DNA from: Pontiella sp.
GTDB lineage: Bacteria; Verrucomicrobiota; Kiritimatiellia; Kiritimatiellales; Pontiellaceae
Assembly (NCBI GenBank): GCA_050290185.1
Contig: JBNKHE010000001.1
Location: forward strand, 386,713 to 450,712
Length of the DNA stretch: 64,000 nt
Direction: 5' to 3'
This document shows positions 1 to 64,000 of the stretch, piece after piece. The notes beneath the pieces are model-generated. The model ran no database searches. It was not told the origin of the DNA and saw only the letters and a list, made by a program, of their open reading frames with translations. How positions within the stretch are numbered: position 1 is the stretch's first letter; each line of letters starts with the position of its first letter. The position numbers were made by a program, and so were the translations under genes.

Positions 1-2104
1 ACATCAGGTCGACAGAGCCTGTCTGCCCCGAACCGTTCAATTCGGGCAACGGAGAATCCTCGGGAACGACCACCTTGCTGAAGTCCGCCATGCTAGCCAG
101 CGCCTGATCGTCCGATCCTGTTTGTGCGCCTGCAAAAAGGGCATACCGGGGAAGCGTATTCAGTAGTTCATATACCGACAATGGCCCATTGGGATTTGGA
201 ACCACCTTGAATTCCCCATGCCCCGCATCCGCCAATCCGTAGGCAAACACCTTCCTGCATCCCGCAGCACTAAGTTGCTTCTGCGCATTCGCCGGGGCTA
301 GGATATATCTCACCGCTGAAAAGCGCCACATGTTCAAGGGATCGCGCTGCCCGGCAGTCAGCAATGCCTTATAGTCGTTTGCCATACGCGGCATGTCGCT
401 AAAATTGAATGTGCTGATGCGGTTATAGGGCAGCAGATAGGTAATCCAGATGTTGTCTATTCCCTGCTGGGACAATAGAGCCACGCGTTGTTGTTCAATA
501 TTCGTCTTTAGGAAATCCGTAAGTGGATTGGCAGCAATGTAACTCCGGGGCATTTCCTTCAAATAGTGTTTCGATAACTGCACAGCGTCGGCAGCAACCA
601 ACACCACTACCGCAATCCCCACATATCGTTTGAGGGGGATAAGCTTTCCCAACCGCGGGAAGGAGTAGAAAGCAAATACCAGCGCGAGTGAAGCCGACAT
701 GAATACCGCATGCCCCAACGCAGCCACCTTGTTGTCGACAATCACCTTGGCCATATCAGACGGCCATCCAAGTTTAGCAAAATGGACCACGTCCTCGCTA
801 CGGTTCAGAGCCAAACTCAACGCGCCGGCTCCAAGCACTGCAAGCAACGCTACAATCCCCCAAAAGAATTTCCTTGGAACAAGCGCCTCTTTCCCCTCCG
901 GTTTCACCTCGGAGCCGCAGAACAATGCATGGGCGCCATATGCGGAAAGAACAGCGGTACAAACCTGAAACACCTGCAGAAACTTATTCGGATTCCGAAT
1001 GCTGTTCACCACCGGAAATTTGTAGAACAGGGCATAAAACGGAAAGAACTTCCCAAACGCCAACAGCAATGCCACAGCACTGGCACCGCTCCAAAACAAG
1101 ATTTCTGATCGATGCTTCGAACGCCGGCATGAGACCAGCGCGAAGACCGCGAATCCTAGCGGTACCAGGCCAAGGTAGGTGTTTTCGAGTTTGAAGTTTT
1201 GGAACCCCTGCCCTGTTTTTTCCCATTCAGGGGAACGCCCCATTCTTCCCCAATAGGGCCCTTCCGGCTCGCCACTGCGCCAACCGGTATAACCGGGGGC
1301 AATAAATGCCGTGCTTTCTTCGGGAGGCCAGCTCCACTGGGTAACGTAATCCCATTTTGCCGATGCATTTCCAGACTGCATCTGGGCAGAACCTTTGACA
1401 TACTTGTTGTAACCATTCAGCAATGGGCCAGCAGCAAACAAGAACGCAATCAGCGCCGCCGGGACCAGTATCTTTATCCATGCAATCGGTTTGAATCCTT
1501 GTTTTGTGCCTAGATTGAAAATCAAATACGCTCCGGAGAACAGTGCGAAGAACATGGCAATGTCCGTTTGCTGCACAAACATCAAGCCTACGCAACTACC
1601 CCAGATCAGACCAGCGGCCAATGAGCCAGACCCGGCCTTGGCTGCCGGAATCAACGACAGGACAAAAAACATCACTACATAGGGTTTCAGCATGTGGCCG
1701 GGAAAGATCAGGGTGAAATTACTACCCAGCCAGAAAGCGGTTAGACTACCTAGAGCAACCGAGACTCCAATCAATCCCTTTTTTCTAAGGAAAAAATAAA
1801 ATGCGATAGAGGAACCAATACAGGCAATAGGATATATCCAGTTATTCCAGGCGATGCCGTGTATGAAAAGCATGAGCAAGGCGGGAAGCTTGCAAAACAT
1901 AGCTCCCGATGTACCCAGCAATGGGCGGGCATTCCAGTGATAAGCCAATTTTGGGAGAAGTTCAGTCAAAGGGGGGTTGGATCCTGCAATGGCGGCATCC
2001 GTCGTCAGTAGCACATGCTTTCCACTTAAAAAGGGGGCGAACACAACCGCTACAAGAATTGCCAAACCGAGTAAAAGAATGATCCCTTGATAATATTTTT
2101 TCAC
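1..2104 (-). CDS. Large polytopic membrane protein, YfhO-like/GT-C-type; 3' end runs off the window
   Basis: Not in the ORF track, consistent with no stop inside the window. Manual translation of the N-terminal part from GTG at 2104 (AGGGAG RBS upstream) gives MKKYYQGIILLLGLAILVAVVFAPFLSGKH...TAFWLGSNFTLIFPGHMLK...WDYVTQWSWPPEE...YWGRMG...ENTYLG, with many hydrophobic segments. Confidence 0.7.
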   Translation of the reverse strand, partial: MKKYYQGIILLLGLAILVAVVFAPFLSGKHVLLTTDAAIAGSNPPLTELLPKLAYHWNARPLLGTSGAMFCKLPALLMLFIHGIAWNNWIYPIACIGSSIAFYFFLRKKGLIGVSVALGSLTAFWLGSNFTLIFPGHMLKPYVVMFFVLSLIPAAKAGSGSLAAGLIWGSCVGLMFVQQTDIAMFFALFSGAYLIFNLGTKQGFKPIAWIKILVPAALIAFLFAAGPLLNGYNKYVKGSAQMQSGNASAKWDYVTQWSWPPEESTAFIAPGYTGWRSGEPEGPYWGRMGRSPEWEKTGQGFQNFKLENTYLGLVPLGFAVFALVSCRRSKHRSEILFWSGASAVALLLAFGKFFPFYALFYKFPVVNSIRNPNKFLQVFQVCTAVLSAYGAHALFCGSEVKPEGKEALVPRKFFWGIVALLAVLGAGALSLALNRSEDVVHFAKLGWPSDMAKVIVDNKVAALGHAVFMSASLALVFAFYSFPRLGKLIPLKRYVGIAVVVLVAADAVQLSKHYLKEMPRSYIAANPLTDFLKTNIEQQRVALLSQQGIDNIWITYLLPYNRISTFNFSDMPRMANDYKALLTAGQRDPLNMWRFSAVRYILAPANAQKQLSAAGCRKVFAYGLADAGHGEFKVVPNPNGPLSVYELLNTLPRYALFAGAQTGSDDQALASMADFSKVVVPEDSPLPELNGSGQTGSVDLM

Positions 2105-2473
2105 AACGCTCCCTTGCTTTTGCCACGCCCGATACAATCTGCCGCCATAACAAACACGATAACATTAGTGGCCCTGCGGCTATATATAATGGGAAAAAGC
2201 GTAGCTTCACGGCACATTGGAGTCGAGCTGTAATCTGATATTAGGCCCCGCGCATCATGTCGATCGAGAAGCAAAAAAACCTGAGTCGCCTAACAGGCAG
2301 GCAAATCCCAACGATAACCCGTTGCTGAAAAATGCTTATAAAGCTCTGTGTTGCCAACGCAATATCAGTTATTTTTTAATCATGTTTACAATGTTTTGCC
2401 AGTGCCGGAACAAGCTCAGGTATCGCGAATAAACGGAAGATATACAAGATACTACGATTGGAACAGATAACTA

Positions 2474-3577
2474 ATGGACACTGCTAACCTTTATGTGCAC
2501 ATCGGGACGCACAAGACTGGATCGACTGCGATTCAGAGCTTTCTTCGTCACCATCAGATGGAACTCAAGAGGAAGGGGTTGGTCTATATCTCTCTGCACG
2601 ATGGCTACGAAGCGCTAATGAAAGCCACACAGGTCGATGAGGATGTTGTTAATGGATTAAGGAAAAACCTGTCGTGCCAGATCGGCAAGAACTTTGCGCA
2701 AAGCAACGTTAGCTATGTGGCGAGCTGGGAAGGCTTTAGCGGAGATCCTGTTTCAGGTTACGATAATGCAGCATTCGTTGCGTCGCACCTAAAGAGATGC
2801 CTTGGTGATATCCCCGTAAAGATCATCGTCTACCTAAGACGTCAGGATAGCTTTCTCGGGTCATTGTACACGCAAAAAATCCACGAGGGGGAATCCTATA
2901 CCTTTGAGCATTTTTCCAACCTGATTCCTCCATTGGCGTTTGACTGGAGAAAGTTGCTGATGGCCTACAGCGACCAGTTCGGGAGAGGCAATATTGTTGT
3001 CAAAAGGTACGACAAAGCATATCTCCCGTCTTCTTTTAGCTTATTGAACGGGTTTTTCGAGATAATCGGTATTGATATTGAAGATATCCTTTCGTCAAAG
3101 AAGCCACCTAATCCCAACAAAGGATATTCAAGGGATGCGCTGGAAATTGCACGATTGTGCAATCCCGAACTTTCCGACCGCGATCAGAAGCGCTTGCGGC
3201 GTATTCTTCAAAAAACCAGCTCTAAACAACCGTTTGAAAAATATACCTACATGACAGGGGAAGACCGAATGGCCTTCATGAAACCATATGAGTCATCCAA
3301 CAAAGCCATAGCGGAACAATATCTTGATGATCCATCGGGCGAACTCTTTCCCACGCCATCTGCAACAACGATTGGCGCAACCCAGCATGAAATGGATACT
3401 GAAGCGATCATCCCCGAGCTGGTTTCAGCTCTTTTGTCCGATAACAGAAATCCTAGGGATACGCTCAAGCAGTTCCTGCAACATTCCTTGGGACCAGCGG
3501 TAAAGGGTCTCTATAGAAAATCCCCGGGTATCATGTATAAAATACGGGAAACGGCCCATAATTTAGGCTTTAAATAG
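2474..3577 (+). CDS. Sulfotransferase-like P-loop protein
   Basis: N-terminal LYVHIGTHKTGSTAIQ (5'-PSB-like loop) and IIVYLRRQDSFLGSLY (3'-PB-like motif); glycan locus context. Confidence 0.65.
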   Translation: MDTANLYVHIGTHKTGSTAIQSFLRHHQMELKRKGLVYISLHDGYEALMKATQVDEDVVNGLRKNLSCQIGKNFAQSNVSYVASWEGFSGDPVSGYDNAAFVASHLKRCLGDIPVKIIVYLRRQDSFLGSLYTQKIHEGESYTFEHFSNLIPPLAFDWRKLLMAYSDQFGRGNIVVKRYDKAYLPSSFSLLNGFFEIIGIDIEDILSSKKPPNPNKGYSRDALEIARLCNPELSDRDQKRLRRILQKTSSKQPFEKYTYMTGEDRMAFMKPYESSNKAIAEQYLDDPSGELFPTPSATTIGATQHEMDTEAIIPELVSALLSDNRNPRDTLKQFLQHSLGPAVKGLYRKSPGIMYKIRETAHNLGFK

Positions 3578-3725
3578 CTCATATTGGAAACAACTGACGG
3601 GGATGTTTCTGGAATCTCGAAGTGGATATTGGATCGACATTCCAGTAGATAGATGTCTGATTGAATATAGTTAGATAGCTGATGCCCGCAAGCGGGCTCA
3701 TATTAATTTGGGCAAAAAGGAACCC

Positions 3726-4586
3726 ATGACTTCCGAATACGTTTTACTGACCCTCAAATCCATCATGCGATACTTCAAATATCGTCGCATTCCAAAAGCC
3801 CAAGGCAAACGGGTCATTATTGCTGGAAATGGGCCATCTTTGAAGCAGGCGATTGACACTTATCCGGAAATTCTTGCGGAAACTCCGCTACTTTGCGTCA
3901 ATCACTTCGCAGACAGCCCAGACTTCGCAGTCTTAAAGCCAATGTACTACTGCATGCTGGATCCCAACTTTTTTCTGCCTAACCTCTCGTCCGAACGAGA
4001 AGACGGCAGGAATCGCACGTTCAACAATCTAACCAAATATACGACATGGGATATGCACCTATTCTTCCCATGCATACCTGGACAAATCGTTTTAGAAGAC
4101 TATCTCCGCTCCCCATACATTCACCTACATTCCTGCAATATATATCCGGGGTTTACGTGGCCCAAGATCCGCAACTTTGTCTACAAAACAGGAATATTCA
4201 TGCCACCACCCCAAAATGTTTTGATCGCAGCCATATTCGAAGCAATCAACATGGGATATAAAGAAATTTTTGTATTAGGTGCTGAACACTCTTGGACGGA
4301 ATCCATCGGGGTAGGAAACGACAATACGCTATACATACAAAATCGCCATTTTTCTGGTGTCGGCACAAAAAAACCAATGTACAAATCTGCCCCAAGAAAC
4401 ACAGAAACCTTCAAAGTTCACGAACTGCTCCATGCATTGAGCCGGACCTTTCGGTCTTATTGGTTCCTACGAGAATATGCCACATCTTGTGGCGCTGTTG
4501 TTTACAATTCTACGCCTGAATCGTATATTGACGCGTTTGACCGCAAATCGCTGGACGAGCTCTCGCATAGTAAGGATTCGCAATGA
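3726..4586 (+). CDS. GT42 (CstI/II)/Maf-DUF115-like nonulosonic-acid transferase
   Basis: Motifs VIIAGNGPSLK, LLCVNHF, YYCMLDP and MGYKEIFVLGAEH resemble Cst sialyltransferases. ATG 3726 follows an AAAGG RBS. Confidence 0.6.
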   Translation: MTSEYVLLTLKSIMRYFKYRRIPKAQGKRVIIAGNGPSLKQAIDTYPEILAETPLLCVNHFADSPDFAVLKPMYYCMLDPNFFLPNLSSEREDGRNRTFNNLTKYTTWDMHLFFPCIPGQIVLEDYLRSPYIHLHSCNIYPGFTWPKIRNFVYKTGIFMPPPQNVLIAAIFEAINMGYKEIFVLGAEHSWTESIGVGNDNTLYIQNRHFSGVGTKKPMYKSAPRNTETFKVHELLHALSRTFRSYWFLREYATSCGAVVYNSTPESYIDAFDRKSLDELSHSKDSQ

Positions 4587-5134
4587 AAATAGGTAAGATA
4601 GTCACGCTTATCCAACACGTTCATCGCCTGTATTCAGTAAAATCTGGGGTTAAGGTCGGGAAGCGTGTGCATATTGGCTTGTGGAGTGCATGCTGGTCTC
4701 CGGATGAGTTGATCATTGAGGACGATGTTTACATCGGCAATCTGTGCACCATCCAGGTCAACGGGCGGATCGGACGATACACCATGATAGCCAACAATGT
4801 TGGAATCATCGGAAAGTTGGATCATGACTTCAGGGAAATAGGAATGCCGATACGTTATGCAAAATGGATAGGAGACCGAAAACAGGGTGATGTCAGAAAG
4901 GACTCCGTAATCATTGGGGAAGATGTATGGGTTGGCTACGGGGCCATCATCCTCTCAGGAGTAACCATTGGCCGCGGAGCCATAGTCGCGGCTGGAAGCG
5001 TTGTCACCAAGAATGTTACCCCCTATGCCATCGTAGCCGGAGTTCCGGCAAAATCCATTGGCGACCGCTTCACTCCCGAAGAAATCGTCGAGCATGAAAT
5101 GAAGCTCTATTCAGAGCATTTCATCAATCGTTAA
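4583..5134 (+). CDS. Hexapeptide-repeat (left-handed beta-helix) acyl/O-acetyltransferase
   Basis: IGEDVWVGYGAIILSGVTIGRGAIVAAGSVVTKNVTPYAIVAGVPAK; ATGA overlap with the upstream gene. Confidence 0.85.
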   Translation: MKIGKIVTLIQHVHRLYSVKSGVKVGKRVHIGLWSACWSPDELIIEDDVYIGNLCTIQVNGRIGRYTMIANNVGIIGKLDHDFREIGMPIRYAKWIGDRKQGDVRKDSVIIGEDVWVGYGAIILSGVTIGRGAIVAAGSVVTKNVTPYAIVAGVPAKSIGDRFTPEEIVEHEMKLYSEHFINR

Positions 5135-5322
5135 AGACCGACCAGCGGTGTTCGCGGCTCATCTCCCCCTCGGGGAGAGAAAAAAGATGCGTTGCATCCA
5201 GAGAAAAAAACCATAACTCGGAGGGACTCTCATTTGGCGCTCTCCAATGGATGGCGGCAGGTCAGCGCTTCTCTGACATGAGATCAAATTTAATGAATGC
5301 AATCGGCCTATTCTCTAAAACT

Positions 5323-5589
5323 ATGATAGTTAACCTCTGTTTTGCATTCCCTGAAAAATGGTGGTGCATTTGTCGTTGGCGGCGACTTCAACCTTTTAGA
5401 TGGATTAGAAGTGCAGGTAGGTAAACATAGACACATCACCAAAAATTGCGGAGTAAGAAACGGTGGATTCGCATGTTGAAGGATGCCGGATTCTCAGAAG
5501 TCAGAGTTTGCTGCAACAATGCCTATCTTTGGATAAACGACACTCTTCCTGAGAATAATGTCTTGGTGGCGCCCAAGGGCAGTCAATGA
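5323..5589 (+). pseudogene. Frameshifted C-terminal remnant of a class I SAM-methyltransferase-like gene
   Basis: Pieces in different frames: MIVNLCF / HSLKNGGAFVVGGDFNLLDGLEVQ / LRSKKRWIRMLKDAGFSEVRV...NNVLVAPKGSQ*. LKxGG and WxxMLxxAGF are typical methyltransferase C-terminal motifs. Confidence 0.45.
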
Positions 5590-5635
5590 ACTAGAGTTAG
5601 AATGCTGCACATGACTTTCGGATATTCGATAATGA

Positions 5636-6667
5636 TTAATGCTGCCCGTAAATATGCTCTCGCTTTAGCGGCGTTCCCGCTTTGAGACTGAACGCAGCGG
5701 TTTTTCCAAGAATCTGATCCAGATATTTGGGCGGCAATCCATGTCCCGGGCGGATAGATCGGACGTTCTCGGTCGTGAAATTCTCTCCAGCTTTCACATC
5801 CTTGACAATAAAGAGGGATCGGCGAAATAATCTGCCTCCTTCATCGCCAGGTGATCCTCCATACCGTACTTTACCCAATGCTTTCTCGACGTTCCGAACT
5901 GCATCCACCATTTCTTTAAATTCAGCTGGCTCCAGAGAAAAGGAGCTGTCTACACCGCCATCCGCTCTTGATAATGTGAAGTGTTTTTCAACTACTTCAG
6001 CCCCCAATGCGACCGCGGCCACGGGCATGGCAATGCCAAGCGTATGATCTGATATCCCCACCTTACAATTAAAAGTCTCCGCCATATCCGGAATAGTATT
6101 TAAATTTGCATCTTCCGGATCTGCAGGATAAGCACTCGTGCATTTCAGCAAGGTGATATCAGGACACCCCGCCCCCTGCAGGGCTTCAACGGCCTCTCGG
6201 ATCTCCTCTTTGGTAGCCATCCCTGTCGACATAATAACGGGCTTCTTCGTGCTTCCTATTTTTTTCAACAAAGGAGTATCTACCAACTCAAACGAAGCCA
6301 CTTTGTGCCGCGCAACCCCAAGCTTTTCCAGAAAATCAACGGCCGTAGCATCAAAAGGCGTTGAGAAGAGTTCCAATCCACAAGCTTCTGCTTCAGCTTT
6401 AAGTTCAGCATGCCACTCCCATGGAGTATAGGCTTCTTGATAAAGCTGGTACAGAGTCCTGTTTTTCCAAAGAGAATCTTTCCTGGTTAAAAAATATTCA
6501 TTTTTGCAGTCTATCGTCATCGTATCCGCCGTATAAGTCTGGAGTTTTACGGCATCAGCTCCAGTTCTAGATATAGCGCGAATAATCTCGATGGCCTTAT
6601 CAAGGCAGTGATCGTGATTCCCGGACATTTCCGCAATCACGTATGTTCTTCGCAAACAATTACTCAT
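5636..6667 (-). CDS. pseI: Pseudaminic acid synthase (NeuB family with SAF domain)
   Basis: IAEMSGNH, KLQTYTADTMT, AYTPWEWH, KVASFE, LLKCTSAYP, SDHTLG, EKHFTL, FRRSL, IRPGHGL. Confidence 0.92.
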   Translation of the reverse strand: MSNCLRRTYVIAEMSGNHDHCLDKAIEIIRAISRTGADAVKLQTYTADTMTIDCKNEYFLTRKDSLWKNRTLYQLYQEAYTPWEWHAELKAEAEACGLELFSTPFDATAVDFLEKLGVARHKVASFELVDTPLLKKIGSTKKPVIMSTGMATKEEIREAVEALQGAGCPDITLLKCTSAYPADPEDANLNTIPDMAETFNCKVGISDHTLGIAMPVAAVALGAEVVEKHFTLSRADGGVDSSFSLEPAEFKEMVDAVRNVEKALGKVRYGGSPGDEGGRLFRRSLFIVKDVKAGENFTTENVRSIRPGHGLPPKYLDQILGKTAAFSLKAGTPLKREHIYGQH

Positions 6668-6760
6668 ACCTAATCACCCTCATCTTACATCGCAGGCATC
6701 AGAAACAACGCATCAAGTGCAGTTCACCTTAATTTCCTATCATGAAACTCATTGGGCTGA

Positions 6761-7984
6761 TCAATAGATATACGTAGCGAAGATATCATCAATCACCTCG
6801 CCTCTTTTGATCAGCAAAAACTGTTCGTCTTTTTTCGATAAGATCGGTGGTTGCCCTTTAATGAAAGGAGGTTTGTACATGGGACTGTAGGCACCAACAT
6901 TACAGAACTCTAGATAATCCCCCGGTGCTATTTCACCATTGAAGTCCCATGATAGTACATCGTCATCGATGCATGTATATCCGGTGATATCACCATTCTT
7001 AACCTGGTAGCTATTGCCTTTGTGCATTTGAATTACCTTCATGCCAGGAAGGATGCGGGATCTACCTGTCGGTTTAATATTATGCAAACTTCCATTAGTC
7101 ACAACAAAAGCCTTATCCCCAATAAACTTCACATTGTTTACGGTGCAATAGAATTTCATTGTATCGGCCACAACCATGGTTCCGGGCTCAATGATCAGCT
7201 TAACATCCTGATCAGGGAAATCTTTGATCATTGTTGCACCGATCACCCTACTATATTCCTCGAAAGAAGGTACCTTTGCAGAGAACTGCCGCAGCAACTC
7301 AGGAGGCATTTTACCAAAGAATCCGCCCCCGACATCAATATACTCGCATGGATGCTCAGCAAACACTTTTTTTGCAAACGCTATGGTCTTTTGCGTTCTC
7401 TCCGCAAAACTTTCTAATGTCTTCGTTGCTGTCTGAAAGTGACAATGCACTCCAATCGGCTTGCAGCCTTTCAAACCGAAAAGTCGTTCGTAAGCTTTTC
7501 CGGCGGAATCATCCTCCGAGTTGAAACCAAACCTGGATGTTTTTTCGCCCTCCATGCTAAAGTTGATCCTGAGCGCACAACGAATCGATTCCCTAGGTGA
7601 AGCGGAGAGGTATTCTTCCAGTACGTCTATCTCATTATCCGAGTCGAAATGCACAATGGAGTTGTTCTCAAATGCCCGGAAAAGGATCTCACGTGATTTC
7701 ACAGGACCGTTGTAGATTATTTTCTCAGGTTTATATCCAACCCGAAGAGCATGCTCGTATTCCATTTCAGATACAACCTCAGCAAATGCCCCTTGGTCCA
7801 TGGCGAGCTTGCATATTCTGGGTATGTAATTCGTCTTGAATGAATAAGCTATACCAAAGTTTGCATACTGATTTTTGAATGCAGATTCAACCTCATCTAA
7901 GTTAGAGATGAATCTTTCCTCATCGAAAACATAGAATGACTCACCGTATCTCTTTTGTAGCTCACTAAGGATTTGATTATTCAT
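6761..7984 (-). CDS. PLP-dependent fold-type III decarboxylase (diaminopimelate decarboxylase/BtrK-like)
   Basis: YSFKTN (PLP Lys), YNGPVK, SRFG, HCH, DVGGGF, IEPG, GYTCIDDD, VGAY. Confidence 0.8.
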   Translation of the reverse strand: MNNQILSELQKRYGESFYVFDEERFISNLDEVESAFKNQYANFGIAYSFKTNYIPRICKLAMDQGAFAEVVSEMEYEHALRVGYKPEKIIYNGPVKSREILFRAFENNSIVHFDSDNEIDVLEEYLSASPRESIRCALRINFSMEGEKTSRFGFNSEDDSAGKAYERLFGLKGCKPIGVHCHFQTATKTLESFAERTQKTIAFAKKVFAEHPCEYIDVGGGFFGKMPPELLRQFSAKVPSFEEYSRVIGATMIKDFPDQDVKLIIEPGTMVVADTMKFYCTVNNVKFIGDKAFVVTNGSLHNIKPTGRSRILPGMKVIQMHKGNSYQVKNGDITGYTCIDDDVLSWDFNGEIAPGDYLEFCNVGAYSPMYKPPFIKGQPPILSKKDEQFLLIKRGEVIDDIFATYIY

Positions 7985-8936
7985 GCTTTCGATTTTCCCT
8001 AAGCTTTCCCATATGATCTTCTATTGCAGATATCTGATCCGAGGTTAACCGCAAAACATTGCCCAAGCGAAGATTCAGATCCTCTACACTTCTGTCATTT
8101 CTGCGCCACCGTCTTATTGAGGCCTTGTTTTCTATAGCGTTGATAGTCTTTTCGGGGGCAGAAACAAACTCTTCGTAACTGATGTTCAAATACCGTTCAT
8201 CGGGTAGCGCAGAAAGAGAGTCCTGAATATCCTTCTTTAGATAGAATACCTGTTCTGTAGATTGAAGAAGCGGATCTTCCTGTTTCATTATTTCTTCAAA
8301 GTTCGAAGGCTTAATGCCAAACCAATTTGAATGATTTCCGCTGTAGTTCTTGCGTGATTCGTAAGTTGATTGGACCACAAAAACATCATCCCTGTATATA
8401 TTCAAAAAAACTGCAGAAGGGAAAAGTGTGCTCAGGTTATTTATATTAGGTAGGACCTCAAGAAGGTTCTTGAATAACAATGGCTCATTGTTCACAGCCT
8501 GCCAGGCTGCAAAGTGTTTTTTAAGTAATCTAGCGTTCGCTGTTGTCAGAGAACAAGGCTTCGCATTGTTTGCTGAGCCCGGAAACCAGTGTCGCCAGAA
8601 ATAACTGAATTCATGAGGACCACCAATACCGCTTGTGGCACCAAAATTTGAGCTGAATGACATTTTTTCATCATTCACGCTCAGAGACTTCCCCAGAAGG
8701 GCTCCCAAATATGGCGCAAGCCAAAATCTGGCAATAAGATTGGAAGGGTACGATATCTTATAAAGAGAGACCAAGGCCTGTGTCAGGACAGTTGTGCCTG
8801 AACGCTGAGCACCAACAACGAATAAAATTGGATTTTCTGGACTTTCAAAATCACTGATCAAAGACTCCTCCACGCCAACAAGTCTTTCGTTCATCAGTGC
8901 CATGGCCTTTTCCAGAAGAGGATCTTTTTGCACCAT
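7977..8936 (-). CDS. Sulfotransferase family protein
   Basis: LFVVGAQRSGTTVL PAPS-binding loop; ISYEEFVSAPE. Confidence 0.8.
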   Translation of the reverse strand: MVQKDPLLEKAMALMNERLVGVEESLISDFESPENPILFVVGAQRSGTTVLTQALVSLYKISYPSNLIARFWLAPYLGALLGKSLSVNDEKMSFSSNFGATSGIGGPHEFSYFWRHWFPGSANNAKPCSLTTANARLLKKHFAAWQAVNNEPLLFKNLLEVLPNINNLSTLFPSAVFLNIYRDDVFVVQSTYESRKNYSGNHSNWFGIKPSNFEEIMKQEDPLLQSTEQVFYLKKDIQDSLSALPDERYLNISYEEFVSAPEKTINAIENKASIRRWRRNDRSVEDLNLRLGNVLRLTSDQISAIEDHMGKLRENRKHE

Positions 8937-8990
8937 ATATATTGCCTTCAGCTATGTATTATTACTTCGAATGTCAAATTAAACTCAGAC

Positions 8991-10031
8991 TCATCGTTCC
9001 AACAAAGCACTCACGAAATTTCCAATACCATCTACATTTATGGCTTCCTGTAGTTTTTCTGAGATCCCACGAAGATCTTTACTAATGCATTTGGTGATTC
9101 TATCAGCCAATCCACTACAAGCCATGCTTTTGGGATCCTCAATAAGCTGTGCCCATCCCAACTCATGGAGGTTCCTTGCACTTGCTGATTCTTTTTCCCC
9201 AGCTGGCAATACGATCACAGGAACGCCCAAGGAACCAAGCTCCCAAGTGGTTATTCCTCCGGAAGTGAATGCTAAATTGCTACTTAGCATTAGTGCATGC
9301 ATTCGTTTTGTGTTCTTGTGAAGCTCAATATTCAGGCTTGTTTTATCAATGAATTTATTCAGTTCTTCCTCAAATGGATACATCGCTCCGATAACAACTA
9401 TGACCTTTTCAAATTTTTTACTAATCAGGTCTAGCGCTTCCAGCACCTTTAACGTGAAGTTGTTGGGATCTGACCCACCAAATGTTAGTAAAGCAGTAAA
9501 AGCATTCTTAGCCTCCACCATAAAAGTATGTGCTTCCTTGGCCGTCGCTCTGAACTTCTCATCAAGGATAAGGTTCTGAAGCCCGAACAAACGTTTTGTA
9601 TACGGTTCTGTGCTCCATTCCAACGCTAGCGACAAAGGATTCTGATCATGGAGAATGTGCGTATAGTAATGTACATTATTATCAAAAACGATGTAGGCGA
9701 CCTTCTCAACCACCTTAAGCAGGTCTCTCTGAAACGTTTCATCATAAAAAATAGGTTGATAGCTATCGACAACCAATGCAGACCTACCTTTTCCTTCTAA
9801 TTCTCTACTAATGAACTCTACTTCAGGAAGGTTCCCATCGTTCATGACAACCTCGATACCTGATGCTTTTATTTCATCCCTAAAGTATTGAGGTAGTTCT
9901 GAGGAAAGGAAGCAAACCAATCCATTGTAAGACTTTGCCACTTCCCGGGCAATGATGAAGCATCTCCTCGCATGACCCATACCCATTACTACACTGGCAT
10001 CAGCTCTGAAAAATATTGAATCCGGGTGCAT
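8991..10031 (-). CDS. pseG: PseG/SpsG-like UDP-sugar hydrolase (GT-B fold)
   Basis: FRADASVVMGMGHARRC, LTFGGSDP, TSGGITTWELG; lies in the pse cluster. Confidence 0.75.
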   Translation of the reverse strand: MHPDSIFFRADASVVMGMGHARRCFIIAREVAKSYNGLVCFLSSELPQYFRDEIKASGIEVVMNDGNLPEVEFISRELEGKGRSALVVDSYQPIFYDETFQRDLLKVVEKVAYIVFDNNVHYYTHILHDQNPLSLALEWSTEPYTKRLFGLQNLILDEKFRATAKEAHTFMVEAKNAFTALLTFGGSDPNNFTLKVLEALDLISKKFEKVIVVIGAMYPFEEELNKFIDKTSLNIELHKNTKRMHALMLSSNLAFTSGGITTWELGSLGVPVIVLPAGEKESASARNLHELGWAQLIEDPKSMACSGLADRITKCISKDLRGISEKLQEAINVDGIGNFVSALLER

Positions 10032-10035
10032 TCGC

Positions 10036-11016
10036 TTAAATCGACAAATTATTTGGTATGTATTCTGTTACGGTTGAGTATCGAGACCAAATTTTTCCAC
10101 TATCGTGTTTTAACCAATCAACATCAGGTGCCCGATTGTTCCTCCAGGCCAGCAATGCAGCCGGGATATTCGCGCCCGCAGCAAGGCTAAAGATATGGGA
10201 TCCGCCAAATCTTACATTAAGGTCAATTACAAAATATTCTTCCTCACGCTTAATCACATCAACATCCATGCATCCCTGATGCCCTATTATTTCTGAAAGT
10301 TTTTTTGCAATGCTGTTTATCTCGGCATGATCGACTGTTTCCGCAATATCCGTTTCCCGAGTGCCCATGGAAATTCGCTTTCTGATAAGACTACACACAA
10401 AGTTGCCTTTCAGGTCGTTAATAACATCAATGCAATAGATATCGCCATCAATTGCAGGTTGCGCGATCCAATCATCTGAATATTCTTTCTCTTTGGCTAT
10501 TTCGATCAACGCTTGTACATCGTTAACTCTGAGCAATCCAAAGGATCCCCGGCCATGCCTTTTCTTTACGATATACTTACCTTCCTTGATGTCGTTTTTT
10601 TTAGTTAGTTCCTTAAGTGTGAAAGTATTCGGCACATTTATTCCATGACCTCCAAGAAATGATGTGTATGACTGCTTGTTCAATGCATTTTGGATCTTAT
10701 CCTTAGGTGCACCAACCAAATGACAGCCAACTTCTTTAAGCCGATCACGAAGGCCCTCAAGGACTAGAAGTTCATCTTCAAGAAGCGAGAACCACATCCC
10801 TATATTATGATCTCTGCTCACCTGTATCGCCCAATCACCATACTTCTTATCAGATAGGCACGGACTGATGATTGATCGATCAGCAGCAGTCATTGCAGCT
10901 GCATATGGATTCATATCGCTTGCCACTAGCTTTCCTTGATCACCTATAGCATTCCTGAAGGCTTCCATTAGCGGGAACTGTTTCCCTGCACACGATATCA
11001 TAACATTGTAGTTCAT
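10036..11016 (-). CDS. ATP-grasp ligase (CarB-like/PylC-like family found in glycan loci)
   Basis: YIVKKRHGRGS, WIAQPAIDG, MDVDVI, IDLNVRFGG ATP-grasp motifs. Confidence 0.8.
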   Translation of the reverse strand: MNYNVMISCAGKQFPLMEAFRNAIGDQGKLVASDMNPYAAAMTAADRSIISPCLSDKKYGDWAIQVSRDHNIGMWFSLLEDELLVLEGLRDRLKEVGCHLVGAPKDKIQNALNKQSYTSFLGGHGINVPNTFTLKELTKKNDIKEGKYIVKKRHGRGSFGLLRVNDVQALIEIAKEKEYSDDWIAQPAIDGDIYCIDVINDLKGNFVCSLIRKRISMGTRETDIAETVDHAEINSIAKKLSEIIGHQGCMDVDVIKREEEYFVIDLNVRFGGSHIFSLAAGANIPAALLAWRNNRAPDVDWLKHDSGKIWSRYSTVTEYIPNNLSI

Positions 11017-11036
11017 TCTCTGCTATTTCCTACGGT

Positions 11037-11720
11037 TTATAGCGCCAACGTTTTAAACATGAGCTCCGCCCGTATCCAGTCCTCTTCGGTATCTATATCT
11101 TGAGCAAGGTGACGGGGTAAAATAATTGGTGCCGCATCGCGGTATAGATCCGGCATTTCCAGAAATTCTTTGACGCGAGTCCAATATAACTGCCCGGCGT
11201 CATGGTAAAACTCGGGAAGGTCCTGCGAACGGGTCATCCGATATTCCGGCCATTTCATTTCCAGCACCCCGTCTTCATTGAGTTGCTGCGATCGGAGTAT
11301 AGGAAAGGGAAACGAGGTAACCGTAAACGCATTGACCACATCCTTTTCTTCTAGCAGACGATATCCTTCCTCAAGAAATGAAACCCGTACAAACGGAGCC
11401 GTTGCGTACATGCAGCACGCAAATCTATATGGCCTCCCCTCCGCAATCAGGAATTTCAGGGCATGCGCAAAAACAGCACCCGTCCCCGTAAAATCATCCG
11501 AGAGATCGGCGGCTCGCATGAAAGGTACCTCTGCACCATAGGTTCGTGCAACATCAGCAATTTCATTCGAATCGGTGGAAACAACGACTTGATCAAATAA
11601 CCCGGATTTCTTGGCTACCTCAATCGAGTATGCAATTATGGGCTTTCCGCAAAATTCGCGTATGTTCTTTTTCGGAATGCGTTTGCTCCCGCCTCGCGCG
11701 GGAATGATGCATACGTTCAT
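11037..11720 (-). CDS. pseF: CMP-pseudaminic acid synthetase (cytidylyltransferase)
   Basis: IIPARGGSKRIPKKNI, YATAPF, RSQDL, HDAGQLYW, DIDTEEDW. Confidence 0.92.
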   Translation of the reverse strand: MNVCIIPARGGSKRIPKKNIREFCGKPIIAYSIEVAKKSGLFDQVVVSTDSNEIADVARTYGAEVPFMRAADLSDDFTGTGAVFAHALKFLIAEGRPYRFACCMYATAPFVRVSFLEEGYRLLEEKDVVNAFTVTSFPFPILRSQQLNEDGVLEMKWPEYRMTRSQDLPEFYHDAGQLYWTRVKEFLEMPDLYRDAAPIILPRHLAQDIDTEEDWIRAELMFKTLAL

Positions 11721-12862
11721 GAAACCACCTCGTGCACAGCGTCAACAACCTGCGCCACATCACTATCACTCATAGCAGGGAAGAGCGGCAATGATAGACA
11801 ACCTTCATAGAAGGTCTCAGCATTTGGACACTTTCCGAAGGCATAGCCATATTTATTGCGGTAGTAGGATTGAAGATGAACTGGAATATAGTGCACCTGC
11901 GTACCGACTCCCCTCTCCATCAGATCCTTCATTACCTGAGCTCGGGATTTTCCAATGCTCGGGAAATCAATCTGCACAACGTAGAGATGCCACGCGACAC
12001 GGCCACCCGAAACGGAACAAGGAGTTTGCAGGTTGTTCAACGTCTGGAAAGCCGCATTATAGGAATCGACGATTGCCTGGCGCCGCGCAATGAATTCTTC
12101 GAGCCGCTTCAGCTGGGAACAGCCAAGTGCACATTGTAAATCCGTGATACGATAGTTGAAACCGGGTTGTTTCATTTCATAAAACCACGGTTCCTCCGGG
12201 CGATTGCGTTCCATGCCATGGCTCCGGAATACTCGGCAACGTTCCGCCAACGCATCGCTCTGGGTTAAAATTGCCCCGCCCTCACCAGTCGTAAGGGTCT
12301 TGACAGGATGAAAACTAAAGGTCGTCATGTCCGCCCATGGGTGTGAGCCCACGGAATAAACTTTACCGGTATGTTCGATCCGACTGCCCAATGCGTGGGC
12401 GGCATCTTCGATTATCATCCCTCCCCGAGCACGGGCAACTTCGGCAATCGCCGGCATATCGCATGGGCGACCTGCAAAATCGACGGCCACCACAGCCTTG
12501 GTATCGCCGGACCATGCCGCTTCCAGCGTCAAAGGTGAGATATTTTGGGTTTCCGGGTCGATGTCGACAAAGTCGGCAATCGCTCCAACATATTCAGCGC
12601 AGTTGGCTGATGCTAGAAAAGTATTAGGTGAAGTAATCACTCGGTCTCCCTCACCAATACCGGCAGCCAGCATTGCTACATGCAAGGCCGCCGTTCCATT
12701 CGAAACAGCAATGCAATGTCTGGCCCCCGTATAGTTGCACAGCTCGTTCTCGAAACGTTCAACTGATGGACCGCAAGTCAACCAATCGCCACGCAACACA
12801 TCCACAACGGCATGAATGTCATCTTCAGTGATTGATTGCCTTCCATAAGGGATTATTCTCAA
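11717..12862 (-). CDS. pseC: UDP-4-amino-4,6-dideoxy-N-acetyl-beta-L-altrosamine transaminase
   Basis: IPYGRQ, WLTCGP, SNGTAALH, EDAAHALG, FSFHPVKTLTTGEGG, GFNYRITD. TTG start at 12862 chosen for RBS spacing; the ORF extends to 12892. Confidence 0.92.
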   Translation of the reverse strand: MRIIPYGRQSITEDDIHAVVDVLRGDWLTCGPSVERFENELCNYTGARHCIAVSNGTAALHVAMLAAGIGEGDRVITSPNTFLASANCAEYVGAIADFVDIDPETQNISPLTLEAAWSGDTKAVVAVDFAGRPCDMPAIAEVARARGGMIIEDAAHALGSRIEHTGKVYSVGSHPWADMTTFSFHPVKTLTTGEGGAILTQSDALAERCRVFRSHGMERNRPEEPWFYEMKQPGFNYRITDLQCALGCSQLKRLEEFIARRQAIVDSYNAAFQTLNNLQTPCSVSGGRVAWHLYVVQIDFPSIGKSRAQVMKDLMERGVGTQVHYIPVHLQSYYRNKYGYAFGKCPNAETFYEGCLSLPLFPAMSDSDVAQVVDAVHEVVS

Positions 12863-12866
12863 TTCC

Positions 12867-13904
12867 TTACTCCGGGTTAAAGTCGACATCAACGTATGCT
12901 GCTATTTTTACCCTCAATGTTTCCACGGTCTCCCACTCTTCATTCTCTCCGGAATTGTAAGAGAAACCTTCTGGCACCTTAGTGCCGGAATGGTTCTTCA
13001 GGTAATCTTCCTCCGTATGTTTATATGAAACCGTGGGTAAAATTGCATAATATGGGCCAATATCGATGGTACTGAGCGAATCGGTCGAAGTAATCATCTC
13101 CTCATGCAATTTTTCACCCGGTCGGATGCCGACAACCTCAACCCTGCAATTCGGAGCTACAGCCTTGGCTACGTCAAGAATGCGATACGATGGGATTTTT
13201 GGGATGAAGATTTCACCTCCGAGATGATTCTTCAACGCGTAAAGTACAAGTGTAGCGCCTTCCTCCAGCGATATATTGAAACGAGTCATATTTTCATCGG
13301 TAATAGGTAACACGCCCTCCTTCCGCTTTTCCATGAAAAAGGGGATTACCGAGCCGCGCGATCCCATTACATTGCCATAGCGAACCACGCTGAATCGGAT
13401 ATGGTGCTTGCCGGCAATGTTGTTCGCCGCACAGAAGAGCTTGTCAGAAACCAGCTTTGTCGCTCCATACAGATTGATTGGTGCGCAAGCCTTGTCGGTT
13501 GACAGGGCAACAACACCTTTTACATCGGTGTCAAGACAGGCCTCGATCACGTTCTTGGCACCATCCACATTGGTCTTGATACACTCGCCCGGATTATATT
13601 CAGCGGTATCGACTTGTTTGACTGCTGCAGCATGAATTACATAGTCTACACCAACCATCGCACGCCGCAGACGAGCTGCGTCGCGTACATCGCCAATAAA
13701 GAAGCGTAGTCGTTTTTGCTCCTCCCCCGAATACTTCGACTTCAACATAAACTGCTTATACTCATCGCGACTGTAGATTACTATGGTGCCCACCCTGCTG
13801 TGGCGTAGAAGTATTTCCGTCAGCTTCTTCCCAAGCGAACCCGTCCCCCCGGTAATCAATACTCGAGCATTCGCCAACCATCCAAAATCCAAATCAGTGT
13901 CCAT
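12867..13904 (-). CDS. pseB: UDP-GlcNAc 4,6-dehydratase (inverting)
   Basis: ITGGTGSLG, YSRDEYKQ, HAAAVKQV, EYNP, LSTDKA, NLYGATKL, RYGNVMGSRGSV, GIRPGEKLHE. Confidence 0.95.
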   Translation of the reverse strand: MDTDLDFGWLANARVLITGGTGSLGKKLTEILLRHSRVGTIVIYSRDEYKQFMLKSKYSGEEQKRLRFFIGDVRDAARLRRAMVGVDYVIHAAAVKQVDTAEYNPGECIKTNVDGAKNVIEACLDTDVKGVVALSTDKACAPINLYGATKLVSDKLFCAANNIAGKHHIRFSVVRYGNVMGSRGSVIPFFMEKRKEGVLPITDENMTRFNISLEEGATLVLYALKNHLGGEIFIPKIPSYRILDVAKAVAPNCRVEVVGIRPGEKLHEEMITSTDSLSTIDIGPYYAILPTVSYKHTEEDYLKNHSGTKVPEGFSYNSGENEEWETVETLRVKIAAYVDVDFNPE

Positions 13905-13969
13905 TTATTCGTCCTCGTTGCCTTCGCCACAAACAGAAAATATACGGTCTCCTCTGTTCTGCAAATAAC

Positions 13970-15223
13970 TTATGTTTTAAACTTTAACCGAAACATCACT
14001 GCGAGCCCGACAATCAGAGCACCAGCATTGCACCCACCAAAAACAGCCACTAATTGCCATGAATTCCCATGGAAAAACATCGCTGCGGCAAGATACAAGA
14101 CGGCAAAGGGCACGATGGCGAAAGCGGAGAGAAAGCGATGCTGTGCCACCAAGAACTGAAGGATTACATTCGACAAGGCCGTGGTGCCCATGATCAGCGA
14201 CATGATTCGGATCATTTGCTCGAGATAACTGGATACCTCGCGGATGCCGAACAATATCCTGGCAAGCAGTGAGGCGAAAATGCAACATCCCAACACCGAC
14301 ACCAATACAAACAAAGCAGTATATCCAAAAGATCGAAAGAAAACCTTTAACTGATGTTCATTAATACTATTGCGGGAAGCCACCTTAGGGAACATGGCAG
14401 CCACTATCGCTCCAGGAAGAAAAACCACCATGCGACTCAGCGTTGCCGCATAGGCAAACTCTGTATCTTGAGGCACATAGTGCTTGATCAGGACCACATC
14501 GGCGGTCATTAAGACAACATAGGCCGCCTGAATAAGAAAGCTTTGCAGTAAGTAAAACCGCATGCTGGGCAGCGGAAGATTACTGGTCTGGGTGCCACGC
14601 AATGCAATGATAAGCCCTAGAACTAAAACACCGCTTGCCATATAAATCCCCAAGCCATGGCCCAGCATGGCCCAGCCGCAGGCCGGGTAGAGAAACCAAA
14701 CAAAACCAGCACCCAACCCCAAACGGGTCAGGGCTCCGGATATATTTGCAGCCGAACTCCATCGGAACAGCTGCAAACCCTGGACAGAGCCTCCAAGCAC
14801 CGGAATAGCAAACAACGCAGGAAGGACGGCCCCCATAACCACAACGGGGGCGACACGCTCCAGATGGAAAAAGTGCGCCAATGACGAGTTGAATATTAAC
14901 ACCAGCATCCCTAATAAAAGTGATGGTCCACCTGTAAGAAGCAACCACTTGCGTAGAAGTCGTTTTATGTCGCCTTCTCTGTCTTCCTGTCGAAGAATGC
15001 TGCTGTAGTAGCTCAAGCCGCTGCGTAATGTACCCAAGGGGCGCTGAATCATGGCAAGCACGCCGAGGAAGGCTGCTACCAGCACATATTCATCCTTGGG
15101 AAGAGCGCGGCCGATAGCCATTTGAAACAAGATGTTGCTGATATGGACAACGATCATTCCTGAAAAAAGAATCGCAGAATGGCGTATCAGCTCATCCGAT
15201 TTAATGGATTTCCATATCTTCAT
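13970..15223 (-). CDS. Oligosaccharide flippase (Wzx/MOP family)
   Basis: About 12 hydrophobic segments, DVVLIKH...YAATLSR pattern, glycan locus context. Confidence 0.75.
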   Translation of the reverse strand: MKIWKSIKSDELIRHSAILFSGMIVVHISNILFQMAIGRALPKDEYVLVAAFLGVLAMIQRPLGTLRSGLSYYSSILRQEDREGDIKRLLRKWLLLTGGPSLLLGMLVLIFNSSLAHFFHLERVAPVVVMGAVLPALFAIPVLGGSVQGLQLFRWSSAANISGALTRLGLGAGFVWFLYPACGWAMLGHGLGIYMASGVLVLGLIIALRGTQTSNLPLPSMRFYLLQSFLIQAAYVVLMTADVVLIKHYVPQDTEFAYAATLSRMVVFLPGAIVAAMFPKVASRNSINEHQLKVFFRSFGYTALFVLVSVLGCCIFASLLARILFGIREVSSYLEQMIRIMSLIMGTTALSNVILQFLVAQHRFLSAFAIVPFAVLYLAAAMFFHGNSWQLVAVFGGCNAGALIVGLAVMFRLKFKT

Positions 15224-15978
15224 CTATGTAGCCGTTTCTGGATTCGATTATATAGCACGACTACACACCGGAAGGGGGAATACACCAAGCGGAGCCGTAT
15301 CAATGCCAACGTCATGTCGGCAGAGGCTTTCGCCACGCGTATCTTCGATCCTGCGGCATCACGCCAAACCGTTGGAATTTCAATAATCTTGTATCCACTC
15401 AAACGGACATGGAAAAGCATGTCTACATCGAACGCCCAGCGCGTGATGCCCAAATCGGGGAGGATTTTTTCAACAACTTCTTTTTTGAAAAGCTTGGCGC
15501 CGCACTGGGTGTCGTGGACGCGAAAACCGAAGAACAGGTTGACCATGAAGTTGAATATGCGAGAGGCGATCCTACGCGATAACGGTTGCTTTGGTTCAAC
15601 GATCGAACCCTTTATCCAACGCGAAGCGATGATACACCCAGCGCCGCCTATGTTATCCACCAGATCGCAAAATGCCTCTGGGGAGGTTGAACCATCCGCA
15701 TCCACGAATCCCACAAGATTACCTTGGGCCTCGCGGAATCCCAGCATCACCGCCCCGCCCTTGCCCACTCGGTGCGGTTCATTGATTACGGATACAACGG
15801 GATGTTTTTTCGCAAACTGATCGGTCACCTGAAAGGTGTTGTCGGTTGAACCATTCACCACCACGATGATTTCCACATCCTGCCCAAATTTACCGGCATA
15901 GTAATGCGTATAGGACTCCAGCACGGGAGGTAGACGCTGTTCTTCGTTATGGGCGGGAATGATGATCGAAAGTTTCAC
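15220..15978 (-). CDS. GT2 polyprenol/dolichyl-phosphate glycosyltransferase (DPG/DPM synthase-like)
   Basis: LSIIIPAHNEE, GKGGAV, FVDADGS, DTQCGAKLF, WAFDVD. Confidence 0.85.
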   Translation of the reverse strand: MKLSIIIPAHNEEQRLPPVLESYTHYYAGKFGQDVEIIVVVNGSTDNTFQVTDQFAKKHPVVSVINEPHRVGKGGAVMLGFREAQGNLVGFVDADGSTSPEAFCDLVDNIGGAGCIIASRWIKGSIVEPKQPLSRRIASRIFNFMVNLFFGFRVHDTQCGAKLFKKEVVEKILPDLGITRWAFDVDMLFHVRLSGYKIIEIPTVWRDAAGSKIRVAKASADMTLALIRLRLVYSPFRCVVVLYNRIQKRLHR

Positions 15979-17492
15979 TCGGCATCCTTCTGCTTGTAGA
16001 TCACCAGATCGGTGTGCGCCTGACCGAAATGGGGGAAGTCAGCAACCTCGTCGTAACGCTCTCGAAGTTGATTCGAGAACAGGGTCGTATCTTCTTCCCC
16101 CACCTCCGCGATAGCCGGCGATTCGATGGCCAGGCCGTAGCCGCTGAAAGCCGCGATCGGCGCATCGGAATTGGCGAGGGTTTCAAGCAACATATCCTTG
16201 TTGAGCAGGTGCAGTTTTTCGGCCTGCTCGCGCGGCAGGTCGGGGTAGTAGCAGAAGGGACCCATTTCCATCCCGGCAGAAACTTTCCGGTTGGCCTCGA
16301 CGGCTAGATAGATATCCTGTGTCAGCAACGTGCTGCCCTCCGGGCTGTTGGCTCGTACGAGATCGGCGGCTTCACGCAGGAAGGCCAGATCACTCTTGTC
16401 CTTGAATTTCCACCAAATACGGTCGCGGCCGCGCACAAACCAGTCCTGATTAATCGGCGAAGAGAACGCGGAAGCCACGGAAACCAGCAGAAGAAAAGCA
16501 AGCGCGGAAATCTGCCACTGATCCTGGATGCGGGGCACCAACGTCAAAACGAGTGCCGCCGCCAGAACCGGATAGGCAATCACCTGGTAGTCATCGTACG
16601 GGAAGGCCGCAATGAAATGGACCAGCGACATCCCGATGCCGCAGGCCCACAGCAATAGCGCATATGAATTCCGCGTGCATGGTTTCGGCCGCCAGCAGAG
16701 CGAAGCAACGGTGAGCACCGTGAACACAAAATAGGCCTGCACAAAACGCGATATGAAGCCCATCTTCAGAACCAGCAAGGCCTTTAGCCCACCGGGGTCC
16801 CGCCCGGCATGGTAGCCAAATAGCCCGAAACAGGTCTGATCGAAGGCAGTAACAAAGAAAGGGACAAATACAGCGAGCAACGTCAATCCGCCACCGATGC
16901 CGAACCATACCCAGTGCCAGCGGCGTTCGCGCTGGAAGATCAGCCAGATCCCGGCAATCGGCAAAACAATGCCGGCCGACAAACGTGTTCCTGCGGCCAG
17001 AGCCATGAACACCCCCGCCAACAGCGATCCGAGCCCGTTCCGGTAGGTCAGGGCAAAAAAACCGCACATAAGCCAGAACGAGCACAAACCATAGGTTTTT
17101 ACCACGGTGGTAAAATAACTCTGGTATACATTGCACCCCACCAGCATCCATACCGCCAGACAAGCGAAAACCTTGTTTCGGTCGACCATCCGTGCCACTG
17201 CGGCCGCCGCCAGCAGCCCCGAAAACAGGCCGAACCAAGTGGTGATTAAACGCCCTCCGGCGATGCCTAGCATATCAACAACAGAATGGAAAAGCCGATA
17301 GATGAAGGGAAGTACGGGGCCTTGCGTAAAAGCAAAATCGGCATAGGGCTTCGCGCCCTCTCCAACCATTCGGGCAGCATACAAATACCATCCCTCATCC
17401 TGGTTCAGGTTACCGTAGATCAGGTTTAGCGCGGCCAGCAGCACCACGCAAATCGCGGTACAGACCTCCAGAACTACAAAATATCTCTTCAT
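15975..17492 (-). CDS. GT-C-type membrane glycosyltransferase (ArnT/PMT-like)
   Basis: NQDEGWY after the first TM helix, KPYADF..QGP, more than 10 TM segments. ATG 17492 lies just downstream of the gtrA-like stop. Confidence 0.65.
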   Translation of the reverse strand: MKRYFVVLEVCTAICVVLLAALNLIYGNLNQDEGWYLYAARMVGEGAKPYADFAFTQGPVLPFIYRLFHSVVDMLGIAGGRLITTWFGLFSGLLAAAAVARMVDRNKVFACLAVWMLVGCNVYQSYFTTVVKTYGLCSFWLMCGFFALTYRNGLGSLLAGVFMALAAGTRLSAGIVLPIAGIWLIFQRERRWHWVWFGIGGGLTLLAVFVPFFVTAFDQTCFGLFGYHAGRDPGGLKALLVLKMGFISRFVQAYFVFTVLTVASLCWRPKPCTRNSYALLLWACGIGMSLVHFIAAFPYDDYQVIAYPVLAAALVLTLVPRIQDQWQISALAFLLLVSVASAFSSPINQDWFVRGRDRIWWKFKDKSDLAFLREAADLVRANSPEGSTLLTQDIYLAVEANRKVSAGMEMGPFCYYPDLPREQAEKLHLLNKDMLLETLANSDAPIAAFSGYGLAIESPAIAEVGEEDTTLFSNQLRERYDEVADFPHFGQAHTDLVIYKQKDAE

Positions 17493-17505
17493 TCCCGCCA
17501 AGGCA

Positions 17506-18018
17506 TCATCCTTTGAATACGAATCGTTTTCGCAGGGTGAAGTTTGCAACCATTGCCAATGCGAATACAAAGAAATAACTCCACGAAACATCCCAACCCA
17601 AGCGTCCGATCAAAATCCGGCTAACCCAGGTGAACACCACGAATGAAATCGTGGAAAGCAGATAGAAAAGACCCACTTCCTTTTTCCGTTGGTGCCGGCC
17701 TCCAGAAAAGACGAACAGCGCGTTGGTCACGTAGGCGACGGTATTCGAAGCCACGAAGGCCCCGATCTTGCTGATGACAAAGTTCCGCAACAGCACCTGT
17801 TCCGGTACCGCCCCGATCTCCCAGCCGAAAATCCCGATCACCAGTCCGAATGGATCGCCGGGCCTGAGGCAGGGAAAAATCAACCACGCCATGATATAGA
17901 ACACAGCCACATCCACCACGAAAGTGATGCCCCCGCAGAATAAATACCTGATGAACTGCAGGTGCAAATGCCCTTTATCGTTCAACATCCCTGTCAGCTT
18001 GGTTGTCCAGTTTTTCAT
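17506..18018 (-). CDS. GtrA-family small membrane protein (lipid-sugar flippase-like)
   Basis: QFIRYLFCGG..F.VD, AYVTNALFVF, NFTLRKRFVF; about 4 TM segments. Confidence 0.8.
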   Translation of the reverse strand: MKNWTTKLTGMLNDKGHLHLQFIRYLFCGGITFVVDVAVFYIMAWLIFPCLRPGDPFGLVIGIFGWEIGAVPEQVLLRNFVISKIGAFVASNTVAYVTNALFVFSGGRHQRKKEVGLFYLLSTISFVVFTWVSRILIGRLGWDVSWSYFFVFALAMVANFTLRKRFVFKG

Positions 18019-18191
18019 AACAGTTAGAGAGGTTCATATTCTCCTACACGTGGAACCAATGCGAGTATTTTCGCCCCGTCATCACAGGTTGGACAGTCGG
18101 AGAACACCCCAACGAAGCATAGGGAGGAAACTTGACCTCAAGGCTGTTTAATCTATGCTGTTGATTCATTTTGCAAACAGAGGGGTTTACC

Positions 18192-21100
18192 TTGAGTACA
18201 GAAAAGTTTTTTCGGAAATCGGACTGGATTGCCTGCTGGGCGACATTTGTTATCTCGCTCATTGTCTACGTCATCACCTTACAGCCCACCGTGGGCCTTG
18301 AAGATTCAGGCGAACTGATTGTTGCATCCGACTATCTAGGCGTCCCCCACCCCCCGGGCTATCCCAGCTGGTCGTTGCTCACCTGGCTGTTTCAATGGAT
18401 TTTTCATGGCGTAACCTTCCACGGCCATCCCAACCCGGCATGGGCGGTCAACCTCTTCTCCGCCGTATCCGGCGCGGCCGCCTGCGGTGTGATCGCCCTG
18501 CTGATCAGCCGCTCGGGCATGGATCTGCTGCGCAGCCTGTCGAAGGAATCCAGCATACTGGGGGAAGGAACCGAAAGCCTGTTTTGCGGAGTAGCGGGCA
18601 TCACCGGCGGACTCTTGTTAGCCTTTGGCCACGGTATGTGGTCGCAGTCCGTCATTGCCGAGGTCTATTCACTCAACATCTTTTTCCAGTCGCTGGTACT
18701 TATCTTTCTCTATCGATGGTTGTCCGACACGGATAATCACAAATGGTTGATCATCTGCGCGTTCGTGTTCGGGCTTGGGACGACGAACCATCAAACGCTT
18801 ATATTCATGGGGCTTGCCATAGCGATCATTGTTCTCTTCAAGGATATTGGCCTGTTTCGCGACTTTGCCATCGTCGGCCTCTTCCTTTCCGCCATACTCA
18901 TAGCCAGCAAATATTCCAGCGGAGAGGAATGGAAATGGGCATCGGGCCCGGATCACAAGGGCTTTTGGTTCTGGTCCATATACGCCATCATCGTTCCGCT
19001 CATCGCAACCTTTGCATTGAAGAACGGAAAGGTGGTCGGGCCAACCATTCTCGTCATGCTTGTCGGGGTTTCATTCTATCTCTACATGCCCATTTCATCC
19101 GACCAGAATCCTCCAATAAACTGGGGCTATCCACGCACATGGCAGGGCTTTATGCATGCTATCACCCGAGGGCAGTACGAGAAGGTCAAGCTATCCCAAG
19201 TGTTACAGGACCCGTCTCATTTCATCCATCAGTGCGAATCATTCTTTAGAGATCTCCGGAGCCAGTACCTCCCGCTGGTCCTCACCGGCTTCCTTCCATT
19301 TGCGGCGTGGAGAACGCGGCGATTCAATGCCTCTCTGGCAGCTATCGGCTGCTTTCTCATTGCCGCAATGCTACTTACTGCAAGCACCGTAATCTCCTTC
19401 AAGATGGCCAATAGCGACCTACTTGCCGACAATCTCAACAAGGCTTCCATCCCCTTCATTGTAGCCCTATTTCTACTGTTTGGCATCGGTTTCGGCATTT
19501 CGATCGCCAACTTTGTCGAATTCTGTTTCAAGGAAACGATCGACCTTGTCAGGAAGCAACAACTCGGATTCTGGAACGGAGTATCCATTCTCATCTCCGG
19601 CCTCTTTGGATTGGCTCTACTCGTCGGTCTACTCTATGTCGACAAGGCGCTGATCTCCAACCTTGTTCACCACGGTAGCGAACAACCGTTCCGGGAAAAC
19701 CTGATTATCCTGAGCGCCGTACTTCTTCCCTACGCTTTTATAGTCGGATCCTACCTGCTCAAACGCTGGAAGACATCACAACTTTCTTTCGATATCTCAG
19801 AATTCGGTCAGCATTGGTTCATCACGACGATCGTCGCCTTTATTTCCGTGGGCATCGTATTCATCATCCTGCAGAATCCAAAGACCGACATCCAAAGCCT
19901 CTTTATTGGACGGGTCCAGTACATCCAGGCGCATGCGATCTATGCTATCTGGATGGGTTACGGATTGCTTCTGCTCATGGCCTACGTGGACGCGTTTATG
20001 AAAAATATTCGCGCGATTCGTTATATAATCGTGCTGGGCATACTCACTCTACCCGCCTTTCTCGTGATCAAGAACCGGATCGACCCGACCCAGGAGAAGA
20101 TCTACGGTGGAGCCGAGCAAGGCGGCCACGACTTTGGCTGGCAGTTCGGCAACTGGCAGTTGCAGGGCGTCAAGGGCATTGAGGAAGACCTGCGCGCCTG
20201 GTATTCGCCCGAGGAGTTCGAAAAAATCTGGGGCGAATATCCCAACAAGAACTATCCACAACCCATGGGCACCAACGCCATCTTCTTCGGCGGAACCGAT
20301 CCGGGCCGCTTCGTACCGACCTACATGATCTACTCCGCCCACGTCCGCCCCGATGTGTATCTCATCACGCAGAATGCCTTGGCCGATAACACCTACATGA
20401 GTGTCATGCGCGACCTCTACGGCGACCAGATATGGATTCCATCCCCGCTCGACAACAACATGGCCTTCCAGATGTACATAAAAAACGACGGGCAAAGCGC
20501 CGACGTCTCCGGAGGACGGGTTCAGGTACAGGGCGTAGCGGCCGTCATGAAGATCAACGGCTATCTCAGCAAGATGATCTTCGATCACAACCAGTACCTC
20601 ACAGAAACCAAGACCGATGAGGCAACCCGCCCGGTGGGATCGGCCGTCGTGTACGAAGACCCGCAGATGGATCCCGAAACCGGCATGCCGCCAGCACGCA
20701 CCTTCTATGTCGAAGAAAGCTATGCCATGCAGTGGATGTATCCCTACCTCACCCCGCACGGTTTGATCATGAAGGTCAATAACAAGCCAACACCGATTAC
20801 AGATGAGATGATCAAGAACGATACCGATTTCTGGAACTGGTATTGCGACCGTCTACTTAACGATGGAAAGTTCATGCGCGACATTGTCGCACGGAAATCC
20901 TTCTCCAAGCTGCGCAGCTCCATAGCCGGACTCTATGCGGCACGAGGCAGAGTAAAAGAAGCCGAAGCGGCATTCAGGCAAGCCATCGCGCTTTATGATC
21001 TGAGTCCCGAATCCAACTATCGCCTGGCCGACCTGCTCGCCCGGGAGGGACGCTTTGATGAAGCCGTCGCCATGTTTGATGAATTCCTCGAAAAAGATGA

Positions 21101-21632
21101 AAACAACACACAGGCTGCGGCATTTCGTGACCAGCTGGAGCAGCGCAAATCGCAAACAGCCCAAAAACAAGTTCTGGAGCAAAAACGAAAAGCGGGGAAA
21201 CTGCAGTTCAATGAAGTCATTAATCTCGGCGCCCTTTATTTTTCCGCCGGTCAGATCCGTCAGGCTGATTCTCTGATGATGCAATATATCAAGGGAGCGA
21301 CCGTAACTCCTGAACAAGCCCTGCAGATTGCCCAGCTGATGGCGCAAAAACAGCGGTTGGCTGTGGTTGAACAAGCTCTGAAAAAATATACTGCCCTGAA
21401 ACCGGATGACCCTGGAGGATGGATCAATCTTGCTGCACTCCAAATGGTTTTGAAAAGGCAGAATGATATGTGGAGTTCCATCGATAAAGCCCTTGAGGTC
21501 GATCCAACGGGCGCACGCACTCAACTACGGAACGACAAGCGTTTCAACCCGATCCGCAAATCCGATAAATTCAAATCCCGCGTACCATCACTGCAAAACA
21601 GCGTTGATATGGGGCTGATGCCCGGCTTCTAG
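18192..21632 (+). CDS. DUF2723/TMEM260-like membrane glycosyltransferase with C-terminal TPR region
   Basis: EDSGEL...LGVPHPPGYP, WSQSVIAEVY, NPPINWG motifs; many TM segments; TPR-like C-terminus. TTG at 18192 follows GAGGGG. Confidence 0.8.
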   Translation: MSTEKFFRKSDWIACWATFVISLIVYVITLQPTVGLEDSGELIVASDYLGVPHPPGYPSWSLLTWLFQWIFHGVTFHGHPNPAWAVNLFSAVSGAAACGVIALLISRSGMDLLRSLSKESSILGEGTESLFCGVAGITGGLLLAFGHGMWSQSVIAEVYSLNIFFQSLVLIFLYRWLSDTDNHKWLIICAFVFGLGTTNHQTLIFMGLAIAIIVLFKDIGLFRDFAIVGLFLSAILIASKYSSGEEWKWASGPDHKGFWFWSIYAIIVPLIATFALKNGKVVGPTILVMLVGVSFYLYMPISSDQNPPINWGYPRTWQGFMHAITRGQYEKVKLSQVLQDPSHFIHQCESFFRDLRSQYLPLVLTGFLPFAAWRTRRFNASLAAIGCFLIAAMLLTASTVISFKMANSDLLADNLNKASIPFIVALFLLFGIGFGISIANFVEFCFKETIDLVRKQQLGFWNGVSILISGLFGLALLVGLLYVDKALISNLVHHGSEQPFRENLIILSAVLLPYAFIVGSYLLKRWKTSQLSFDISEFGQHWFITTIVAFISVGIVFIILQNPKTDIQSLFIGRVQYIQAHAIYAIWMGYGLLLLMAYVDAFMKNIRAIRYIIVLGILTLPAFLVIKNRIDPTQEKIYGGAEQGGHDFGWQFGNWQLQGVKGIEEDLRAWYSPEEFEKIWGEYPNKNYPQPMGTNAIFFGGTDPGRFVPTYMIYSAHVRPDVYLITQNALADNTYMSVMRDLYGDQIWIPSPLDNNMAFQMYIKNDGQSADVSGGRVQVQGVAAVMKINGYLSKMIFDHNQYLTETKTDEATRPVGSAVVYEDPQMDPETGMPPARTFYVEESYAMQWMYPYLTPHGLIMKVNNKPTPITDEMIKNDTDFWNWYCDRLLNDGKFMRDIVARKSFSKLRSSIAGLYAARGRVKEAEAAFRQAIALYDLSPESNYRLADLLAREGRFDEAVAMFDEFLEKDENNTQAAAFRDQLEQRKSQTAQKQVLEQKRKAGKLQFNEVINLGALYFSAGQIRQADSLMMQYIKGATVTPEQALQIAQLMAQKQRLAVVEQALKKYTALKPDDPGGWINLAALQMVLKRQNDMWSSIDKALEVDPTGARTQLRNDKRFNPIRKSDKFKSRVPSLQNSVDMGLMPGF

Positions 21633-21642
21633 GCTTTTTCCT

Positions 21643-22758
21643 GTGAAGATTGTTGTATACGACGACAACCCCGATTTCGGCGGCCACCAAGCCATGGCCG
21701 TCCACGGGGTTGAGGCGCTCGCAGCCGACCCATCGATCGAAACCGTCTTCCTATTCAACCCCGAAAACCGGCAACTCATCGATAAACTCGCCGGAATCAA
21801 GACCTGCCAGACACTCGAATCCCCCTGCGCGACCCGCCGGACGCAAGGCATTAGAAACCGCATTGATCGACAAGGCATCCACGAGCTCCAACGCATCTTC
21901 GGCACGCTTAAAGCCGATCTGGTTCTCTGCCTCCAGGGGGACATCGAACAATCCTCGCAAGCTGTCATCGCCGCCCGCCGCGCCGGGATCGAATGCATCA
22001 GCTACATCGCTCTGCCCCATCGCTCGGCGACCATGGGCGCTAAGCTGGGAAAACTACGCGATCGAGCCAATCAATTCCTGCTAAACCAGCCCACGCGTTA
22101 CATCACCATCAGCGAAAGCATGGCCAAACGCCTTCAGGAGCGCGGCACGAACAAACCCATAACTATCGTCCCCAACGGCATCAACATTCCCAAAACTCCA
22201 CGTGCTTACGACCTCACGACTCACAACTCACCCGTCACGCTGGGGCTATTGGGGCGGGTTGAATTCAACCAAAAGCAGCAGAATTTCATGCTGCAGACCT
22301 TTTGCGACTTTCAGCAGGCATTCGAAAACTGCCGTCTCGTCATCGTAGGCGACGGCCCCGATTGGAACCAACTCGAACAACTCATTGCCAAATGCCCGCG
22401 CAAAGACGACATTGACCTCCTTCCTTGGCAGAAAGACACCGAGACCGTTTTCGCCTCCATCGATCTACTGGTAATTCCCTCCCGCTACGAAGGCGTCCCG
22501 CTCGTCATGCTCGAAGCGCTCGCCCGCGGGATTCCCGTCATCGGCAGCAACCGCGACGGCATGCGCGACATCCTTCCCGAAAGCTGGACCTTCGAAACGG
22601 AAAACGCCACCGCATTGGCCGAAACCTTTTCGCGCGTCCGCGACACATGGCAAAACGCCATCATTCCCCTCCGCGATAAAATCGTGAAAGAACACTCGCT
22701 CGAAACCTTCAAGGCCAGCTTCCACCAAACGGTATTGGACCGAAACCCTGCCTCATAG
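21643..22758 (+). CDS. Glycosyltransferase family 4
   Basis: FGGHQ, IVPNGI, IVGDGPD, PSRYEGVPLVMLEALARG. Confidence 0.9.
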   Translation: MKIVVYDDNPDFGGHQAMAVHGVEALAADPSIETVFLFNPENRQLIDKLAGIKTCQTLESPCATRRTQGIRNRIDRQGIHELQRIFGTLKADLVLCLQGDIEQSSQAVIAARRAGIECISYIALPHRSATMGAKLGKLRDRANQFLLNQPTRYITISESMAKRLQERGTNKPITIVPNGINIPKTPRAYDLTTHNSPVTLGLLGRVEFNQKQQNFMLQTFCDFQQAFENCRLVIVGDGPDWNQLEQLIAKCPRKDDIDLLPWQKDTETVFASIDLLVIPSRYEGVPLVMLEALARGIPVIGSNRDGMRDILPESWTFETENATALAETFSRVRDTWQNAIIPLRDKIVKEHSLETFKASFHQTVLDRNPAS

Positions 22759-22787
22759 AGCCCCAATCAGCAGGAAAATAACCCTCC

Positions 22788-22815
22788 TTGACTTGACGTA
22801 CTATATTTATAGTAT
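22788..22815 (+). promoter_or_regulatory. Sigma70-like promoter overlapped by a palindromic operator (probable BlaI site)
   Basis: TTGACT (22788) and TAGTAT (22810) with a 16-bp spacer; perfect 7-bp inverted repeat TACTATA-tt-TATAGTA at 22799-22814. Confidence 0.6.
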
Positions 22816-22844
22816 TACCAATTATCAGCAACAGCGGAGGATTC

Positions 22845-23237
22845 ATGAAGAAAAAAACACCTCAACCAAGCAACCTCGAGCTCAACATTCTGGGAGTGCT
22901 TTGGGAGAAAGGCCCATTGACGGCCCGGCAAGTACTGGAATCGCTCAACGACGGCAAGCAACGCGCCTACACCACCGTGCTCAGTCTCATGCAGGGCATG
23001 GAACGTAAAGGATTGCTCTCCCGTATAGTCGACGATGTTGCCCACCTGTGGAGCCCGGTAGTGAGCCGCCGATCCATCATGGGTCCGATGATGAAAAAGC
23101 TGGTCAGCAACGTATTCGGAGGACGCCCCAGCGAAGCGCTCCAGCAGCTACTTAGCGATACGTCGGTTGACGAAGATGAACTGGCCGAAATCCAGCGATT
23201 GATCAGCGACTACCAATCCCGGCGCGAAAACCGGTAG
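22845..23237 (+). CDS. BlaI/MecI/CopY family transcriptional repressor
   Basis: ELNILGVLWEKGPLTARQV, AYTTVLSLM..ME.KGLL, FGG, ELAEIQRLI. Confidence 0.92.
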   Translation: MKKKTPQPSNLELNILGVLWEKGPLTARQVLESLNDGKQRAYTTVLSLMQGMERKGLLSRIVDDVAHLWSPVVSRRSIMGPMMKKLVSNVFGGRPSEALQQLLSDTSVDEDELAEIQRLISDYQSRRENR

Positions 23238-23252
23238 CGGGCGGAGGGTGGT

Positions 23253-26200
23253 ATGAACCTGTTAAACACATTGTCCACGCCGGCATGGTCACATCTTATC
23301 GCGGCTCTCCTGCATACACTGTGGCTCGGAATGCTTTCCGCGGTTGCGGTGGCCCTGGTGCTGCGGGCGCAACCGGCCAACCTCCCCCAACAACGCCAGC
23401 TTGCCTGCATCGCAGGGCTGCTAGCTACGCTGATCGGCGGCTACATGGCCTGGAGTCTGATCGACCAAGGCTCAACCGCAACATCCCATTCCGTACCTAC
23501 GACCGCCATCGGGAATCATCCCGCAGCTACGACCATCGATGAACGGCCAGCAGCACCCTCTCAACCGGTGGCCTACCATTACCTTCCTGCGAAGGATAAT
23601 TTCTCTTCCCAACCAGCTATCCATGCAACGACATGGGCCGTGATCGGCTGGCTGCTCGGTGTTGCGGCCATGCTGGCACGAATGCTACGGGCCATGGCAG
23701 GAGCCGGCCGGCTGCGCCGAAGAGCACAACCGCTACCCCCGAACCACCTGCTTAACCAGATACTTTCCGAACTCCAATCGCGGCTTGGTTCGGCACAAAA
23801 AGCAGCCATCCTGTTGGTCGATACGCTATCGGGCCCCGCCGTGACGGGCGCATTGCGCCCCGTCATCCTGTGGCCGGTCGCCTGGGCGACCGGTCTACCG
23901 GAATGGCAAGTCCGCGCTATGCTCGCCCATGAATTCGCACACATCGTCCGCCGCGACTATCTGGTCAACCTGCTGCAGATGGTGGTTGAGGCGCTCCTCT
24001 TCTTCAATCCAGCGGTCTGGTGGATGAGCCGCCAGCTACGCATTGAGCGGGAGGCCTGTTGCGATGCACTTGCCGCCCGCCTGCTCGGCGAAGCGGGCGA
24101 ATACAACGTTGCCCGCGCCTTGGCAGAGGTCTCCGGAGCACTGCCTACCGGAGTGCTCGCCTTCGGGAGCGATCAACACGGAAGCCTGCTTGGCCGCGTA
24201 CGCCGCCTGCTCGAGCCCGGCCACCGCCCCAACCTGCGCCTTCCTTGGCCGACCCTGCTCGGCTTGCTGGCCTTGATCGCAATCGCATTGGTGGCGATCA
24301 AGTCTACGGGCGATGCCGTGGCCAGCAAGTTGATGAGCCACAAGGAACGCATCGCCACGATGGAGGCGCTGAAGGAGCAAGCACCCGACTACCAGCATGG
24401 TGATGCGGAACTGGAGAAATACACGAAAAAGGACCGGATCACCATCGAGGGAAGCATCCGAATGGCTGATGGAGGAAAAATACCGCAAGATCTGCAAATT
24501 ACATCCTGCAGCACCCTACCCCGCCGAATTGTCTATGGTGGCGGCATTAGCGGAACACAGATGAACGCGGAGAAGACGCAAATGACCTTTGCCCTTCCAG
24601 TCGAGTTTGGCGCGATTCATCTATTGCTCAAGGCCGAAGGTTATGCCCCGCAATTTATTGGCCCCCTCACGGCAGACCCGGGCGGCACGGTCGAAGGGGT
24701 TGAACTTGTGCTCGACCGGGGTTTCAAGTCCGATATTCTCCTGAAGGACGGCCACGGCAATCCGATACCGGATGCGGAAATACAAATTCAATCCGAAGAC
24801 CCCTCCCAGGGGTGGCGACTAACGGCGACCACCGGGAAGGACGGAGTCGCCGCAATCGAACATACCCCAAATATTCCCGTGAAACTCGAAGTGAGGCATC
24901 CAGGCTACATGGAAGCCATCACCCAGCACGTCGTGCTGCTGGAAGGCAAACCCTACAAATGGACGCTGGAAAAAGCTTCGCCGGCAACCGGACAAGTTGT
25001 CGATGCCGAACACGGAAATCCGTTGGGCGGGGTGGAATTCCACATGCAGGAACGTCGCAGTTCCAGGCTCGGCAACATGCAATGGCAATTATCATCCGGC
25101 CCGTTTCTCGGAACCTCAGATGCCCACGGTAGATTTTCCATCGATACGCTGGATGCAACCAGTACATATAAAATAGTGGCACAGTCGCCCGACCGCTCGC
25201 ATGCCGGCATGTTCGCGCTCTTTCCCGGAGAAACCGGTAAGTTGGTAAAGCTCCAACCCACGCTCTCCATCTCGGGCGTTATTGCCAACGCGGAAAAATT
25301 GACCCGCAACCGCGACGGAAGCATCGAGCTCGCATGGGGGGAATCTCTCCGCTATGAGCTGGGATATGTGTTTTTAAACGGCGATGTGGACGTCAGGGAG
25401 AACGGTACAAATACCACCTTCATGTTGCACGGCGCCTTGCCCGGAAGGATTGAGATACGCGGGAGCGGTCTACGAGAGGTATTGGCACTCCGTGGCTCAA
25501 CCACGAATATTGTTTTGAATAACGAAATAAACGGTTCCTCTCCCAAGGACCTGCAAGCCCAGATCGATGCCGAGCATCCCATGCGCACGATCCACATACA
25601 GCTCCAGCCTCCCAAGGGAGCACCGATACCCAGTGGCTCCATTCAGGTAAAATACCATCGGTACGAAGCCCACCCCGAATTGAAGGAAGGATTCATGCGG
25701 ATCGGCAGAAGGGTGTCGCTGCCCCTTGACGAAAACGGCGCAGCCACCTTCGAGATTCCCACGCCAAACCGGCTCAAGCTCAAGCCCCAGGGACTCAACG
25801 GCTACTGGTTCCCCTCCCATTGGAACGACAACGGAACTAATGTATGCGCCGGTGGCGATATCGGGACCTACGATGCATCATACGAGCAAACGCTGCCGGT
25901 TCTTCCGGCCGGCGCCATAGAGGGAAGCATCTTCGACCAACAGGGGAAACCGGCCAAGGGTTTGCTCATCTCGATATCCGCATCCGGCCAGCCGGACGCG
26001 GACATCAGCAATAGTCTCGGCATTGAAATCAAGAACTCCGCCAGCGGAAGCGATGACAGCAGTCGCTTTCTGGCCGGGCCGCTTCCGCTGGATGACGCCT
26101 ACCGGATCATCGCTCATACCGGGCAGTACTACACCGTCAGCAAACCAATCCGGCTCACCGCCGAGCAACCCTTCGCGCAGTTGGAAATCAAAATGCCGGA

Positions 26201-26783
26201 AACGGTCGATCTGATCGGCTTCGTAACCGGCCCGGAAGACGAACCCATCAAGGGTGTTGTAGCTGACCTTTCATTGTCTGTGGAAGGTCACGGGTACGGA
26301 ACTGACAACCAACCCCTCACCGGGGTCGACGGACGGTTTAGTATCGCCGGGCTGAATCCCGCGCTGCCCGAAGGAGCCAACTACACGCTCTTATTAATGC
26401 CGGCATCGAACTATGTTCCCGTTTCGATCAAGTTCAATGCAGTCAAGAATCCATTGCGATTCAGCTTGGAACGGGGACGGACCGTTACAGGCATCGTGGT
26501 CGACCAATCAACCGGGAAACCTTTGCAGGGTGTGGAGGTGTATGCCCGGGGCGACTGGGAAAACTGGTCGAGTGATAACCCGGGCTGGATCAATGCCGAT
26601 GCGCTCACGGACGATCAGGGCCGCTTCCGCTTCACGCGTTTGCGCCCCAACCGCCCCTACGCCATCAGCACCCGGAGTGGCTGGGAATCCGTCAACTATC
26701 CACTCCCTGCCGATGCAACACCGGACATATGCATCTCTATCAAGCCCTATCCCTGGTGGCTGGATGAGCATCCCCAGGATTGA
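23253..26783 (+). CDS. BlaR1-type M56 metallopeptidase with large exported carboxypeptidase-regulatory-like beta-sandwich repeats
   Basis: LAHEFAHIVRRDY (HExxH), FFNPAVWW, EREACCD; repeated G.V.D..G.P...T...GRF motifs. Confidence 0.88.
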   Translation: MNLLNTLSTPAWSHLIAALLHTLWLGMLSAVAVALVLRAQPANLPQQRQLACIAGLLATLIGGYMAWSLIDQGSTATSHSVPTTAIGNHPAATTIDERPAAPSQPVAYHYLPAKDNFSSQPAIHATTWAVIGWLLGVAAMLARMLRAMAGAGRLRRRAQPLPPNHLLNQILSELQSRLGSAQKAAILLVDTLSGPAVTGALRPVILWPVAWATGLPEWQVRAMLAHEFAHIVRRDYLVNLLQMVVEALLFFNPAVWWMSRQLRIEREACCDALAARLLGEAGEYNVARALAEVSGALPTGVLAFGSDQHGSLLGRVRRLLEPGHRPNLRLPWPTLLGLLALIAIALVAIKSTGDAVASKLMSHKERIATMEALKEQAPDYQHGDAELEKYTKKDRITIEGSIRMADGGKIPQDLQITSCSTLPRRIVYGGGISGTQMNAEKTQMTFALPVEFGAIHLLLKAEGYAPQFIGPLTADPGGTVEGVELVLDRGFKSDILLKDGHGNPIPDAEIQIQSEDPSQGWRLTATTGKDGVAAIEHTPNIPVKLEVRHPGYMEAITQHVVLLEGKPYKWTLEKASPATGQVVDAEHGNPLGGVEFHMQERRSSRLGNMQWQLSSGPFLGTSDAHGRFSIDTLDATSTYKIVAQSPDRSHAGMFALFPGETGKLVKLQPTLSISGVIANAEKLTRNRDGSIELAWGESLRYELGYVFLNGDVDVRENGTNTTFMLHGALPGRIEIRGSGLREVLALRGSTTNIVLNNEINGSSPKDLQAQIDAEHPMRTIHIQLQPPKGAPIPSGSIQVKYHRYEAHPELKEGFMRIGRRVSLPLDENGAATFEIPTPNRLKLKPQGLNGYWFPSHWNDNGTNVCAGGDIGTYDASYEQTLPVLPAGAIEGSIFDQQGKPAKGLLISISASGQPDADISNSLGIEIKNSASGSDDSSRFLAGPLPLDDAYRIIAHTGQYYTVSKPIRLTAEQPFAQLEIKMPETVDLIGFVTGPEDEPIKGVVADLSLSVEGHGYGTDNQPLTGVDGRFSIAGLNPALPEGANYTLLLMPASNYVPVSIKFNAVKNPLRFSLERGRTVTGIVVDQSTGKPLQGVEVYARGDWENWSSDNPGWINADALTDDQGRFRFTRLRPNRPYAISTRSGWESVNYPLPADATPDICISIKPYPWWLDEHPQD

Positions 26784-26789
26784 TCCACG

Positions 26790-26821
26790 AAAAAAGGCGC
26801 CCCAGTCGGAGCGCCTTTTTT
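26790..26821. terminator. Bidirectional intrinsic terminator
   Basis: AAAAAAGGCGC-loop-GCGCCTTTTTT between the convergent M56 gene and pnp. Confidence 0.85.
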
Positions 26822-26842
26822 CATTTCCTATCGAAGGAAACC

Positions 26843-28942
26843 TTATTCACCGGCATCGTCGTTCAACGCAGCTTTGCGGCTGAGGCGAACGCGGCCCTGG
26901 TTGTCGATATCGATGCACTTCACGCGCATCGCATCGCCTGGCTTGCAGATGGAATCAACACTGTCGATACGCTCATTGGCCATTTCGGAAATGTGCACGA
27001 GGCCTTCCTTTCCCGGCATGCATTCAACAAACGCACCGAAGTCCTTCACGGCAATTACTTTGCCGTCGTAGGTCTTGCCGATTTCAATTTCAGCGGTTAG
27101 GGCATTAACCTGGCTGATGGCACTTTCCATCGCGTCGGCATCGACTGCAAAAATATTGACCGTGCCGTCTTCCTGGATGTCGATCTGCGCGCCGGAGCTT
27201 TCGGTAATGGCACGGATGTGCTTGCCGCCCGGTCCAATCAGAGCGCCGATCTTTTCCGGATCAATCTTAACGGTCGTGATACGCGGTGCGCTGGCAGCCA
27301 GCTCGGCACGCGGAGCCGGGATAACGCCTTCCATGTGATCGAGGATATCGCAACGACCCTTGCGGGCAATTTCGAATGCTTCGGCTACCTGGTCCCAGTT
27401 GAGGCCGTGCACTTTGAGGTCGACCTGGAAGCCGGTGATACCCTTGCGGGTTCCTACCACCTTGAAGTCCATGTCGCCGCAGTGGTCTTCCACACCGAGA
27501 ATATCGATCACTTCAATCGAAGCACCCTTTTCGTCGGTAAAGAGGCCAACGGAAATACCGGCAACCGGAGCCTTCAGCGGAACGCCGGCATCCATCAGCG
27601 CCAGACACCCGCCACAGGCGGAGGCCATGGAGGAGGATCCGTTGGAACCCATTACTTCGGATACCACACGCACGGTGTAGGGAAATTCTTCAGGCATAAC
27701 CGGAGCAATCGAACGCTCTGCCAGATTACCGTGGCCGATTTCGCGGCGGCCGGTCATACCCAGACGACCAACTTCGCCCACGGAGTACGGCGGGAAGTTG
27801 TAGTGAAGAATGAAGTTCTTTTCGTCCTTACCACCGGTAACCGCATCAAAGCGCTGTGCTTCTTTGGTGGTTCCGAGGGTCACGGTACAGATGGTCTGCG
27901 TTTCGCCACGACCGAAGATGGCCGAACCATGCGTACGGGGCAGTACGCCGACCTGCACGTCAAGATCACGGAGTTCGAGCATGCCGCGTCCGCCGATACG
28001 GGTGTTTCCTTCGGTAACGTTCTTGCGAACGGTTTCCACTTCCAGATCGTGGAATGCGTGGAAGAACTGATCGTCGGTCATTTCTTCGAAGAGCTCCTGC
28101 ATCTGCGGTTTCAGCTCTTCCTTCAGGGCGGAAACGGCGTCCTGACGCTCGATCTTGCCGGAAATCTTCATCAGTTCCTTGAACTTTTCGCCAACGAGTT
28201 CGCGGGCTTTATCAACCAAGGTAGTGTCTTTGGGCTCCGGAGCGTAGATTTTTTCCGGCATGCCGAGTGCTTTGCGCAGTTCCAGCTGTCCGTCGATGAT
28301 TTTAACCACTTCAACGTGCGCTGTTTTCATGGCTTCGATGAATTCGGCTTCGGGGATTTCCTTCGCGCTGCCTTCAATCATCATGACCTTGTCGCGTGAT
28401 CCGCAATAAGTCAGATCGATATCGCTGGCCTCGAGCTCGTCGTGATTCGGGTTGATGATCCACTGACCATCGTTACGCACAATCCGCACGGCACCGATCG
28501 GGCCGTCGAACGGCAGGTCGGTAAGCGTTAGGGCAGCAGATGCCGCATTAACGCTGAGAATGTCGGTATCCAGCTGACCATCGCAGCTCAAGAGCATGTT
28601 GTTGATCTGCACTTCGCGATGGAAGTTGTCAGGGAACAGTGTGCGGATCGGACGGTCGGTAACGCGCATGGTGAGGATTTCCTTCTCGGAAGGACGGGCC
28701 TCACGCTTGATGTAGCCCCCCGGGAAACGGCCGGCTGCATAAAACTTTTCACGGTATTCAACCTGCAGCGGGAAAAAATCGCATCCTTCGCGGGCTTCTT
28801 TTGCTGCGGTTACTGCAGAGAAAACAATGTTTTCGCCGATGCCACAGGTTACAGAACCCTGGGCTTGTTTGGCCAGCAGGCCGGTTTCGAGAACCATCGA
28901 CTTGCCGCCGACTTCGAATTCTACTTTGGTTGTACCCTTCAT
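26843..28942 (-). CDS. pnp: Polyribonucleotide nucleotidyltransferase
   Basis: [35 protein letters not shown] (IGPGGK) and S1 domains. Confidence 0.98.
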
Positions 28943-29006
28943 ACTTAAATTGCGCCCATTCTCTATTTTTTCTGAAGAGCGCACCTTTCCTGTTTGTTTT
29001 TATGTT

Positions 29007-29128
29007 TTCCGCCGGGTTTTCCGGCCGGAACCTTTCGTTTGCGATGCGCCGTTTTCGAGGTTTGTAGAAACGACACAAGCCCTTTAGAAATAAAGGGCTC
29101 GCGAACGAATTAGGATTTTAAACATCCT
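29007..29128 (-). promoter_or_regulatory. Structured rpsO-pnp intergenic leader
   Basis: Nested stems: 29034-44 pairs with 29099-109, enclosing hairpins at ~29045-77 and 29078-99; further hairpins at 29007-30 and ~29112-28. Confidence 0.55.
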
Positions 29129-29137
29129 GAAAGACGA

Positions 29138-29401
29138 TTACTTACGCAAGCCGAGTTTTGCAATCAGCTCTTTGTAGCGGGCGTCGTCCTTCTTCTGCAG
29201 ATAGCTCAGCAGTTTGCGGCGCTTATTGACCATCATGATGAGGCCGCGGCGCGAACTGTGATCTTTCTTGAAGCTCTTGAGATGTTCGGTCAAATCCTTG
29301 ATGCGCGTTGTAAGCAACGCAACCTGAACCTCTACGGAACCGGTATCCTGCTCGCTGCGCTTGAATTCGTTTTTAATTTCAGCTTTGACTGCTTGATCCA
29401 C
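29138..29401 (-). CDS. rpsO: 30S ribosomal protein S15
   Basis: [19 protein letters not shown]...[10 protein letters not shown]; lies upstream of pnp. Confidence 0.98.
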
Positions 29402-29546
29402 GTTGGGACTCCTTGTTTTTCTCTTTCAATCCAAATCAGGCGCGAAACTATACGTATCGCCCCACTTCATGTAAAGCACAGTTTTCCCAGCTTTTTACGT
29501 CCTTTTTTCGTCCACCGGGAAACCGGTCTGGCCGCGCTGGCCCGGC

Positions 29547-30014
29547 CTATTCCACGAGGCGGATTTTCCCTTCCATACCCGCACGAAACGAATAGGCATC
29601 GCCCTGCTTTTTTCCGGTTAGCGCCACGCCTACCGGTGATTCCGGCGTTATGACCGTGATTTCACGTCCGTCGACCTCAAGCTCCGTTCCACCGCCGCAA
29701 TTGAGCAGGAAAAACAGGAGAACCTCCCCATCCATCTCCGTCTCGATCAACGCGCCCGCCCCGATGGGCCGACCGGAAAAATCCTTGGGTATAAACGCGC
29801 GCAACTCTTCCACCTGCATGGCCAATGCCTCGAATTGCTTCGCGTGGCCGCGTGCCAGATACGATTGCTCCAGCCCACAGGTATCCCACTTGGTCTCCGC
29901 CTTCGCCTCGACGTGGGTCGCCCCTGCCGCTGCGGTCTGCTGAGCGGCCAACTGCCGGCGCACTTCCCCGGCCAGTGCATCCTGCACGGCTTTTAAAATT
30001 TTTAACTTATCCAT
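29547..30014 (-). CDS. GreA/GreB-family transcription elongation factor-like protein
   Basis: AETKWDTCGLEQSYLARG coiled tip and ITPESPVGVALTGKKQGD C-terminal motif. Confidence 0.75.
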   Translation of the reverse strand: MDKLKILKAVQDALAGEVRRQLAAQQTAAAGATHVEAKAETKWDTCGLEQSYLARGHAKQFEALAMQVEELRAFIPKDFSGRPIGAGALIETEMDGEVLLFFLLNCGGGTELEVDGREITVITPESPVGVALTGKKQGDAYSFRAGMEGKIRLVE

Positions 30015-30017
30015 ATA

Positions 30018-31301
30018 CTATGCTTCCCCCACCAGGTACGGCTGGCATTGCGCGGCAAGCTGGGGAGAGACACGAACGAGCAGGTCGGCGTTGGTGCCTT
30101 CGTATTCCTGTTCCAGTATCGATGCGTTTTTCTGCAGGGAGGCGATCAGCTTGCCCTCGCTCAATGGAATGGAGAGACGCATCGTGACTTTGCGCCCTTT
30201 CAGACAGTCGGCCAGTTCGTCGAACAACAGGTCAATCCCCTCGCCCGTTAACGCCGAAACTGCGACGGACTTCGGGAACTGCCGCATCAACCGCTTGGCG
30301 CAATTGCGGCCCTTCTCATCATCGATCTTGTTGAAGACATAGAGCATCGGCTTGTCGAGCCCGCCGATTTCATCAAGCACCTTGTGCACCGCCTCGATTT
30401 GCGTTTCGGCCTGCGGATGCGAAACGTCGACCACATGCAGCAGCAGATCCGCCTCAACCACCTCTTCAAGTGTGGCTTTGAAGGATTCGACCAGATGGTG
30501 CGGCAGCTTCTGGATAAAGCCCACCGTATCGGTCATCAGCATCGGTTCGTGATTGGGCAGCTCAACCTGCCGCGTGGTGGGATCCAGCGTGGCAAAGAGC
30601 TGGTCTTCGGCAAAAATATCCGCGCCGGAAATGCGATTGAGCAGCGTGGATTTCCCGGCATTCGTATAACCGACAATGGAAACCAGCGCCCATCCATGGC
30701 GACGGCGGCCACGGCGCTGCTCGGAACGGCGCGCGCGCACCTGCTCTAAATCGCGCTTAAGCGTGCCGATCATTTCATTGATGCGGCGGCGGTCCACTTC
30801 GAGCTGGGTTTCCCCCGGACCGCGCAGACCGATACCGCCCTTCTGGCGCTCCAGATGGGTCCACATGCGGCGCAGACGCGGCAACAGGTATTGATGCTGC
30901 GCCAGTTCGACCTGCAGGCAACCTTCTTTCGTCTGGGCACGCTGGGCAAAAATATCGAGAATAAGCTGGGTACGGTCGAGGACGCGTACTTCCATTACTT
31001 TTTCCAGATTGCGGCCCTGGGCCGGCGAAAGATCGTCGTCGAACACCACCATTGAAACGGGGTTTTCCTTGATCCAGTCGGAGATTTCTTCGGCCTTGCC
31101 GGTACCGATGTAGTGGCCCGCCTTGATCTTCGGCTGACGCACCAGAAAACGGCCCTTCACCTCCGCCCCGGCACTTTCGGCCAGTTGCGCCAGCTCGTCC
31201 ATCGTGTCCTTGACCTTCCACTCCTCCTCGCCGCGCAATAGCACACCGACGAGCAGAACCGTCTCGGTTTCGTTATTCTGGGTTTCCAATAATTCGGACA
31301 T
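30018..31301 (-). CDS. hflX: Ribosome-splitting GTPase HflX
   Basis: DRTQLILDIFAQRA, GPGETQLEVDRR, GYTNAGKST, LFATLDPT, DTVGFI, NKID. Confidence 0.97.
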   Translation of the reverse strand: MSELLETQNNETETVLLVGVLLRGEEEWKVKDTMDELAQLAESAGAEVKGRFLVRQPKIKAGHYIGTGKAEEISDWIKENPVSMVVFDDDLSPAQGRNLEKVMEVRVLDRTQLILDIFAQRAQTKEGCLQVELAQHQYLLPRLRRMWTHLERQKGGIGLRGPGETQLEVDRRRINEMIGTLKRDLEQVRARRSEQRRGRRRHGWALVSIVGYTNAGKSTLLNRISGADIFAEDQLFATLDPTTRQVELPNHEPMLMTDTVGFIQKLPHHLVESFKATLEEVVEADLLLHVVDVSHPQAETQIEAVHKVLDEIGGLDKPMLYVFNKIDDEKGRNCAKRLMRQFPKSVAVSALTGEGIDLLFDELADCLKGRKVTMRLSIPLSEGKLIASLQKNASILEQEYEGTNADLLVRVSPQLAAQCQPYLVGEA

Positions 31302-31320
31302 AATCCTCAACTGTGTTTAC

Positions 31321-31391
31321 GAACCACACCAAATACACTAAAAGCTGCTTCAGACACATCTATTTCGTGTGATTCGTATATTTCGTGGTTC
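31321..31391. repeat. Small imperfect inverted-repeat element with 9-nt periodic arms
   Basis: GAACCACACCAAATACAC... and ...TTCGTGTGA TTCGTATAT TTCGTGGTTC between miaA and hflX. Confidence 0.55.
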
Positions 31392-32319
31392 AAAAGTGAA
31401 CCGGGGTTACGCCGAGCTTTTGCCATTTGCACTTAACCGCGTCAGCAAGTTTTTCGCGAGTTGGGTACTCTGCGGTATCAATCCACTCCACATTGAGCTG
31501 GTTGCGGAACCAGGTCATCTGGCGCTTGGCCAGCTGGCGGGTGCGGATGATGGTCTTTTCCTTAGCCTGTTCCACGTTCATTTCATTGCGGAGCACGGCA
31601 AAGGCTTCGGCATAGCCAATGGCCTGAAGCGCCGTCAGCGAAAGATCCAGATGGATCAAGTTTCGGGCTTCATCAAGCAGGCCGGCGGCATACATCTTTT
31701 CCACGCGTTGTTCGATGCGGCGAAGCAGTTCTTCACGCTCGACATGCAAGCCCACAATCGTTGGCTTTGGCCGGGCATTCCACTTCCTGGCGCTGGGAGT
31801 CCGACGTTCAAGGATCCGGACCAGACGGCGCGGGTTTTGGCGGTCATCCTCGGTCAATTGGCCATAGAGTTCCGGTGCATCCTTCTTCGCCCGCTGTTCG
31901 AGCACATTAAAATCGAGGGCTTCGAGCTCTGCGCGCAATGCCTCGTTTTCAGGAGGGAGATCATCGAACCCTTCAGTCAGGCATTTGACGTAAAGGCCGG
32001 TGCCGCCTACCACGATTATTTCCCGACCGGATTCGAAGGCAGGCCGCACTGATTCCAGATACGTAGCGACGCTGAACTTTCCGGTCGGATCAATCAGATC
32101 GACACCGGCATACTTCACCTTGCCCCGCTCTTCTGCCGAAGGCTTTGCGGTCCCTATGTCCATGCCACGGTAGAGATTCATCGAATCGGCGGAGACCACC
32201 AGCTGCCCCTGGCGTTCGGCCATGTATTGCGCCACCGCACTTTTCCCGGAGGCGGTTGGCCCCACCAGAAAGAAAGCGCACGGCGCTTGGCGCCTGGTGC
32301 ATGGCGCATCGCTAGCCAT
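31390..32319 (-). CDS. miaA: tRNA dimethylallyltransferase
   Basis: GPTASGKS, SADSM..YRGMDIGTAKP, VGGTGLY, QAIGY, TRQLAKRQMTWF. The ATG overlaps the lspA stop. Confidence 0.96.
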   Translation of the reverse strand: MASDAPCTRRQAPCAFFLVGPTASGKSAVAQYMAERQGQLVVSADSMNLYRGMDIGTAKPSAEERGKVKYAGVDLIDPTGKFSVATYLESVRPAFESGREIIVVGGTGLYVKCLTEGFDDLPPENEALRAELEALDFNVLEQRAKKDAPELYGQLTEDDRQNPRRLVRILERRTPSARKWNARPKPTIVGLHVEREELLRRIEQRVEKMYAAGLLDEARNLIHLDLSLTALQAIGYAEAFAVLRNEMNVEQAKEKTIIRTRQLAKRQMTWFRNQLNVEWIDTAEYPTREKLADAVKCKWQKLGVTPVHF

Positions 32320-32800
32320 CGCCCTGCTCCATGCCCTCTGTGCCATCCTTCCCCTCTTTTGAAGAAAGGAGATTCGTGATGACGTAGAGGCCGATGGCGA
32401 TGCAGATGGAGGAATCTGCCACATTGAACGAAGGATAGTGGTAGGAGCCGAACTGGAAATCGAGAAAGTCGGTTACCCAGCCGAAGCGAATGCGGTCCAC
32501 CAGATTTCCGGCAATGCCGCCAATCAGCAGGCCCAGTAATATTCTGTGCGACAGTTGTTCCTGCAGGAAGGAACTTCGGTAAACCAGAAGAAGGACCAGA
32601 ACCGCAACGGATATGAGAATCAGTATGAGTCCATGTCCACTGAGGATATTCCACGCCGCACCGTCGTTGCGGACGTAGACCAGATTGAAAAACCCTTCAA
32701 TGATCGGGTGGGACTCACCGTAAAGCAGATGATCCCTGACCGCCTGCTTGGTAAGTTGATCCAGAACCAGGACGATTAAACCAAGCAACAGAACCAGCAT
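32312..32800 (-). CDS. lspA: Lipoprotein signal peptidase II
   Basis: DQLTK, NDGAAW, GNLVDR, VTDF, FNVAD. Confidence 0.96.
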   Translation of the reverse strand: MLVLLLGLIVLVLDQLTKQAVRDHLLYGESHPIIEGFFNLVYVRNDGAAWNILSGHGLILILISVAVLVLLLVYRSSFLQEQLSHRILLGLLIGGIAGNLVDRIRFGWVTDFLDFQFGSYHYPSFNVADSSICIAIGLYVITNLLSSKEGKDGTEGMEQGDG

Positions 32801-32818
32801 GAATCGCCTCCGGGCAGA

Positions 32819-33397
32819 TTACATGCCGTGGATAGTGGAACCGAACGGACGGTAGGTAGCGCGGCCCCGCTCCAGTTCGGACTGGGCCTGTACGGAATAG
32901 CGGACATAGGGAAGCGCTTCAAGACGCTCGATATTGATCGCCACGTCGGTCATCTCGCAAATGCCGTAGGTACCGTTTTCGAGACGTCTGATGGCTTCAT
33001 CAATCTCGAAGAGCACATCCTGCTCATTGCTGAGCTGGTTGAGAGCAAACTCGCGGTCAAACGTATCGGTCCCCTGATCGGAAAGCGACGGATCGGGATC
33101 GCTGGGACTCAGCGAATCGCGGTTGATCGAAATGATTTCACCGGTAACGCGTTCCCGCAGTTCAAGCAGACGGCGCAGCTGCTCTTTGAGCTGCTTTTGG
33201 GTAAAATGTTTGTTCTTGGAAATCTTGCCCGTCAATGGGCCTCCGCCGGTACGGGCTACAGGCGAGGTAGGCGACTGTTTTTTGGCGGCAGGAGCCTTTT
33301 TCGCCGGTGCTTTCTTCGCAGCAGCTTTTTTGGCAGGAGCCTTCTTGGCGGCAGCCTTCTTCGCCGGGGCTTTTTTAGCGGTTTTTTTAGTAGCCAT
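32819..33397 (-). CDS. DksA/TraR-family regulator with Lys/Ala/Pro-rich N-terminal repeats
   Basis: KKAPA/KKAAA repeats; DQGTDTFDRE; EIDEAIRRLENGTYGICE..I..ERLEALP. Confidence 0.85.
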   Translation of the reverse strand: MATKKTAKKAPAKKAAAKKAPAKKAAAKKAPAKKAPAAKKQSPTSPVARTGGGPLTGKISKNKHFTQKQLKEQLRRLLELRERVTGEIISINRDSLSPSDPDPSLSDQGTDTFDREFALNQLSNEQDVLFEIDEAIRRLENGTYGICEMTDVAINIERLEALPYVRYSVQAQSELERGRATYRPFGSTIHGM

Positions 33398-33495
33398 TTT
33401 CTTCAAATCTCCAGTGCAAATTCAGCTATTCCCTGAAATAAAGGGTTGCGTATTTATCATCTGACCCCACCCCTGTCAACCTACATATACTGTTA

Positions 33496-36400
33496 TTAGG
33501 AAGCGGTCTTAATGGACAGCAAACAGGGGTGTCCGTTCAAATCCCATTGGGTTTTCATTTCACCCACGCCATCCTGCTCCTCGCACGACAGGGCAAGGGT
33601 CTCTGCTTCAATATATTCCCGGTATTCCGCAACTGCCGTGCCAATTTCGGAATCCCCCTTGAATCCGATGCGAATGCGTTGCGTGACCTCCAAATCCATC
33701 TCCTTGCGCATGCTCTGGATCTTGTTCACGAATTCGCGCGCCAGACCTTCGGTAATCAGATCGTCATTGAGCTGGGTATCCAGCCCGACCACCAGGGAAC
33801 CTTCCGCACTTACGGCCATGCCGGCCTTCGGGTTACGCACGACTTCGATATCGCCGTCCGTCAACTCGATGTTCCGACCCTCCAGTTCAACCGTAACGGT
33901 TTCCCCGGAGGAAATCGTCGTGACCTGTTCATCCGACAGGCTGTTGATCAGCGGAACGGCCTTCTTCATCAACGGACCAAGCTTGGGCCCCAGCTGTTTG
34001 AAATTGGGCTTGGCCTGGATGGTGGCTAGCTCGGAGGAGTCGGTACCGAAAACAACCTCACGAACATTCAGCTCGTCGGATATCAGGCTTTCGAGTTCCT
34101 GGATATTGGCCAACAGTTTTTCGTCGTCGCAGACGACATGCATTTTGGCCAGCGGCTGGCGGTTTTTCAACTTGTACTCGGCGCGCAGGGCGCGTCCCTG
34201 CTCGACCGCGCTCATGACAACGGCCATCTGGCCTTCAAGTACTTCGTCGCGCTTCGCATCGGCGGCGGTCGGGAAGTCGCACAGGTGGACCGATTCCGGC
34301 ATACCGTCGGTTTTCAGATTCTGGTAGATGGTTTCCGAGATGAAAGGCGTGAACGGTGCAGCAATCTTACTGAGGCCCAGCAGCACGTCGTACAATGTGG
34401 AATAAGCCTGCATCTTGTCGCCATCATCCTCGCTCTTCCAGAAACGGCGGCGCGAGCGGCGGATATACCAATTGGTCAGATCATCGATAAACTGGACAAA
34501 CGGACGGACAGCCGCCTGCAGGTCGTAGGTATCCATCGCATCGGTCACCTGCTGTTCCAGACGCGCCAGCGAGCTTTGGATCCAACGGTCCATCAGATTA
34601 TCGCGCTCCGGTACGGATTGCTCCGGCGTCCACTGATCCACATTGGAGTAGGTGATAAAGAAGCTGTAGGAATTCCACCAAGGAAGGATCAGATGGCGCA
34701 GGGCATTCTTGACTCCATCTTCCGAAAAACGGAGCGATTCGGCGCGAACCACCGGAGAATAGATCATGTAGAGGCGCAGCGCGTCGGCGCCGTATTCATT
34801 GATCACGTGGATCGGGTCGGGATAGTTCTTCAGGCGCTTGGACATCTTCAGCCCGTCCTCGGCCAGCACAAGGCCGTTGACGACAACGTTCTTGAAGGCC
34901 GGCTTGTCGAACAGCGCGGTCGAGAGCACCATCAGCGTGTAGAACCAGCCACGGGTCTGGTCGAGACCCTCCGCGATGAAGTCCGCCGGGAAGTTGGCTT
35001 CGAAGTGCTCCTTATTATCAAAGGGATAGTGGTTCTGCGCATACGGCATCGAACCGGACTCGAACCAGCAGTCGAGCACTTCCGGCGTGCGCTTGTAGGT
35101 CTTGCCGTCCTTCTCGATAATGATCTCGTCGACGAAGTGCTTGTGCAGATCCTCGACCTTCTGGCCGGAAAGCGCCTCCAGCTGTTCGATGGACGAAATG
35201 CAGATCATATCGTCCTTGTCCTCGACATTAACCCATACCGGGATACAGGAACCCCAGAAACGGTTGCGACTGATATTCCAGTCCTTGGCGTCGGCCAGCC
35301 AGTTGGCAAAGCGCTTTTCGCCGACATAGTCGGGCATCCAGTGCACGCCATCGTTGTTCTTAAGCATGCGATCACGCAGGTCTTCCACGCGTACATACCA
35401 TGCGTCGATGGCGCGGTAGACCAGCGGCGTGTCGGTACGTTCGCAGAAGGGATAGCTGTGCTGGATCGTCGATTGATGGATCAGCTTGCCGGCATGCTTG
35501 AGCGCCCGGATGATCTCCTTGTCGGCATCCTTGCAGAACTGGCCGGCATAGTCGGGAACGAGCTGGGTAAACTTGCAATCCTCGTCGAGCGGGTCAACCA
35601 GCGGGATATCGACATCCCGGCAGACGCGATAGTCGTCCTCGCCGTAGGCCGGAGCCAGATGCACGATCCCGGTGCCGTCTTCCGTCGTTACATACTCGTC
35701 GTTCAGAATCTGGAAGGAATTGGGATTGTCGGCGAAGAAATCGAAGATCGGCTCGTATTTCAGCCCCTTCAAATCGGTCCCCTTGTAGGACTTGAGGACT
35801 TCGTATTCCTCTTCCGACTTGTAGTAGGCCGAAAGGCGCGCCTGCGCCAGAACGAATACTTCGTGGGTTTCCTTGTCCTTGATCGCGACATAGTCGACGT
35901 CCGGCCCGGCGCAGATCGCCAGGTTGGAAGGCAGCGTCCACGGCGTGGTCGTCCAGATCAGCGCGCTGGCATGCTCGAATTCAAAATCAATCAGCCGGAC
36001 GCGGACGGTGACCGCCGGATCCTGCACATCCTGGTAGTTGCGGCCCGCCTCGAAGTTGGAGAGCGGCGTGTTGAGCTTCCAGCTGTAGGGCATGATGCGG
36101 TGCGCCTTGTAGATGCGTCCCTGCTCCCACAACTGCGAAAAGACCCACCAAATGGTTTCCATGAACGGCGTGTCCATGGTCTTGTAGTCGTTCTCGAAGT
36201 CGACCCAGCGACCCATGCGGGTCACCGTCTTTTCCCACTCCTCGACATATTTGGTAACCATCGAGCGGCACTGCTCGTTGAACACATCAACGCCCGCCTC
36301 TTGAATGGCCGGCGCACCCGCGAGGCCAAGCGCCTCCTGCGCAAGCGCCTCGATCGGCAGGCCGTGGCAGTCCCAGCCAAAACGGCGCGAAACATAGTGG

Positions 36401-36627
36401 CCACGCATCGCCTGGTAGCGCGGGATGATGTCTTTGATCGTTCCCGCCAGCAGATGACCGTAGTGCGGCAGACCGGTCGCAAAAGGAGGTCCGTCGTAGA
36501 AAACAAATTCCTTGCCGCCCTTGCGGATTTCCAGCGACTTCTTGAAGGTATCCTGCTCCTTCCAGAGCTTGATCACCTCTTCCTCCATCCCTGGGAAACT
36601 CACTTTGCTGGAAACATCTTTAAACAT
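33496..36627 (-). CDS. ileS: Isoleucyl-tRNA synthetase, type 2
   Basis: DGPPFATGLPHYGH, GWDCHGLP, WTTTPWTLP, WNISRNRFWG, EGLDQTRGWF, KMSKR; no C-terminal Zn finger. Confidence 0.98.
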   Translation of the reverse strand: MFKDVSSKVSFPGMEEEVIKLWKEQDTFKKSLEIRKGGKEFVFYDGPPFATGLPHYGHLLAGTIKDIIPRYQAMRGHYVSRRFGWDCHGLPIEALAQEALGLAGAPAIQEAGVDVFNEQCRSMVTKYVEEWEKTVTRMGRWVDFENDYKTMDTPFMETIWWVFSQLWEQGRIYKAHRIMPYSWKLNTPLSNFEAGRNYQDVQDPAVTVRVRLIDFEFEHASALIWTTTPWTLPSNLAICAGPDVDYVAIKDKETHEVFVLAQARLSAYYKSEEEYEVLKSYKGTDLKGLKYEPIFDFFADNPNSFQILNDEYVTTEDGTGIVHLAPAYGEDDYRVCRDVDIPLVDPLDEDCKFTQLVPDYAGQFCKDADKEIIRALKHAGKLIHQSTIQHSYPFCERTDTPLVYRAIDAWYVRVEDLRDRMLKNNDGVHWMPDYVGEKRFANWLADAKDWNISRNRFWGSCIPVWVNVEDKDDMICISSIEQLEALSGQKVEDLHKHFVDEIIIEKDGKTYKRTPEVLDCWFESGSMPYAQNHYPFDNKEHFEANFPADFIAEGLDQTRGWFYTLMVLSTALFDKPAFKNVVVNGLVLAEDGLKMSKRLKNYPDPIHVINEYGADALRLYMIYSPVVRAESLRFSEDGVKNALRHLILPWWNSYSFFITYSNVDQWTPEQSVPERDNLMDRWIQSSLARLEQQVTDAMDTYDLQAAVRPFVQFIDDLTNWYIRRSRRRFWKSEDDGDKMQAYSTLYDVLLGLSKIAAPFTPFISETIYQNLKTDGMPESVHLCDFPTAADAKRDEVLEGQMAVVMSAVEQGRALRAEYKLKNRQPLAKMHVVCDDEKLLANIQELESLISDELNVREVVFGTDSSELATIQAKPNFKQLGPKLGPLMKKAVPLINSLSDEQVTTISSGETVTVELEGRNIELTDGDIEVVRNPKAGMAVSAEGSLVVGLDTQLNDDLITEGLAREFVNKIQSMRKEMDLEVTQRIRIGFKGDSEIGTAVAEYREYIEAETLALSCEEQDGVGEMKTQWDLNGHPCLLSIKTAS

Positions 36628-36667
36628 GGCTGGCCTCTCGCACTACCTTTTCATACATAATATCTTA

Positions 36668-36730
36668 ACCACAGAGAACACAGAGGGTCACAGAGAAATC
36701 CCCTCCGCACACCTTGGTGCTCTCTGTGGT
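36668..36730. repeat. Small imperfect inverted-repeat element with CACAGAG units
   Basis: ACCACAGAGAACACAGAGGGTCACAGAG ... CTCTCTGTGGT in the ileS 5' region. Confidence 0.6.
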
Positions 36731-36831
36731 GAACTGTTCGCCCCGTGGAGGAAAGCGCAGAATGTAGCGACTGCCCTATGGGATGACAAGCAGGCAGGCG
36801 TCTGAATTTGGCTTATTTAGCCCTATAAATG

Positions 36832-36861
36832 AAAAACTCCCGCCGGATGACGGGAGTTTTT
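36832..36861 (-). terminator. Intrinsic terminator downstream of pgk
   Basis: AAAAACTCCCG-loop-CGGGAGTTTTT. Confidence 0.85.
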
Positions 36862-36883
36862 CGATCGTTTGGTTTTGAACGAC

Positions 36884-38083
<1,200 letters not shown>

Positions 38084-38410
38084 AATTCCACTCCCTGTTG
38101 GTTAAATTGAGGCGCTGATCATAAGCATATCCGAAAACGAGTCAAACGAAACCGAATGCGGCCGCGCCTTGGAGCCACTGTGTTTGTCATGAAATTTGAA
38201 AGGCCGGACCGGCCATTAATCGATTGGCCAGAACGACCATTTTCCGCATGCTTGCGGTTAGGGAACCCTTCTTCGGTTTGCCGTTGGCGGCAAGGCGTTC
38301 GCAAACCTCCCCGAAAGCGAGATTATGCTGGCTTGCGCCGACCGCGGGCATGTATAGAGCCCGGCGAATGCGTGCAACAACTTCTCTGCATCATCAAGGT
38401 GATATTTGTC

Positions 38411-39856
38411 TCAGGATAAAGCGCGGTTCCCGCCGACGAGAGAGTATACCTTGGAGTAGCCGGCGGAACGGAAGGCGTTGGCAGTGTATTGCGTGCGGAC
38501 GCCGGCGGCGCAGACGAGCAGATAGGGTTTATCTTTTTCAATCGCTGAAGGATTCCCCAACAGATCGTTCATGGGGATGTGCACATGTTCACAGGGCAAC
38601 GGTTCTGCAACCACCTCGTTCGGCTCCCGGATATCGATCACGAAAAAGTCGGAGAGATTGATTTCATTGACCGACACATCGACCGATTCGGGGAGTACCG
38701 CATCGGGTTCGTGTGCTGGACACGTCGCGTTCCGCGGCAAGGCGATCCGGCGCATGCCGTAGTCGGACAGGTTGACGATGAGCAGTTCGTTTTCGAGCCG
38801 ACCGTCGAGTTGGAGCAATTGCTTGATGGCTTCCAGCGCCTGGATGGAACCGAGCACACCGGGCACCGGTCCGAGCACGCCGGCGACCGAGCAGGATGGC
38901 ACCTCCTTTGGCGCGCCGTTTTCGTAGAGGCATTCCAGACAGGAGGAATCGGGCGTTACAACCTGCACTTGTCCCTCGAATTGGTAGATGCTGGCAAACA
39001 CCACCGGAATACCGGCCTTGATGGCCACGCGGTTGACAAGCAGCTTGGTATCCATGCAGTCGGTGCATTCGACGATGATGTCGTACTCGGACAACTGTTC
39101 AATATCGAGTTGCTGAAAAAGCACATCAAAAGCTTCGACTTCGATTTCCGGATTGTATGACTTCAGCCATTCGCCGGCCAGCGCGGCTTTGGATTCACCG
39201 AGATGGTTCGGGACATAGAGAAACTGGCGATGCAGGTTGCTGGCTTCGAGCCGGTCGTGCTCGACGATGCCGAGGTGACCAACGCCTGCGCCGGCCAGGT
39301 AGGCCAGCACCGGGCAACCCAGTCCGCCGGCGCCGACCACCAGAACACGGCTGGCCGCGAGCTTGCGCTGCCCCATCGGACCGATGGCCTTGAGGGCGGT
39401 TTGACGGCTGTAGTCCATTTTGGGTTTGTGTCCGTGCTTGGCGCATTCCTCGCAGTTGACCCAGCCGGAGTCGCCGGTGACGTAATGTTCCTTTTTCCAG
39501 ATGGGCACGCGCACCTTGATTTCGTCGATGATGTAACGGCAGGCCTTGAAGGCGGCATCGCGGTGCGGCGTGGCGACGCCGACCCATACGGCGATGTCGC
39601 CGATGGCCAGATGGCCGACGCGATGGATGCAAACGGCTTTTTCGAGGCCAAACTTTTGACGCGCTTCGTCGAGAATGCGGTTTCCTTCGGCGACGGCGAG
39701 CTGGTCGTAGGCTTCGTATTCGAGCGAAGTGACGTCATGCCCCTCGTTGTGGTTGCGCACCCAGCCTTCGAACGTCACCAGCGCCCCGCATGCGGGGTTT
39801 TCGGTTTCGGCTTTCAATTGCTCAACGTTGAGCGGTTCTGACGATAAATAAAACAT
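38411..39856 (-). CDS. Fusion of molybdopterin synthase large subunit MoaE, MoeB/ThiF adenylyltransferase and a rhodanese domain
   Basis: FEGWVRNHN, HRVGHL, PIWKKEHY (MoaE); YSRQ, VGAGGLG, SNLHRQ, CLECL..SC (MoeB); IDIRE..E, LVCAAGVRT (rhodanese). ATG at 39856. Confidence 0.88.
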   Translation of the reverse strand: MFYLSSEPLNVEQLKAETENPACGALVTFEGWVRNHNEGHDVTSLEYEAYDQLAVAEGNRILDEARQKFGLEKAVCIHRVGHLAIGDIAVWVGVATPHRDAAFKACRYIIDEIKVRVPIWKKEHYVTGDSGWVNCEECAKHGHKPKMDYSRQTALKAIGPMGQRKLAASRVLVVGAGGLGCPVLAYLAGAGVGHLGIVEHDRLEASNLHRQFLYVPNHLGESKAALAGEWLKSYNPEIEVEAFDVLFQQLDIEQLSEYDIIVECTDCMDTKLLVNRVAIKAGIPVVFASIYQFEGQVQVVTPDSSCLECLYENGAPKEVPSCSVAGVLGPVPGVLGSIQALEAIKQLLQLDGRLENELLIVNLSDYGMRRIALPRNATCPAHEPDAVLPESVDVSVNEINLSDFFVIDIREPNEVVAEPLPCEHVHIPMNDLLGNPSAIEKDKPYLLVCAAGVRTQYTANAFRSAGYSKVYSLVGGNRALS

Positions 39857-39869
39857 AGCATTCCTTGAT

Positions 39870-39933
39870 GGAGGGACACTGTCCTCAGTGTCCTCATCAC
39901 ACGAAAAGTGGACAATGAGGACATTGTCCCTCC
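39870..39933. repeat. REP/REPIN-like doublet
   Basis: GGAGGGACACTGTCCTCAGTGTCC and an inverted copy GGACAATGAGGACATTGTCCCTCC (22/24 identical). Confidence 0.7.
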
Positions 39934-39936
39934 AGG

Positions 39937-40176
39937 TTACCCTCCAGCCACCGGCGGAATAAAGACCACGGAATCGCCATCGTTCAACGACGTGTTCCAA
40001 TCCACAAAGGCGTCGTTGATGGCGAGGCGTACATGCGAGCGGCACATGGAGAAATCGTGTTTTGTTTTGAGTTGATCAAACAACGCAACGGCGTCGCCAC
40101 CATCAGTTTCAACGGTCTCAGCGCTGCATCCCGCCTCTTCGCGGAACATGGCGTAATAGTTAACGGTTATCTTCAT
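39937..40176 (-). CDS. moaD: Molybdopterin synthase sulfur carrier
   Basis: MKITVNYYAMFRE.AG, LAIND, LNDGD.V.FIPPVAGG with C-terminal GG. Confidence 0.92.
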   Translation of the reverse strand: MKITVNYYAMFREEAGCSAETVETDGGDAVALFDQLKTKHDFSMCRSHVRLAINDAFVDWNTSLNDGDSVVFIPPVAGG

Positions 40177-40180
40177 GATA

Positions 40181-40241
40181 CGTGAAACGTGAGCCGTGAA
40201 ACGTGAACCTGTAGCCACCACGTCTCAATCGTCACTCGTCA
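40181..40241. repeat. Inverted heptamer-repeat element
   Basis: CGTGAAA CGTGAGC CGTGAAA CGTGAAC ... CACGTCT CAATCGT CACTCGT CA between moaA and moaD. Confidence 0.6.
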
Positions 40242-41276
40242 TCCTCCTATATAGAACATTTCGATTTTGTGCTTCGATTCCTTCTTCGTGTTTTCGCCCC
40301 AGCGCAACTGGCTGTATTGATCGTGCCGCTGCTCCCAGACGGAGCGGATCGCATCGTGCAGATCGTCATCCGATGTGCCGTTGCGGACGAGTGCGCGCAG
40401 GTCGGTGCCTTCGGTGGCGAAGAGACAGGTGTAGAGCTTGCCGTCGGCCGAGAGCCGGCTGCGGTTGCACGAGCGGCAGAAGGGCTGGCTGATGGAGGAT
40501 ACGAATCCAATCTCGCCGGAGCCATCGGCGAAGCGGTAGCGGTCGGCGACTTCGCCGGGATAGTTTTTTCCGATCGGCTCGATTTTCCAATGCGCGAAAA
40601 CATGGCCGATCAGCTCGGCGGTCGGCACTACCTGGTCGCGCTGCCAATGGTTGACGTTGCCGACATCCATGTATTCGATGAAGCGCACCGTGACACCCGA
40701 GCCCTTGAACTGTTGCAGAATCGGGACCACTTCGCCGAGGTTGATATCGCGCCGGACGACGGTGTTGATCTTGATATCCTCGAAGCCGACAGACTGCGCC
40801 GCAGCGATGCCTTCAAGCACCTGTTCCGGGAAATTGATGCCGCCATTCATTTGGCGGAAGATGGTTTCGTCGAGTGCGTCCAGACTGACGGTCACGCGGT
40901 CGAGGCCGGCGGCCTTCAGGGCGGCGGCGAAGCGGGGAAGCAGGACGCCGTTGGTCGTCATGGCGATATCCCGGATCCCCGGGATTTCGCGCAGATCCCT
41001 GACCAGCTCGGACAGATGGGTGCGCAACAGCGGCTCGCCGCCGGTGAGGCGGATCTTTTCCACGCCGAGGAGGGTAAACTGCCGGACGAGCCGGAGCATT
41101 TCCTCGAACGACAACCGCTCATCATGCGCCAGCCACGGGAAATCGGGACCGACTTCCTCCGCCGGCATGCAATAGGTGCAGCGGAAGTTGCAGCGGTCGA
41201 TCACCGACAAGCGTAAGTCCCGCATGGGGCGCTTAAGCTTGTCGACCGGCATTTCTATGTTCTTTGGGTTTGTCAT
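40239..41276 (-). CDS. moaA: GTP 3',8-cyclase (radical SAM)
   Basis: DRCNFRCTYCMP, LTGGEPLLR, RFIEYMDVG, FCRSCNRSRLSADGKLYTCLF, C-terminal IGG. Confidence 0.96.
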   Translation of the reverse strand: MTNPKNIEMPVDKLKRPMRDLRLSVIDRCNFRCTYCMPAEEVGPDFPWLAHDERLSFEEMLRLVRQFTLLGVEKIRLTGGEPLLRTHLSELVRDLREIPGIRDIAMTTNGVLLPRFAAALKAAGLDRVTVSLDALDETIFRQMNGGINFPEQVLEGIAAAQSVGFEDIKINTVVRRDINLGEVVPILQQFKGSGVTVRFIEYMDVGNVNHWQRDQVVPTAELIGHVFAHWKIEPIGKNYPGEVADRYRFADGSGEIGFVSSISQPFCRSCNRSRLSADGKLYTCLFATEGTDLRALVRNGTSDDDLHDAIRSVWEQRHDQYSQLRWGENTKKESKHKIEMFYIGG

Positions 41277-41629
41277 TTTTTCGAAGAATAACAGCAGTAC
41301 TACTGTTGTGCGGATAAAAAAGATTGCGCATCACACGCGTGAAAATCAAATACATCATCTCGTTGGGTCATTTTTCCATGCAAAACCAGTGCATGGAGTA
41401 TGCCACCGCCTCGCAATCACCCCAGATCTGCCGAAACCCTCCATACCGCAGGCGAAAAGAAGCGAAAAGCGGAAAGCCAACAAATACATGACAACACCGA
41501 TTACAATGTACACATTTGTATCATATTGCCATTTTACAACATAATTGGAATTCAATTCAGTTCGCCCGTGCAACGGAAAATCGCTGATTCGCCCTGTGTT
41601 TATTGCGTCCCCGGATAGTGCACGCTGCG

Positions 41630-41645
41630 TGGCACATGTCGTGCA
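41630..41645 (+). promoter_or_regulatory. Sigma54 promoter (narK)
   Basis: TGGCAC-ATGTC-GTGCA, with GG and GC 12 bp apart. Confidence 0.75.
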
Positions 41646-41723
41646 ATGGAGCGCAACCATAAACCCCGTTTTGATGGGATCCGTCGGGGAGACCGCAAGA
41701 TATAACCTGTGAGGAGATAAATC

Positions 41724-43196
41724 ATGGCATCAGCCAATCTAAATCCGCTGGATTTCAAAAATCCGGCCATACGAACCCTGCATCTGTCGTGGGTTGCATT
41801 TTTCCTGACCTTTGTAGTGTGGTTCAGCCACGCTCCGCTCATGGGAGCCATCAAAGAGGCGTTCGGCCTGTCCGGTCAACAGGTCAAAGCCCTCCTGATC
41901 CTGAACGTTGCCCTGACCATTCCAGCCCGCATTGTGATTGGCATCCTGGTCGACAAGTTCGGGCCGCGGCATGTATTCAGCGGACTACTGATTGTCTCGT
42001 CCTTCATCTGCTTTGGCTTTGCCTCGGCGCAGTCGTTCGAACAGCTGGCCTTGTTCCGCTTCCTGCTCGGCTTCGTGGGCGCCGGCTTTGTGATCGGCAT
42101 CCGTCTGGTCGGCGAATGGTTTCCGGCCAAACAGGTTGGGATGGCCGAAGGCATCTATGGCGGCTGGGGCAACTTCGGTTCGGCGGCGGCAGCCATGACC
42201 CTGCCCTCGCTGGCGTTGATCTACGGCGGTGAAAACGGCTGGCGTTACGCCATCGCCACGACCGGCGTAGTCACCCTGCTCTACGGGGTCGTTTTCTACC
42301 TGCGCGCCCGCAACACCCCCAAAGGCTCCACCTACTTCAAACCGAAAAAGTCCGGCGGACTGGAAGTCTCCTGCAAGAAAGATTTTTATTTCTATCTGAC
42401 CATGAACATCCCGATGTATCTGGCGCTTGCATTGCTGACCTGGAAGCTCACCTCGGCCAAGATCGCCCTGCTCTCACCGGCCGTCGGGATTGTATTATAC
42501 ATCAGCTTCGTGATTCTGTTCATCGTTCAGACGTTCAAGATCCGTCATGTAAACAGTCATCTATTTGAAAAAGAGCAGACCGCCGGACTGCTCAACTACA
42601 AATTCAAGCAGGTTGCGATTCTCGACCTTGCCTACCTCGTCACCTTCGGCTCCGAGCTGGCGGTGGTCTCCATGCTTCCGCTCTTCTTCATGGAGGTATT
42701 CAAGCTGGGAGCCGTGGAGGCCGGCCTGCTGGCATCCGGCTTTGCCTTTATGAATCTGGTTGCCCGCCCCGGCGGCGGATGGATTTCCGACAAGCTCGGC
42801 CGTCGCAAAACCCTCATGGTGCTGATTGCCGGACTAGCCTGCGGATATTTCGTTCTGGGACAGGTGGGCGCGAGCTGGCCGGTGCAGCTGGCCGTGGTAG
42901 CCACCATGTGCTGTTCATTCTTCGTCCAGGCCGGCGAAGGCGCCGTCTTCGCCATGGTGCCGCTCGTCCAGCGCCGCATGACCGGACAGATTGCCGGCAT
43001 GGTCGGGGCCTATGGCAATGTCGGCGCCGTCATCTTCCTGACCGTGCTCTCCTTCGTTGACTACTCGACCTTCTTCATCGTGATCGGCTCCTGCTCGCTA
43101 CTGACCCTGCTCAGCACGGCGTTCATCACCGAACCGGCCGGGCACGTCTCCGAAGTTGACGAAAGCGGGAATATCCAGCTGATCGAGGTGGCATAG
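41724..43196 (+). CDS. narK: NarK/NasA-family nitrate/nitrite MFS transporter
   Basis: [47 protein letters not shown]. Confidence 0.92.
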
Positions 43197-43312
43197 CGTG
43201 ACGAGTGATGCGTGAGACGTGCGGCGTGAGAGTAAAACGTAAACCTTGCGCCTGAACATGAATACCATCAGAATACGGAAAATCACGAATCACTCATCAA
43301 TCGTCATTCACC
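43197..43312. repeat. Inverted heptamer-repeat element
   Basis: GTGACGA GTGATGC GTGAGAC GTGCGGC GTGAGA ... TCACGAA TCACTCA TCAATCG TCATTCA. Confidence 0.55.
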
Positions 43313-45046
43313 ATGTTCCATCTTGACGGAAAAATTAAAATCGCGTCCGGGCAGGCCAGCCGGTCCGGACGGAAGGCATCGAATGAGGATTCGATCGTCG
43401 TCCACGTCCCCGACGACCACCACCTCATGACCCACAAGGGCATCGTGGCGGTCATCGCCGACGGGGTCAGCAGTGCGGACGCAGGCAAGGAAGCGGCGAA
43501 TCTGTGCACCACCCGGTTTGCGGAGGACTACTATGCCAGCCCCGATGTATGGACCACGAAGCACTCTGCACAAAACGTGCTCACCACGCTCAACCGCGAT
43601 CTCTACAACCGGGGCAAGGTCTACCTCAACGCGGAAAAGGGCTATCTGTGCACCCTGAGCATTCTGATCCTGAAATCGCATACCGCGCACCTGTTCCATA
43701 TTGGCGACACCCGTATCTATCGCCTGCGCGCCGGAAAGCTCGATCCGCTGACCACCGATCACAGCGTTCGCGTCAGCGAACAGCAATGCTATCTTGCCCG
43801 TGCCATGGGGCTCGACAACCAGGCGCGCATCGACTACTCGACCGCGGATGTACAGGATGATGACATCTTCCTGTTGACCTCCGACGGCATCCACGACCAT
43901 GTCGACAAAACCCGGGTCGCCACCCTGATCGAGTCCAACCGCGGAGACCTCCAGCACGGATGCGACATGCTCGTGCAGGAAGCCTACGACATGAACAGCA
44001 AGGACAACCTGAGCTGTATTGCGATCAGAATCCTGGCCTTGCCGGAAAATGCGCGTGACGAGGTTGACCAGCGCCTGACACAACTGCCCTTCCCTCCTCC
44101 ACTGAAAACCGGCGACCGGATTGATGGCTACCGGGTGCTCGAAGAACTCCATGCCACCAGCCGCAGCCAGGTCTACCGGGTCGAGGACGAGGACAACGGC
44201 CGGCACTATGCCATGAAAACGCCGTCACCCAACTACGAGGACGATGACGCCTACATCGAGCGGTTCGTGATGGAGAGCTGGATCGGAACCCGCATCGACT
44301 GCCCCAACGTCGCCCGGGTGATCGATCAGCAGCGCCCGCGCAGCAGCCTGTACTACCTCAGCGAATACGTCGGCGGCATTCCGCTGTCGCTATGGGAGGA
44401 ACAAAACCACCATCCCCAGATGCAGGCCGTTCGCGAGATTGCCGTACAGCTGGTGAAGGGATTGCGCGCCTTCCATCGCAAGGAAATCCTCCATCAGGAT
44501 CTTAAGCCTGACAATATCCTGATCGACGCCCACGGACGGGTAAAGATCGTCGACTTCGGCTCCTGCCGTGTGGCAGGCTTCGAGGAAATATGCGGCCCTA
44601 TCGAACGCGACCTGATCCTCGGAACCGTCGATTATGCCGCGCCGGAATACCAGCTGCGCCTGCCCTCCGGGACCTGGTCGGACCTGTTCAGTCTGGGATG
44701 CATCCTCTATTTCCTGCTGACCGGTGAACATCCCTACGGACCTAAATTTTCCAAATGCCGCAAACTCTCCGAGTTCGCCCAGCTCCAGTACCGTCCGGCC
44801 TACCACTTCAACCCGGATGTGCCTATCTGGGTCGATGGAGCATTGGAGAAAGCGGTGAAGGTGAATACCGAGGAACGTTACGAAGCGCACTCCAAGTTCA
44901 TGGCGGACCTGAACAAGCCCAACCCCGAATTTTCAGATCGCACACGCACTCCCATCATGGAGCGAAACCCCGTGCTCTTCTGGAAGATCGTATCGGGCCT
45001 GCTGGCCCTGATGGTGGGTGTCCTGCTCCTTATTCTGGCGCACTAG
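43313..45046 (+). CDS. Bifunctional PP2C phosphatase / Ser-Thr kinase with C-terminal TM anchor
   Basis: NED, IADGVS, HIGDTR, LTSDGI, DNLS (PP2C); HQDLKPDN, DFG, APE (kinase). Confidence 0.9.
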   Translation: MFHLDGKIKIASGQASRSGRKASNEDSIVVHVPDDHHLMTHKGIVAVIADGVSSADAGKEAANLCTTRFAEDYYASPDVWTTKHSAQNVLTTLNRDLYNRGKVYLNAEKGYLCTLSILILKSHTAHLFHIGDTRIYRLRAGKLDPLTTDHSVRVSEQQCYLARAMGLDNQARIDYSTADVQDDDIFLLTSDGIHDHVDKTRVATLIESNRGDLQHGCDMLVQEAYDMNSKDNLSCIAIRILALPENARDEVDQRLTQLPFPPPLKTGDRIDGYRVLEELHATSRSQVYRVEDEDNGRHYAMKTPSPNYEDDDAYIERFVMESWIGTRIDCPNVARVIDQQRPRSSLYYLSEYVGGIPLSLWEEQNHHPQMQAVREIAVQLVKGLRAFHRKEILHQDLKPDNILIDAHGRVKIVDFGSCRVAGFEEICGPIERDLILGTVDYAAPEYQLRLPSGTWSDLFSLGCILYFLLTGEHPYGPKFSKCRKLSEFAQLQYRPAYHFNPDVPIWVDGALEKAVKVNTEERYEAHSKFMADLNKPNPEFSDRTRTPIMERNPVLFWKIVSGLLALMVGVLLLILAH

Positions 45047-45121
45047 CACAACCGGGGATTTTACGCCTGTCCGTGACTGGCCCCAGGCGGCCCGGGAACA
45101 TCCCCCTGCCGGTTTCACCCA

Positions 45122-47200
45122 TCATCGCTTTTCCAGCAGGACGGCCCCGCTCTTGTAGGTGGGCTGGAAGGATTCCGGATCAAACGAAGGCAACGTCAAC
45201 CGATTGGTGTCTTCATAGTGCATCGGCAGGAAAACATGGCACCTGGCCATGCCATCCTCAAGAACAGCGATCGCCGGGATCTCCCCGCGCTTCGAACAGA
45301 CGGAAACGGTGTCGCCCTGCTGGATACCGAGTTCGGCGGCATCCAGCGGATTGATTTCCACATACAGTTCTTCGGGCGCCATGCGCCGCAACTTCTCCAC
45401 CTTGCCCGTTCGGCTAAGCGTATGCCATTGCGCCACCGAACCGCGCCCGGTGATGAGCCAAAACGGATAGTCGGCAGAACACTGCTCTTCCGGCTCAGTA
45501 GGTTCGGTGCAGACGAAACGCGCTTTGCCGTCCTGATGAAAAAACCGATGATCGCCAAACAACCGCCGATGGTTGTCTTCCAGGATCGCCCCGGCGGGAA
45601 ACGGCCACTGAATCCCGCCGGCCTGCTCAAGATGCCCATAGCCTTCTATCCCGGTGATATCGCAAGGTTGCCCGGCAGAAATTTTCTGTAGCAACCGGAA
45701 TACGCTTTCCGGATTCTGCCACTCGTCGATCCATTGCCCGCACCCCCATACCTTGGCAATACGCAGGAAGATATCGAAATCCGGCAGGGCCTGTCCCGGC
45801 GGCTCGCACACCTTCCGCACCACGCCGATTCTGCGTTCGGAGTTAATGAAAGTGCCCTCCTTCTCGCTCGAGGCGGCCGCCGGCAGGTACAGATCGGCCA
45901 TCCGGGCCGTCGCCGTGTCGGGATAAATATCCTGCACCACCAGAAAATCCAGCTCCTTGACGATCTCCTCAAATTCGTTCAAGTCGATCCACGTATGGGC
46001 CGGATTGGTGCCTACGATCCACAGCCCCTTGATCACCCCGTTCCGAACCTGTTCGAGGATCTTGTGGTAGGGCAGACTGGACTGGCCGGAAATGCGGCTG
46101 TCGTTGATGTTAAGGAGTGCCGCCACTTTTCGGCGGTGCCGGCGGTCCTCGAAGTCATGCCCGCCGAAGAGATTGGTGGTGTTTGCAAAAAGGCGCGAGC
46201 CCATCGCATTGCACTGCCCGGTGATGGAATTCGCACCGGTTCCCGGTTTGCCTATGTTTCCGGTCATAAGCGCAAGGTTGATGATGGCCTCGGAGGTCTT
46301 TACCCCCTGATGGCTCTGGTTCACCCCCATGGACCACCAGAACGATACACGCTTTCCTTCATGTATGAGCTGTGCAAATTCCTCGATCTGCTCAACCGTC
46401 AGGCCGCATTGATCCGCAACGTGCTTCACGGGGTATTCCGCCACATGGGCGCGGTAGACCGGAAACCCGACGGTATGCCGTTCAATGAAATCGGGATCAA
46501 TCCATCCCCGCTCAATCAAGATATTGGACACCGCGTACAGGAACAGTAAATCGGTCTTGGGTTGCAGCGCAATGTGATGGGACGCCGCCTGGGCTGTTTT
46601 GGTCCTGCGCGGATCGACCACGATCACCTTCGGCTTTTTGCGATTGCTTCGAATCCGGCTCCAAAGAAGAGGATGGGCGACAATGGGATTTGCCCCGATA
46701 AACACAACGACATCCGATTCTTCCAGATCGTTGCAGGCGTAGGGCGGTGCATCGAAACCAAACGCCTGCTTGTAGGCCACCGAGGCCGAAGCCATGCACT
46801 GTCGCGTGTTCCCGTCGCCATGCACCATCCCCATGCCGAACTTGGCCACGGCACCCAGCAGCGCCATCTCCTCGGTGGTGATCTGTCCTGTACTGAGAAA
46901 GGCGACGCTCTCCGGCCCCCATTCCGCCATGATCTCCTTCATGCGGGAAGAAAATACCTCGACGGCTTCATCCCATTCCACCGGTTTGAATCCTTTTTCA
47001 GTCCTGAGCAGGGGTTGCGTACCCCGGTCATCCGACAAAAGCGGTTCGATCAGGTTGAGTCCCTTGTCACAGGCCTTCCCGAGATTGACCGGATAATCGG
47101 ACTTGCCCTGAATCTGGATCGCTCCATCCTTCCGGGAAACCTCAAGGGCGCACCCGATCGAGCAATAGCTGCAGATTGTTGTTTTTGGATCTTTAGACAT
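45122..47200 (-). CDS. Assimilatory nitrate reductase-type Mo-bisPGD catalytic subunit (no Tat signal, no C-terminal BFD domain)
   Basis: CSYCSIGC..CDKG [4Fe-4S]; NTRQCMASA (Cys Mo ligand); GQCNAMG; EKEGTFINSERR; GR...QWHT. Confidence 0.85.
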   Translation of the reverse strand: MSKDPKTTICSYCSIGCALEVSRKDGAIQIQGKSDYPVNLGKACDKGLNLIEPLLSDDRGTQPLLRTEKGFKPVEWDEAVEVFSSRMKEIMAEWGPESVAFLSTGQITTEEMALLGAVAKFGMGMVHGDGNTRQCMASASVAYKQAFGFDAPPYACNDLEESDVVVFIGANPIVAHPLLWSRIRSNRKKPKVIVVDPRRTKTAQAASHHIALQPKTDLLFLYAVSNILIERGWIDPDFIERHTVGFPVYRAHVAEYPVKHVADQCGLTVEQIEEFAQLIHEGKRVSFWWSMGVNQSHQGVKTSEAIINLALMTGNIGKPGTGANSITGQCNAMGSRLFANTTNLFGGHDFEDRRHRRKVAALLNINDSRISGQSSLPYHKILEQVRNGVIKGLWIVGTNPAHTWIDLNEFEEIVKELDFLVVQDIYPDTATARMADLYLPAAASSEKEGTFINSERRIGVVRKVCEPPGQALPDFDIFLRIAKVWGCGQWIDEWQNPESVFRLLQKISAGQPCDITGIEGYGHLEQAGGIQWPFPAGAILEDNHRRLFGDHRFFHQDGKARFVCTEPTEPEEQCSADYPFWLITGRGSVAQWHTLSRTGKVEKLRRMAPEELYVEINPLDAAELGIQQGDTVSVCSKRGEIPAIAVLEDGMARCHVFLPMHYEDTNRLTLPSFDPESFQPTYKSGAVLLEKR

Positions 47201-47231
47201 GGCGGTTCCGCTTTGATTCGCACGCCTAATG

Positions 47232-47247
47232 AGCATCGAGTGTGCCA
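47232..47247 (-). promoter_or_regulatory. Sigma54 promoter (first Mo enzyme)
   Basis: The reverse strand reads TGGCAC-ACTCG-ATGCT. Confidence 0.7.
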
Positions 47248-47788
47248 TCGACCGGTTCCCCAACCGCAAATTGTGCCCCGTACCGTATTCACAAGGAGAT
47301 AGAGAAGTAGATACAAGGCTTTGCTAACCCTTAGTATATGATCATCTACATCATATTTGTTTGTAAAACACCCTCTCGACCACAATTATGTAAAATAGAA
47401 ACCCAGGCAGCAAACCCTGTAAACCGAGGTTTGGCTTAGCAAATTTTCAGCGGCTAGACACCGAGGGAGCATAGCTTTCGAACTCGAAATCGATTCCGTT
47501 CAAGATCGAACACAGCTCGGCCAAGTGTCCTGCATTTTTTCTTTTCGAGATTTTTTTCCGCAATCGCCTTAGCTCAATAGCATTGCCGCAACCACCGCTT
47601 CACATGGGAAACATAGATGTATTTTTCTTGATTCAAAATTCTATTGATTACATTTTTGAACATGTGATTTTTATGTATATCTAATCTCATTATTAATACA
47701 TTTTTGTGTATATATTTTCCATTTTACACAATATCCGTTTTGCCCCTATCTCTCTCTGCTTTTGCTACTTACAGATATTTAAACACGG

Positions 47789-47804
47789 TGGCACAGCATT
47801 TGCA
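47789..47804 (+). promoter_or_regulatory. Sigma54 promoter (nrt operon)
   Basis: TGGCAC-AGCAT-TTGCA, a full consensus match. Confidence 0.85.
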
Positions 47805-47875
47805 AATAGGCTCCCAGTAATTCGCGACTATTCCGGTCACGTTATAAATGTTTTAATAAACCCAAACAAAGGAAC

Positions 47876-49246
47876 ATGATGAAAGCTACCAAAAGAACCA
47901 TCCTGAAATCAGGTCTGGCTGCCGCCCTGATTGGCGCCATCCCCGCATTTGGTGCCGTTGACGACAACACCATTCCGTTGGATGTCGAAAAGCCCAATTT
48001 GCATTTCGGCTTCATCAAGCTGACCGACTGCGCTCCGCTGGTGATCGCCAAAGAAAAGGGATTCTTCGAGGCCGAAGGCTTGAACGTCCAGCTGACCGCC
48101 CAGAAGAACTGGGTAATCCTGCTCGACAACGTGATCAAGGGATCGCTTGACGGCGCGCACATGCTGGCCGGACAACCGATCGGAGCCACGGTAGGCGTCA
48201 GCCAGAAGGCCGATATCATCACCGCCTACAGTCTCGACCTCAATGGCAACGGTATCACACTAGCCACCGACATCTGGGAACAGATGAAGAAAAACGTTCC
48301 GGTGGACGCAGACGGCAAGCCGGTCCACCCCATTAGTGCCAGCGCCTTGAAGCCGGTTATCGACAACTGGGAGGGCGACTTCAACCTCGGTATGGTTTTC
48401 CCGGTATCAACCCACAACTATGAAATCCGCTACTGGCTGGCCGCCGGCGGCATCAAGCCCGGCTTCTACACCGAAGCAGATTCCCAGGGCCATACCGGCG
48501 GTGACGTAATCATCTCGCCCAATGCCCCGCCACTGATGCCTTCGTACCTTAACTCGCGCGCCATTCTCGGCTACTGCGTGGGGGAACCCTGGAACCAGAA
48601 GGCCGTATTTGCCGACAAGGAAGGCAAACAGCTCGGCGTTCCCGTGATTACCAACTACGAGATCTGGAAAAACAACCCCGAAAAGGTCTTCGGCGTAACC
48701 AAAGAATGGGCTGAAAAATATCCGCAGACCCACCTGGCCGTACTCAAGGCGCTGATCAGGGCCGGCAAGTGGCTGGATGAATCGATCGAAAACCGCGAGG
48801 AAGCCGTCCAGATCCTGTCCCGCTCGAACTATGTCGGCGCCGAGCCGGAAGTCCTGCGCAACTCGATGACCGGCTCGTTCGTTTACGAGCGCGGTGACCG
48901 GCGCGACATGCCCGACTTCAATGTCTTCTTCCGCTACTACGCGTCCTATCCCTACTACAGCGACTGTGTCTGGTTCCTGACGCAGATGCGCCGCTGGGGC
49001 CAGCTCCGGGATGATAAGCCGGACAGCTGGTACCTCGAAACCGCCAAGGACATCTACCGTCCCGAGCTCTATATGGAAGCCGCACAGCTGCTGATCGAGG
49101 AAGGCAATCTGGCGGAATCCGACATCCCGACCGGCACCGATGGCTTCCGGGCCCCGACCGGCAAGGGCGACTTCATCGACGACAAGGTGTACGACGGCCA
49201 CAAGCCGAACGACTACATCAAGAGCTTCACCATCAGGGCTGAATAA
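47876..49246 (+). CDS. nrtA: NrtA/CmpA-family nitrate ABC substrate-binding protein
   Basis: Signal peptide; [48 protein letters not shown]. Confidence 0.92.
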
Positions 49247-49263
49247 TCTCTCCCCGACCCATG

Positions 49264-49307
49264 CCGGGCCAATCCCGCTTCTCTCTCCTCCGGCGGGATT
49301 GGCCCGG
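49264..49307 (+). other. Strong GC stem-loop after nrtA (probable mRNA-stabilising hairpin)
   Basis: CCGGGCCAATCCCGC ... GCGGGATTGGCCCGG (15-bp perfect stem) with no U-tract. Confidence 0.6.
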
Positions 49308-49324
49308 TGAATAAAAAATAGAGG

Positions 49325-50719
49325 ATGCAACACACCATGCAGAAATTACTCAACTTTTCTGAAAAGACCGGTCTCACCCTGCTGATTCCGATCATTAAAA
49401 TGATCATGAAGGACGAGCCTGAAAAACAGCTCGGCGAGCTGCTCAAGCTGTTACTGCTGCCGATCGTTGGACTCGCCATTTTCTTCGGACTCTGGGGCTT
49501 TGCCTCCACCAGGATCAGCACCAGCGTCGGAGCCCTGCCTTCCCCGGCCTACGTCTGGAGCCAGGCCAAGGCCATGGTGGGCGACGCCCGGGCCGAAAAG
49601 GTGAACAAGAAGGAGTTCGAACGTTACGAGAATGCACGCGCCACCCTATCCGGCCTATTCGAAAAACGCCGCGAACTGGAAGCTGCCGGTGCATCGGCGG
49701 CCACGCTCAAGAAACTCGACGACAAGCGGGCTGACTTCACAAACGATCTTCAGGCGTATGTAGACAAGCTTGGCACCCGCATCGAAACTCTGACCACCCA
49801 GGTGGCGGATGCAGACAAGGCCGCCGAGGAGGCCGGCATTACCGACCGCCGCATCGCCCCCTACAAAACCACCGTCATCCGGGTCTACAAGGACAGCCAC
49901 CATTCACTCGCCAGCCTGCTCAGCAAGAACAAGAAAATATCCGACTGCATTGCCGGCATGGAAACCGCCACCGAAGCCAAGGCGGCAACCCTGGAGAAGC
50001 GGCGCCATGCCTATGAAACCCAGCTCAGCAAACCGCTCGACTACAGCGGAAACGGTTCGATTCTCGACTATGTCAAGCGCAGCATCATTACCGTCATCTT
50101 CGGATTCTTCCTCGCGGCCGTCGTAGCCATCCCGCTCGGCATCCTCTGCGGGCTCAGCAAAAACTTCATGACAGCCGTCAACCCGCTCATCCAGATTTTC
50201 CGGCCCGTATCGCCGCTGGCCTGGGTACTCATCACGATTCAGATCGTCGATGGCATTTTTGTGGGCGACAAGGCCCTCAACGGGGAATTGATCAACAATC
50301 CGTTCCTGCATTCCGCCATCACCGTCGCGCTCTGTTCGCTGTGGGCCACCTTGAGCAACACCGCCCTGGGCGTATCGTCGGTCAGTACGGATTACATGAA
50401 CGTTGCAAAGGTGCTTAAGCTCAGCTGGATTGACCGCATCACCAAAATTGTAATCCCATCTGCCGTACCCTACATCTTCACCGGTCTGCGCATCACACTC
50501 GGCGTCGGCTGGATGGTGTTGATTGTCTCGGAAATGATGGCCACCTCGCGCGGGCTTGGCTGGTATATCGACCAGCAGTACCAGAACAACAAGGTCGAAT
50601 CGCTCGCCAACATTATTGTCTGCATCTTTATCATCGGGATCATCGGGGCCATCCTCGACCGGATCATGTTCATCCTGCACAAGACGGTCAGCTTCAACGA
50701 CGACGAGGTGTCAGCGTGA
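49325..50719 (+). CDS. nrtB: Nitrate ABC permease with a long hydrophilic helical insertion
   Basis: NPLIQIFRPVSPLAW, NTALGV, PYIFTGLRITLGVGWMVLIVSEM. Confidence 0.88.
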   Translation: MQHTMQKLLNFSEKTGLTLLIPIIKMIMKDEPEKQLGELLKLLLLPIVGLAIFFGLWGFASTRISTSVGALPSPAYVWSQAKAMVGDARAEKVNKKEFERYENARATLSGLFEKRRELEAAGASAATLKKLDDKRADFTNDLQAYVDKLGTRIETLTTQVADADKAAEEAGITDRRIAPYKTTVIRVYKDSHHSLASLLSKNKKISDCIAGMETATEAKAATLEKRRHAYETQLSKPLDYSGNGSILDYVKRSIITVIFGFFLAAVVAIPLGILCGLSKNFMTAVNPLIQIFRPVSPLAWVLITIQIVDGIFVGDKALNGELINNPFLHSAITVALCSLWATLSNTALGVSSVSTDYMNVAKVLKLSWIDRITKIVIPSAVPYIFTGLRITLGVGWMVLIVSEMMATSRGLGWYIDQQYQNNKVESLANIIVCIFIIGIIGAILDRIMFILHKTVSFNDDEVSA

Positions 50720-50773
50720 CGATTGAAACGTGAGGCGTGATCAATTCACGTTTCACGGATCACTTTTCACGAA
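50716..50773. repeat. Inverted heptamer-repeat element
   Basis: GTGACGA TTGAAAC GTGAGGC GTGA ... TCACGTT TCACGGA TCACTTT TCACGAA. Confidence 0.6.
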
Positions 50774-50786
50774 TAAAGGAACTTTT

Positions 50787-51656
50787 ATGAGCACAGTATT
50801 GGAAGTCAAGAACGTCAATAAGAACTTCGGCAACAACGGTCATACGGCCGAGGTGCTGCACGACATCAACCTGAGCCTCGACAAGGGTGAATTCGTAGCC
50901 ATTGTCGGCTTTTCAGGAACCGGAAAAACCACGTTGATCAACCTGCTCGGCGGCTTGGAAAAACCCACATCCGGCGAGGTGCTTTGCAAGGGCAAACCCG
51001 TCACCGGACCAGGTCCTGAACGCGGCATCATCTTTCAGAACTACTCATTGATGCCGTGGCTCACCGTGCGCGGAAATGTTGCCGTGGCGGTTCACGAAAC
51101 CCGCAAGGATCTACCCGTGGCCAAACGTAAAAAAGTGGTCGAAAAATATGTGGAAATGGTCAACCTCACCCCCGCCATCGATAAACGGCCCGGCGAACTT
51201 TCGGGTGGCATGCGTCAGCGCGTATCCGTGGCACGCGCGCTATCGATGAACCCCGAAATCCTACTGATGGACGAACCGCTCAGCGCCCTCGATGCCCTGA
51301 CCCGCGCCGTGCTGCAGGATCAGATTCTCGAAATCTGGCGAAAGGAAAAAAAGACTGTCGTGCTCATCACCAACGATGTCGATGAAGGCATCATGATGGC
51401 CGACCGCATCATTCCGCTGAACATGGGCCCGAAGGCCACGCTCGGACCTTCCTTTCCGGTGGACATCGAACGTCCGCGCAACCGCAAGACCATGAACCAT
51501 GATCCGCACTTCAAGCGCATTCGAAACGACGTGAACTTCTACCTCAACGAACAGCGCCGCAAGCACAAGGAGATCGCCGACCTGACCAGCAAGCCCGCCA
51601 CGGTCCTACCGGACATCCAGCCCGCGCACATGAACAAGGAATTTGCATGGAGATAA
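50787..51656 (+). CDS. nrtC: Nitrate ABC ATP-binding protein
   Basis: GFSGTGKT, FQNYSL.PWL, LSGGMRQR, MDEP. Confidence 0.88.
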   Translation: MSTVLEVKNVNKNFGNNGHTAEVLHDINLSLDKGEFVAIVGFSGTGKTTLINLLGGLEKPTSGEVLCKGKPVTGPGPERGIIFQNYSLMPWLTVRGNVAVAVHETRKDLPVAKRKKVVEKYVEMVNLTPAIDKRPGELSGGMRQRVSVARALSMNPEILLMDEPLSALDALTRAVLQDQILEIWRKEKKTVVLITNDVDEGIMMADRIIPLNMGPKATLGPSFPVDIERPRNRKTMNHDPHFKRIRNDVNFYLNEQRRKHKEIADLTSKPATVLPDIQPAHMNKEFAWR

Positions 51657-51762
51657 CGAAACGTGAAAATTTTTACAGGTGGAGAACATATGAAAAGAAT
51701 AATCACGACTCAACCGTCACTCATCACGAACCTAAAACCTAATACTTAGCACTTAATACTGA
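51657..51762. repeat. Degenerate heptamer-repeat intergenic element
   Basis: TCACGAC TCAACCG TCACTCA TCACGAA followed by CCTAAAA CCTAATA CTTAGCA CTTAATA. Confidence 0.45.
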
Positions 51763-51772
51763 ACACTCCCCT

Positions 51773-52597
51773 ATGAAATCCTACATCCATACCCACTATC
51801 TGGATCTTGTGAACCTCTGCAAGATATACCCCACCAAGAAGGGGCCGTTCACCGTTCTGGAAGAATTCAATCTCCAGGTGGTCGAAGGCGAGTTTGTCTG
51901 CCTCATCGGCCACAGCGGTTGCGGCAAGTCCACCATCCTCACGATGGTGGCCGGACTGAACGAAATCAGCAAAGGCAATGTATCCCTGGCCGGACATGAA
52001 ATCGATGGCGCCGGCCCCGAACGCGCCGTGGTCTTCCAGTCCCCCAGTCTGTTGCCCTGGCTGACGGCCTACGAAAATGTCATGCTCGGCGTGAAGCAGG
52101 CGTTTTCCGATGCGACCAAGAAACAGCGCGACCAGATCGTGCGCTACTATCTCGAATCGGTCGGGCTCGGCGATAACATGGACAAGAAGCCCACCGAACT
52201 TTCGCAGGGCATGTGCCAGCGCGTCGGCATCGCTCGCGCCTTTGCCTTAAAACCCAAGCTGATGATCCTCGACGAACCGCTCGGCATGCTCGACGCGCTC
52301 ACCAAGCAGGAATTGCAGGATCTGTTCGTCAAGCTCCACGCCGAACACCAGCTTACCACCCTGATGGTGACCCATGATGTCGACGAGGCGCTCTACCTCT
52401 CCGATCGCGTCGTGATGATGACCAACGGACCGAATGCGACGCTCGGCGACATTCTCGAGAATACCCTGCCGCGCCCCCGCATCCGCGAAGAGATCATGGC
52501 CCACCCGGACTATTACAAACACCGCGATTACCTCATCGATTTTCTGGAAGATCAGGATCATCAGGCTGAGTTGAAAAAAACCGGAACCGAAGACTAA
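51773..52597 (+). CDS. nrtD: Nitrate ABC ATP-binding protein
   Basis: IGHSGCGKST, LSQGMCQRVG, LDEP, VTHDVDEA, MMTNGP. Confidence 0.9.
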   Translation: MKSYIHTHYLDLVNLCKIYPTKKGPFTVLEEFNLQVVEGEFVCLIGHSGCGKSTILTMVAGLNEISKGNVSLAGHEIDGAGPERAVVFQSPSLLPWLTAYENVMLGVKQAFSDATKKQRDQIVRYYLESVGLGDNMDKKPTELSQGMCQRVGIARAFALKPKLMILDEPLGMLDALTKQELQDLFVKLHAEHQLTTLMVTHDVDEALYLSDRVVMMTNGPNATLGDILENTLPRPRIREEIMAHPDYYKHRDYLIDFLEDQDHQAELKKTGTED

Positions 52598-52626
52598 CAC
52601 GTTCAAACCAAAGGAGAACCTAACCA

Positions 52627-53856
52627 ATGAATACCAAAACCCGCATCGTAATTGCTGCAGCAACTCTTGGACTGGCATCTGCCGGACACGCCGAAAACGG
52701 CGTTGAGTTGTTCCAGAGCATCATGTCGCAGACCAACAACACGCTTATTCCAATGCTGGATTGGCGCGCCCGTTATGAATATGGCGACCAGGACAATCTC
52801 GAATCCGCGCATGCCGCTACACTGCGGGCCCGCATAGGATTGCAGTCGCAGGACTACAGCGGATTCAGCGGACTCGTTGAATTCGAGGCCACCCGGGCCA
52901 TCGACTCGACGGGCTACCGCGCCGCCAACGTGCATGGCGATCCGGCCAGGACCGTCATTGCCGATCCGGAAAGTACGGAACTCAACCGCGCCCAGCTGCA
53001 GTTCAGCCGCAACAACAACCTGCTGATCGGTGGCCGCCAGCGCATCATCCTCGACAATGCCCGCTTCATCGGAAACGTCGGCTGGAGACAGAACGAACAG
53101 ACCTATGACGGGGTGTCCTACAAAAACACCATGGTTGAAGATCTGTCGTTGTACTATGCCTATCTATCCCGCGTGAACCGCATCTTCGGATCCGATGCAC
53201 CCAAGGGCACGGGCACGGACGATTTCGATTCTGATTCGCAGTTGATCAACGTGGCCTACAGCGGACTCGAAGGGCAGAAGCTCGCCGCCTATGCCTACCT
53301 GCTCGACTTCGACAACTCCGCCGCCAACTCCTGCAACACGTACGGCATCAGCTATGCCATAAAAGGCAAGGTGGCCGAGGATTACGCGCTCAACGGGTAT
53401 GCTGAGTTTGCCTACCAGGAAGGCGCTGGAGACAACATCGATTATTCCGCTCCCTACCTGCACCTGAACGGAAAGGTTGCCCGCAAGGGCTATTTCGCCC
53501 TGCTGGGATACGAACTGCTCGGCTCCGACGACGGCATGATCGGCTTCAAAACGCCGCTGGCTACCGCACATGCGTTCAACGGCTGGAACGACCAGTTCCT
53601 GGGAACGCCGGCGAATGGCCTGCAGGATCTCTACCTCGGGTTCGGCCTTCCCGTACCGAAGGTTCCGGTGAAGTTCTTCTACCACAAGTTTTCCTCGGAT
53701 GAAAATTCCATGGACTACGGGCAGGAATTCGATGCCGTGGCGGTGCATAAGATCAGCCCGAAAATGAAGGCCATTGCCAAGGCTTCCTACTACGATGCGG
53801 ACGAATTCAGCGTCAACCGCACCCGTTTTTCAGTGGAACTGGATTATAAATATTAA
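52627..53856 (+). CDS. Alginate-export-family outer-membrane beta-barrel (putative nitrate porin)
   Basis: Signal peptide; GRQRIILDNARFIGNVGWRQNEQTYD; FKTPLATAHAFNGW; C-terminal aromatic residue (DYKY). Confidence 0.8.
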   Translation: MNTKTRIVIAAATLGLASAGHAENGVELFQSIMSQTNNTLIPMLDWRARYEYGDQDNLESAHAATLRARIGLQSQDYSGFSGLVEFEATRAIDSTGYRAANVHGDPARTVIADPESTELNRAQLQFSRNNNLLIGGRQRIILDNARFIGNVGWRQNEQTYDGVSYKNTMVEDLSLYYAYLSRVNRIFGSDAPKGTGTDDFDSDSQLINVAYSGLEGQKLAAYAYLLDFDNSAANSCNTYGISYAIKGKVAEDYALNGYAEFAYQEGAGDNIDYSAPYLHLNGKVARKGYFALLGYELLGSDDGMIGFKTPLATAHAFNGWNDQFLGTPANGLQDLYLGFGLPVPKVPVKFFYHKFSSDENSMDYGQEFDAVAVHKISPKMKAIAKASYYDADEFSVNRTRFSVELDYKY

Positions 53857-53874
53857 TCTCCTTCTAATCCACTC

Positions 53875-53902
53875 GGCCGGCGGCGAGGATGCGCCGCCGG
53901 CC
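53875..53902 (+). other. GC stem-loop after the porin gene
   Basis: GGCCGGCGGCG-AGGATG-CGCCGCCGGCC. Confidence 0.55.
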
Positions 53903-53923
53903 ACCTCTTAAAAACGGCAACCC

Positions 53924-55927
53924 ATGAAGAAAGATCCCATGGACACAGCATCCTCCCCCGCATCCGATCCAGTGATTGTCGTGGGCAACGGAATGGTCGG
54001 TCACCGCTTCTGCCGTTCCTTCAGAAACCTGGATACCGCCACACCCGTAATCGTGCTGGGCAAGGAACCCGAACCGGCCTACGACCGCGTCAACCTGACC
54101 AGGCTGGTGCTTGAACCGAAACGCGAATCCCTTTATCTCGACCCAACCGATTGGTACGCCGACCACAACATCGAGCTACGGCTGGGCGAATCGGCCGGGT
54201 CCGTCGATACCGCCGCAAGAACCGTAACCACGTCCAGCGGCGAAACCCTGAACTATGGCAAACTGGTCGTGGCCAGCGGCTCCACGCCGTGGATGCCGCC
54301 CATCCCCGGCGCGGATGGAGCTTCCGTTTTTCCCTACCGCACCATGGAGGACATCGACAACATCCGGCAGGCCGCCGCATCCGGGCGAAGCGCCGCGGTG
54401 ATCGGCGGAGGCCTCCTGGGGCTCGAAGCCGCCGAAGCGCTTCAGCAACTGGGGCTCACCGTCCACGTTTTGGAAATCGCCGACTATCTCATGCCGCAAC
54501 AGCTCGATGCCGAAGGCGGCATTATGCTCAAGGAAGAGATTTCCCTGATGGGCATCTATGTCCGCACCCGCTGCCAGACCCTGGAAATCGTCGACCTCAA
54601 CGGTCGCAAGGAACTGCGCTTTGCCGACGGTTCGGCACTGCAGTGCGACTTTGTTGTGATCTCCGCCGGCATTCGACCGGAAACCGCCTTTCTCAACCAC
54701 ACCCCGCTGGAACGCAATCCCAACAACGCCATTGTCGTCAACGAGGGCATGGAAACCAGCGCCCCCCACGTGTACGCCATCGGCGAATGCGCCACCTTCA
54801 AAGGCACCGTCTACGGACTGGTCGCCCCCGGCTATCAGATGGCCGATACCCTGGCCAGCCGCCTATCGGATGCCAAAGCCTCCTTCACGGGAACCGATCT
54901 CAGCGCCCGACTCAAGGTCATGGATGTTCCGGTGGCGGCACTGGGCGACTACCACCAGGCCGAAGCCGTCTCGCAAACCCTCGTCTACTCGAAGATCGGG
55001 CCAAGATCGACCTCCTGCTACCGCAAACTGATCCTCTGCAAACGGCGCGTCATCGGCATCATGGCGGTAGGCCGGTGGGATAATCTTCCGGCCATCGAGA
55101 ATGCGATGGCCTCCGGACTCAAACTTTCCTGGAAACAGCTTCGACACTTCGAGGAGTCCGGCGAACTCTTCACCGCTGGCAAGGATCCGGCCGTACTGCA
55201 CTGGTCGCCGGATACCAAGGTCTGCAACTGCATGATGGTCAAGAAGGCCACGCTGATCGAGGCCATCAATGAAGGCTGCAGAACAGTTGAAGATTTGCAG
55301 GCCCGCACCCTGGCAGGTACGGTCTGTGGCAGTTGCAAGCCGGTGCTGGGCGATCTCGTGGGAGCGCCTTCCCTGCCGGTCCGGATGCCCAAGTCGGCCA
55401 TTGCCGTACTGTCCTGCTCGCTTCTGTCCATGTTTGGTGTCTGCGCCACCGTGTTTGGTGCACCCATGACCTATGCCGACTCGGTCGAGGATTACTGGTA
55501 CCATGTCGACCAGCTGTGGCGGAGCGGCGTGTTGAAACAGATCTCCGGCTACACGCTGCTCGCGCTCTGCCTCTTTGCGTTATGGCTTTCCGTCCAGAAA
55601 CGCTTCGCGTCCCTGAAGCTTGGCAACTATTCCGTCTGGCGCGCCATCCACACGGCCACCGGACTGCTGACGCTGGGACTGCTTTTCGTACACACCGGCT
55701 TCCACCTCGGTGCCAACTTCAATTCATGGCTCATGCTCACCTTCGCCCTGCTCAATCTGGTGGGCGGCGTGTCCGGTGTTTTCAGCGGATTGGAAACGAA
55801 GACGGATTCGGGTATCGGCCTATTGAGCCGTCGTCTCAAGCCGGTCGCGACCTGGGCGCACATCCTTCTCTTCTGGCCCATTCCGACCCTCGTGATGTTC
55901 CACATAATTTCGGTGTACTACTGGTGA
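53924..55927 (+). CDS. NirB/NasB-like NAD(P)H:FAD oxidoreductase fused to a BFD [2Fe-2S] domain and a putative di-heme-b membrane domain
   Basis: VVGNGMVG, AYDR, GGGLLGLEAA, YAIGEC; CNC...CGSC; hydrophobic C-terminus with His576/His590 and His646/His660. No siroheme domain. Confidence 0.8.
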   Translation: MKKDPMDTASSPASDPVIVVGNGMVGHRFCRSFRNLDTATPVIVLGKEPEPAYDRVNLTRLVLEPKRESLYLDPTDWYADHNIELRLGESAGSVDTAARTVTTSSGETLNYGKLVVASGSTPWMPPIPGADGASVFPYRTMEDIDNIRQAAASGRSAAVIGGGLLGLEAAEALQQLGLTVHVLEIADYLMPQQLDAEGGIMLKEEISLMGIYVRTRCQTLEIVDLNGRKELRFADGSALQCDFVVISAGIRPETAFLNHTPLERNPNNAIVVNEGMETSAPHVYAIGECATFKGTVYGLVAPGYQMADTLASRLSDAKASFTGTDLSARLKVMDVPVAALGDYHQAEAVSQTLVYSKIGPRSTSCYRKLILCKRRVIGIMAVGRWDNLPAIENAMASGLKLSWKQLRHFEESGELFTAGKDPAVLHWSPDTKVCNCMMVKKATLIEAINEGCRTVEDLQARTLAGTVCGSCKPVLGDLVGAPSLPVRMPKSAIAVLSCSLLSMFGVCATVFGAPMTYADSVEDYWYHVDQLWRSGVLKQISGYTLLALCLFALWLSVQKRFASLKLGNYSVWRAIHTATGLLTLGLLFVHTGFHLGANFNSWLMLTFALLNLVGGVSGVFSGLETKTDSGIGLLSRRLKPVATWAHILLFWPIPTLVMFHIISVYYW

Positions 55928-55936
55928 TTTTTTCTC

Positions 55937-57310
55937 ATGGAATTGTTTAATAAGAAAGGATTGATCTGGATGGTCTGGATCGCCGCCAGCCTGGTCGGGA
56001 CCGGCATGCTCGCCCGCAAAATGTTTGCCGGCGAAGACAAGCGCATGTTCCTGCCCGGACAGACGACCGCCGGCCACTACCAGATCGAGCTGCGCTGCGA
56101 CGAATGCCATACGCCGGGCATGGGCGTAAAGCAGGATGCCTGCATCCGCTGCCATGGAGAGGAACTTAAAACCGCGCACGACTCCCATCCCAAGGCCAAG
56201 TTCGACGACCCCACCAAAACCTACCTCCTCAAGCAGATCAAGGCCGACGAATGCATCTCCTGCCACATCGAACACAACGCCGACACCACGCATCCCATGG
56301 GTGTGACCGTTCCGCTGAACTACTGCGCCTTCTGCCATCAGGAGGTGGGCGATAACCGTCCCTCGCACAAGGGACTCGGCTTCAAAACCTGCGCCACGGC
56401 GGGGTGCCACAACTTCCACGACAACCGCGCCCTCTACGAACGCTTCCTCCAGCAGCATGCCGATGAACCGGCCCTGCTGACCAACCAAGTAGCCCAAGTG
56501 CTCGATGAGCCGCGTAGTTTTGGCGATGCGCTAACCGTCGGCGATATGGATGCCCCCAAGAGCCACGAAGGAAACGAGTCTGTGCAGCAGGAATGGGCGG
56601 ACAGCGTCCATGCCAAGCAGGGGGTCAACTGCACCGCCTGCCACAACGTGCCCGACGACGCCGGAAACCTGGCCTGGACCGATCATCCGGCACCGGCCGC
56701 CTGTGCCGGTTGCCACAAGGAAAACACAGAGGGCTGGATGACCGGCCGCCACGGCATGCGCGTGGCCGAAGGGCTTTCGCCCATGACGCCCGCCATGGCC
56801 CGCCTGCCCATGCAACCGCATTCGCTGCACCGCGAACTCGATTGCTCTTCCTGCCACGGCGCGCACGGCTACGACACGCGCTACGCCGCAGTCGACGCCT
56901 GCCTGGAATGCCATGCGGACAAACACTCGCTGGCCTACAAGAACACGGCCCATTTTGATCGGTGGAAACAGGACGCGGACCATGGCGTCTCCTGCGCCAC
57001 CTGCCACATGCCGCGCATGGAAAACGAAGACGGTCGCGTCATCGTCCAGCACAACCAGAACGACAACCTGCGCCCCAACGAAAAGATGATCCGCAGTGTG
57101 TGCATGGATTGCCATGGCGTCGAATTCAGCCTGCAGGCACTGGCCGATCCGTCGATGGCGGACGCCTGCTACGAGGGACCACCCGCCGCCGACCTTGAGA
57201 CCATGGAGATGATCCGTACCCGCATGGTTGAGATTGAGGAACGAAGAAAACGCATCGCCGAACGGCAGGCGCAAGCACAGGCCAACGGCATCGATGAAGA
57301 CGATCTGTGA
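55937..57310 (+). CDS. Exported multiheme cytochrome c (10 CxxCH plus 1 CX4CH)
   Basis: CDECH, CIRCH, CISCH, CAFCH, CATAGCH, CTACH, CAGCH, CSSCH, CLECH, CATCH, CMDCH; N-terminal hydrophobic anchor or signal. Confidence 0.9.
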   Translation: MELFNKKGLIWMVWIAASLVGTGMLARKMFAGEDKRMFLPGQTTAGHYQIELRCDECHTPGMGVKQDACIRCHGEELKTAHDSHPKAKFDDPTKTYLLKQIKADECISCHIEHNADTTHPMGVTVPLNYCAFCHQEVGDNRPSHKGLGFKTCATAGCHNFHDNRALYERFLQQHADEPALLTNQVAQVLDEPRSFGDALTVGDMDAPKSHEGNESVQQEWADSVHAKQGVNCTACHNVPDDAGNLAWTDHPAPAACAGCHKENTEGWMTGRHGMRVAEGLSPMTPAMARLPMQPHSLHRELDCSSCHGAHGYDTRYAAVDACLECHADKHSLAYKNTAHFDRWKQDADHGVSCATCHMPRMENEDGRVIVQHNQNDNLRPNEKMIRSVCMDCHGVEFSLQALADPSMADACYEGPPAADLETMEMIRTRMVEIEERRKRIAERQAQAQANGIDEDDL

Positions 57311-57355
57311 ACGAGAAGGCGGCAAGTGCCGCAACTAACCAAAAGGAGCAAGAAA

Positions 57356-57955
57356 ATGAAGGCAATGAAATGGATCCCCGCAACCATGGCCGTAGGAACA
57401 ATCGCCTTGCTGGCAACCCAGACCGGCTGTGAGGAAAAGGCCAGCGCCTCGAGCGGCATCGATCCGAAGATCGTGGCCGACAGCCTGTTCACGGTCATGG
57501 AGGCCGACCGGGCATCGTACACCAAGCACGTCATCAAGCGCGTGAAGGCCGAGGGCGCGATTGACGCAAACGAATACTGGGAGGACAGCGGAAACAAAGA
57601 CCTGCCCCTGCCGGCCCAGATGTTCCGCATGGCCGCCGAGCGTGCCAAGGGTTCAAAGCACAACTCCGCCGGATTCTTCTACCAGCTGAAATCGCCCTGG
57701 CCCATTAACAAGCAGAACAAGCCCGTCACCGACGTGGAAAAGGAAGGATTCGACTTCATCGTGGCCAACAAAGGTGCTGAACCGTTCTATGCGGAGGAAA
57801 CGCTCGACGGCAAAAAATACTTCACGGCCATCTATGCCGATGTCGGTGTCTCCTCGGCCTGCATCAACTGCCACAACGCACATGCAGATACACCGAAGAG
57901 CGACTTTGCCTTGGGCGATGTCATGGGTGGTGTGGTGCTGCGATTCCCTATGTAA
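57356..57955 (+). CDS. DUF3365/Tll0287-like monoheme c lipoprotein
   Basis: Lipobox-like TQTGC; LPLPAQMFR; WPINKQN.P; ACINCHN; GDVMGGVV. Confidence 0.75.
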   Translation: MKAMKWIPATMAVGTIALLATQTGCEEKASASSGIDPKIVADSLFTVMEADRASYTKHVIKRVKAEGAIDANEYWEDSGNKDLPLPAQMFRMAAERAKGSKHNSAGFFYQLKSPWPINKQNKPVTDVEKEGFDFIVANKGAEPFYAEETLDGKKYFTAIYADVGVSSACINCHNAHADTPKSDFALGDVMGGVVLRFPM

Positions 57956-57980
57956 CCCCAATAAAGGAAAGGACAAAACA

Positions 57981-58441
57981 ATGATCAATCCATTCAAGAA
58001 AAAACCGAAACCCGAAGCACCTGCGGGACTGCCCAGCGAAGAACAGGTCAAGCTGGTCCAGGAGAGCTGGGCCATGGTCGAACCCATCGCGGATACGGCC
58101 GCCGAGCTGTTTTACGGCCGCCTCTTCGAGACCGCTCCCGAGGTCAAACCGCTTTTCTCGGGCGATATGAAGGCGCAGGGAAAGAAACTGATGTCCATGA
58201 TCACCGTGGCCGTCAAAGGGCTGTCCAACCTCGAAGCGATCGTGCCTGCCGTTCAGGATCTGGGAAAGCGGCATGTCGCATACAACGTTAAGGAAGAGCA
58301 CTACGCCGCCGTGGGTTCCAGTCTGCTATGGACCTTGGAACAGGGACTGGGAGATAAGTTCACTCCCGATACCAAAGAGGCATGGACCACGGTTTATGGC
58401 CTTCTCGCCACGACCATGATTGACGCCACCAAAACCGCTTA
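57981..58441 (+). CDS. Single-domain globin (flavohemoglobin-like globin family)
   Basis: VQESW, FYGRLFE.AP...PLF, QG.KL, LGKRH..Y.V..EHY..VG..LL.TL, AW..VY. Confidence 0.9.
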
Positions 58442-58465
58442 ACACGGGGTTTTTCGACGCTACAG

Positions 58466-58507
58466 GCAGCCATGGAAATCCAGATGGATCCCATGGCTGC
58501 TTTCGTT
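58466..58507 (+). terminator. Probable intrinsic terminator after the globin gene
   Basis: GCAGCCATGG...CCATGGCTGC followed by TTTCGTT. Confidence 0.6.
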
Positions 58508-58709
58508 CCTGTTATGAAGAAAGAGAATTTCCCGACCCCAGATTTGTAGATAAATACGATAATATATTACATATATGTCTACGACCGTTCACATTACCAG
58601 CTAGCTTCCTGACTGCCCCCAATAAAAACAGGAATGTTATTCATCATATAACGTTGCATTAAGGATAGTTATAAACACTGAACCCCCACTAAACCCCACT
58701 CTATTCGCT

Positions 58710-58725
58710 TGGTATGGTGTGTGCT
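58710..58725 (+). promoter_or_regulatory. Sigma54 promoter (Fe-S/DmsC fusion and second Mo enzyme)
   Basis: TGGTAT-GGTGT-GTGCT with correct GG/GC spacing. Confidence 0.65.
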
Positions 58726-58765
58726 AAAGTGCCCTCACTATATTTAGGACCAATTCGGTATTTAT

Positions 58766-60457
58766 ATGAATCTACCTACCAACACCAATAATGGATGCTG
58801 CGGTGGTGGTTGCTCGGGAAACAAACCCAAGGCGGAAACGCTTCCCAAGCCACGCAAGCGATCCCCTGTCGAGAAACCGGACATTGTCGGCTTTCGCACG
58901 GAAGGCCGCGAATCGCAAACCCGTTTCCACTTCCATATGGATCTGTGCATCGGCTGCCACGCCTGCGAAGTCGCCTGCGCCGAGCAGAACAACCTGCCCG
59001 CCGACACCCAGTGGCGCCGGGTCGGCGAGGTGCAATCCGGAACCTTCCCCGACACCCAAAGCTTTTTTCTTTCCAGCGGTTGCAACCACTGCCTTGACGC
59101 CGCCTGCGCCAAGGGGTGCCCGGTCGACGCCTACGAGGTGAACGATAAAGGCATCGTGATCCACAAGGACGACGTCTGCATCGGTTGCGGCTACTGCACC
59201 TGGAATTGCCCCTACGGCGTTCCAACCCTGCAGGAAGATCGCCGCATCGTGACCAAATGCGACCTGTGCCACAACCGCTTGGCGGACGGACAAGATCCCG
59301 CCTGCGTGGCCGCCTGCCCCGCCGGCGCAATCACGGTCGAGACAGTGCCGATCGAACAGATCTATGAGGAATACATGGAATCGGGAATCGGCCCCGACAT
59401 GCCGTCGCCAAACATCACCATTCCGTCCACCAAGATCACCCTGCCCAAAGGCATGGACGTGGAAGCCTTCACCAAGGTGGACCAGCCGTTCGTGAAACCC
59501 GAGCATCCGCATTCGCCGCTTATTGTAATGACGGTCCTGACCCAGCTCGGCTTCGGCGGTTTCTGCACGGTGTTCGTGGCGGACCTGATCCGCACCTTCT
59601 TCTTCGACACCGCAGCGCTCGGCAATGTGCTCGGCTGGCTGGCCCCCACCCTCATGGGCATTGTCGGTATGTCCCTGGCCGCATCGACCCTCCATCTGGG
59701 CCGGCCGATCTATGCCGGCCGCGCGCTCAAGGCCTGGAAGACATCCTGGCTGTCGCGCGAAGTGCTGGGCCTTTCCGCTTTCGCGGGCGCGGCCATGACC
59801 TATGCCGCGGTCCTGCTGGCAACGGAAGGATTCAAGCTGTTCGATGTCGGCCTCATCGGCGGCAATCTGGTTCGCTTGGCGATTGGTTCCGGCACCGTGG
59901 TCTGCGGCATTGCCGGCATCTACTGCAGCTCGATGCTCTACCGCGTCCCGGCCCGTCCGGCCTGGGACAGTCGGAAGACCACTATCGACTTCTTCGACGT
60001 CGCCGCGATGCTGGGACCCGTGGCTTTCATCGTCGCCGCCATGGTGGCCATTCTGATTGCCGGCCACCCGATCGGATTCCTGACGGGCGCCATGCAGGCC
60101 GCCGCACTGTTTGCCGCTCTGGCCTTCGTGTTCAAGCACACCAAGAATGCCTACATCATCAAGAAGTGGCTGGAGTCGGACACGCATGAGCTCAAGGCCA
60201 GCGCCGAAATGCGCATGAAAAACTTCTACCGCCTGCGCATGATCCGCAACACCATCGGCATCGCCGGAATGTTTGCGCTGATCCCCTTCATGGCCGAGAC
60301 TTCGCTGCCCGCCGGCGGCAAGCTGGCCATGGCCATGCTGGCCCTGTTGCTGTTCATGGCCGTCAGCTTCATCAATCGCTACATCTTCTTCGTCACCGTG
60401 GTGCCGCGCAACATTCCCGGCAACTACCTCGTCGCTTCCAAGAGCGAGGCGCATTAA
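58766..60457 (+). CDS. DmsB-like 4x[4Fe-4S] domain fused to a DmsC/YnfH-type membrane anchor
   Basis: CIGCHACEVAC, CNHCLDAACAKGCP, CIGCGYCTWNCP, CDLC..ACVAACP; L..TVLTQ, STLHLGRP, SWLSREV, RYIFF; about 8 TM segments. Confidence 0.88.
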   Translation: MNLPTNTNNGCCGGGCSGNKPKAETLPKPRKRSPVEKPDIVGFRTEGRESQTRFHFHMDLCIGCHACEVACAEQNNLPADTQWRRVGEVQSGTFPDTQSFFLSSGCNHCLDAACAKGCPVDAYEVNDKGIVIHKDDVCIGCGYCTWNCPYGVPTLQEDRRIVTKCDLCHNRLADGQDPACVAACPAGAITVETVPIEQIYEEYMESGIGPDMPSPNITIPSTKITLPKGMDVEAFTKVDQPFVKPEHPHSPLIVMTVLTQLGFGGFCTVFVADLIRTFFFDTAALGNVLGWLAPTLMGIVGMSLAASTLHLGRPIYAGRALKAWKTSWLSREVLGLSAFAGAAMTYAAVLLATEGFKLFDVGLIGGNLVRLAIGSGTVVCGIAGIYCSSMLYRVPARPAWDSRKTTIDFFDVAAMLGPVAFIVAAMVAILIAGHPIGFLTGAMQAAALFAALAFVFKHTKNAYIIKKWLESDTHELKASAEMRMKNFYRLRMIRNTIGIAGMFALIPFMAETSLPAGGKLAMAMLALLLFMAVSFINRYIFFVTVVPRNIPGNYLVASKSEAH

Positions 60458-60470
60458 ACTGGATTTTTCC

Positions 60471-62654
60471 ATGATCAAGAAAATCAAACATCTCATCGGA
60501 CTCGACATCAAGGAAGAGGAATACGCTTACGGCCATGATCCGGAGCACGGCTACCTCTCCAAGAGCAAGATTCCCGACCGCTGGGTCAAATCCACCTGCG
60601 GCTACTGCAGCGTCGGCTGCGGTATGCTGCTCGGCGTCAAGGACGGCAAGATCATCTCCGTACGCGGCGACAAGAACCACCCGGTCAACGAAGGAGATCT
60701 TTGCCCCAAGGGACTCAGCGAACACTATCCCGTTTCCAGCCCGGACCGCGCCGTATCCCCGCTGATCAAGCAACCCGACGGATCGTTCAAGGAAGCGAGC
60801 TGGGACGAAGCCTACGACCGCATGGTGAACACGGTTCGCGACGTGCAGGAAAAACACGGTCCCGAAAGCTTTGGAGTGCTCTCCACCGGCCAGCTGCTGA
60901 CCGAGGAATTCTATGCCCTCGGCAAGCTCGTCCAGCTGGGCTTCGGCACCAACAACTATGACGGCAATACCACGCTTTGCATGTCGTCCGCCGTCGTCGG
61001 CTACAAGCAGAGCTTTGGCTCCGACGGACCGCCCGGATCCTACAAGGGCCTCGCCACCGCCGACATCATCTTTCTGACCGGTGCCAACATTGCCGACAAC
61101 CATCCGATCCTCTGGCACCACATCCGCAAGAACAAGGATTTCAAGCTCATCGTCTGCGACCCGCGGAAAAGCAAAACCGCCATGCTCGCCGACCTCTATC
61201 TGCCGCTCAAGCCGCGCCGCGACATCGACCTGCTCAACGGCCTGATCCATCTCGTCATCAAGAACGGCAAGGTGGACCAGGACTACATCGACAAGCACAC
61301 CACCGGATACGAAGAGTTGTGCAAACACGCCGAGCCATTCGACCTCGCCACCACCGTCGAGCGCACCGGCATTTCCGAGGAAAAAATTCTCGAAACCTAC
61401 GAAGCCATCGCCAACGGAAAGAACGTCTTCTTCGGCTGGACCATGGGCATCAACCACAGCACGCAGGGATCCGACACCGTCAGCCTCATCAACACCCTCG
61501 CGCTGATCACCGGAAACATTGGCCGGACCGGTGCCGCGCCCATGAGCATTACCGGCCAGTGCAACGCCATGGGTTCGCGCGAATTCAGCTTTTCCTCCTC
61601 CATGCCCGGCTACCGTAAGTTCGAGAGCGCCGCCGACCGCAAGGAGCTGGCCGAACTGTACAACATCGACGAAAGCCTCTTCCCCACCGAGCGCGGCGGA
61701 AACTATCCGCAGATCATCGACGGCATCCTCGAAGGCAAAATCAAGGCCCTGTGGGTGATCGCCACCAACCCGCTCGTCAGCTTCCCCGACCAGGCGCGCC
61801 TGAAGGAAGCCCTCGCCAAGCTCGAAATCCTGGTCGTGCAGGACGGCTTCCATCCGACGCCCACCACCGAGCTCGCGGACATCGTGCTGCCGGCGGCCAT
61901 CTGGGGCGAAAAGGACGGCATGTATACCAACTCCGAACGACGTGCCTCGCGTGCCAACGCCGCCGTCCCGCCGCCCGGCCTCGCGCGCTCCGATTTCCAG
62001 ATCTGCATGGACCTCGCCGACAAGCTCGGCAAGAAGGAAATGCTCTTCCCCGGCTGGACGCGCTCCGAGGATTCGTTCGAGGAAATCCGGAAAATTTCAA
62101 ACGGTCGCCTGTGCGACTACAGCGGCATGACCGTTGAAAAGATGATGGACAAAGGCGGGCTCCAATGGCCCTGCAACGAAGAAAATCCCGATGGCTCCGA
62201 CAGCCTCTATACCGATGGCGTTTTCAAGCACGAGGACGGCAAGGCCAAGCTGCTTTTCACCACATCCGAGGAACTTCCCGAAGACGTCGACGGCAGCTAC
62301 CGCCTCATCCTCAACACCGGCCGGACCGTCGAGCAATGGCATACCGGAACCAAGACGCGCAACGTCGCGCTCTTGAACAAGCTTTCCCCCGAAGCGTGGG
62401 TGGAAGTAAACCCGAAAACCGCCGCCTATTACGGCATCGGCCCGCACGACCGCGTATCGCTGGTATCGCGCCGCGGCCGCGTCGACGACCTGATGGTGCG
62501 CATCGCCGAAACCATCCATCCCGACCACGTCTTCATGCCGTTCCACTTTGCCGAAAAATGCATCAACAAACTGACCGTTCCGGCCTTCGACCCAAAATCA
62601 GGCGAACCCAACTACAAGCAGTGCGCCGTGATGCTGGAACGCTACGACGGTTGA
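60471..62654 (+). CDS. Second nitrate reductase-type Mo-bisPGD catalytic subunit (no Tat signal)
   Basis: CGYCSVGC..CPKG; NTTLCMSSA; GQCNAMGSR; EKDGMYTNSERR; NTGRTVEQWHT; DPKSGEPNYK. Confidence 0.87.
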   Translation: MIKKIKHLIGLDIKEEEYAYGHDPEHGYLSKSKIPDRWVKSTCGYCSVGCGMLLGVKDGKIISVRGDKNHPVNEGDLCPKGLSEHYPVSSPDRAVSPLIKQPDGSFKEASWDEAYDRMVNTVRDVQEKHGPESFGVLSTGQLLTEEFYALGKLVQLGFGTNNYDGNTTLCMSSAVVGYKQSFGSDGPPGSYKGLATADIIFLTGANIADNHPILWHHIRKNKDFKLIVCDPRKSKTAMLADLYLPLKPRRDIDLLNGLIHLVIKNGKVDQDYIDKHTTGYEELCKHAEPFDLATTVERTGISEEKILETYEAIANGKNVFFGWTMGINHSTQGSDTVSLINTLALITGNIGRTGAAPMSITGQCNAMGSREFSFSSSMPGYRKFESAADRKELAELYNIDESLFPTERGGNYPQIIDGILEGKIKALWVIATNPLVSFPDQARLKEALAKLEILVVQDGFHPTPTTELADIVLPAAIWGEKDGMYTNSERRASRANAAVPPPGLARSDFQICMDLADKLGKKEMLFPGWTRSEDSFEEIRKISNGRLCDYSGMTVEKMMDKGGLQWPCNEENPDGSDSLYTDGVFKHEDGKAKLLFTTSEELPEDVDGSYRLILNTGRTVEQWHTGTKTRNVALLNKLSPEAWVEVNPKTAAYYGIGPHDRVSLVSRRGRVDDLMVRIAETIHPDHVFMPFHFAEKCINKLTVPAFDPKSGEPNYKQCAVMLERYDG

Positions 62655-62685
62655 TAAGGTTTGTGCTAAAACCGCTCTGCGGATT

Positions 62686-62711
62686 GCGTCGGCGTTGCCG
62701 GCGCTTTTTTT
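62686..62711 (+). terminator. Intrinsic terminator
   Basis: GCGTCGGC-GTT-GCCGGCGC-TTTTTTT. Confidence 0.8.
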
Positions 62712-63016
62712 ATTTCGCTGAAGTTCCAGCGGATAGGCAAAGCGGCATCACTAGGACAGCACCTCCCGGGCGCTTTGCGCACCCAGATACAACATTTCTT
62801 TCCCCGGCCTCAGGTATTGGAAATAAATGTCGTACTTTTACACAAGCCGTTGTTTTCAGGACAATTGGATGATCGGTCGATCTTGAGCCATTCGGTATCC
62901 GACAATTATTTCCGAACGAACGCTATCCTTCACTTCTCACGCCTCACCGCCCACCCCTCTCCTTAACACCTAACACTTAACAACTTAACGCCCCACTGCG
63001 CGCCATCGGCGCGCGG

Positions 63017-63032
63017 TGGCACACTCGGTGCA
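63017..63032 (+). promoter_or_regulatory. Sigma54 promoter (nifH)
   Basis: TGGCAC-ACTCG-GTGCA. Confidence 0.8.
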
Positions 63033-63068
63033 ATAGGGGCTGTCACGTTTTGGACGTTAGTGAATTGA

Positions 63069-63923
<855 letters not shown>

Positions 63924-63975
63924 TCAAACCTGTACGGGCGTCCCTGCTTGATGCCCCCACGAAAAGGAGAAAACC

Positions 63976-64000
63976 ATGTCTAAATTACTCGTACGCTCGA
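63976..64000 (+). CDS. 5' fragment of the next gene, probably P-II family NifI1
   Basis: AGGAG RBS then MSKLLVRS...; the position after a cluster III-like nifH and the LLVRS start fit nifI1. Only 8 codons are visible. Confidence 0.45.

What the first reader, a model, noticed from the sequence alone, without database searches (positions are those of the whole stretch)
5636..13904. Pseudaminic-acid pathway lacking PseH but carrying an ATP-grasp ligase and a PLP decarboxylase: possible novel N-acyl substituent
Seen: the transcription order is pseB-pseC-pseF-[ATP-grasp]-pseG-[sulfotransferase]-[LysA-like decarboxylase]-pseI. There is no GNAT PseH, and PseG (346 aa) shows no fused GNAT domain. Established: PseH acylates the 4-amino sugar made by PseC (the future N7). 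In butirosin synthesis an ATP-grasp ligase (BtrJ) and a fold-III PLP decarboxylase (BtrK) build an aminobutyryl side chain from glutamate. Inference: the ATP-grasp enzyme may ligate an amino acid to the amino sugar and the decarboxylase may trim it, giving an unusual aminoacyl-Pse without an ACP (none is seen here). Alternatively, the hexapeptide acyltransferase at 4583-5134 may replace PseH.
Basis: partly seen in the sequence, partly recalled or inferred. Interest (0 to 1): 0.7.

Follow-up and report, generated by a model that had tools for sequence, protein, structure and literature searches.

The report
Swap-in cassette replacing pseudaminic acetyltransferase
In this pathway for a sialic-acid-like surface sugar, the usual acetyl-adding gene is missing and a four-gene block (ATP-driven ligase, sugar hydrolase, sulfotransferase, decarboxylase), found in the same order in a distantly related bacterium, sits in its place and likely attaches an amino-acid-derived, possibly sulfated side chain instead of acetyl.

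Summary
Observation confirmed: pseB-pseC-pseF-ATP-grasp-pseG-sulfotransferase-decarboxylase-pseI, no PseH over cut-off in the genome, a separate lysA beside dapA/dapB-like genes. The middle four genes behave as a moving cassette. They have lower GC (0.42 vs 0.47-0.51). A same-genus genome keeps close PseB/C/F/I (59-81%) but has an unrelated PseG (27%) plus a formyltransferase in that slot. The distant genome G149 has the identical eight-gene order, with PseG at 50% and PseB/C/F/I at background identity. In 34 of 35 control Pse loci the slot holds a candidate acylating enzyme; none has this decarboxylase. The closest precedent is Neisseria PglB2, an ATP-grasp that replaces the N4-acetyltransferase and gives glyceramido-bacillosamine, rather than butirosin. 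The ligase here groups with decarboxylase- and PLP-enzyme-paired ligases, not phosphatase-paired ones. Best reading (0.55): the ligase acylates the PseC amine with an Asp/Glu-type acid, the decarboxylase yields beta-alanyl or 4-aminobutyryl at N7, and the sulfotransferase adds sulfate at an unknown site. No enzyme was assayed; donor and sulfation site are inferred. The neighbouring hexapeptide gene is an unlikely substitute. New variant of a known kind, not found described, and testable by LC-MS.

The parts
12867..13904 (-). pseB, UDP-GlcNAc 4,6-dehydratase (inverting), 345 aa; native part of the operon
   Evidence: TIGR03589 504.8 bits, over cut-off; 81% to same-genus L234, 64% to G149
11717..12892 (-). 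pseC, aminotransferase making the C4 amine (future N7), 391 aa
   Evidence: TIGR03588 477.1 bits; 76% to L234, 42% to G149
11037..11720 (-). pseF, CMP-Pse synthetase, 227 aa
   Evidence: TIGR03584 314.3 bits
10036..11016 (-). Cassette gene 1: PRK12767-type ATP-grasp ligase, 326 aa; predicted N4-acylating enzyme in place of PseH
   Evidence: PF21360 + PF02655; model pLDDT 93, best fold match 2pn1, then L-amino-acid ligase 3vot; K114, K151, N267, R269 invariant in alignment A2; D223/D251/D253 as in decarboxylase-paired ligases; GC 0.420
8991..10031 (-). Cassette gene 2: divergent PseG UDP-sugar hydrolase, 346 aa, no GNAT fusion
   Evidence: TIGR03590 135.8 bits, below cut-off; G17-x-G19-H20 invariant; 50% to G149 PseG vs 22-32% to control PseGs; GC 0.420
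7977..8936 (-). Cassette gene 3: PAPS-type sulfotransferase, 319 aa; overlaps the decarboxylase start by 8 bases
   Evidence: PF13469 61.8 bits; R45-S46-G47-x-T49, R182 and S190 conserved in 57 aligned sequences (motif roles recalled); 58% to G149; cysNC, cysD, cysQ homologues on C3
6761..7984 (-). Cassette gene 4: fold-type III PLP decarboxylase, 407 aa, of an uncharacterised glycan-locus subfamily
   Evidence: PF02784; K50, H182, G219-G221, E266-P-G, C338, D342, Y366 invariant; family profile best PDB hit FslC 7kh2 2.6e-62, DAPDC 8.7e-49, BtrK 3.7e-43; model pLDDT 92
5636..6667 (-). pseI, pseudaminic acid synthase, 343 aa
   Evidence: TIGR03586 490.5 bits; 66% to L234, 56% to G149
3708..4586 (+). 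Probable nonulosonate transferase (MptE-like/Maf family, CstII-like IIAGNGPSLK start), convergent on the pse operon
   Evidence: PF01973 26.2 bits, below cut-off; weak match to sialyltransferase 2drj, E 0.32; a 33% homologue follows pseI in L213. Function inferred
4583..5134 (+). Hexapeptide acyltransferase coupled to the transferase gene; more likely an O-acetyltransferase than a PseH substitute
   Evidence: PF00132; overlaps 3708-4586 by 4 bases; no such gene beside the G149 cassette

Best explanation
The ligase-pseG-sulfotransferase-decarboxylase block sits in the PseH/PseG slot of a pseudaminic-acid operon and likely replaces N7-acetylation with an ATP-driven, carrier-free N-acylation that is predicted to leave a beta-alanyl or 4-aminobutyryl group, probably sulfated somewhere. 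Steps: PseB and PseC make UDP-4-amino-4,6-dideoxy-beta-L-AltNAc (established family chemistry). The ligase forms an acyl phosphate and amidates the C4 amine (inferred from slot, co-transfer and PglB2; about 0.75 on its own). The acid is most likely the side-chain carboxyl of Asp or Glu, and the PLP enzyme removes the free alpha-carboxyl either after ligation or before it, on the free amino acid (inferred; order unresolved). The sulfotransferase sulfates the new terminal amine or a hydroxyl (inferred; site unknown). The co-transferred PseG releases the bulkier sugar from UDP, and the native PseI and PseF finish CMP-Pse5Ac7(acyl).
For: (1) No PseH over cut-off in G000 or G149. (2) Identical eight-gene order in G149:C78, inside a wzz...wzx locus, with no GNAT or hexapeptide gene beside it. 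(3) Cassette behaviour: GC 0.42 in all four genes. Same-genus L234 has PseB 81, PseC 76, PseF 59, PseI 66 but PseG 27% and a formyltransferase-like gene in the slot. G149 has PseB/C/F/I within the range of controls from its own order but PseG 50% vs 22-28%. PseG travelling with the ligase suggests the change comes before the PseG step, on the UDP-sugar. (4) All 9 of 9 PseG clusters at 40-60% identity share a longest-contig length with a close ligase or decarboxylase, and the closest sulfotransferase cluster shares three such lengths. (5) 34 of 35 control Pse loci with PseG and PseI hold a candidate acylase: GNAT 16, formyltransferase 7, carbamoyltransferase 6, ATP-grasp 5. (6) L159 has decarboxylase plus ligase exactly between a LegC-like aminotransferase and NeuB, with no acetyltransferase seen in 20.6 kb; L110 has PseG, methylase, another ATP-grasp, decarboxylase, PseI. 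(7) PglB2 is an ATP-grasp/phosphoglycosyltransferase that replaces the acetyltransferase and yields N4-glyceramido sugar (PMC11130364, PMC6959607, passages). Loci with the published pglB2-type arrangement carry the same Pfam pair and PRK12767 family (L258-L261). (8) The ligase falls in a 99%-supported clade of 70 rows that are mostly decarboxylase- or PALP-paired; all 9 HAD-paired ligases lie outside it, and acidic D223/D251/D253 replace S/T/Q-type residues. (9) The decarboxylase has C-I-D where DAPDC has C-E, and its profile is nearest FslC, which acts on a side-chain-acylated amino acid. PLP decarboxylases acting on side-chain-tethered Asp/Glu give beta-alanine or GABA (PMC11350588, passage).
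Against: No activity was measured. Only one other full cassette was read as DNA; the other links rest on matching contig lengths, and only 6 of 14 close decarboxylase clusters could be tied to a PseG that way. The Ectothiorhodospira pair (accessions three apart) gave no PseG hit. The decarboxylase family is not tied to ligases: 45 of 155 loci pair it with a class IV aminotransferase/HpcH aldolase and 7 with a RibA-type set. Of 32 ligase-paired loci with full flanks, 12 have no DegT aminotransferase within 8 kb and 11 have a hexapeptide gene. L043 has decarboxylase, ligase and sulfotransferase with no recognised sugar-pathway gene nearby. 7 of 49 ligase-paired loci have a carrier protein or carrier domain nearby. 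The ligase tree is a quick search on a sample chosen through the decarboxylase. The family lacks the Arg of the EPGR motif (T269 here), which is unexplained. Foldseek does not separate FslC, BtrK and DAPDC. I found no reported beta-alanyl or aminobutyryl nonulosonate.
Confidence: 0.55

Rival explanations
1. The ligase does acylate the C4 amine, but the donor is not Asp/Glu-derived. It could be another amino acid, a hydroxy acid or a phospho-acid, with the PLP enzyme acting as a racemase or on another metabolite.
For: PglB2 gives glyceroyl. The same ligase clade also pairs with PALP-family PLP enzymes (L246, L247, L251, L252). The decarboxylase lacks the EPGR Arg.
Against: The full decarboxylase set K50/H182/C338/D342/Y366 is invariant. 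No HAD phosphatase is in the cassette. The ligase carries the acidic signature absent from HAD-paired ligases.
Confidence: 0.17
2. The sulfotransferase caps the C4 amine as a sulfamate, while the decarboxylase makes a free amine that the ligase amidates onto a sugar carboxylate (Pse C1 or a uronic acid), as in the Campylobacter capsule amidation route (recalled, not looked up).
For: The sulfotransferase is in the cassette and coupled to the decarboxylase. FslC and PylC, near relatives by profile or domain, work on side-chain amides of Orn/Lys (substrates partly recalled). The decarboxylase family often occurs without a ligase.
Against: L159 and L110 put decarboxylase plus ligase in the acylase slot with no sulfotransferase. 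Five control Pse loci have an ATP-grasp and no GNAT or formyltransferase. PglB2 acylates the amine. No uronic-acid pathway was seen in the first 22 kb of the window.
Confidence: 0.12
3. Ordinary Pse5Ac7Ac is made, with the hexapeptide gene at 4583-5134 or an unlinked or unassembled GNAT doing the N-acetylation; ligase and decarboxylase decorate something else.
For: Hexapeptide N-acetyltransferases act on related amino sugars (PglD type, recalled). L225 has a hexapeptide gene between pseG and pseI, 31% to this one. The genome is 95.5% complete and holds four PF13302 GNAT hits, one cut by the start of a 602-base contig. G149 has a hexapeptide gene about 5 kb upstream of pseB.
Against: The hexapeptide gene is on the other strand and coupled to the transferase gene. 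In G149 the upstream one sits in a DegT/Gfo dehydrogenase set. The three GNATs with flanks lie among non-glycan genes. This reading does not explain why PseG was exchanged together with the ligase.
Confidence: 0.11
4. A butirosin-like route using a carrier protein in trans: the ligase loads Glu/Asp on an ACP, the decarboxylase trims it, and the acyl group is then transferred to the sugar.
For: BtrJ/BtrK, CtaD/CtaF and FlvN/FlvO work on ACP-bound Asp/Glu. 7 of 49 related loci have a carrier or carrier domain nearby. The genome has three PF00550 hits.
Against: No carrier and no transacylase in either cassette; 42 of 49 related loci show no carrier; PglB2 is described without one.
Confidence: 0.05

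Closest known systems
Canonical CMP-Pse5Ac7Ac pathway (PseB, C, H, G, I, F)
   Same: PseB, PseC, PseF and PseI pass their curated cut-offs; PseG keeps GxGH.
   Different: No PseH; PseG divergent and co-transferred with a ligase, a sulfotransferase and a decarboxylase.
Neisseria PglB2 (ATP-grasp/phosphoglycosyltransferase) with ORF8, making GATDH
   Same: An ATP-grasp replaces the N4-acetyltransferase of a 4-amino-6-deoxy UDP-HexNAc. Loci with that arrangement carry the same PF21360/PF02655, PRK12767 family (identity with PglB2 inferred from gene order).
   Different: L-altro nonulosonate precursor rather than bacillosamine; partner is a PLP decarboxylase plus sulfotransferase, not a HAD phosphatase; different ligase subclade with acidic signature; not fused.
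Butirosin BtrI/BtrJ/BtrK, closthioamide CtaD/E/F, fluvirucin FlvN/L/O
   Same: Side-chain activation of Asp/Glu plus PLP alpha-decarboxylation; BtrK matches the family profile at 3.7e-43.
   Different: No ACP or transacylase in the cassette; the acceptor is predicted to be a UDP-amino sugar.
FslC N-citrylornithine decarboxylase (PDB 7kh2)
   Same: Best PDB hit of the family profile (2.6e-62); shares SRFG and C-M/I-x-x-D.
   Different: 24% identity, far below the NCBIfam cut-off (111.8 vs 500); keeps the ELGR Arg; siderophore context.
Pse/Leg with non-acetyl N-acyl groups (Pse5Am7Gra, Leg5Ac7Ala, Leg5GluNMe7Ac) and Qui4N(Ac-D-Asp)
   Same: Amino-acid and hydroxy-acid amides on these amines are known structures.
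   Different: An omega-aminoacyl or N-sulfo group was not found reported, and PMC5378307 states the genes for the C7 glyceroyl group were unidentified.

Membership tests
Canonical Pse5Ac7Ac pathway | PseB, PseC, PseI, PseF over curated cut-offs | tested here: met
Canonical Pse5Ac7Ac pathway | PseG hydrolase | tested here: inconclusive
   135.8 bits vs cut-off 153.55; GxGH kept; G149 orthologue passes
Canonical Pse5Ac7Ac pathway | PseH GNAT, alone or fused to PseG | tested here: not met
   genome 95.5% complete
Canonical Pse5Ac7Ac pathway | Product is Pse5Ac7Ac | not testable with these tools
   needs LC-MS/NMR
PglB2-type ATP-grasp N-acylation | PF21360/PF02655 (PRK12767-like) ligase in the acetyltransferase slot next to a DegT aminotransferase | tested here: met
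   family link to PglB2 itself inferred from L258-L261 gene order, PglB2 sequence not in hand
PglB2-type ATP-grasp N-acylation | HAD phosphatase partner and HAD-type ligase residues | tested here: not met
   no HAD in the cassette; ligase outside the HAD-paired groups
Butirosin AHBA-type (BtrI/J/K) | ATP-grasp ligase plus fold-III PLP decarboxylase | tested here: met
Butirosin AHBA-type (BtrI/J/K) | Dedicated ACP and transacylase in the cluster | tested here: not met
Housekeeping LysA (TIGR01048) | Score near cut-off, EPGR and C-E-x-x-D motifs, dap context | tested here: not met
   155.8 vs 297.9; EPGT and CIDDD; another LysA at 286.5 bits on C13
Fold-III PLP decarboxylases | Schiff-base Lys, His, Gly loop, Cys, Tyr and fold | tested here: met
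   (TM 0.82-0.85 to DAPDC, FslC, BtrK)
Fold-III PLP decarboxylases | Decarboxylase activity and substrate | not testable with these tools
   needs assay

The most novel reading that the evidence does not exclude
A carrier-free ligate-decarboxylate-N-sulfate line acts directly on a UDP-amino sugar and yields pseudaminic acid with an N7 N-sulfo-beta-alanyl or N-sulfo-4-aminobutyryl group. It is one of a family of plug-in N-acyl cassettes (GNAT, formyl, carbamoyl, ligase+phosphatase, ligase+decarboxylase) that swap into nonulosonate operons with a matched PseG, so the N7 group can be read from the ligase partner.
Probability: 0.25. Interest if true: 0.75.

Novelty: new variant of a known kind. 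Interest (0 to 1): 0.56.

Why it matters
Nonulosonic acids carry many N-acyl groups whose genes are largely unknown (PMC5378307 calls this a major challenge). If true, this gives a function to two widespread, mis-annotated families, the 'carbamoyl-phosphate-synthase-like' PRK12767 ligases and the glycan-locus 'diaminopimelate decarboxylases' (1,088 proteins at E<=0.001, which may include other fold-III enzymes). It predicts exact masses for an undescribed Pse derivative, offers a rule for reading N7 substituents from gene content, and could supply enzymes for making amine-handled Pse analogues.

Tried and rejected
Single-protein scan of genome contigs found nothing; the alignment scan did. Viral-contig scans with the ligase and PseG alignments: none confirmed. 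Decarboxylase against plasmids and E. coli genomes: no match. PseG at E<=1e-40 was found only in G000 of 301 phylum genomes. Among 40 relatives no decarboxylase above 31% identity, though L183 holds a more distant decarboxylase-sulfotransferase-ligase trio. ESM Atlas gave only generic family names. The sulfotransferase has no PDB relative at E<=0.01. Promoter and terminator scan at chance level. No RNA holder listed, so no reads were laid. No complex prediction was run, since no binding is claimed. Literature searches found no description of a Pse pathway with ATP-grasp plus decarboxylase; most subscription papers are outside the library, the primary PglB2 papers were not held, and no supplements were read. 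I tried to tie the ligase clade to aspartate through the vioA-like/GNAT/PALP/ligase plasmid locus L252, which would fit Qui4N(Ac-D-Asp); no paper confirmed it, so it remains an idea. One search opened an unrelated paper. My early note that the hexapeptide's closest relative is in L227 was wrong: by score it is L208 (34%, 73.6 bits), which also has a GNAT. Rejected: sole housekeeping LysA; membership of the butirosin system.
Full report
Observation. The eight genes lie on the minus strand from 13904 to 5636 in the order pseB, pseC, pseF, ATP-grasp, pseG, sulfotransferase, decarboxylase, pseI. PseB, PseC, PseF and PseI pass their NCBIfam cut-offs; PseG scores 135.8 against 153.55 and has no GNAT domain. 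The PseH model finds nothing above 33.4 bits (cut-off 93.1) in the 95.5% complete genome. Four PF13302 GNAT hits exist: three among non-glycan genes and one cut by the start of a 602-base contig. Ten PseH-type GNAT domains from control loci give no tblastn hit. A better LysA (286.5 bits) sits on C13 next to dapA/dapB-like ORFs. No carrier protein is in the window.

The middle four genes are a cassette. Ligase, pseG, sulfotransferase and decarboxylase have GC 0.420-0.426, against 0.47-0.51 for pseB/C/F/I and 0.54 for the genome. Same-genus locus L234 has PseB 81%, PseC 76%, PseF 59% and PseI 66% identity, but PseG only 27%, followed by a formyltransferase-like gene. Genome G149, reached through the order of another locus (3 of 283 genomes with a very strong match to the decarboxylase profile, one of them in a Pse locus), has the same eight genes in the same order between wzz-like and wzx-like genes. 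There PseB 64, PseC 42, PseF 46 and PseI 56% fall within the range of 20 control loci from that order, while PseG is 50% against 22-28%; ligase, sulfotransferase and decarboxylase are 52, 58 and 62%. G149 has no PseH over cut-off and no hexapeptide gene beside the cassette; cysN/D/C/Q-like genes lie upstream. In the protein collection, PseG has nine clusters at 40-60% and then a drop to 30% or less. All nine share a longest-contig length with a close ligase or decarboxylase, and the nearest sulfotransferase cluster shares three such lengths. This is a fingerprint, not a read locus; conversely only 6 of 14 close decarboxylase clusters can be tied to a PseG. NCBI accessions show the same spacing as the window: decarboxylase and PseG two apart in Aliifodinibius sp. 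S!AR15-10, ligase and decarboxylase three apart in Ectothiorhodospira variabilis, for which no PseG hit appeared.

Control. I fetched 40 of the PseI loci over cut-off, 20 of 31 from the order of G041 and 20 of 26 from the window's class, chosen for flank length. Five had no PseG in the stretch. Of the other 35, 16 hold a GNAT, 7 a formyltransferase, 6 a carbamoyltransferase, 5 an ATP-grasp without GNAT or formyltransferase, and 1 is unclear; none of the 40 holds this decarboxylase. The slot is therefore nearly always filled by a candidate acylase, and here the only in-cassette candidates are the ligase and the sulfotransferase.

The wider families. Partners: PRK12767-type ligase 49, class IV aminotransferase/HpcH aldolase 45, another ATP-grasp 21, GNAT 8, RibA-type set 7, none 25, of which 23 had short flanks. 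Ligase and aminotransferase/aldolase partners never occurred together within 2.5 kb. In 32 ligase-paired loci with full flanks, 20 have a DegT aminotransferase, 13 a PglC-like transferase and 11 a hexapeptide gene within 8 kb, so 12 lack the amino-sugar gene. Two of 49 have an ACP-like ORF and five an NRPS-like protein with a carrier domain. L159 reads LegB-like, LegC-like, decarboxylase, ligase, NeuB (over cut-off), NeuC-like, NeuA-like with no acetyltransferase seen; L110 reads PseF-like, PseG-like, methylase-like, ATP-grasp, decarboxylase, PseI on a short contig ('like' labels from similarity or recalled N-termini). These are separate cases of the pair in the acylase slot.

The enzymes. The decarboxylase keeps K50, H182, G219-221, E266-P-G, C338, D342 and Y366, folds confidently (pLDDT 92) and matches DAPDC, FslC and BtrK about equally in structure. 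By profile it is nearest FslC (2.6e-62), then DAPDC and BtrK. It has a hydrophobic residue after the catalytic Cys where DAPDC has the Glu that binds a distal amine (role recalled), which fits a substrate without a free distal amine, and it lacks the EPGR Arg, which I cannot explain. The 15 closest sequences form a 99%-supported clade (FastTree, 67 rows). The ligase model (pLDDT 93) is nearest the uncharacterised 2pn1, then an L-amino-acid ligase, with PylC among the next hits. In a quick tree of 84 rows (12 distant or duplicate rows dropped) it lies in a 99% clade of 70 mostly decarboxylase- or PALP-paired ligases; the 9 HAD-paired ones lie outside. D223, D251 and D253 are found in 11, 12 and 12 of 12 cassette ligases and 46, 46 and 48 of 49 decarboxylase-paired ones, whereas HAD-paired ligases have mostly S, T and Q. 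I read this as room for an amine-bearing donor; that is inference, and the sample was drawn through the decarboxylase.

Comparison with what is known. PMC11130364 (passages) describes PglB2 as ATP grasp/phosphoglycosyltransferase, mutually exclusive with the acetyltransferase form PglB and responsible for glyceramido-acetamido-trideoxyhexose. PMC6959607 (passages) notes HAD and formyltransferase genes in such loci. PMC11350588 (passages) gives the side-chain Asp/Glu plus PLP decarboxylase logic, always on an ACP. PMC10609480 (passages) lists aspart-4-yl amides on 4-amino-6-deoxy sugars. PMC13576459 (search listing only) reports that PseI accepts varied C7 amides, which fits native PseI staying while PseG is exchanged. 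PMC5378307 (passages) says genes for such substitutions are largely unknown. PMC8157484 (part 2 of 4), the SugarBase preprint, PMC13317340, PMC7685785, PMC12374273 and PMC5560731 (passages) added no description of this gene set. Ten searches found none; subscription papers and supplements were not seen.

Mechanism and verdict. Most likely the ligase amidates the PseC amine directly, the donor is Asp or Glu through its side chain (or beta-alanine/GABA made first), the decarboxylase gives an omega-aminoacyl group at the future N7, the sulfotransferase adds sulfate, and the co-transferred PseG accepts the larger sugar. Shown: gene content, slot, co-transfer, catalytic residues. Inferred: all chemistry. 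Confidence 0.55 for the whole and about 0.75 for the ligase as N-acylase. Rivals: another donor (0.17), sulfamate cap with carboxylate amidation (0.12), ordinary acetylation in trans (0.11), ACP route (0.05). It works like PglB2 joined to BtrK-type trimming but is a member of neither system. An earlier finding in this scan notes another PseH-less Pse set with an ATP-grasp, which is a lead and not independent support. New variant of a known kind; interest 0.56.

Noticed in passing
L238, L241, L242 (control Pse loci); L224: PRK12767-type ligase plus HAD phosphatase in Pse loci; the first three have no GNAT or formyltransferase. By analogy to PglB2/ORF8 these may be the unidentified genes for N7-glyceroyl Pse.
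   Followed up: partly
L214-L217, L221, L222: A NodU-type carbamoyltransferase (about 560 aa) follows pseG in six Pse loci with no GNAT, suggesting an N7-carbamoyl Pse variant.
   Followed up: partly
L040, L100, L112, L117, L122, L150, L174 and others (45 of 155 loci): The same decarboxylase family pairs with a class IV aminotransferase, an HpcH aldolase and PglC (apparently fused in L113), often with PglF and without a ligase. Aldol addition to the 4-keto sugar, transamination and decarboxylation would give a 4-C-aminoethyl branched sugar (speculation).
   Followed up: partly
L252 (plasmid NZ_LR890610.1 locus 1992-9945); L251, L246, L247: rmlB, rmlA, wzx-like, vioA-like, GNAT, PALP enzyme, ligase, glycosyltransferase: would fit Qui4N(N-acetyl-D-aspart-4-yl) if the PALP enzyme is a racemase; not confirmed.
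   Followed up: partly
L048, L053, L055, L056, L065, L070, L071: A distinct decarboxylase clade sits with a RibA-RibD fusion, a WD40 protein, GT8 and unknown proteins.
   Followed up: no
L024, L037, L072, L074, L077: Cyanobacterial polysaccharide loci carry decarboxylase and ligase next to a formyltransferase-AMP-binding-luciferase-like-carrier protein of about 1,550 aa.
   Followed up: no
window 2474-3577 (+): 367-aa ORF with no Pfam hit; its N-terminal HIGTHKTGST resembles a sulfotransferase P-loop (recalled), so a second sulfation enzyme may be present.
   Followed up: no
window 13970-22758 and 2-2137: Flippase-like membrane protein, GT2, PMT-like, GtrA, TMEM260-like protein O-mannosyltransferase with TPRs and GT4 next to the pse genes; no Wzy or Wzz was recognised, so the Pse acceptor may be a protein-linked or lipid-linked glycan.
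   Followed up: partly
window 40239-63923: ORFs whose N-termini suggest molybdopterin, nitrate/nitrite uptake and reduction genes and a nifH-like gene at 63099 (labels recalled, not scanned).
   Followed up: no

Follow-up and report, generated by a model that had tools for sequence, protein, structure and literature searches.

Members of the HAO family are defined by a five-coordinate catalytic heme 4 carried on its own CxxCH motif (PMC8042395), and a catalytic heme with His ligation has been reported to reduce nitrite (PMC13562315). In Bradyrhizobium, the nitrate-assimilation operon narK-bjgb-flp-nasC is described as containing a globin-flavoprotein pair that detoxifies NO (PMC4724949). For sCache_heme proteins, a 2026 preprint describes tight NO binding by a Cys-less form; the sole characterized stand-alone member binds NO weakly and has a carrier-like potential of +123 mV, and that account leaves the function of the stand-alone members open (10.64898/2026.02.01.703092). 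Here we describe a locus in a 64,000-nucleotide stretch of Pontiella sp. DNA (the window) that encodes a four-gene module: a NirB-type flavoprotein on a membrane domain (A), an 11-heme cytochrome c (B), an sCache_heme lipoprotein (C) and a globin (D). The initial annotation had singled out A (53924–55927, + strand) and B (55937–57310, + strand), separated by 9 bp. Both genes and their spacing are as described, and they form the front half of a unit that runs on into a Tll0287-like lipoprotein (57326–57955) and then a globin (57981–58442). We hold this A/B/C/D architecture with high confidence. The module is widespread among bacteria and apparently undescribed; a literature search, thin on subscription papers, returned no description of the module or of a donor path from NADH to a periplasmic multiheme protein.

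The membrane domain of A lies directly 5′ of B in 80/80 loci, C is present in 76/80 and a globin in 63/80. When metagenome loci were searched reciprocally from C, B preceded it in 66 of the 67 that were informative, with A in 42/42 and a globin in 48/60. Some of the 17 globin-less loci (of 80) are on short contigs; in L039, L041 and L044 the globin is absent and A is cut down to its membrane domain; elsewhere flavin head and membrane domain are almost always joined. Of the 80 loci, 30 also encode a monoheme class I cytochrome c. Counted from close-match patterns alone, 358 loci occur in GTDB species genomes, and the module comprises at least 3,640 protein clusters (90% identity) in several phyla; it is found in 2 of 36 genus relatives. 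Carriers include cultured Alcanivorax, Spongiibacter, Cerasicoccus, Neptuniibacter and Luteolibacter, so the module can be tested now. Genes flanking the 26 loci without nitrate markers included no shared partner beyond cytochrome c, cytochrome c maturation genes and globins, in a survey that ran NCBIfam on 81 proteins (76 of 155 picked plus 5 Rrf2 proteins) and Pfam on 56 of the 155.

A NirB-type head on a membrane domain

Subunit A (667 aa) is composed of a FAD/NAD(P)H domain (residues 17–400), one BFD-type [2Fe-2S] cluster (434–471) and a five-helix membrane domain. The earlier description of a NirB-type N-terminus with a single BFD cluster and no siroheme domain held up: the match to the NirB model TIGR02374 is confined to residues 18–480, scores 430.8 bits against a cut-off of 578 and stops at model position 466 of 794. 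Pfam Fer2_BFD covers residues 433–477, with C434, C436, C468 and C471, and the genome's own NirB is 35% identical over the first 485 aa (about 490). Databases name homologues of A “nitrite reductase (NADH) large subunit” (NirB) and those of B “NrfA-nitrite reduction protein”, labels that can inflate metagenome counts of nirB and nrfA.

The C-terminus, a cytochrome b-like membrane domain (residues 490–666; 55391–55921, + strand), is modeled as five long helices, two of which each carry two invariant His residues 13–14 apart, the arrangement that marks di-heme cytochromes b. These are the pairs originally pointed out, H576/H590 and H646/H660, with a spacing of 14 in each, and a conservation check found them invariant in 79/79 homologues. 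They would ligate two bis-His b hemes; H576 and H646 are predicted to lie near the cytoplasm and H590 and H660 near the periplasm, a topology suggested by basic loops. Weak Pfam matches among 72 members were to Ni_hydr_CYTB (20), Ferric_reduct (11) and DUF4405 (42), all three fall below cut-off for the domain in the window, and the best family-profile E values were 5e-4 to 7e-4 (72 members). In structure searches with A, the matches were all taken up by the flavin domain; a profile search of the PDB with the membrane part found nothing credible, and Atlas matches to it were all below 0.9. The path first proposed, from NAD(P)H through FAD, [2Fe-2S] and di-heme b to an exported multiheme cytochrome c, is supported by the invariant His residues and by the constant adjacency of A and B.

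A could instead be a membrane-bound diaphorase of the NasB/NasC type that serves nitrate reductase, B and C being incidental. The soluble part of A has a diaphorase layout, and neither NAS enzyme in the window shows a flavin domain. However, A goes with B (80/80 loci) and not with NAS (12/80), a separate 484-aa soluble NirB-head protein is encoded on contig C5, and a DmsBC-like partner already accompanies the downstream NAS; we consider this reading highly improbable.

An 11-heme cytochrome and a co-encoded sCache_heme lipoprotein

Subunit B (457 aa) had been described as an anchored or exported 11-heme cytochrome c, and its features agree: a hydrophobic N-terminal anchor (residues 8–26) is followed by 10 CxxCH motifs and one atypical Cx4CH (heme 5, C152–H158; 56390–56410, + strand), the latter invariant in 80/80 close homologues. 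A count of 11 hemes is supported by the 69 more distant homologues, 14 of which carry heme 5 on a plain CxxCH and so reach 11 such motifs. Five c3/c7-like hemes precede a six-heme HAO-like core (residues about 220–415; 56594–57181, + strand), delimited by hhalign and structural matches. In hhalign, B aligned with HAO at 98.4% over 209 columns (E 5e-15), its hemes following the order of HAO hemes 2, 3, 5, 6, 7 and 8; 16/16 HAO-family sequences gave 96.9–98.1% over 192–210 columns, against 96.6–97.3% over shorter spans for unrelated multiheme proteins of the same genome (best control, 97.3% over 171 columns). The top structural matches are also from the HAO family (Z 5.9–7.3), with Foldseek E values of 0.01 or worse, and we rate the HAO match as moderate. 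PF02335 (Cytochrom_C552) matches 48 residues of B only (model positions 241–283 of 438), and the Atlas matches bear automatic names only. B is a relative of the HAO/ONR/NrfA clan.

The initial annotation saw the catalyst in B, a role that finds no support here. The Cys residues of HAO heme 4 have no counterpart at positions 261–302 in 80/80 close homologues, and the one case among 69 distant homologues is an aberrant sequence. The tail after the last heme is 37–65 aa in B versus 147–199 aa in 16 HAO-family proteins; in HAO, the long C-terminal region past heme 8 forms the trimer helices. All heme motifs end in His (80/80 close homologues), CxxCK occurs in none of the 80 close or 69 distant homologues, and 11 conserved spare His residues match the 11 hemes. 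B looks like a wire because the heme-4 motif is missing and each heme has a spare His to match; the lack of CxxCK is not by itself decisive against nitrite reduction by B because a His-type NrfA exists, as reported in PMC13562315. Since the N-terminal half of B is poorly modeled (pLDDT < 50 over residues 101–130 and 152–163), heme ligation is deduced from the His and heme counts. B is a naturally occurring multiheme core from which the catalytic heme has been lost.

The HAO-like core and the co-encoded cytochrome c could also be taken to mean that the periplasmic part oxidizes hydroxylamine or NO, as in HAO, and delivers the electrons to cytochrome c or quinone, leaving the flavin head of A to serve the globin only; the three loci with a membrane-domain-only A and no globin fit this arrangement. 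Yet B lacks both the catalytic heme motif and the long C-terminal region of HAO, fusion of flavin head and membrane domain is nearly universal outside those three loci, and, from established potentials, oxidation of NO or hydroxylamine is unable to reduce NAD+. We regard such an oxidative role as very unlikely.

Subunit C (57326–57955, + strand) is an sCache_heme (Tll0287/DUF3365) monoheme lipoprotein that matches PF11845 at 60.2 bits (cut-off 24.1) and Tll0287 itself only at E 0.54. Its start is probably Met11 (57356), with a lipobox-like Cys35. The CxxCH is invariant in 52/52 sequences, among which 35 columns are invariant, many of them Arg, Tyr, Asp or Glu; none of the 52 has a Cys in the stretch from helix 1 to the CxxCH, as would be needed for Cys/His ligation of the Tll0287 kind. 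C is a candidate terminal or catalytic subunit, a role likelier for it than for B. In a complex prediction with B (residues 30–440), the membrane domain of A, C and two hemes, C as a partner scored 0.24 against a mark of 0.32, a value obtained with no controls folded alongside, which speaks neither for nor against association. The fixed operon context gives this stand-alone sCache_heme subfamily a testable job.

Nitrogen context and the nitrite reductase question

The nitrate-assimilation island reported around the module is largely as described, with NarK, NrtABCD, two NAS-type Mo enzymes and Moco genes in the window, but the “porin” has no Pfam or NCBIfam match. The nrtABCD genes and the putative porin (47876–53856, + strand) lie upstream on the same strand, as context outside the conserved core. 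A sigma54-type −24/−12 site (47789–47803, + strand; exact consensus match only) precedes nrtA, and the window has two sites of this type against 0.11 expected. Between the porin gene and A is a GC-rich hairpin (53875–53902, + strand), a perfect 11-bp one with no T-run and not in the terminator list; the sigma54 control proposed for A and B would have to come from the site 6 kb upstream, with this hairpin intervening. The sigma70 and terminator scans of the window stayed at chance level. NrtA is found near the module in 29/80 loci and NasT/Nrt/NAS markers in 34/80, and in L078 a urease and a urea transporter adjoin it.

A siroheme-domain protein is, as noted at the outset, absent from the window: contig C9 accounts for all three NIR_SIR matches in the genome. 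The claim that A and B stand in for a missing nitrite reductase did not survive a whole-genome search, which found a complete NirB-NirD fusion (G000:C9:130912-133821), NrfHA on contig C4 and siroheme-synthesis genes on contig C8; the genome also encodes Hcp. Likewise, instead of excluding nirBD across genomes, the module co-occurs with NirB or NirA in 40 of 50 other module-bearing genomes, and the two carriers among the genus relatives each encode NirB, in one case a partial one. A NAS-like enzyme is encoded in 41/50, and 40 of these 41 have NirB, NirA or a NirA-like match (37 above cut-off, 3 below), the exception being one genome without any; all three kinds of match are absent in 7/50, and neither NAS nor nitrite reductase is present in 6/50. 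Flavohemoglobin occurs in 3/51 module genomes, NirK in 5/51 and NrfA in 8/51. Replacement of NirB/NirA by the module is ruled out by the genome's own NirB-NirD and NrfHA and by the 40/50 carriers; the module adds to a normal nitrite reductase.

A, B and C might nonetheless form an NADH-driven periplasmic nitrite-to-ammonium reductase that needs no siroheme and serves as a backup to NirB/NirA, or as the sole pathway where these are absent, with the globin clearing leaked NO. An 11-heme store would fit a six-electron reaction, and B is related to the right clan; the setting is one of nitrogen acquisition (NasT, Nrt, the sigma54 site, the L078 urease and urea transporter), 7/50 genomes have no NirB, NirA or NirA-like match, and a His-ligated catalytic heme can, by the published account, reduce nitrite (PMC13562315). 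The proposal is unlikely in light of the NirBD and NrfHA of the genome itself, the retention of NirB/NirA in 40/50 genomes and in both genus carriers, the lone NAS-positive exception among 41 and the catalytic heme motif missing from B.

Globin D (57981–58442, + strand) is a single-domain protein of the flavohemoglobin/Vgb/Cgb type, whose top PDB matches are the globin domains of hemoglobin-like flavoproteins (E 8e-32), Vgb and Cgb-type chains. It belongs to the flavohemoglobin clade, has no reductase domain or export signal and keeps the conserved FY, F, Q and H positions, which we take to be B10, CD1, E7 and F8; its type is presumably that of NO dioxygenases. The globin slot holds a D-type protein in 51 loci and an unrelated truncated globin in 12 others, and both together in none. 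An Rrf2 regulator adjoins the module in 14/80 loci, 12 of them from one Opitutales clade. NsrR was the best family for 5/5 of the Rrf2 proteins tested (5 of 14), at scores of 122–142 that are below the cut-off of 182 and with RirA close behind in 4/5; on a quick tree of B, the NsrR-like neighbors amount to about three independent cases. The window contains no NsrR-like regulator, and a scan with an NsrR-box pattern gave no consistent sites.

The module might also vent electrons from NADH to a range of periplasmic acceptors (a class I cytochrome c, an oxidase, peroxide or O2), as a general outlet or redox valve that is co-regulated with nitrate assimilation and has the globin as an O2 carrier. 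B appears fully ligated, a class I monoheme cytochrome c accompanies it in 30/80 loci, 6/50 genomes carry the module without nitrate assimilation, and the stand-alone sCache_heme at +123 mV is described as carrier-like (10.64898/2026.02.01.703092). This outlet would, however, leave unexplained the NsrR-like neighbors, the swap of two NO-reactive globin types and the invariant polar residues of C, and we consider it quite unlikely.

Proposed function and comparison with known systems

A, B and C are probably a membrane-spanning redox module that carries NADH electrons into an 11-heme chain, whose substrate and direction we infer. We posit that (i) the FAD of A oxidizes NAD(P)H and would reduce the [2Fe-2S] cluster, as family knowledge of the observed domains predicts; (ii) two bis-His b hemes, presumably held by the invariant His residues, would take the electrons across the membrane; (iii) B would serve as wire and electron store, with 11 probably bis-His hemes by count and an HAO-like core minus the catalytic heme; (iv) C, with no Cys ligand and many invariant polar residues, could supply the open heme at which NO (or nitrite) is reduced; and (v) when O2 is present, the globin would convert NO to nitrate, which would re-enter assimilation, and could be re-reduced by the flavin head of A or another reductase, both by analogy with Bjgb-Flp.

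NO-dioxygenase-type globins, NsrR-like neighbors and the NasT/Nrt context together point to NO or nitrite handling beside nitrate assimilation. That A, B, C and the cytoplasmic globin remove or recycle NO and related reactive nitrogen, alongside NirB/NirA, in nitrate assimilators that are for the most part aerobic or microaerobic is our preferred reading, and we give it an even chance. Gene coupling, the alternating globins, the NsrR-like neighbors, the NasT/Nrt/NAS context and the rarity of flavohemoglobin, NirK and NrfA speak for a role in NO handling, as do the makeup of B (an HAO-like core minus the heme-4 Cys residues, with a spare His per heme) and the published precedents of the Bjgb-Flp pair (PMC4724949) and of the Cys-less sCache_heme with tight NO binding (10.64898/2026.02.01.703092); NsrR scores below cut-off, globin-less loci (17/80) and genomes without nitrate assimilation (6/50) speak against it, as do the weak NO binding of the characterized sCache_heme, the moderate HAO match and the genome's own Hcp. 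More tentatively, and with some doubt on our part, A/B/C could be a new class of split HAO-like nitrogen-oxide reductase, in which a docked C gives the active site and NADH, via the fused cytochrome b, drives periplasmic reduction of NO or nitrite, perhaps as far as ammonium, in aerobic bacteria, with no siroheme, quinol or copper. If so, cells equipped with the globin as well could gain nitrogen from NO while ridding themselves of its toxicity. If NO or nitrite is handled at all, the module is an unrecognized nitrogen-cycle system in aerobic heterotrophs.

The module shares parts with several known systems and coincides with none of them. A has the FAD/NAD(P)H head and the first BFD cluster of NirB/NirD but, in place of the second BFD cluster, the siroheme/[4Fe-4S] domain and NirD, a five-helix di-His membrane domain. 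Like ferric reductase/NOX and cytochrome b561, A puts a cytoplasmic flavin domain on a membrane domain and spaces its His pairs 14 apart, whereas no solved structure matches its membrane part by sequence and its flavin domain, which we take to be of the glutathione-reductase type with a [2Fe-2S] relay, differs from the FNR type of ferric reductase/NOX. The last six hemes of B align in order with those of the HAO family (HAO, HAOr Kustc0458, IhOCC), its best structural matches, yet B has a short tail and no catalytic heme-4 CxxCH, and its N-terminal part adds a membrane anchor and five further hemes. With NrfA/ONR and NrfH it has in common a membrane-anchored periplasmic multiheme system and local heme-pair motifs, but not CxxCK, and the donor would be NADH via cytochrome b rather than the quinol of NrfA/NrfH. 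C shares the PF11845 domain, C-terminal CxxCH and export with stand-alone Tll0287/sCache_heme proteins, while lacking the distal Cys (0/52) and having fixed operon partners. Finally, like Bjgb and Flp as reported for Bradyrhizobium, the module combines a single-domain globin with an NAD(P)H flavoprotein in the company of nitrate-assimilation genes; whereas that pair is described as cytoplasmic, here the NirB-type flavoprotein is fused to a membrane domain and joined by periplasmic B and C (PMC4724949).

A four-gene module alongside canonical nitrite reductases

The gene pair of the initial annotation held up: A (53924-55927), whose 667-aa product combines a NirB-type flavin domain, one BFD cluster and a hydrophobic C-terminal region, and B (55937-57310), which follows after 9 bp and encodes a 457-aa protein with an N-terminal anchor, ten CxxCH motifs and one Cx4CH. 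The true unit, however, is four genes, not the pair alone. Among the best 80 of 358 GTDB loci, the A membrane domain lies immediately upstream of B in 80/80, an sCache_heme (Tll0287-like) lipoprotein, C, is found in 76/80 and a globin in 63/80, single-domain in 51 and truncated in 12, never both types at one locus; at three loci, A is reduced to the membrane domain and the globin is absent. A reverse metagenome search from C recovered an upstream B at 66 of the 67 loci that had sufficient flank, A in 42/42 and the globin in 48/60. Other partners vary among the best 80: nitrate-assimilation markers (34/80), a class I cytochrome c (30/80), an Rrf2 regulator (14/80), NasT (12/80) and cytochrome c maturation genes (5/80). 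The five Rrf2 proteins tested each scored best to NsrR, all below its cut-off, and 12 of the 14 Rrf2 cases fall within one Opitutales clade of the B tree, so the linkage amounts to about three independent cases. Single loci add urease and urea transporter genes (L078:12050-15848), a THAP4-like heme beta-barrel (L057:6658-7233), or two truncated globins followed by a ferredoxin reductase (L091:12317-14089). A Roseibium-titled record (L021) carries the same gene order and a B 100% identical to that of the window, placed within the Pontiella clade; mis-binning of the contig, or else transfer in the very recent past, is the likely explanation.

The pair had been proposed to stand in for an absent canonical nitrite reductase, with exclusion of nirBD across genomes as a check; neither is borne out. 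In the window's genome, which is 95.5% complete with 0.09% contamination, NirB and NirD form a 969-aa fusion at G000:C9:130912-133821 (NirB score 1015.9 vs a cut-off of 578; NirD 100.9 vs 74.65). It also carries NrfH and an NrfA-type pentaheme protein on contig C4, siroheme-pathway genes on C8, Hcp on C13 and, on C7, a subunit of a cbb3-like oxidase. In 50 genomes drawn from the best 80, mainly for longer contigs and with completeness unreported, full NirB occurs in 27; 13 of the remaining 23 have a NirA-family gene over the cut-off, and three further carriers have a NirA-like gene adjoining nitrate reductase. Thirty-six genus relatives include nine with full NirB, whose open frames are about as long as that of the C9 fusion, and two with the module, both of which have NirB (one cut by a contig end). 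The module is an addition to NirB or NirA and does not replace them. A NAS-like (assimilatory-type Mo nitrate reductase) enzyme is present in 41/50 carriers, only one of which has no NirB, NirA or NirA-like match; 6/50 have neither NAS nor nitrite reductase, so the module is not confined to nitrate assimilators. Service as a diaphorase for nitrate reductase is the least probable of the roles considered. Flavohemoglobin (3/51), NirK (5/51) and NrfA (8/51) are uncommon in carrier genomes.

The C9 fusion adjoins apparent genes for molybdate transport and Moco synthesis. A stand-alone 484-aa NirB head with FAD and one BFD domain (G000:C5:247742-249196; L015:7743-9197) is a candidate NasB/NasC-type diaphorase, and matches of similar size recur in the genus. 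At G000:C8:157440-159578 (L020:748-2886), the middle of a 712-aa protein passes the CobA/CysG methyltransferase cut-off; its ends presumably correspond to HemC and HemD.

Architecture of the subunits

In A, the match to the NirB model stops at position 466 of 794, and the structure model gives the hydrophobic C-terminus five helices. The four His highlighted earlier, H576, H590, H646 and H660, are invariant in 79/79 homologues. Judging from the basic loops that follow helices 2 and 4, one His pair would sit near each membrane face, an arrangement typical of transmembrane di-heme b carriers; profile matches to di-heme cytochrome b are weak, and we infer heme b binding. A 536-bp contig (G000:C123:1-536) holds a second gene A fragment at 72% DNA identity, probably from a related strain.

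The nearest homologues of B come mostly from Pontiella records; eleven CxxCH motifs in 14 of 69 more distant homologues support eleven hemes, and eleven non-motif His, one per heme, are kept in distant homologues. The top eight Foldseek rows are all HAO-family structures, none significant at 0.001, and in a wider structural search the leading hits, which cover residues about 200-415, are three HAO-family entries and the octaheme 4qo5, with middling Z values of 5.9-7.3. The C-terminal half reaches 98.4% in hhalign over 209 columns against a profile of 16 HAO-family proteins, a likeness tempered by three unrelated multihemes of the genome that reach 96.6-97.3%, over only 147-175 columns. In this profile alignment, six hemes of B are in register with HAO hemes 2, 3, 5, 6, 7 and 8, and the fourth HAO motif falls opposite a Cys-free stretch; none of 80 close homologues has a Cys there. 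B contains no CxxCK motif, and its C-terminal tail spans 37-65 residues vs 147-199 in the HAO family. B appears to be a wire with an HAO-like scaffold, and the simplest reading is that it lacks an open heme of its own; this is not proven, because a conserved His follows heme 9, which we take to be at the place of the HAO active-site His, and conserved Met384 could be a ligand instead. In the available text of PMC8042395, heme 4 is the five-coordinate catalytic heme of HAO, and that of PMC9250108 documents heme loss and grafting within the HAO clan. Periplasmic nitrite-to-ammonium reduction, a reaction of which a His-ligated heme is capable (PMC13562315, in part), is an unlikely role for the module. 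One 831-aa B homologue (P0089) is fused to an MFS transporter, which could be real or a gene-calling artefact.

C has the highest mean column identity (54%, compared with 50% in B and 44% in A; the alignments differ in membership), with Arg62, Tyr65, Arg72, Glu83, a PAQMFR stretch, Tyr119 and Tyr170 invariant. Unlike Tll0287, it lacks the distal Cys, in 52/52 sequences. C is a candidate for the module's business end, although Met99 or Met200 could nevertheless close its heme site. In the accessible part of 10.64898/2026.02.01.703092, a Cys-less signalling member of the sCache_heme family binds NO tightly, whereas NO binding by a stand-alone member is weak and its behaviour carrier-like; because these members differ, both readings of C are kept.

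Surroundings and control

Control by sigma54, proposed earlier, is plausible in the window: an exact site precedes nrtA, but a hairpin lies immediately 5′ of A and other regulators accompany many homologous loci. A near-consensus sigma54-like site also lies upstream of nifH (63099-63923), directly after the island; the ORFs beyond it (G000:C1:451542-463692) are presumably further nif genes. At 58766-62654, a 4Fe-4S/DmsC-type membrane anchor fusion ahead of the second NAS-type Mo enzyme suggests a quinol-linked nitrate reductase; the other NAS-type gene (45122-47269, minus strand) is 39% identical to that enzyme. A PP2C phosphatase-Ser/Thr kinase fusion (43313-45046) adjoins narK, and the narK-kinase pair also lies near the module at three loci (L053, L068, L076). 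Farther away, a sugar-modification cluster (5636-13904) holds NeuB, a cytidylyltransferase, a DegT-type aminotransferase, a sulfotransferase, an ATP-grasp protein and a PLP decarboxylase. Elsewhere in the genome, extracellular electron transfer may be served by a cluster of large multihemes with as many as 19 CxxCH, which also includes genes for siroheme and for cytochrome c maturation (G000:C8:158000-185900), and by a pair of 20- and 24-heme cytochromes (G000:C3:175909-179515).

Proposed function and known systems

We posit that A, B and C form a complex in which NADH would reduce the FAD of A, then its [2Fe-2S] cluster and two b hemes, which would feed the heme chain of B and, through it, C, where NO or nitrite would be reduced; when O2 is present, the globin, of the flavohemoglobin/Vgb/Cgb type in the window, would oxidise NO to nitrate. 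Outward electron flow is favored because the potentials of NO or hydroxylamine oxidation are unfit to reduce NAD+, and an oxidative role is very improbable; use of the same chain as a general electron outlet is only slightly less so. NO handling is about an even prospect, and NO removal beside nitrogenase genes would make sense. More tentatively, the module may be a split, HAO-like enzyme that draws on NADH to reduce nitrogen oxides in the periplasm; if true, this would constitute a new enzyme class.

All module parts belong to known families, and databases label A homologues NirB and B homologues NrfA; no published description of the module was found in the literature searched, which covers few subscription journals. 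By the defining features of each family, A falls outside NirB, and B outside both NrfA and HAO. The Bjgb-Flp pair, which sits in a nitrate-assimilation operon whose nitrate reductase generates NO, offers a precedent, in the available text of PMC4724949, for NO handling beside nitrate assimilation.
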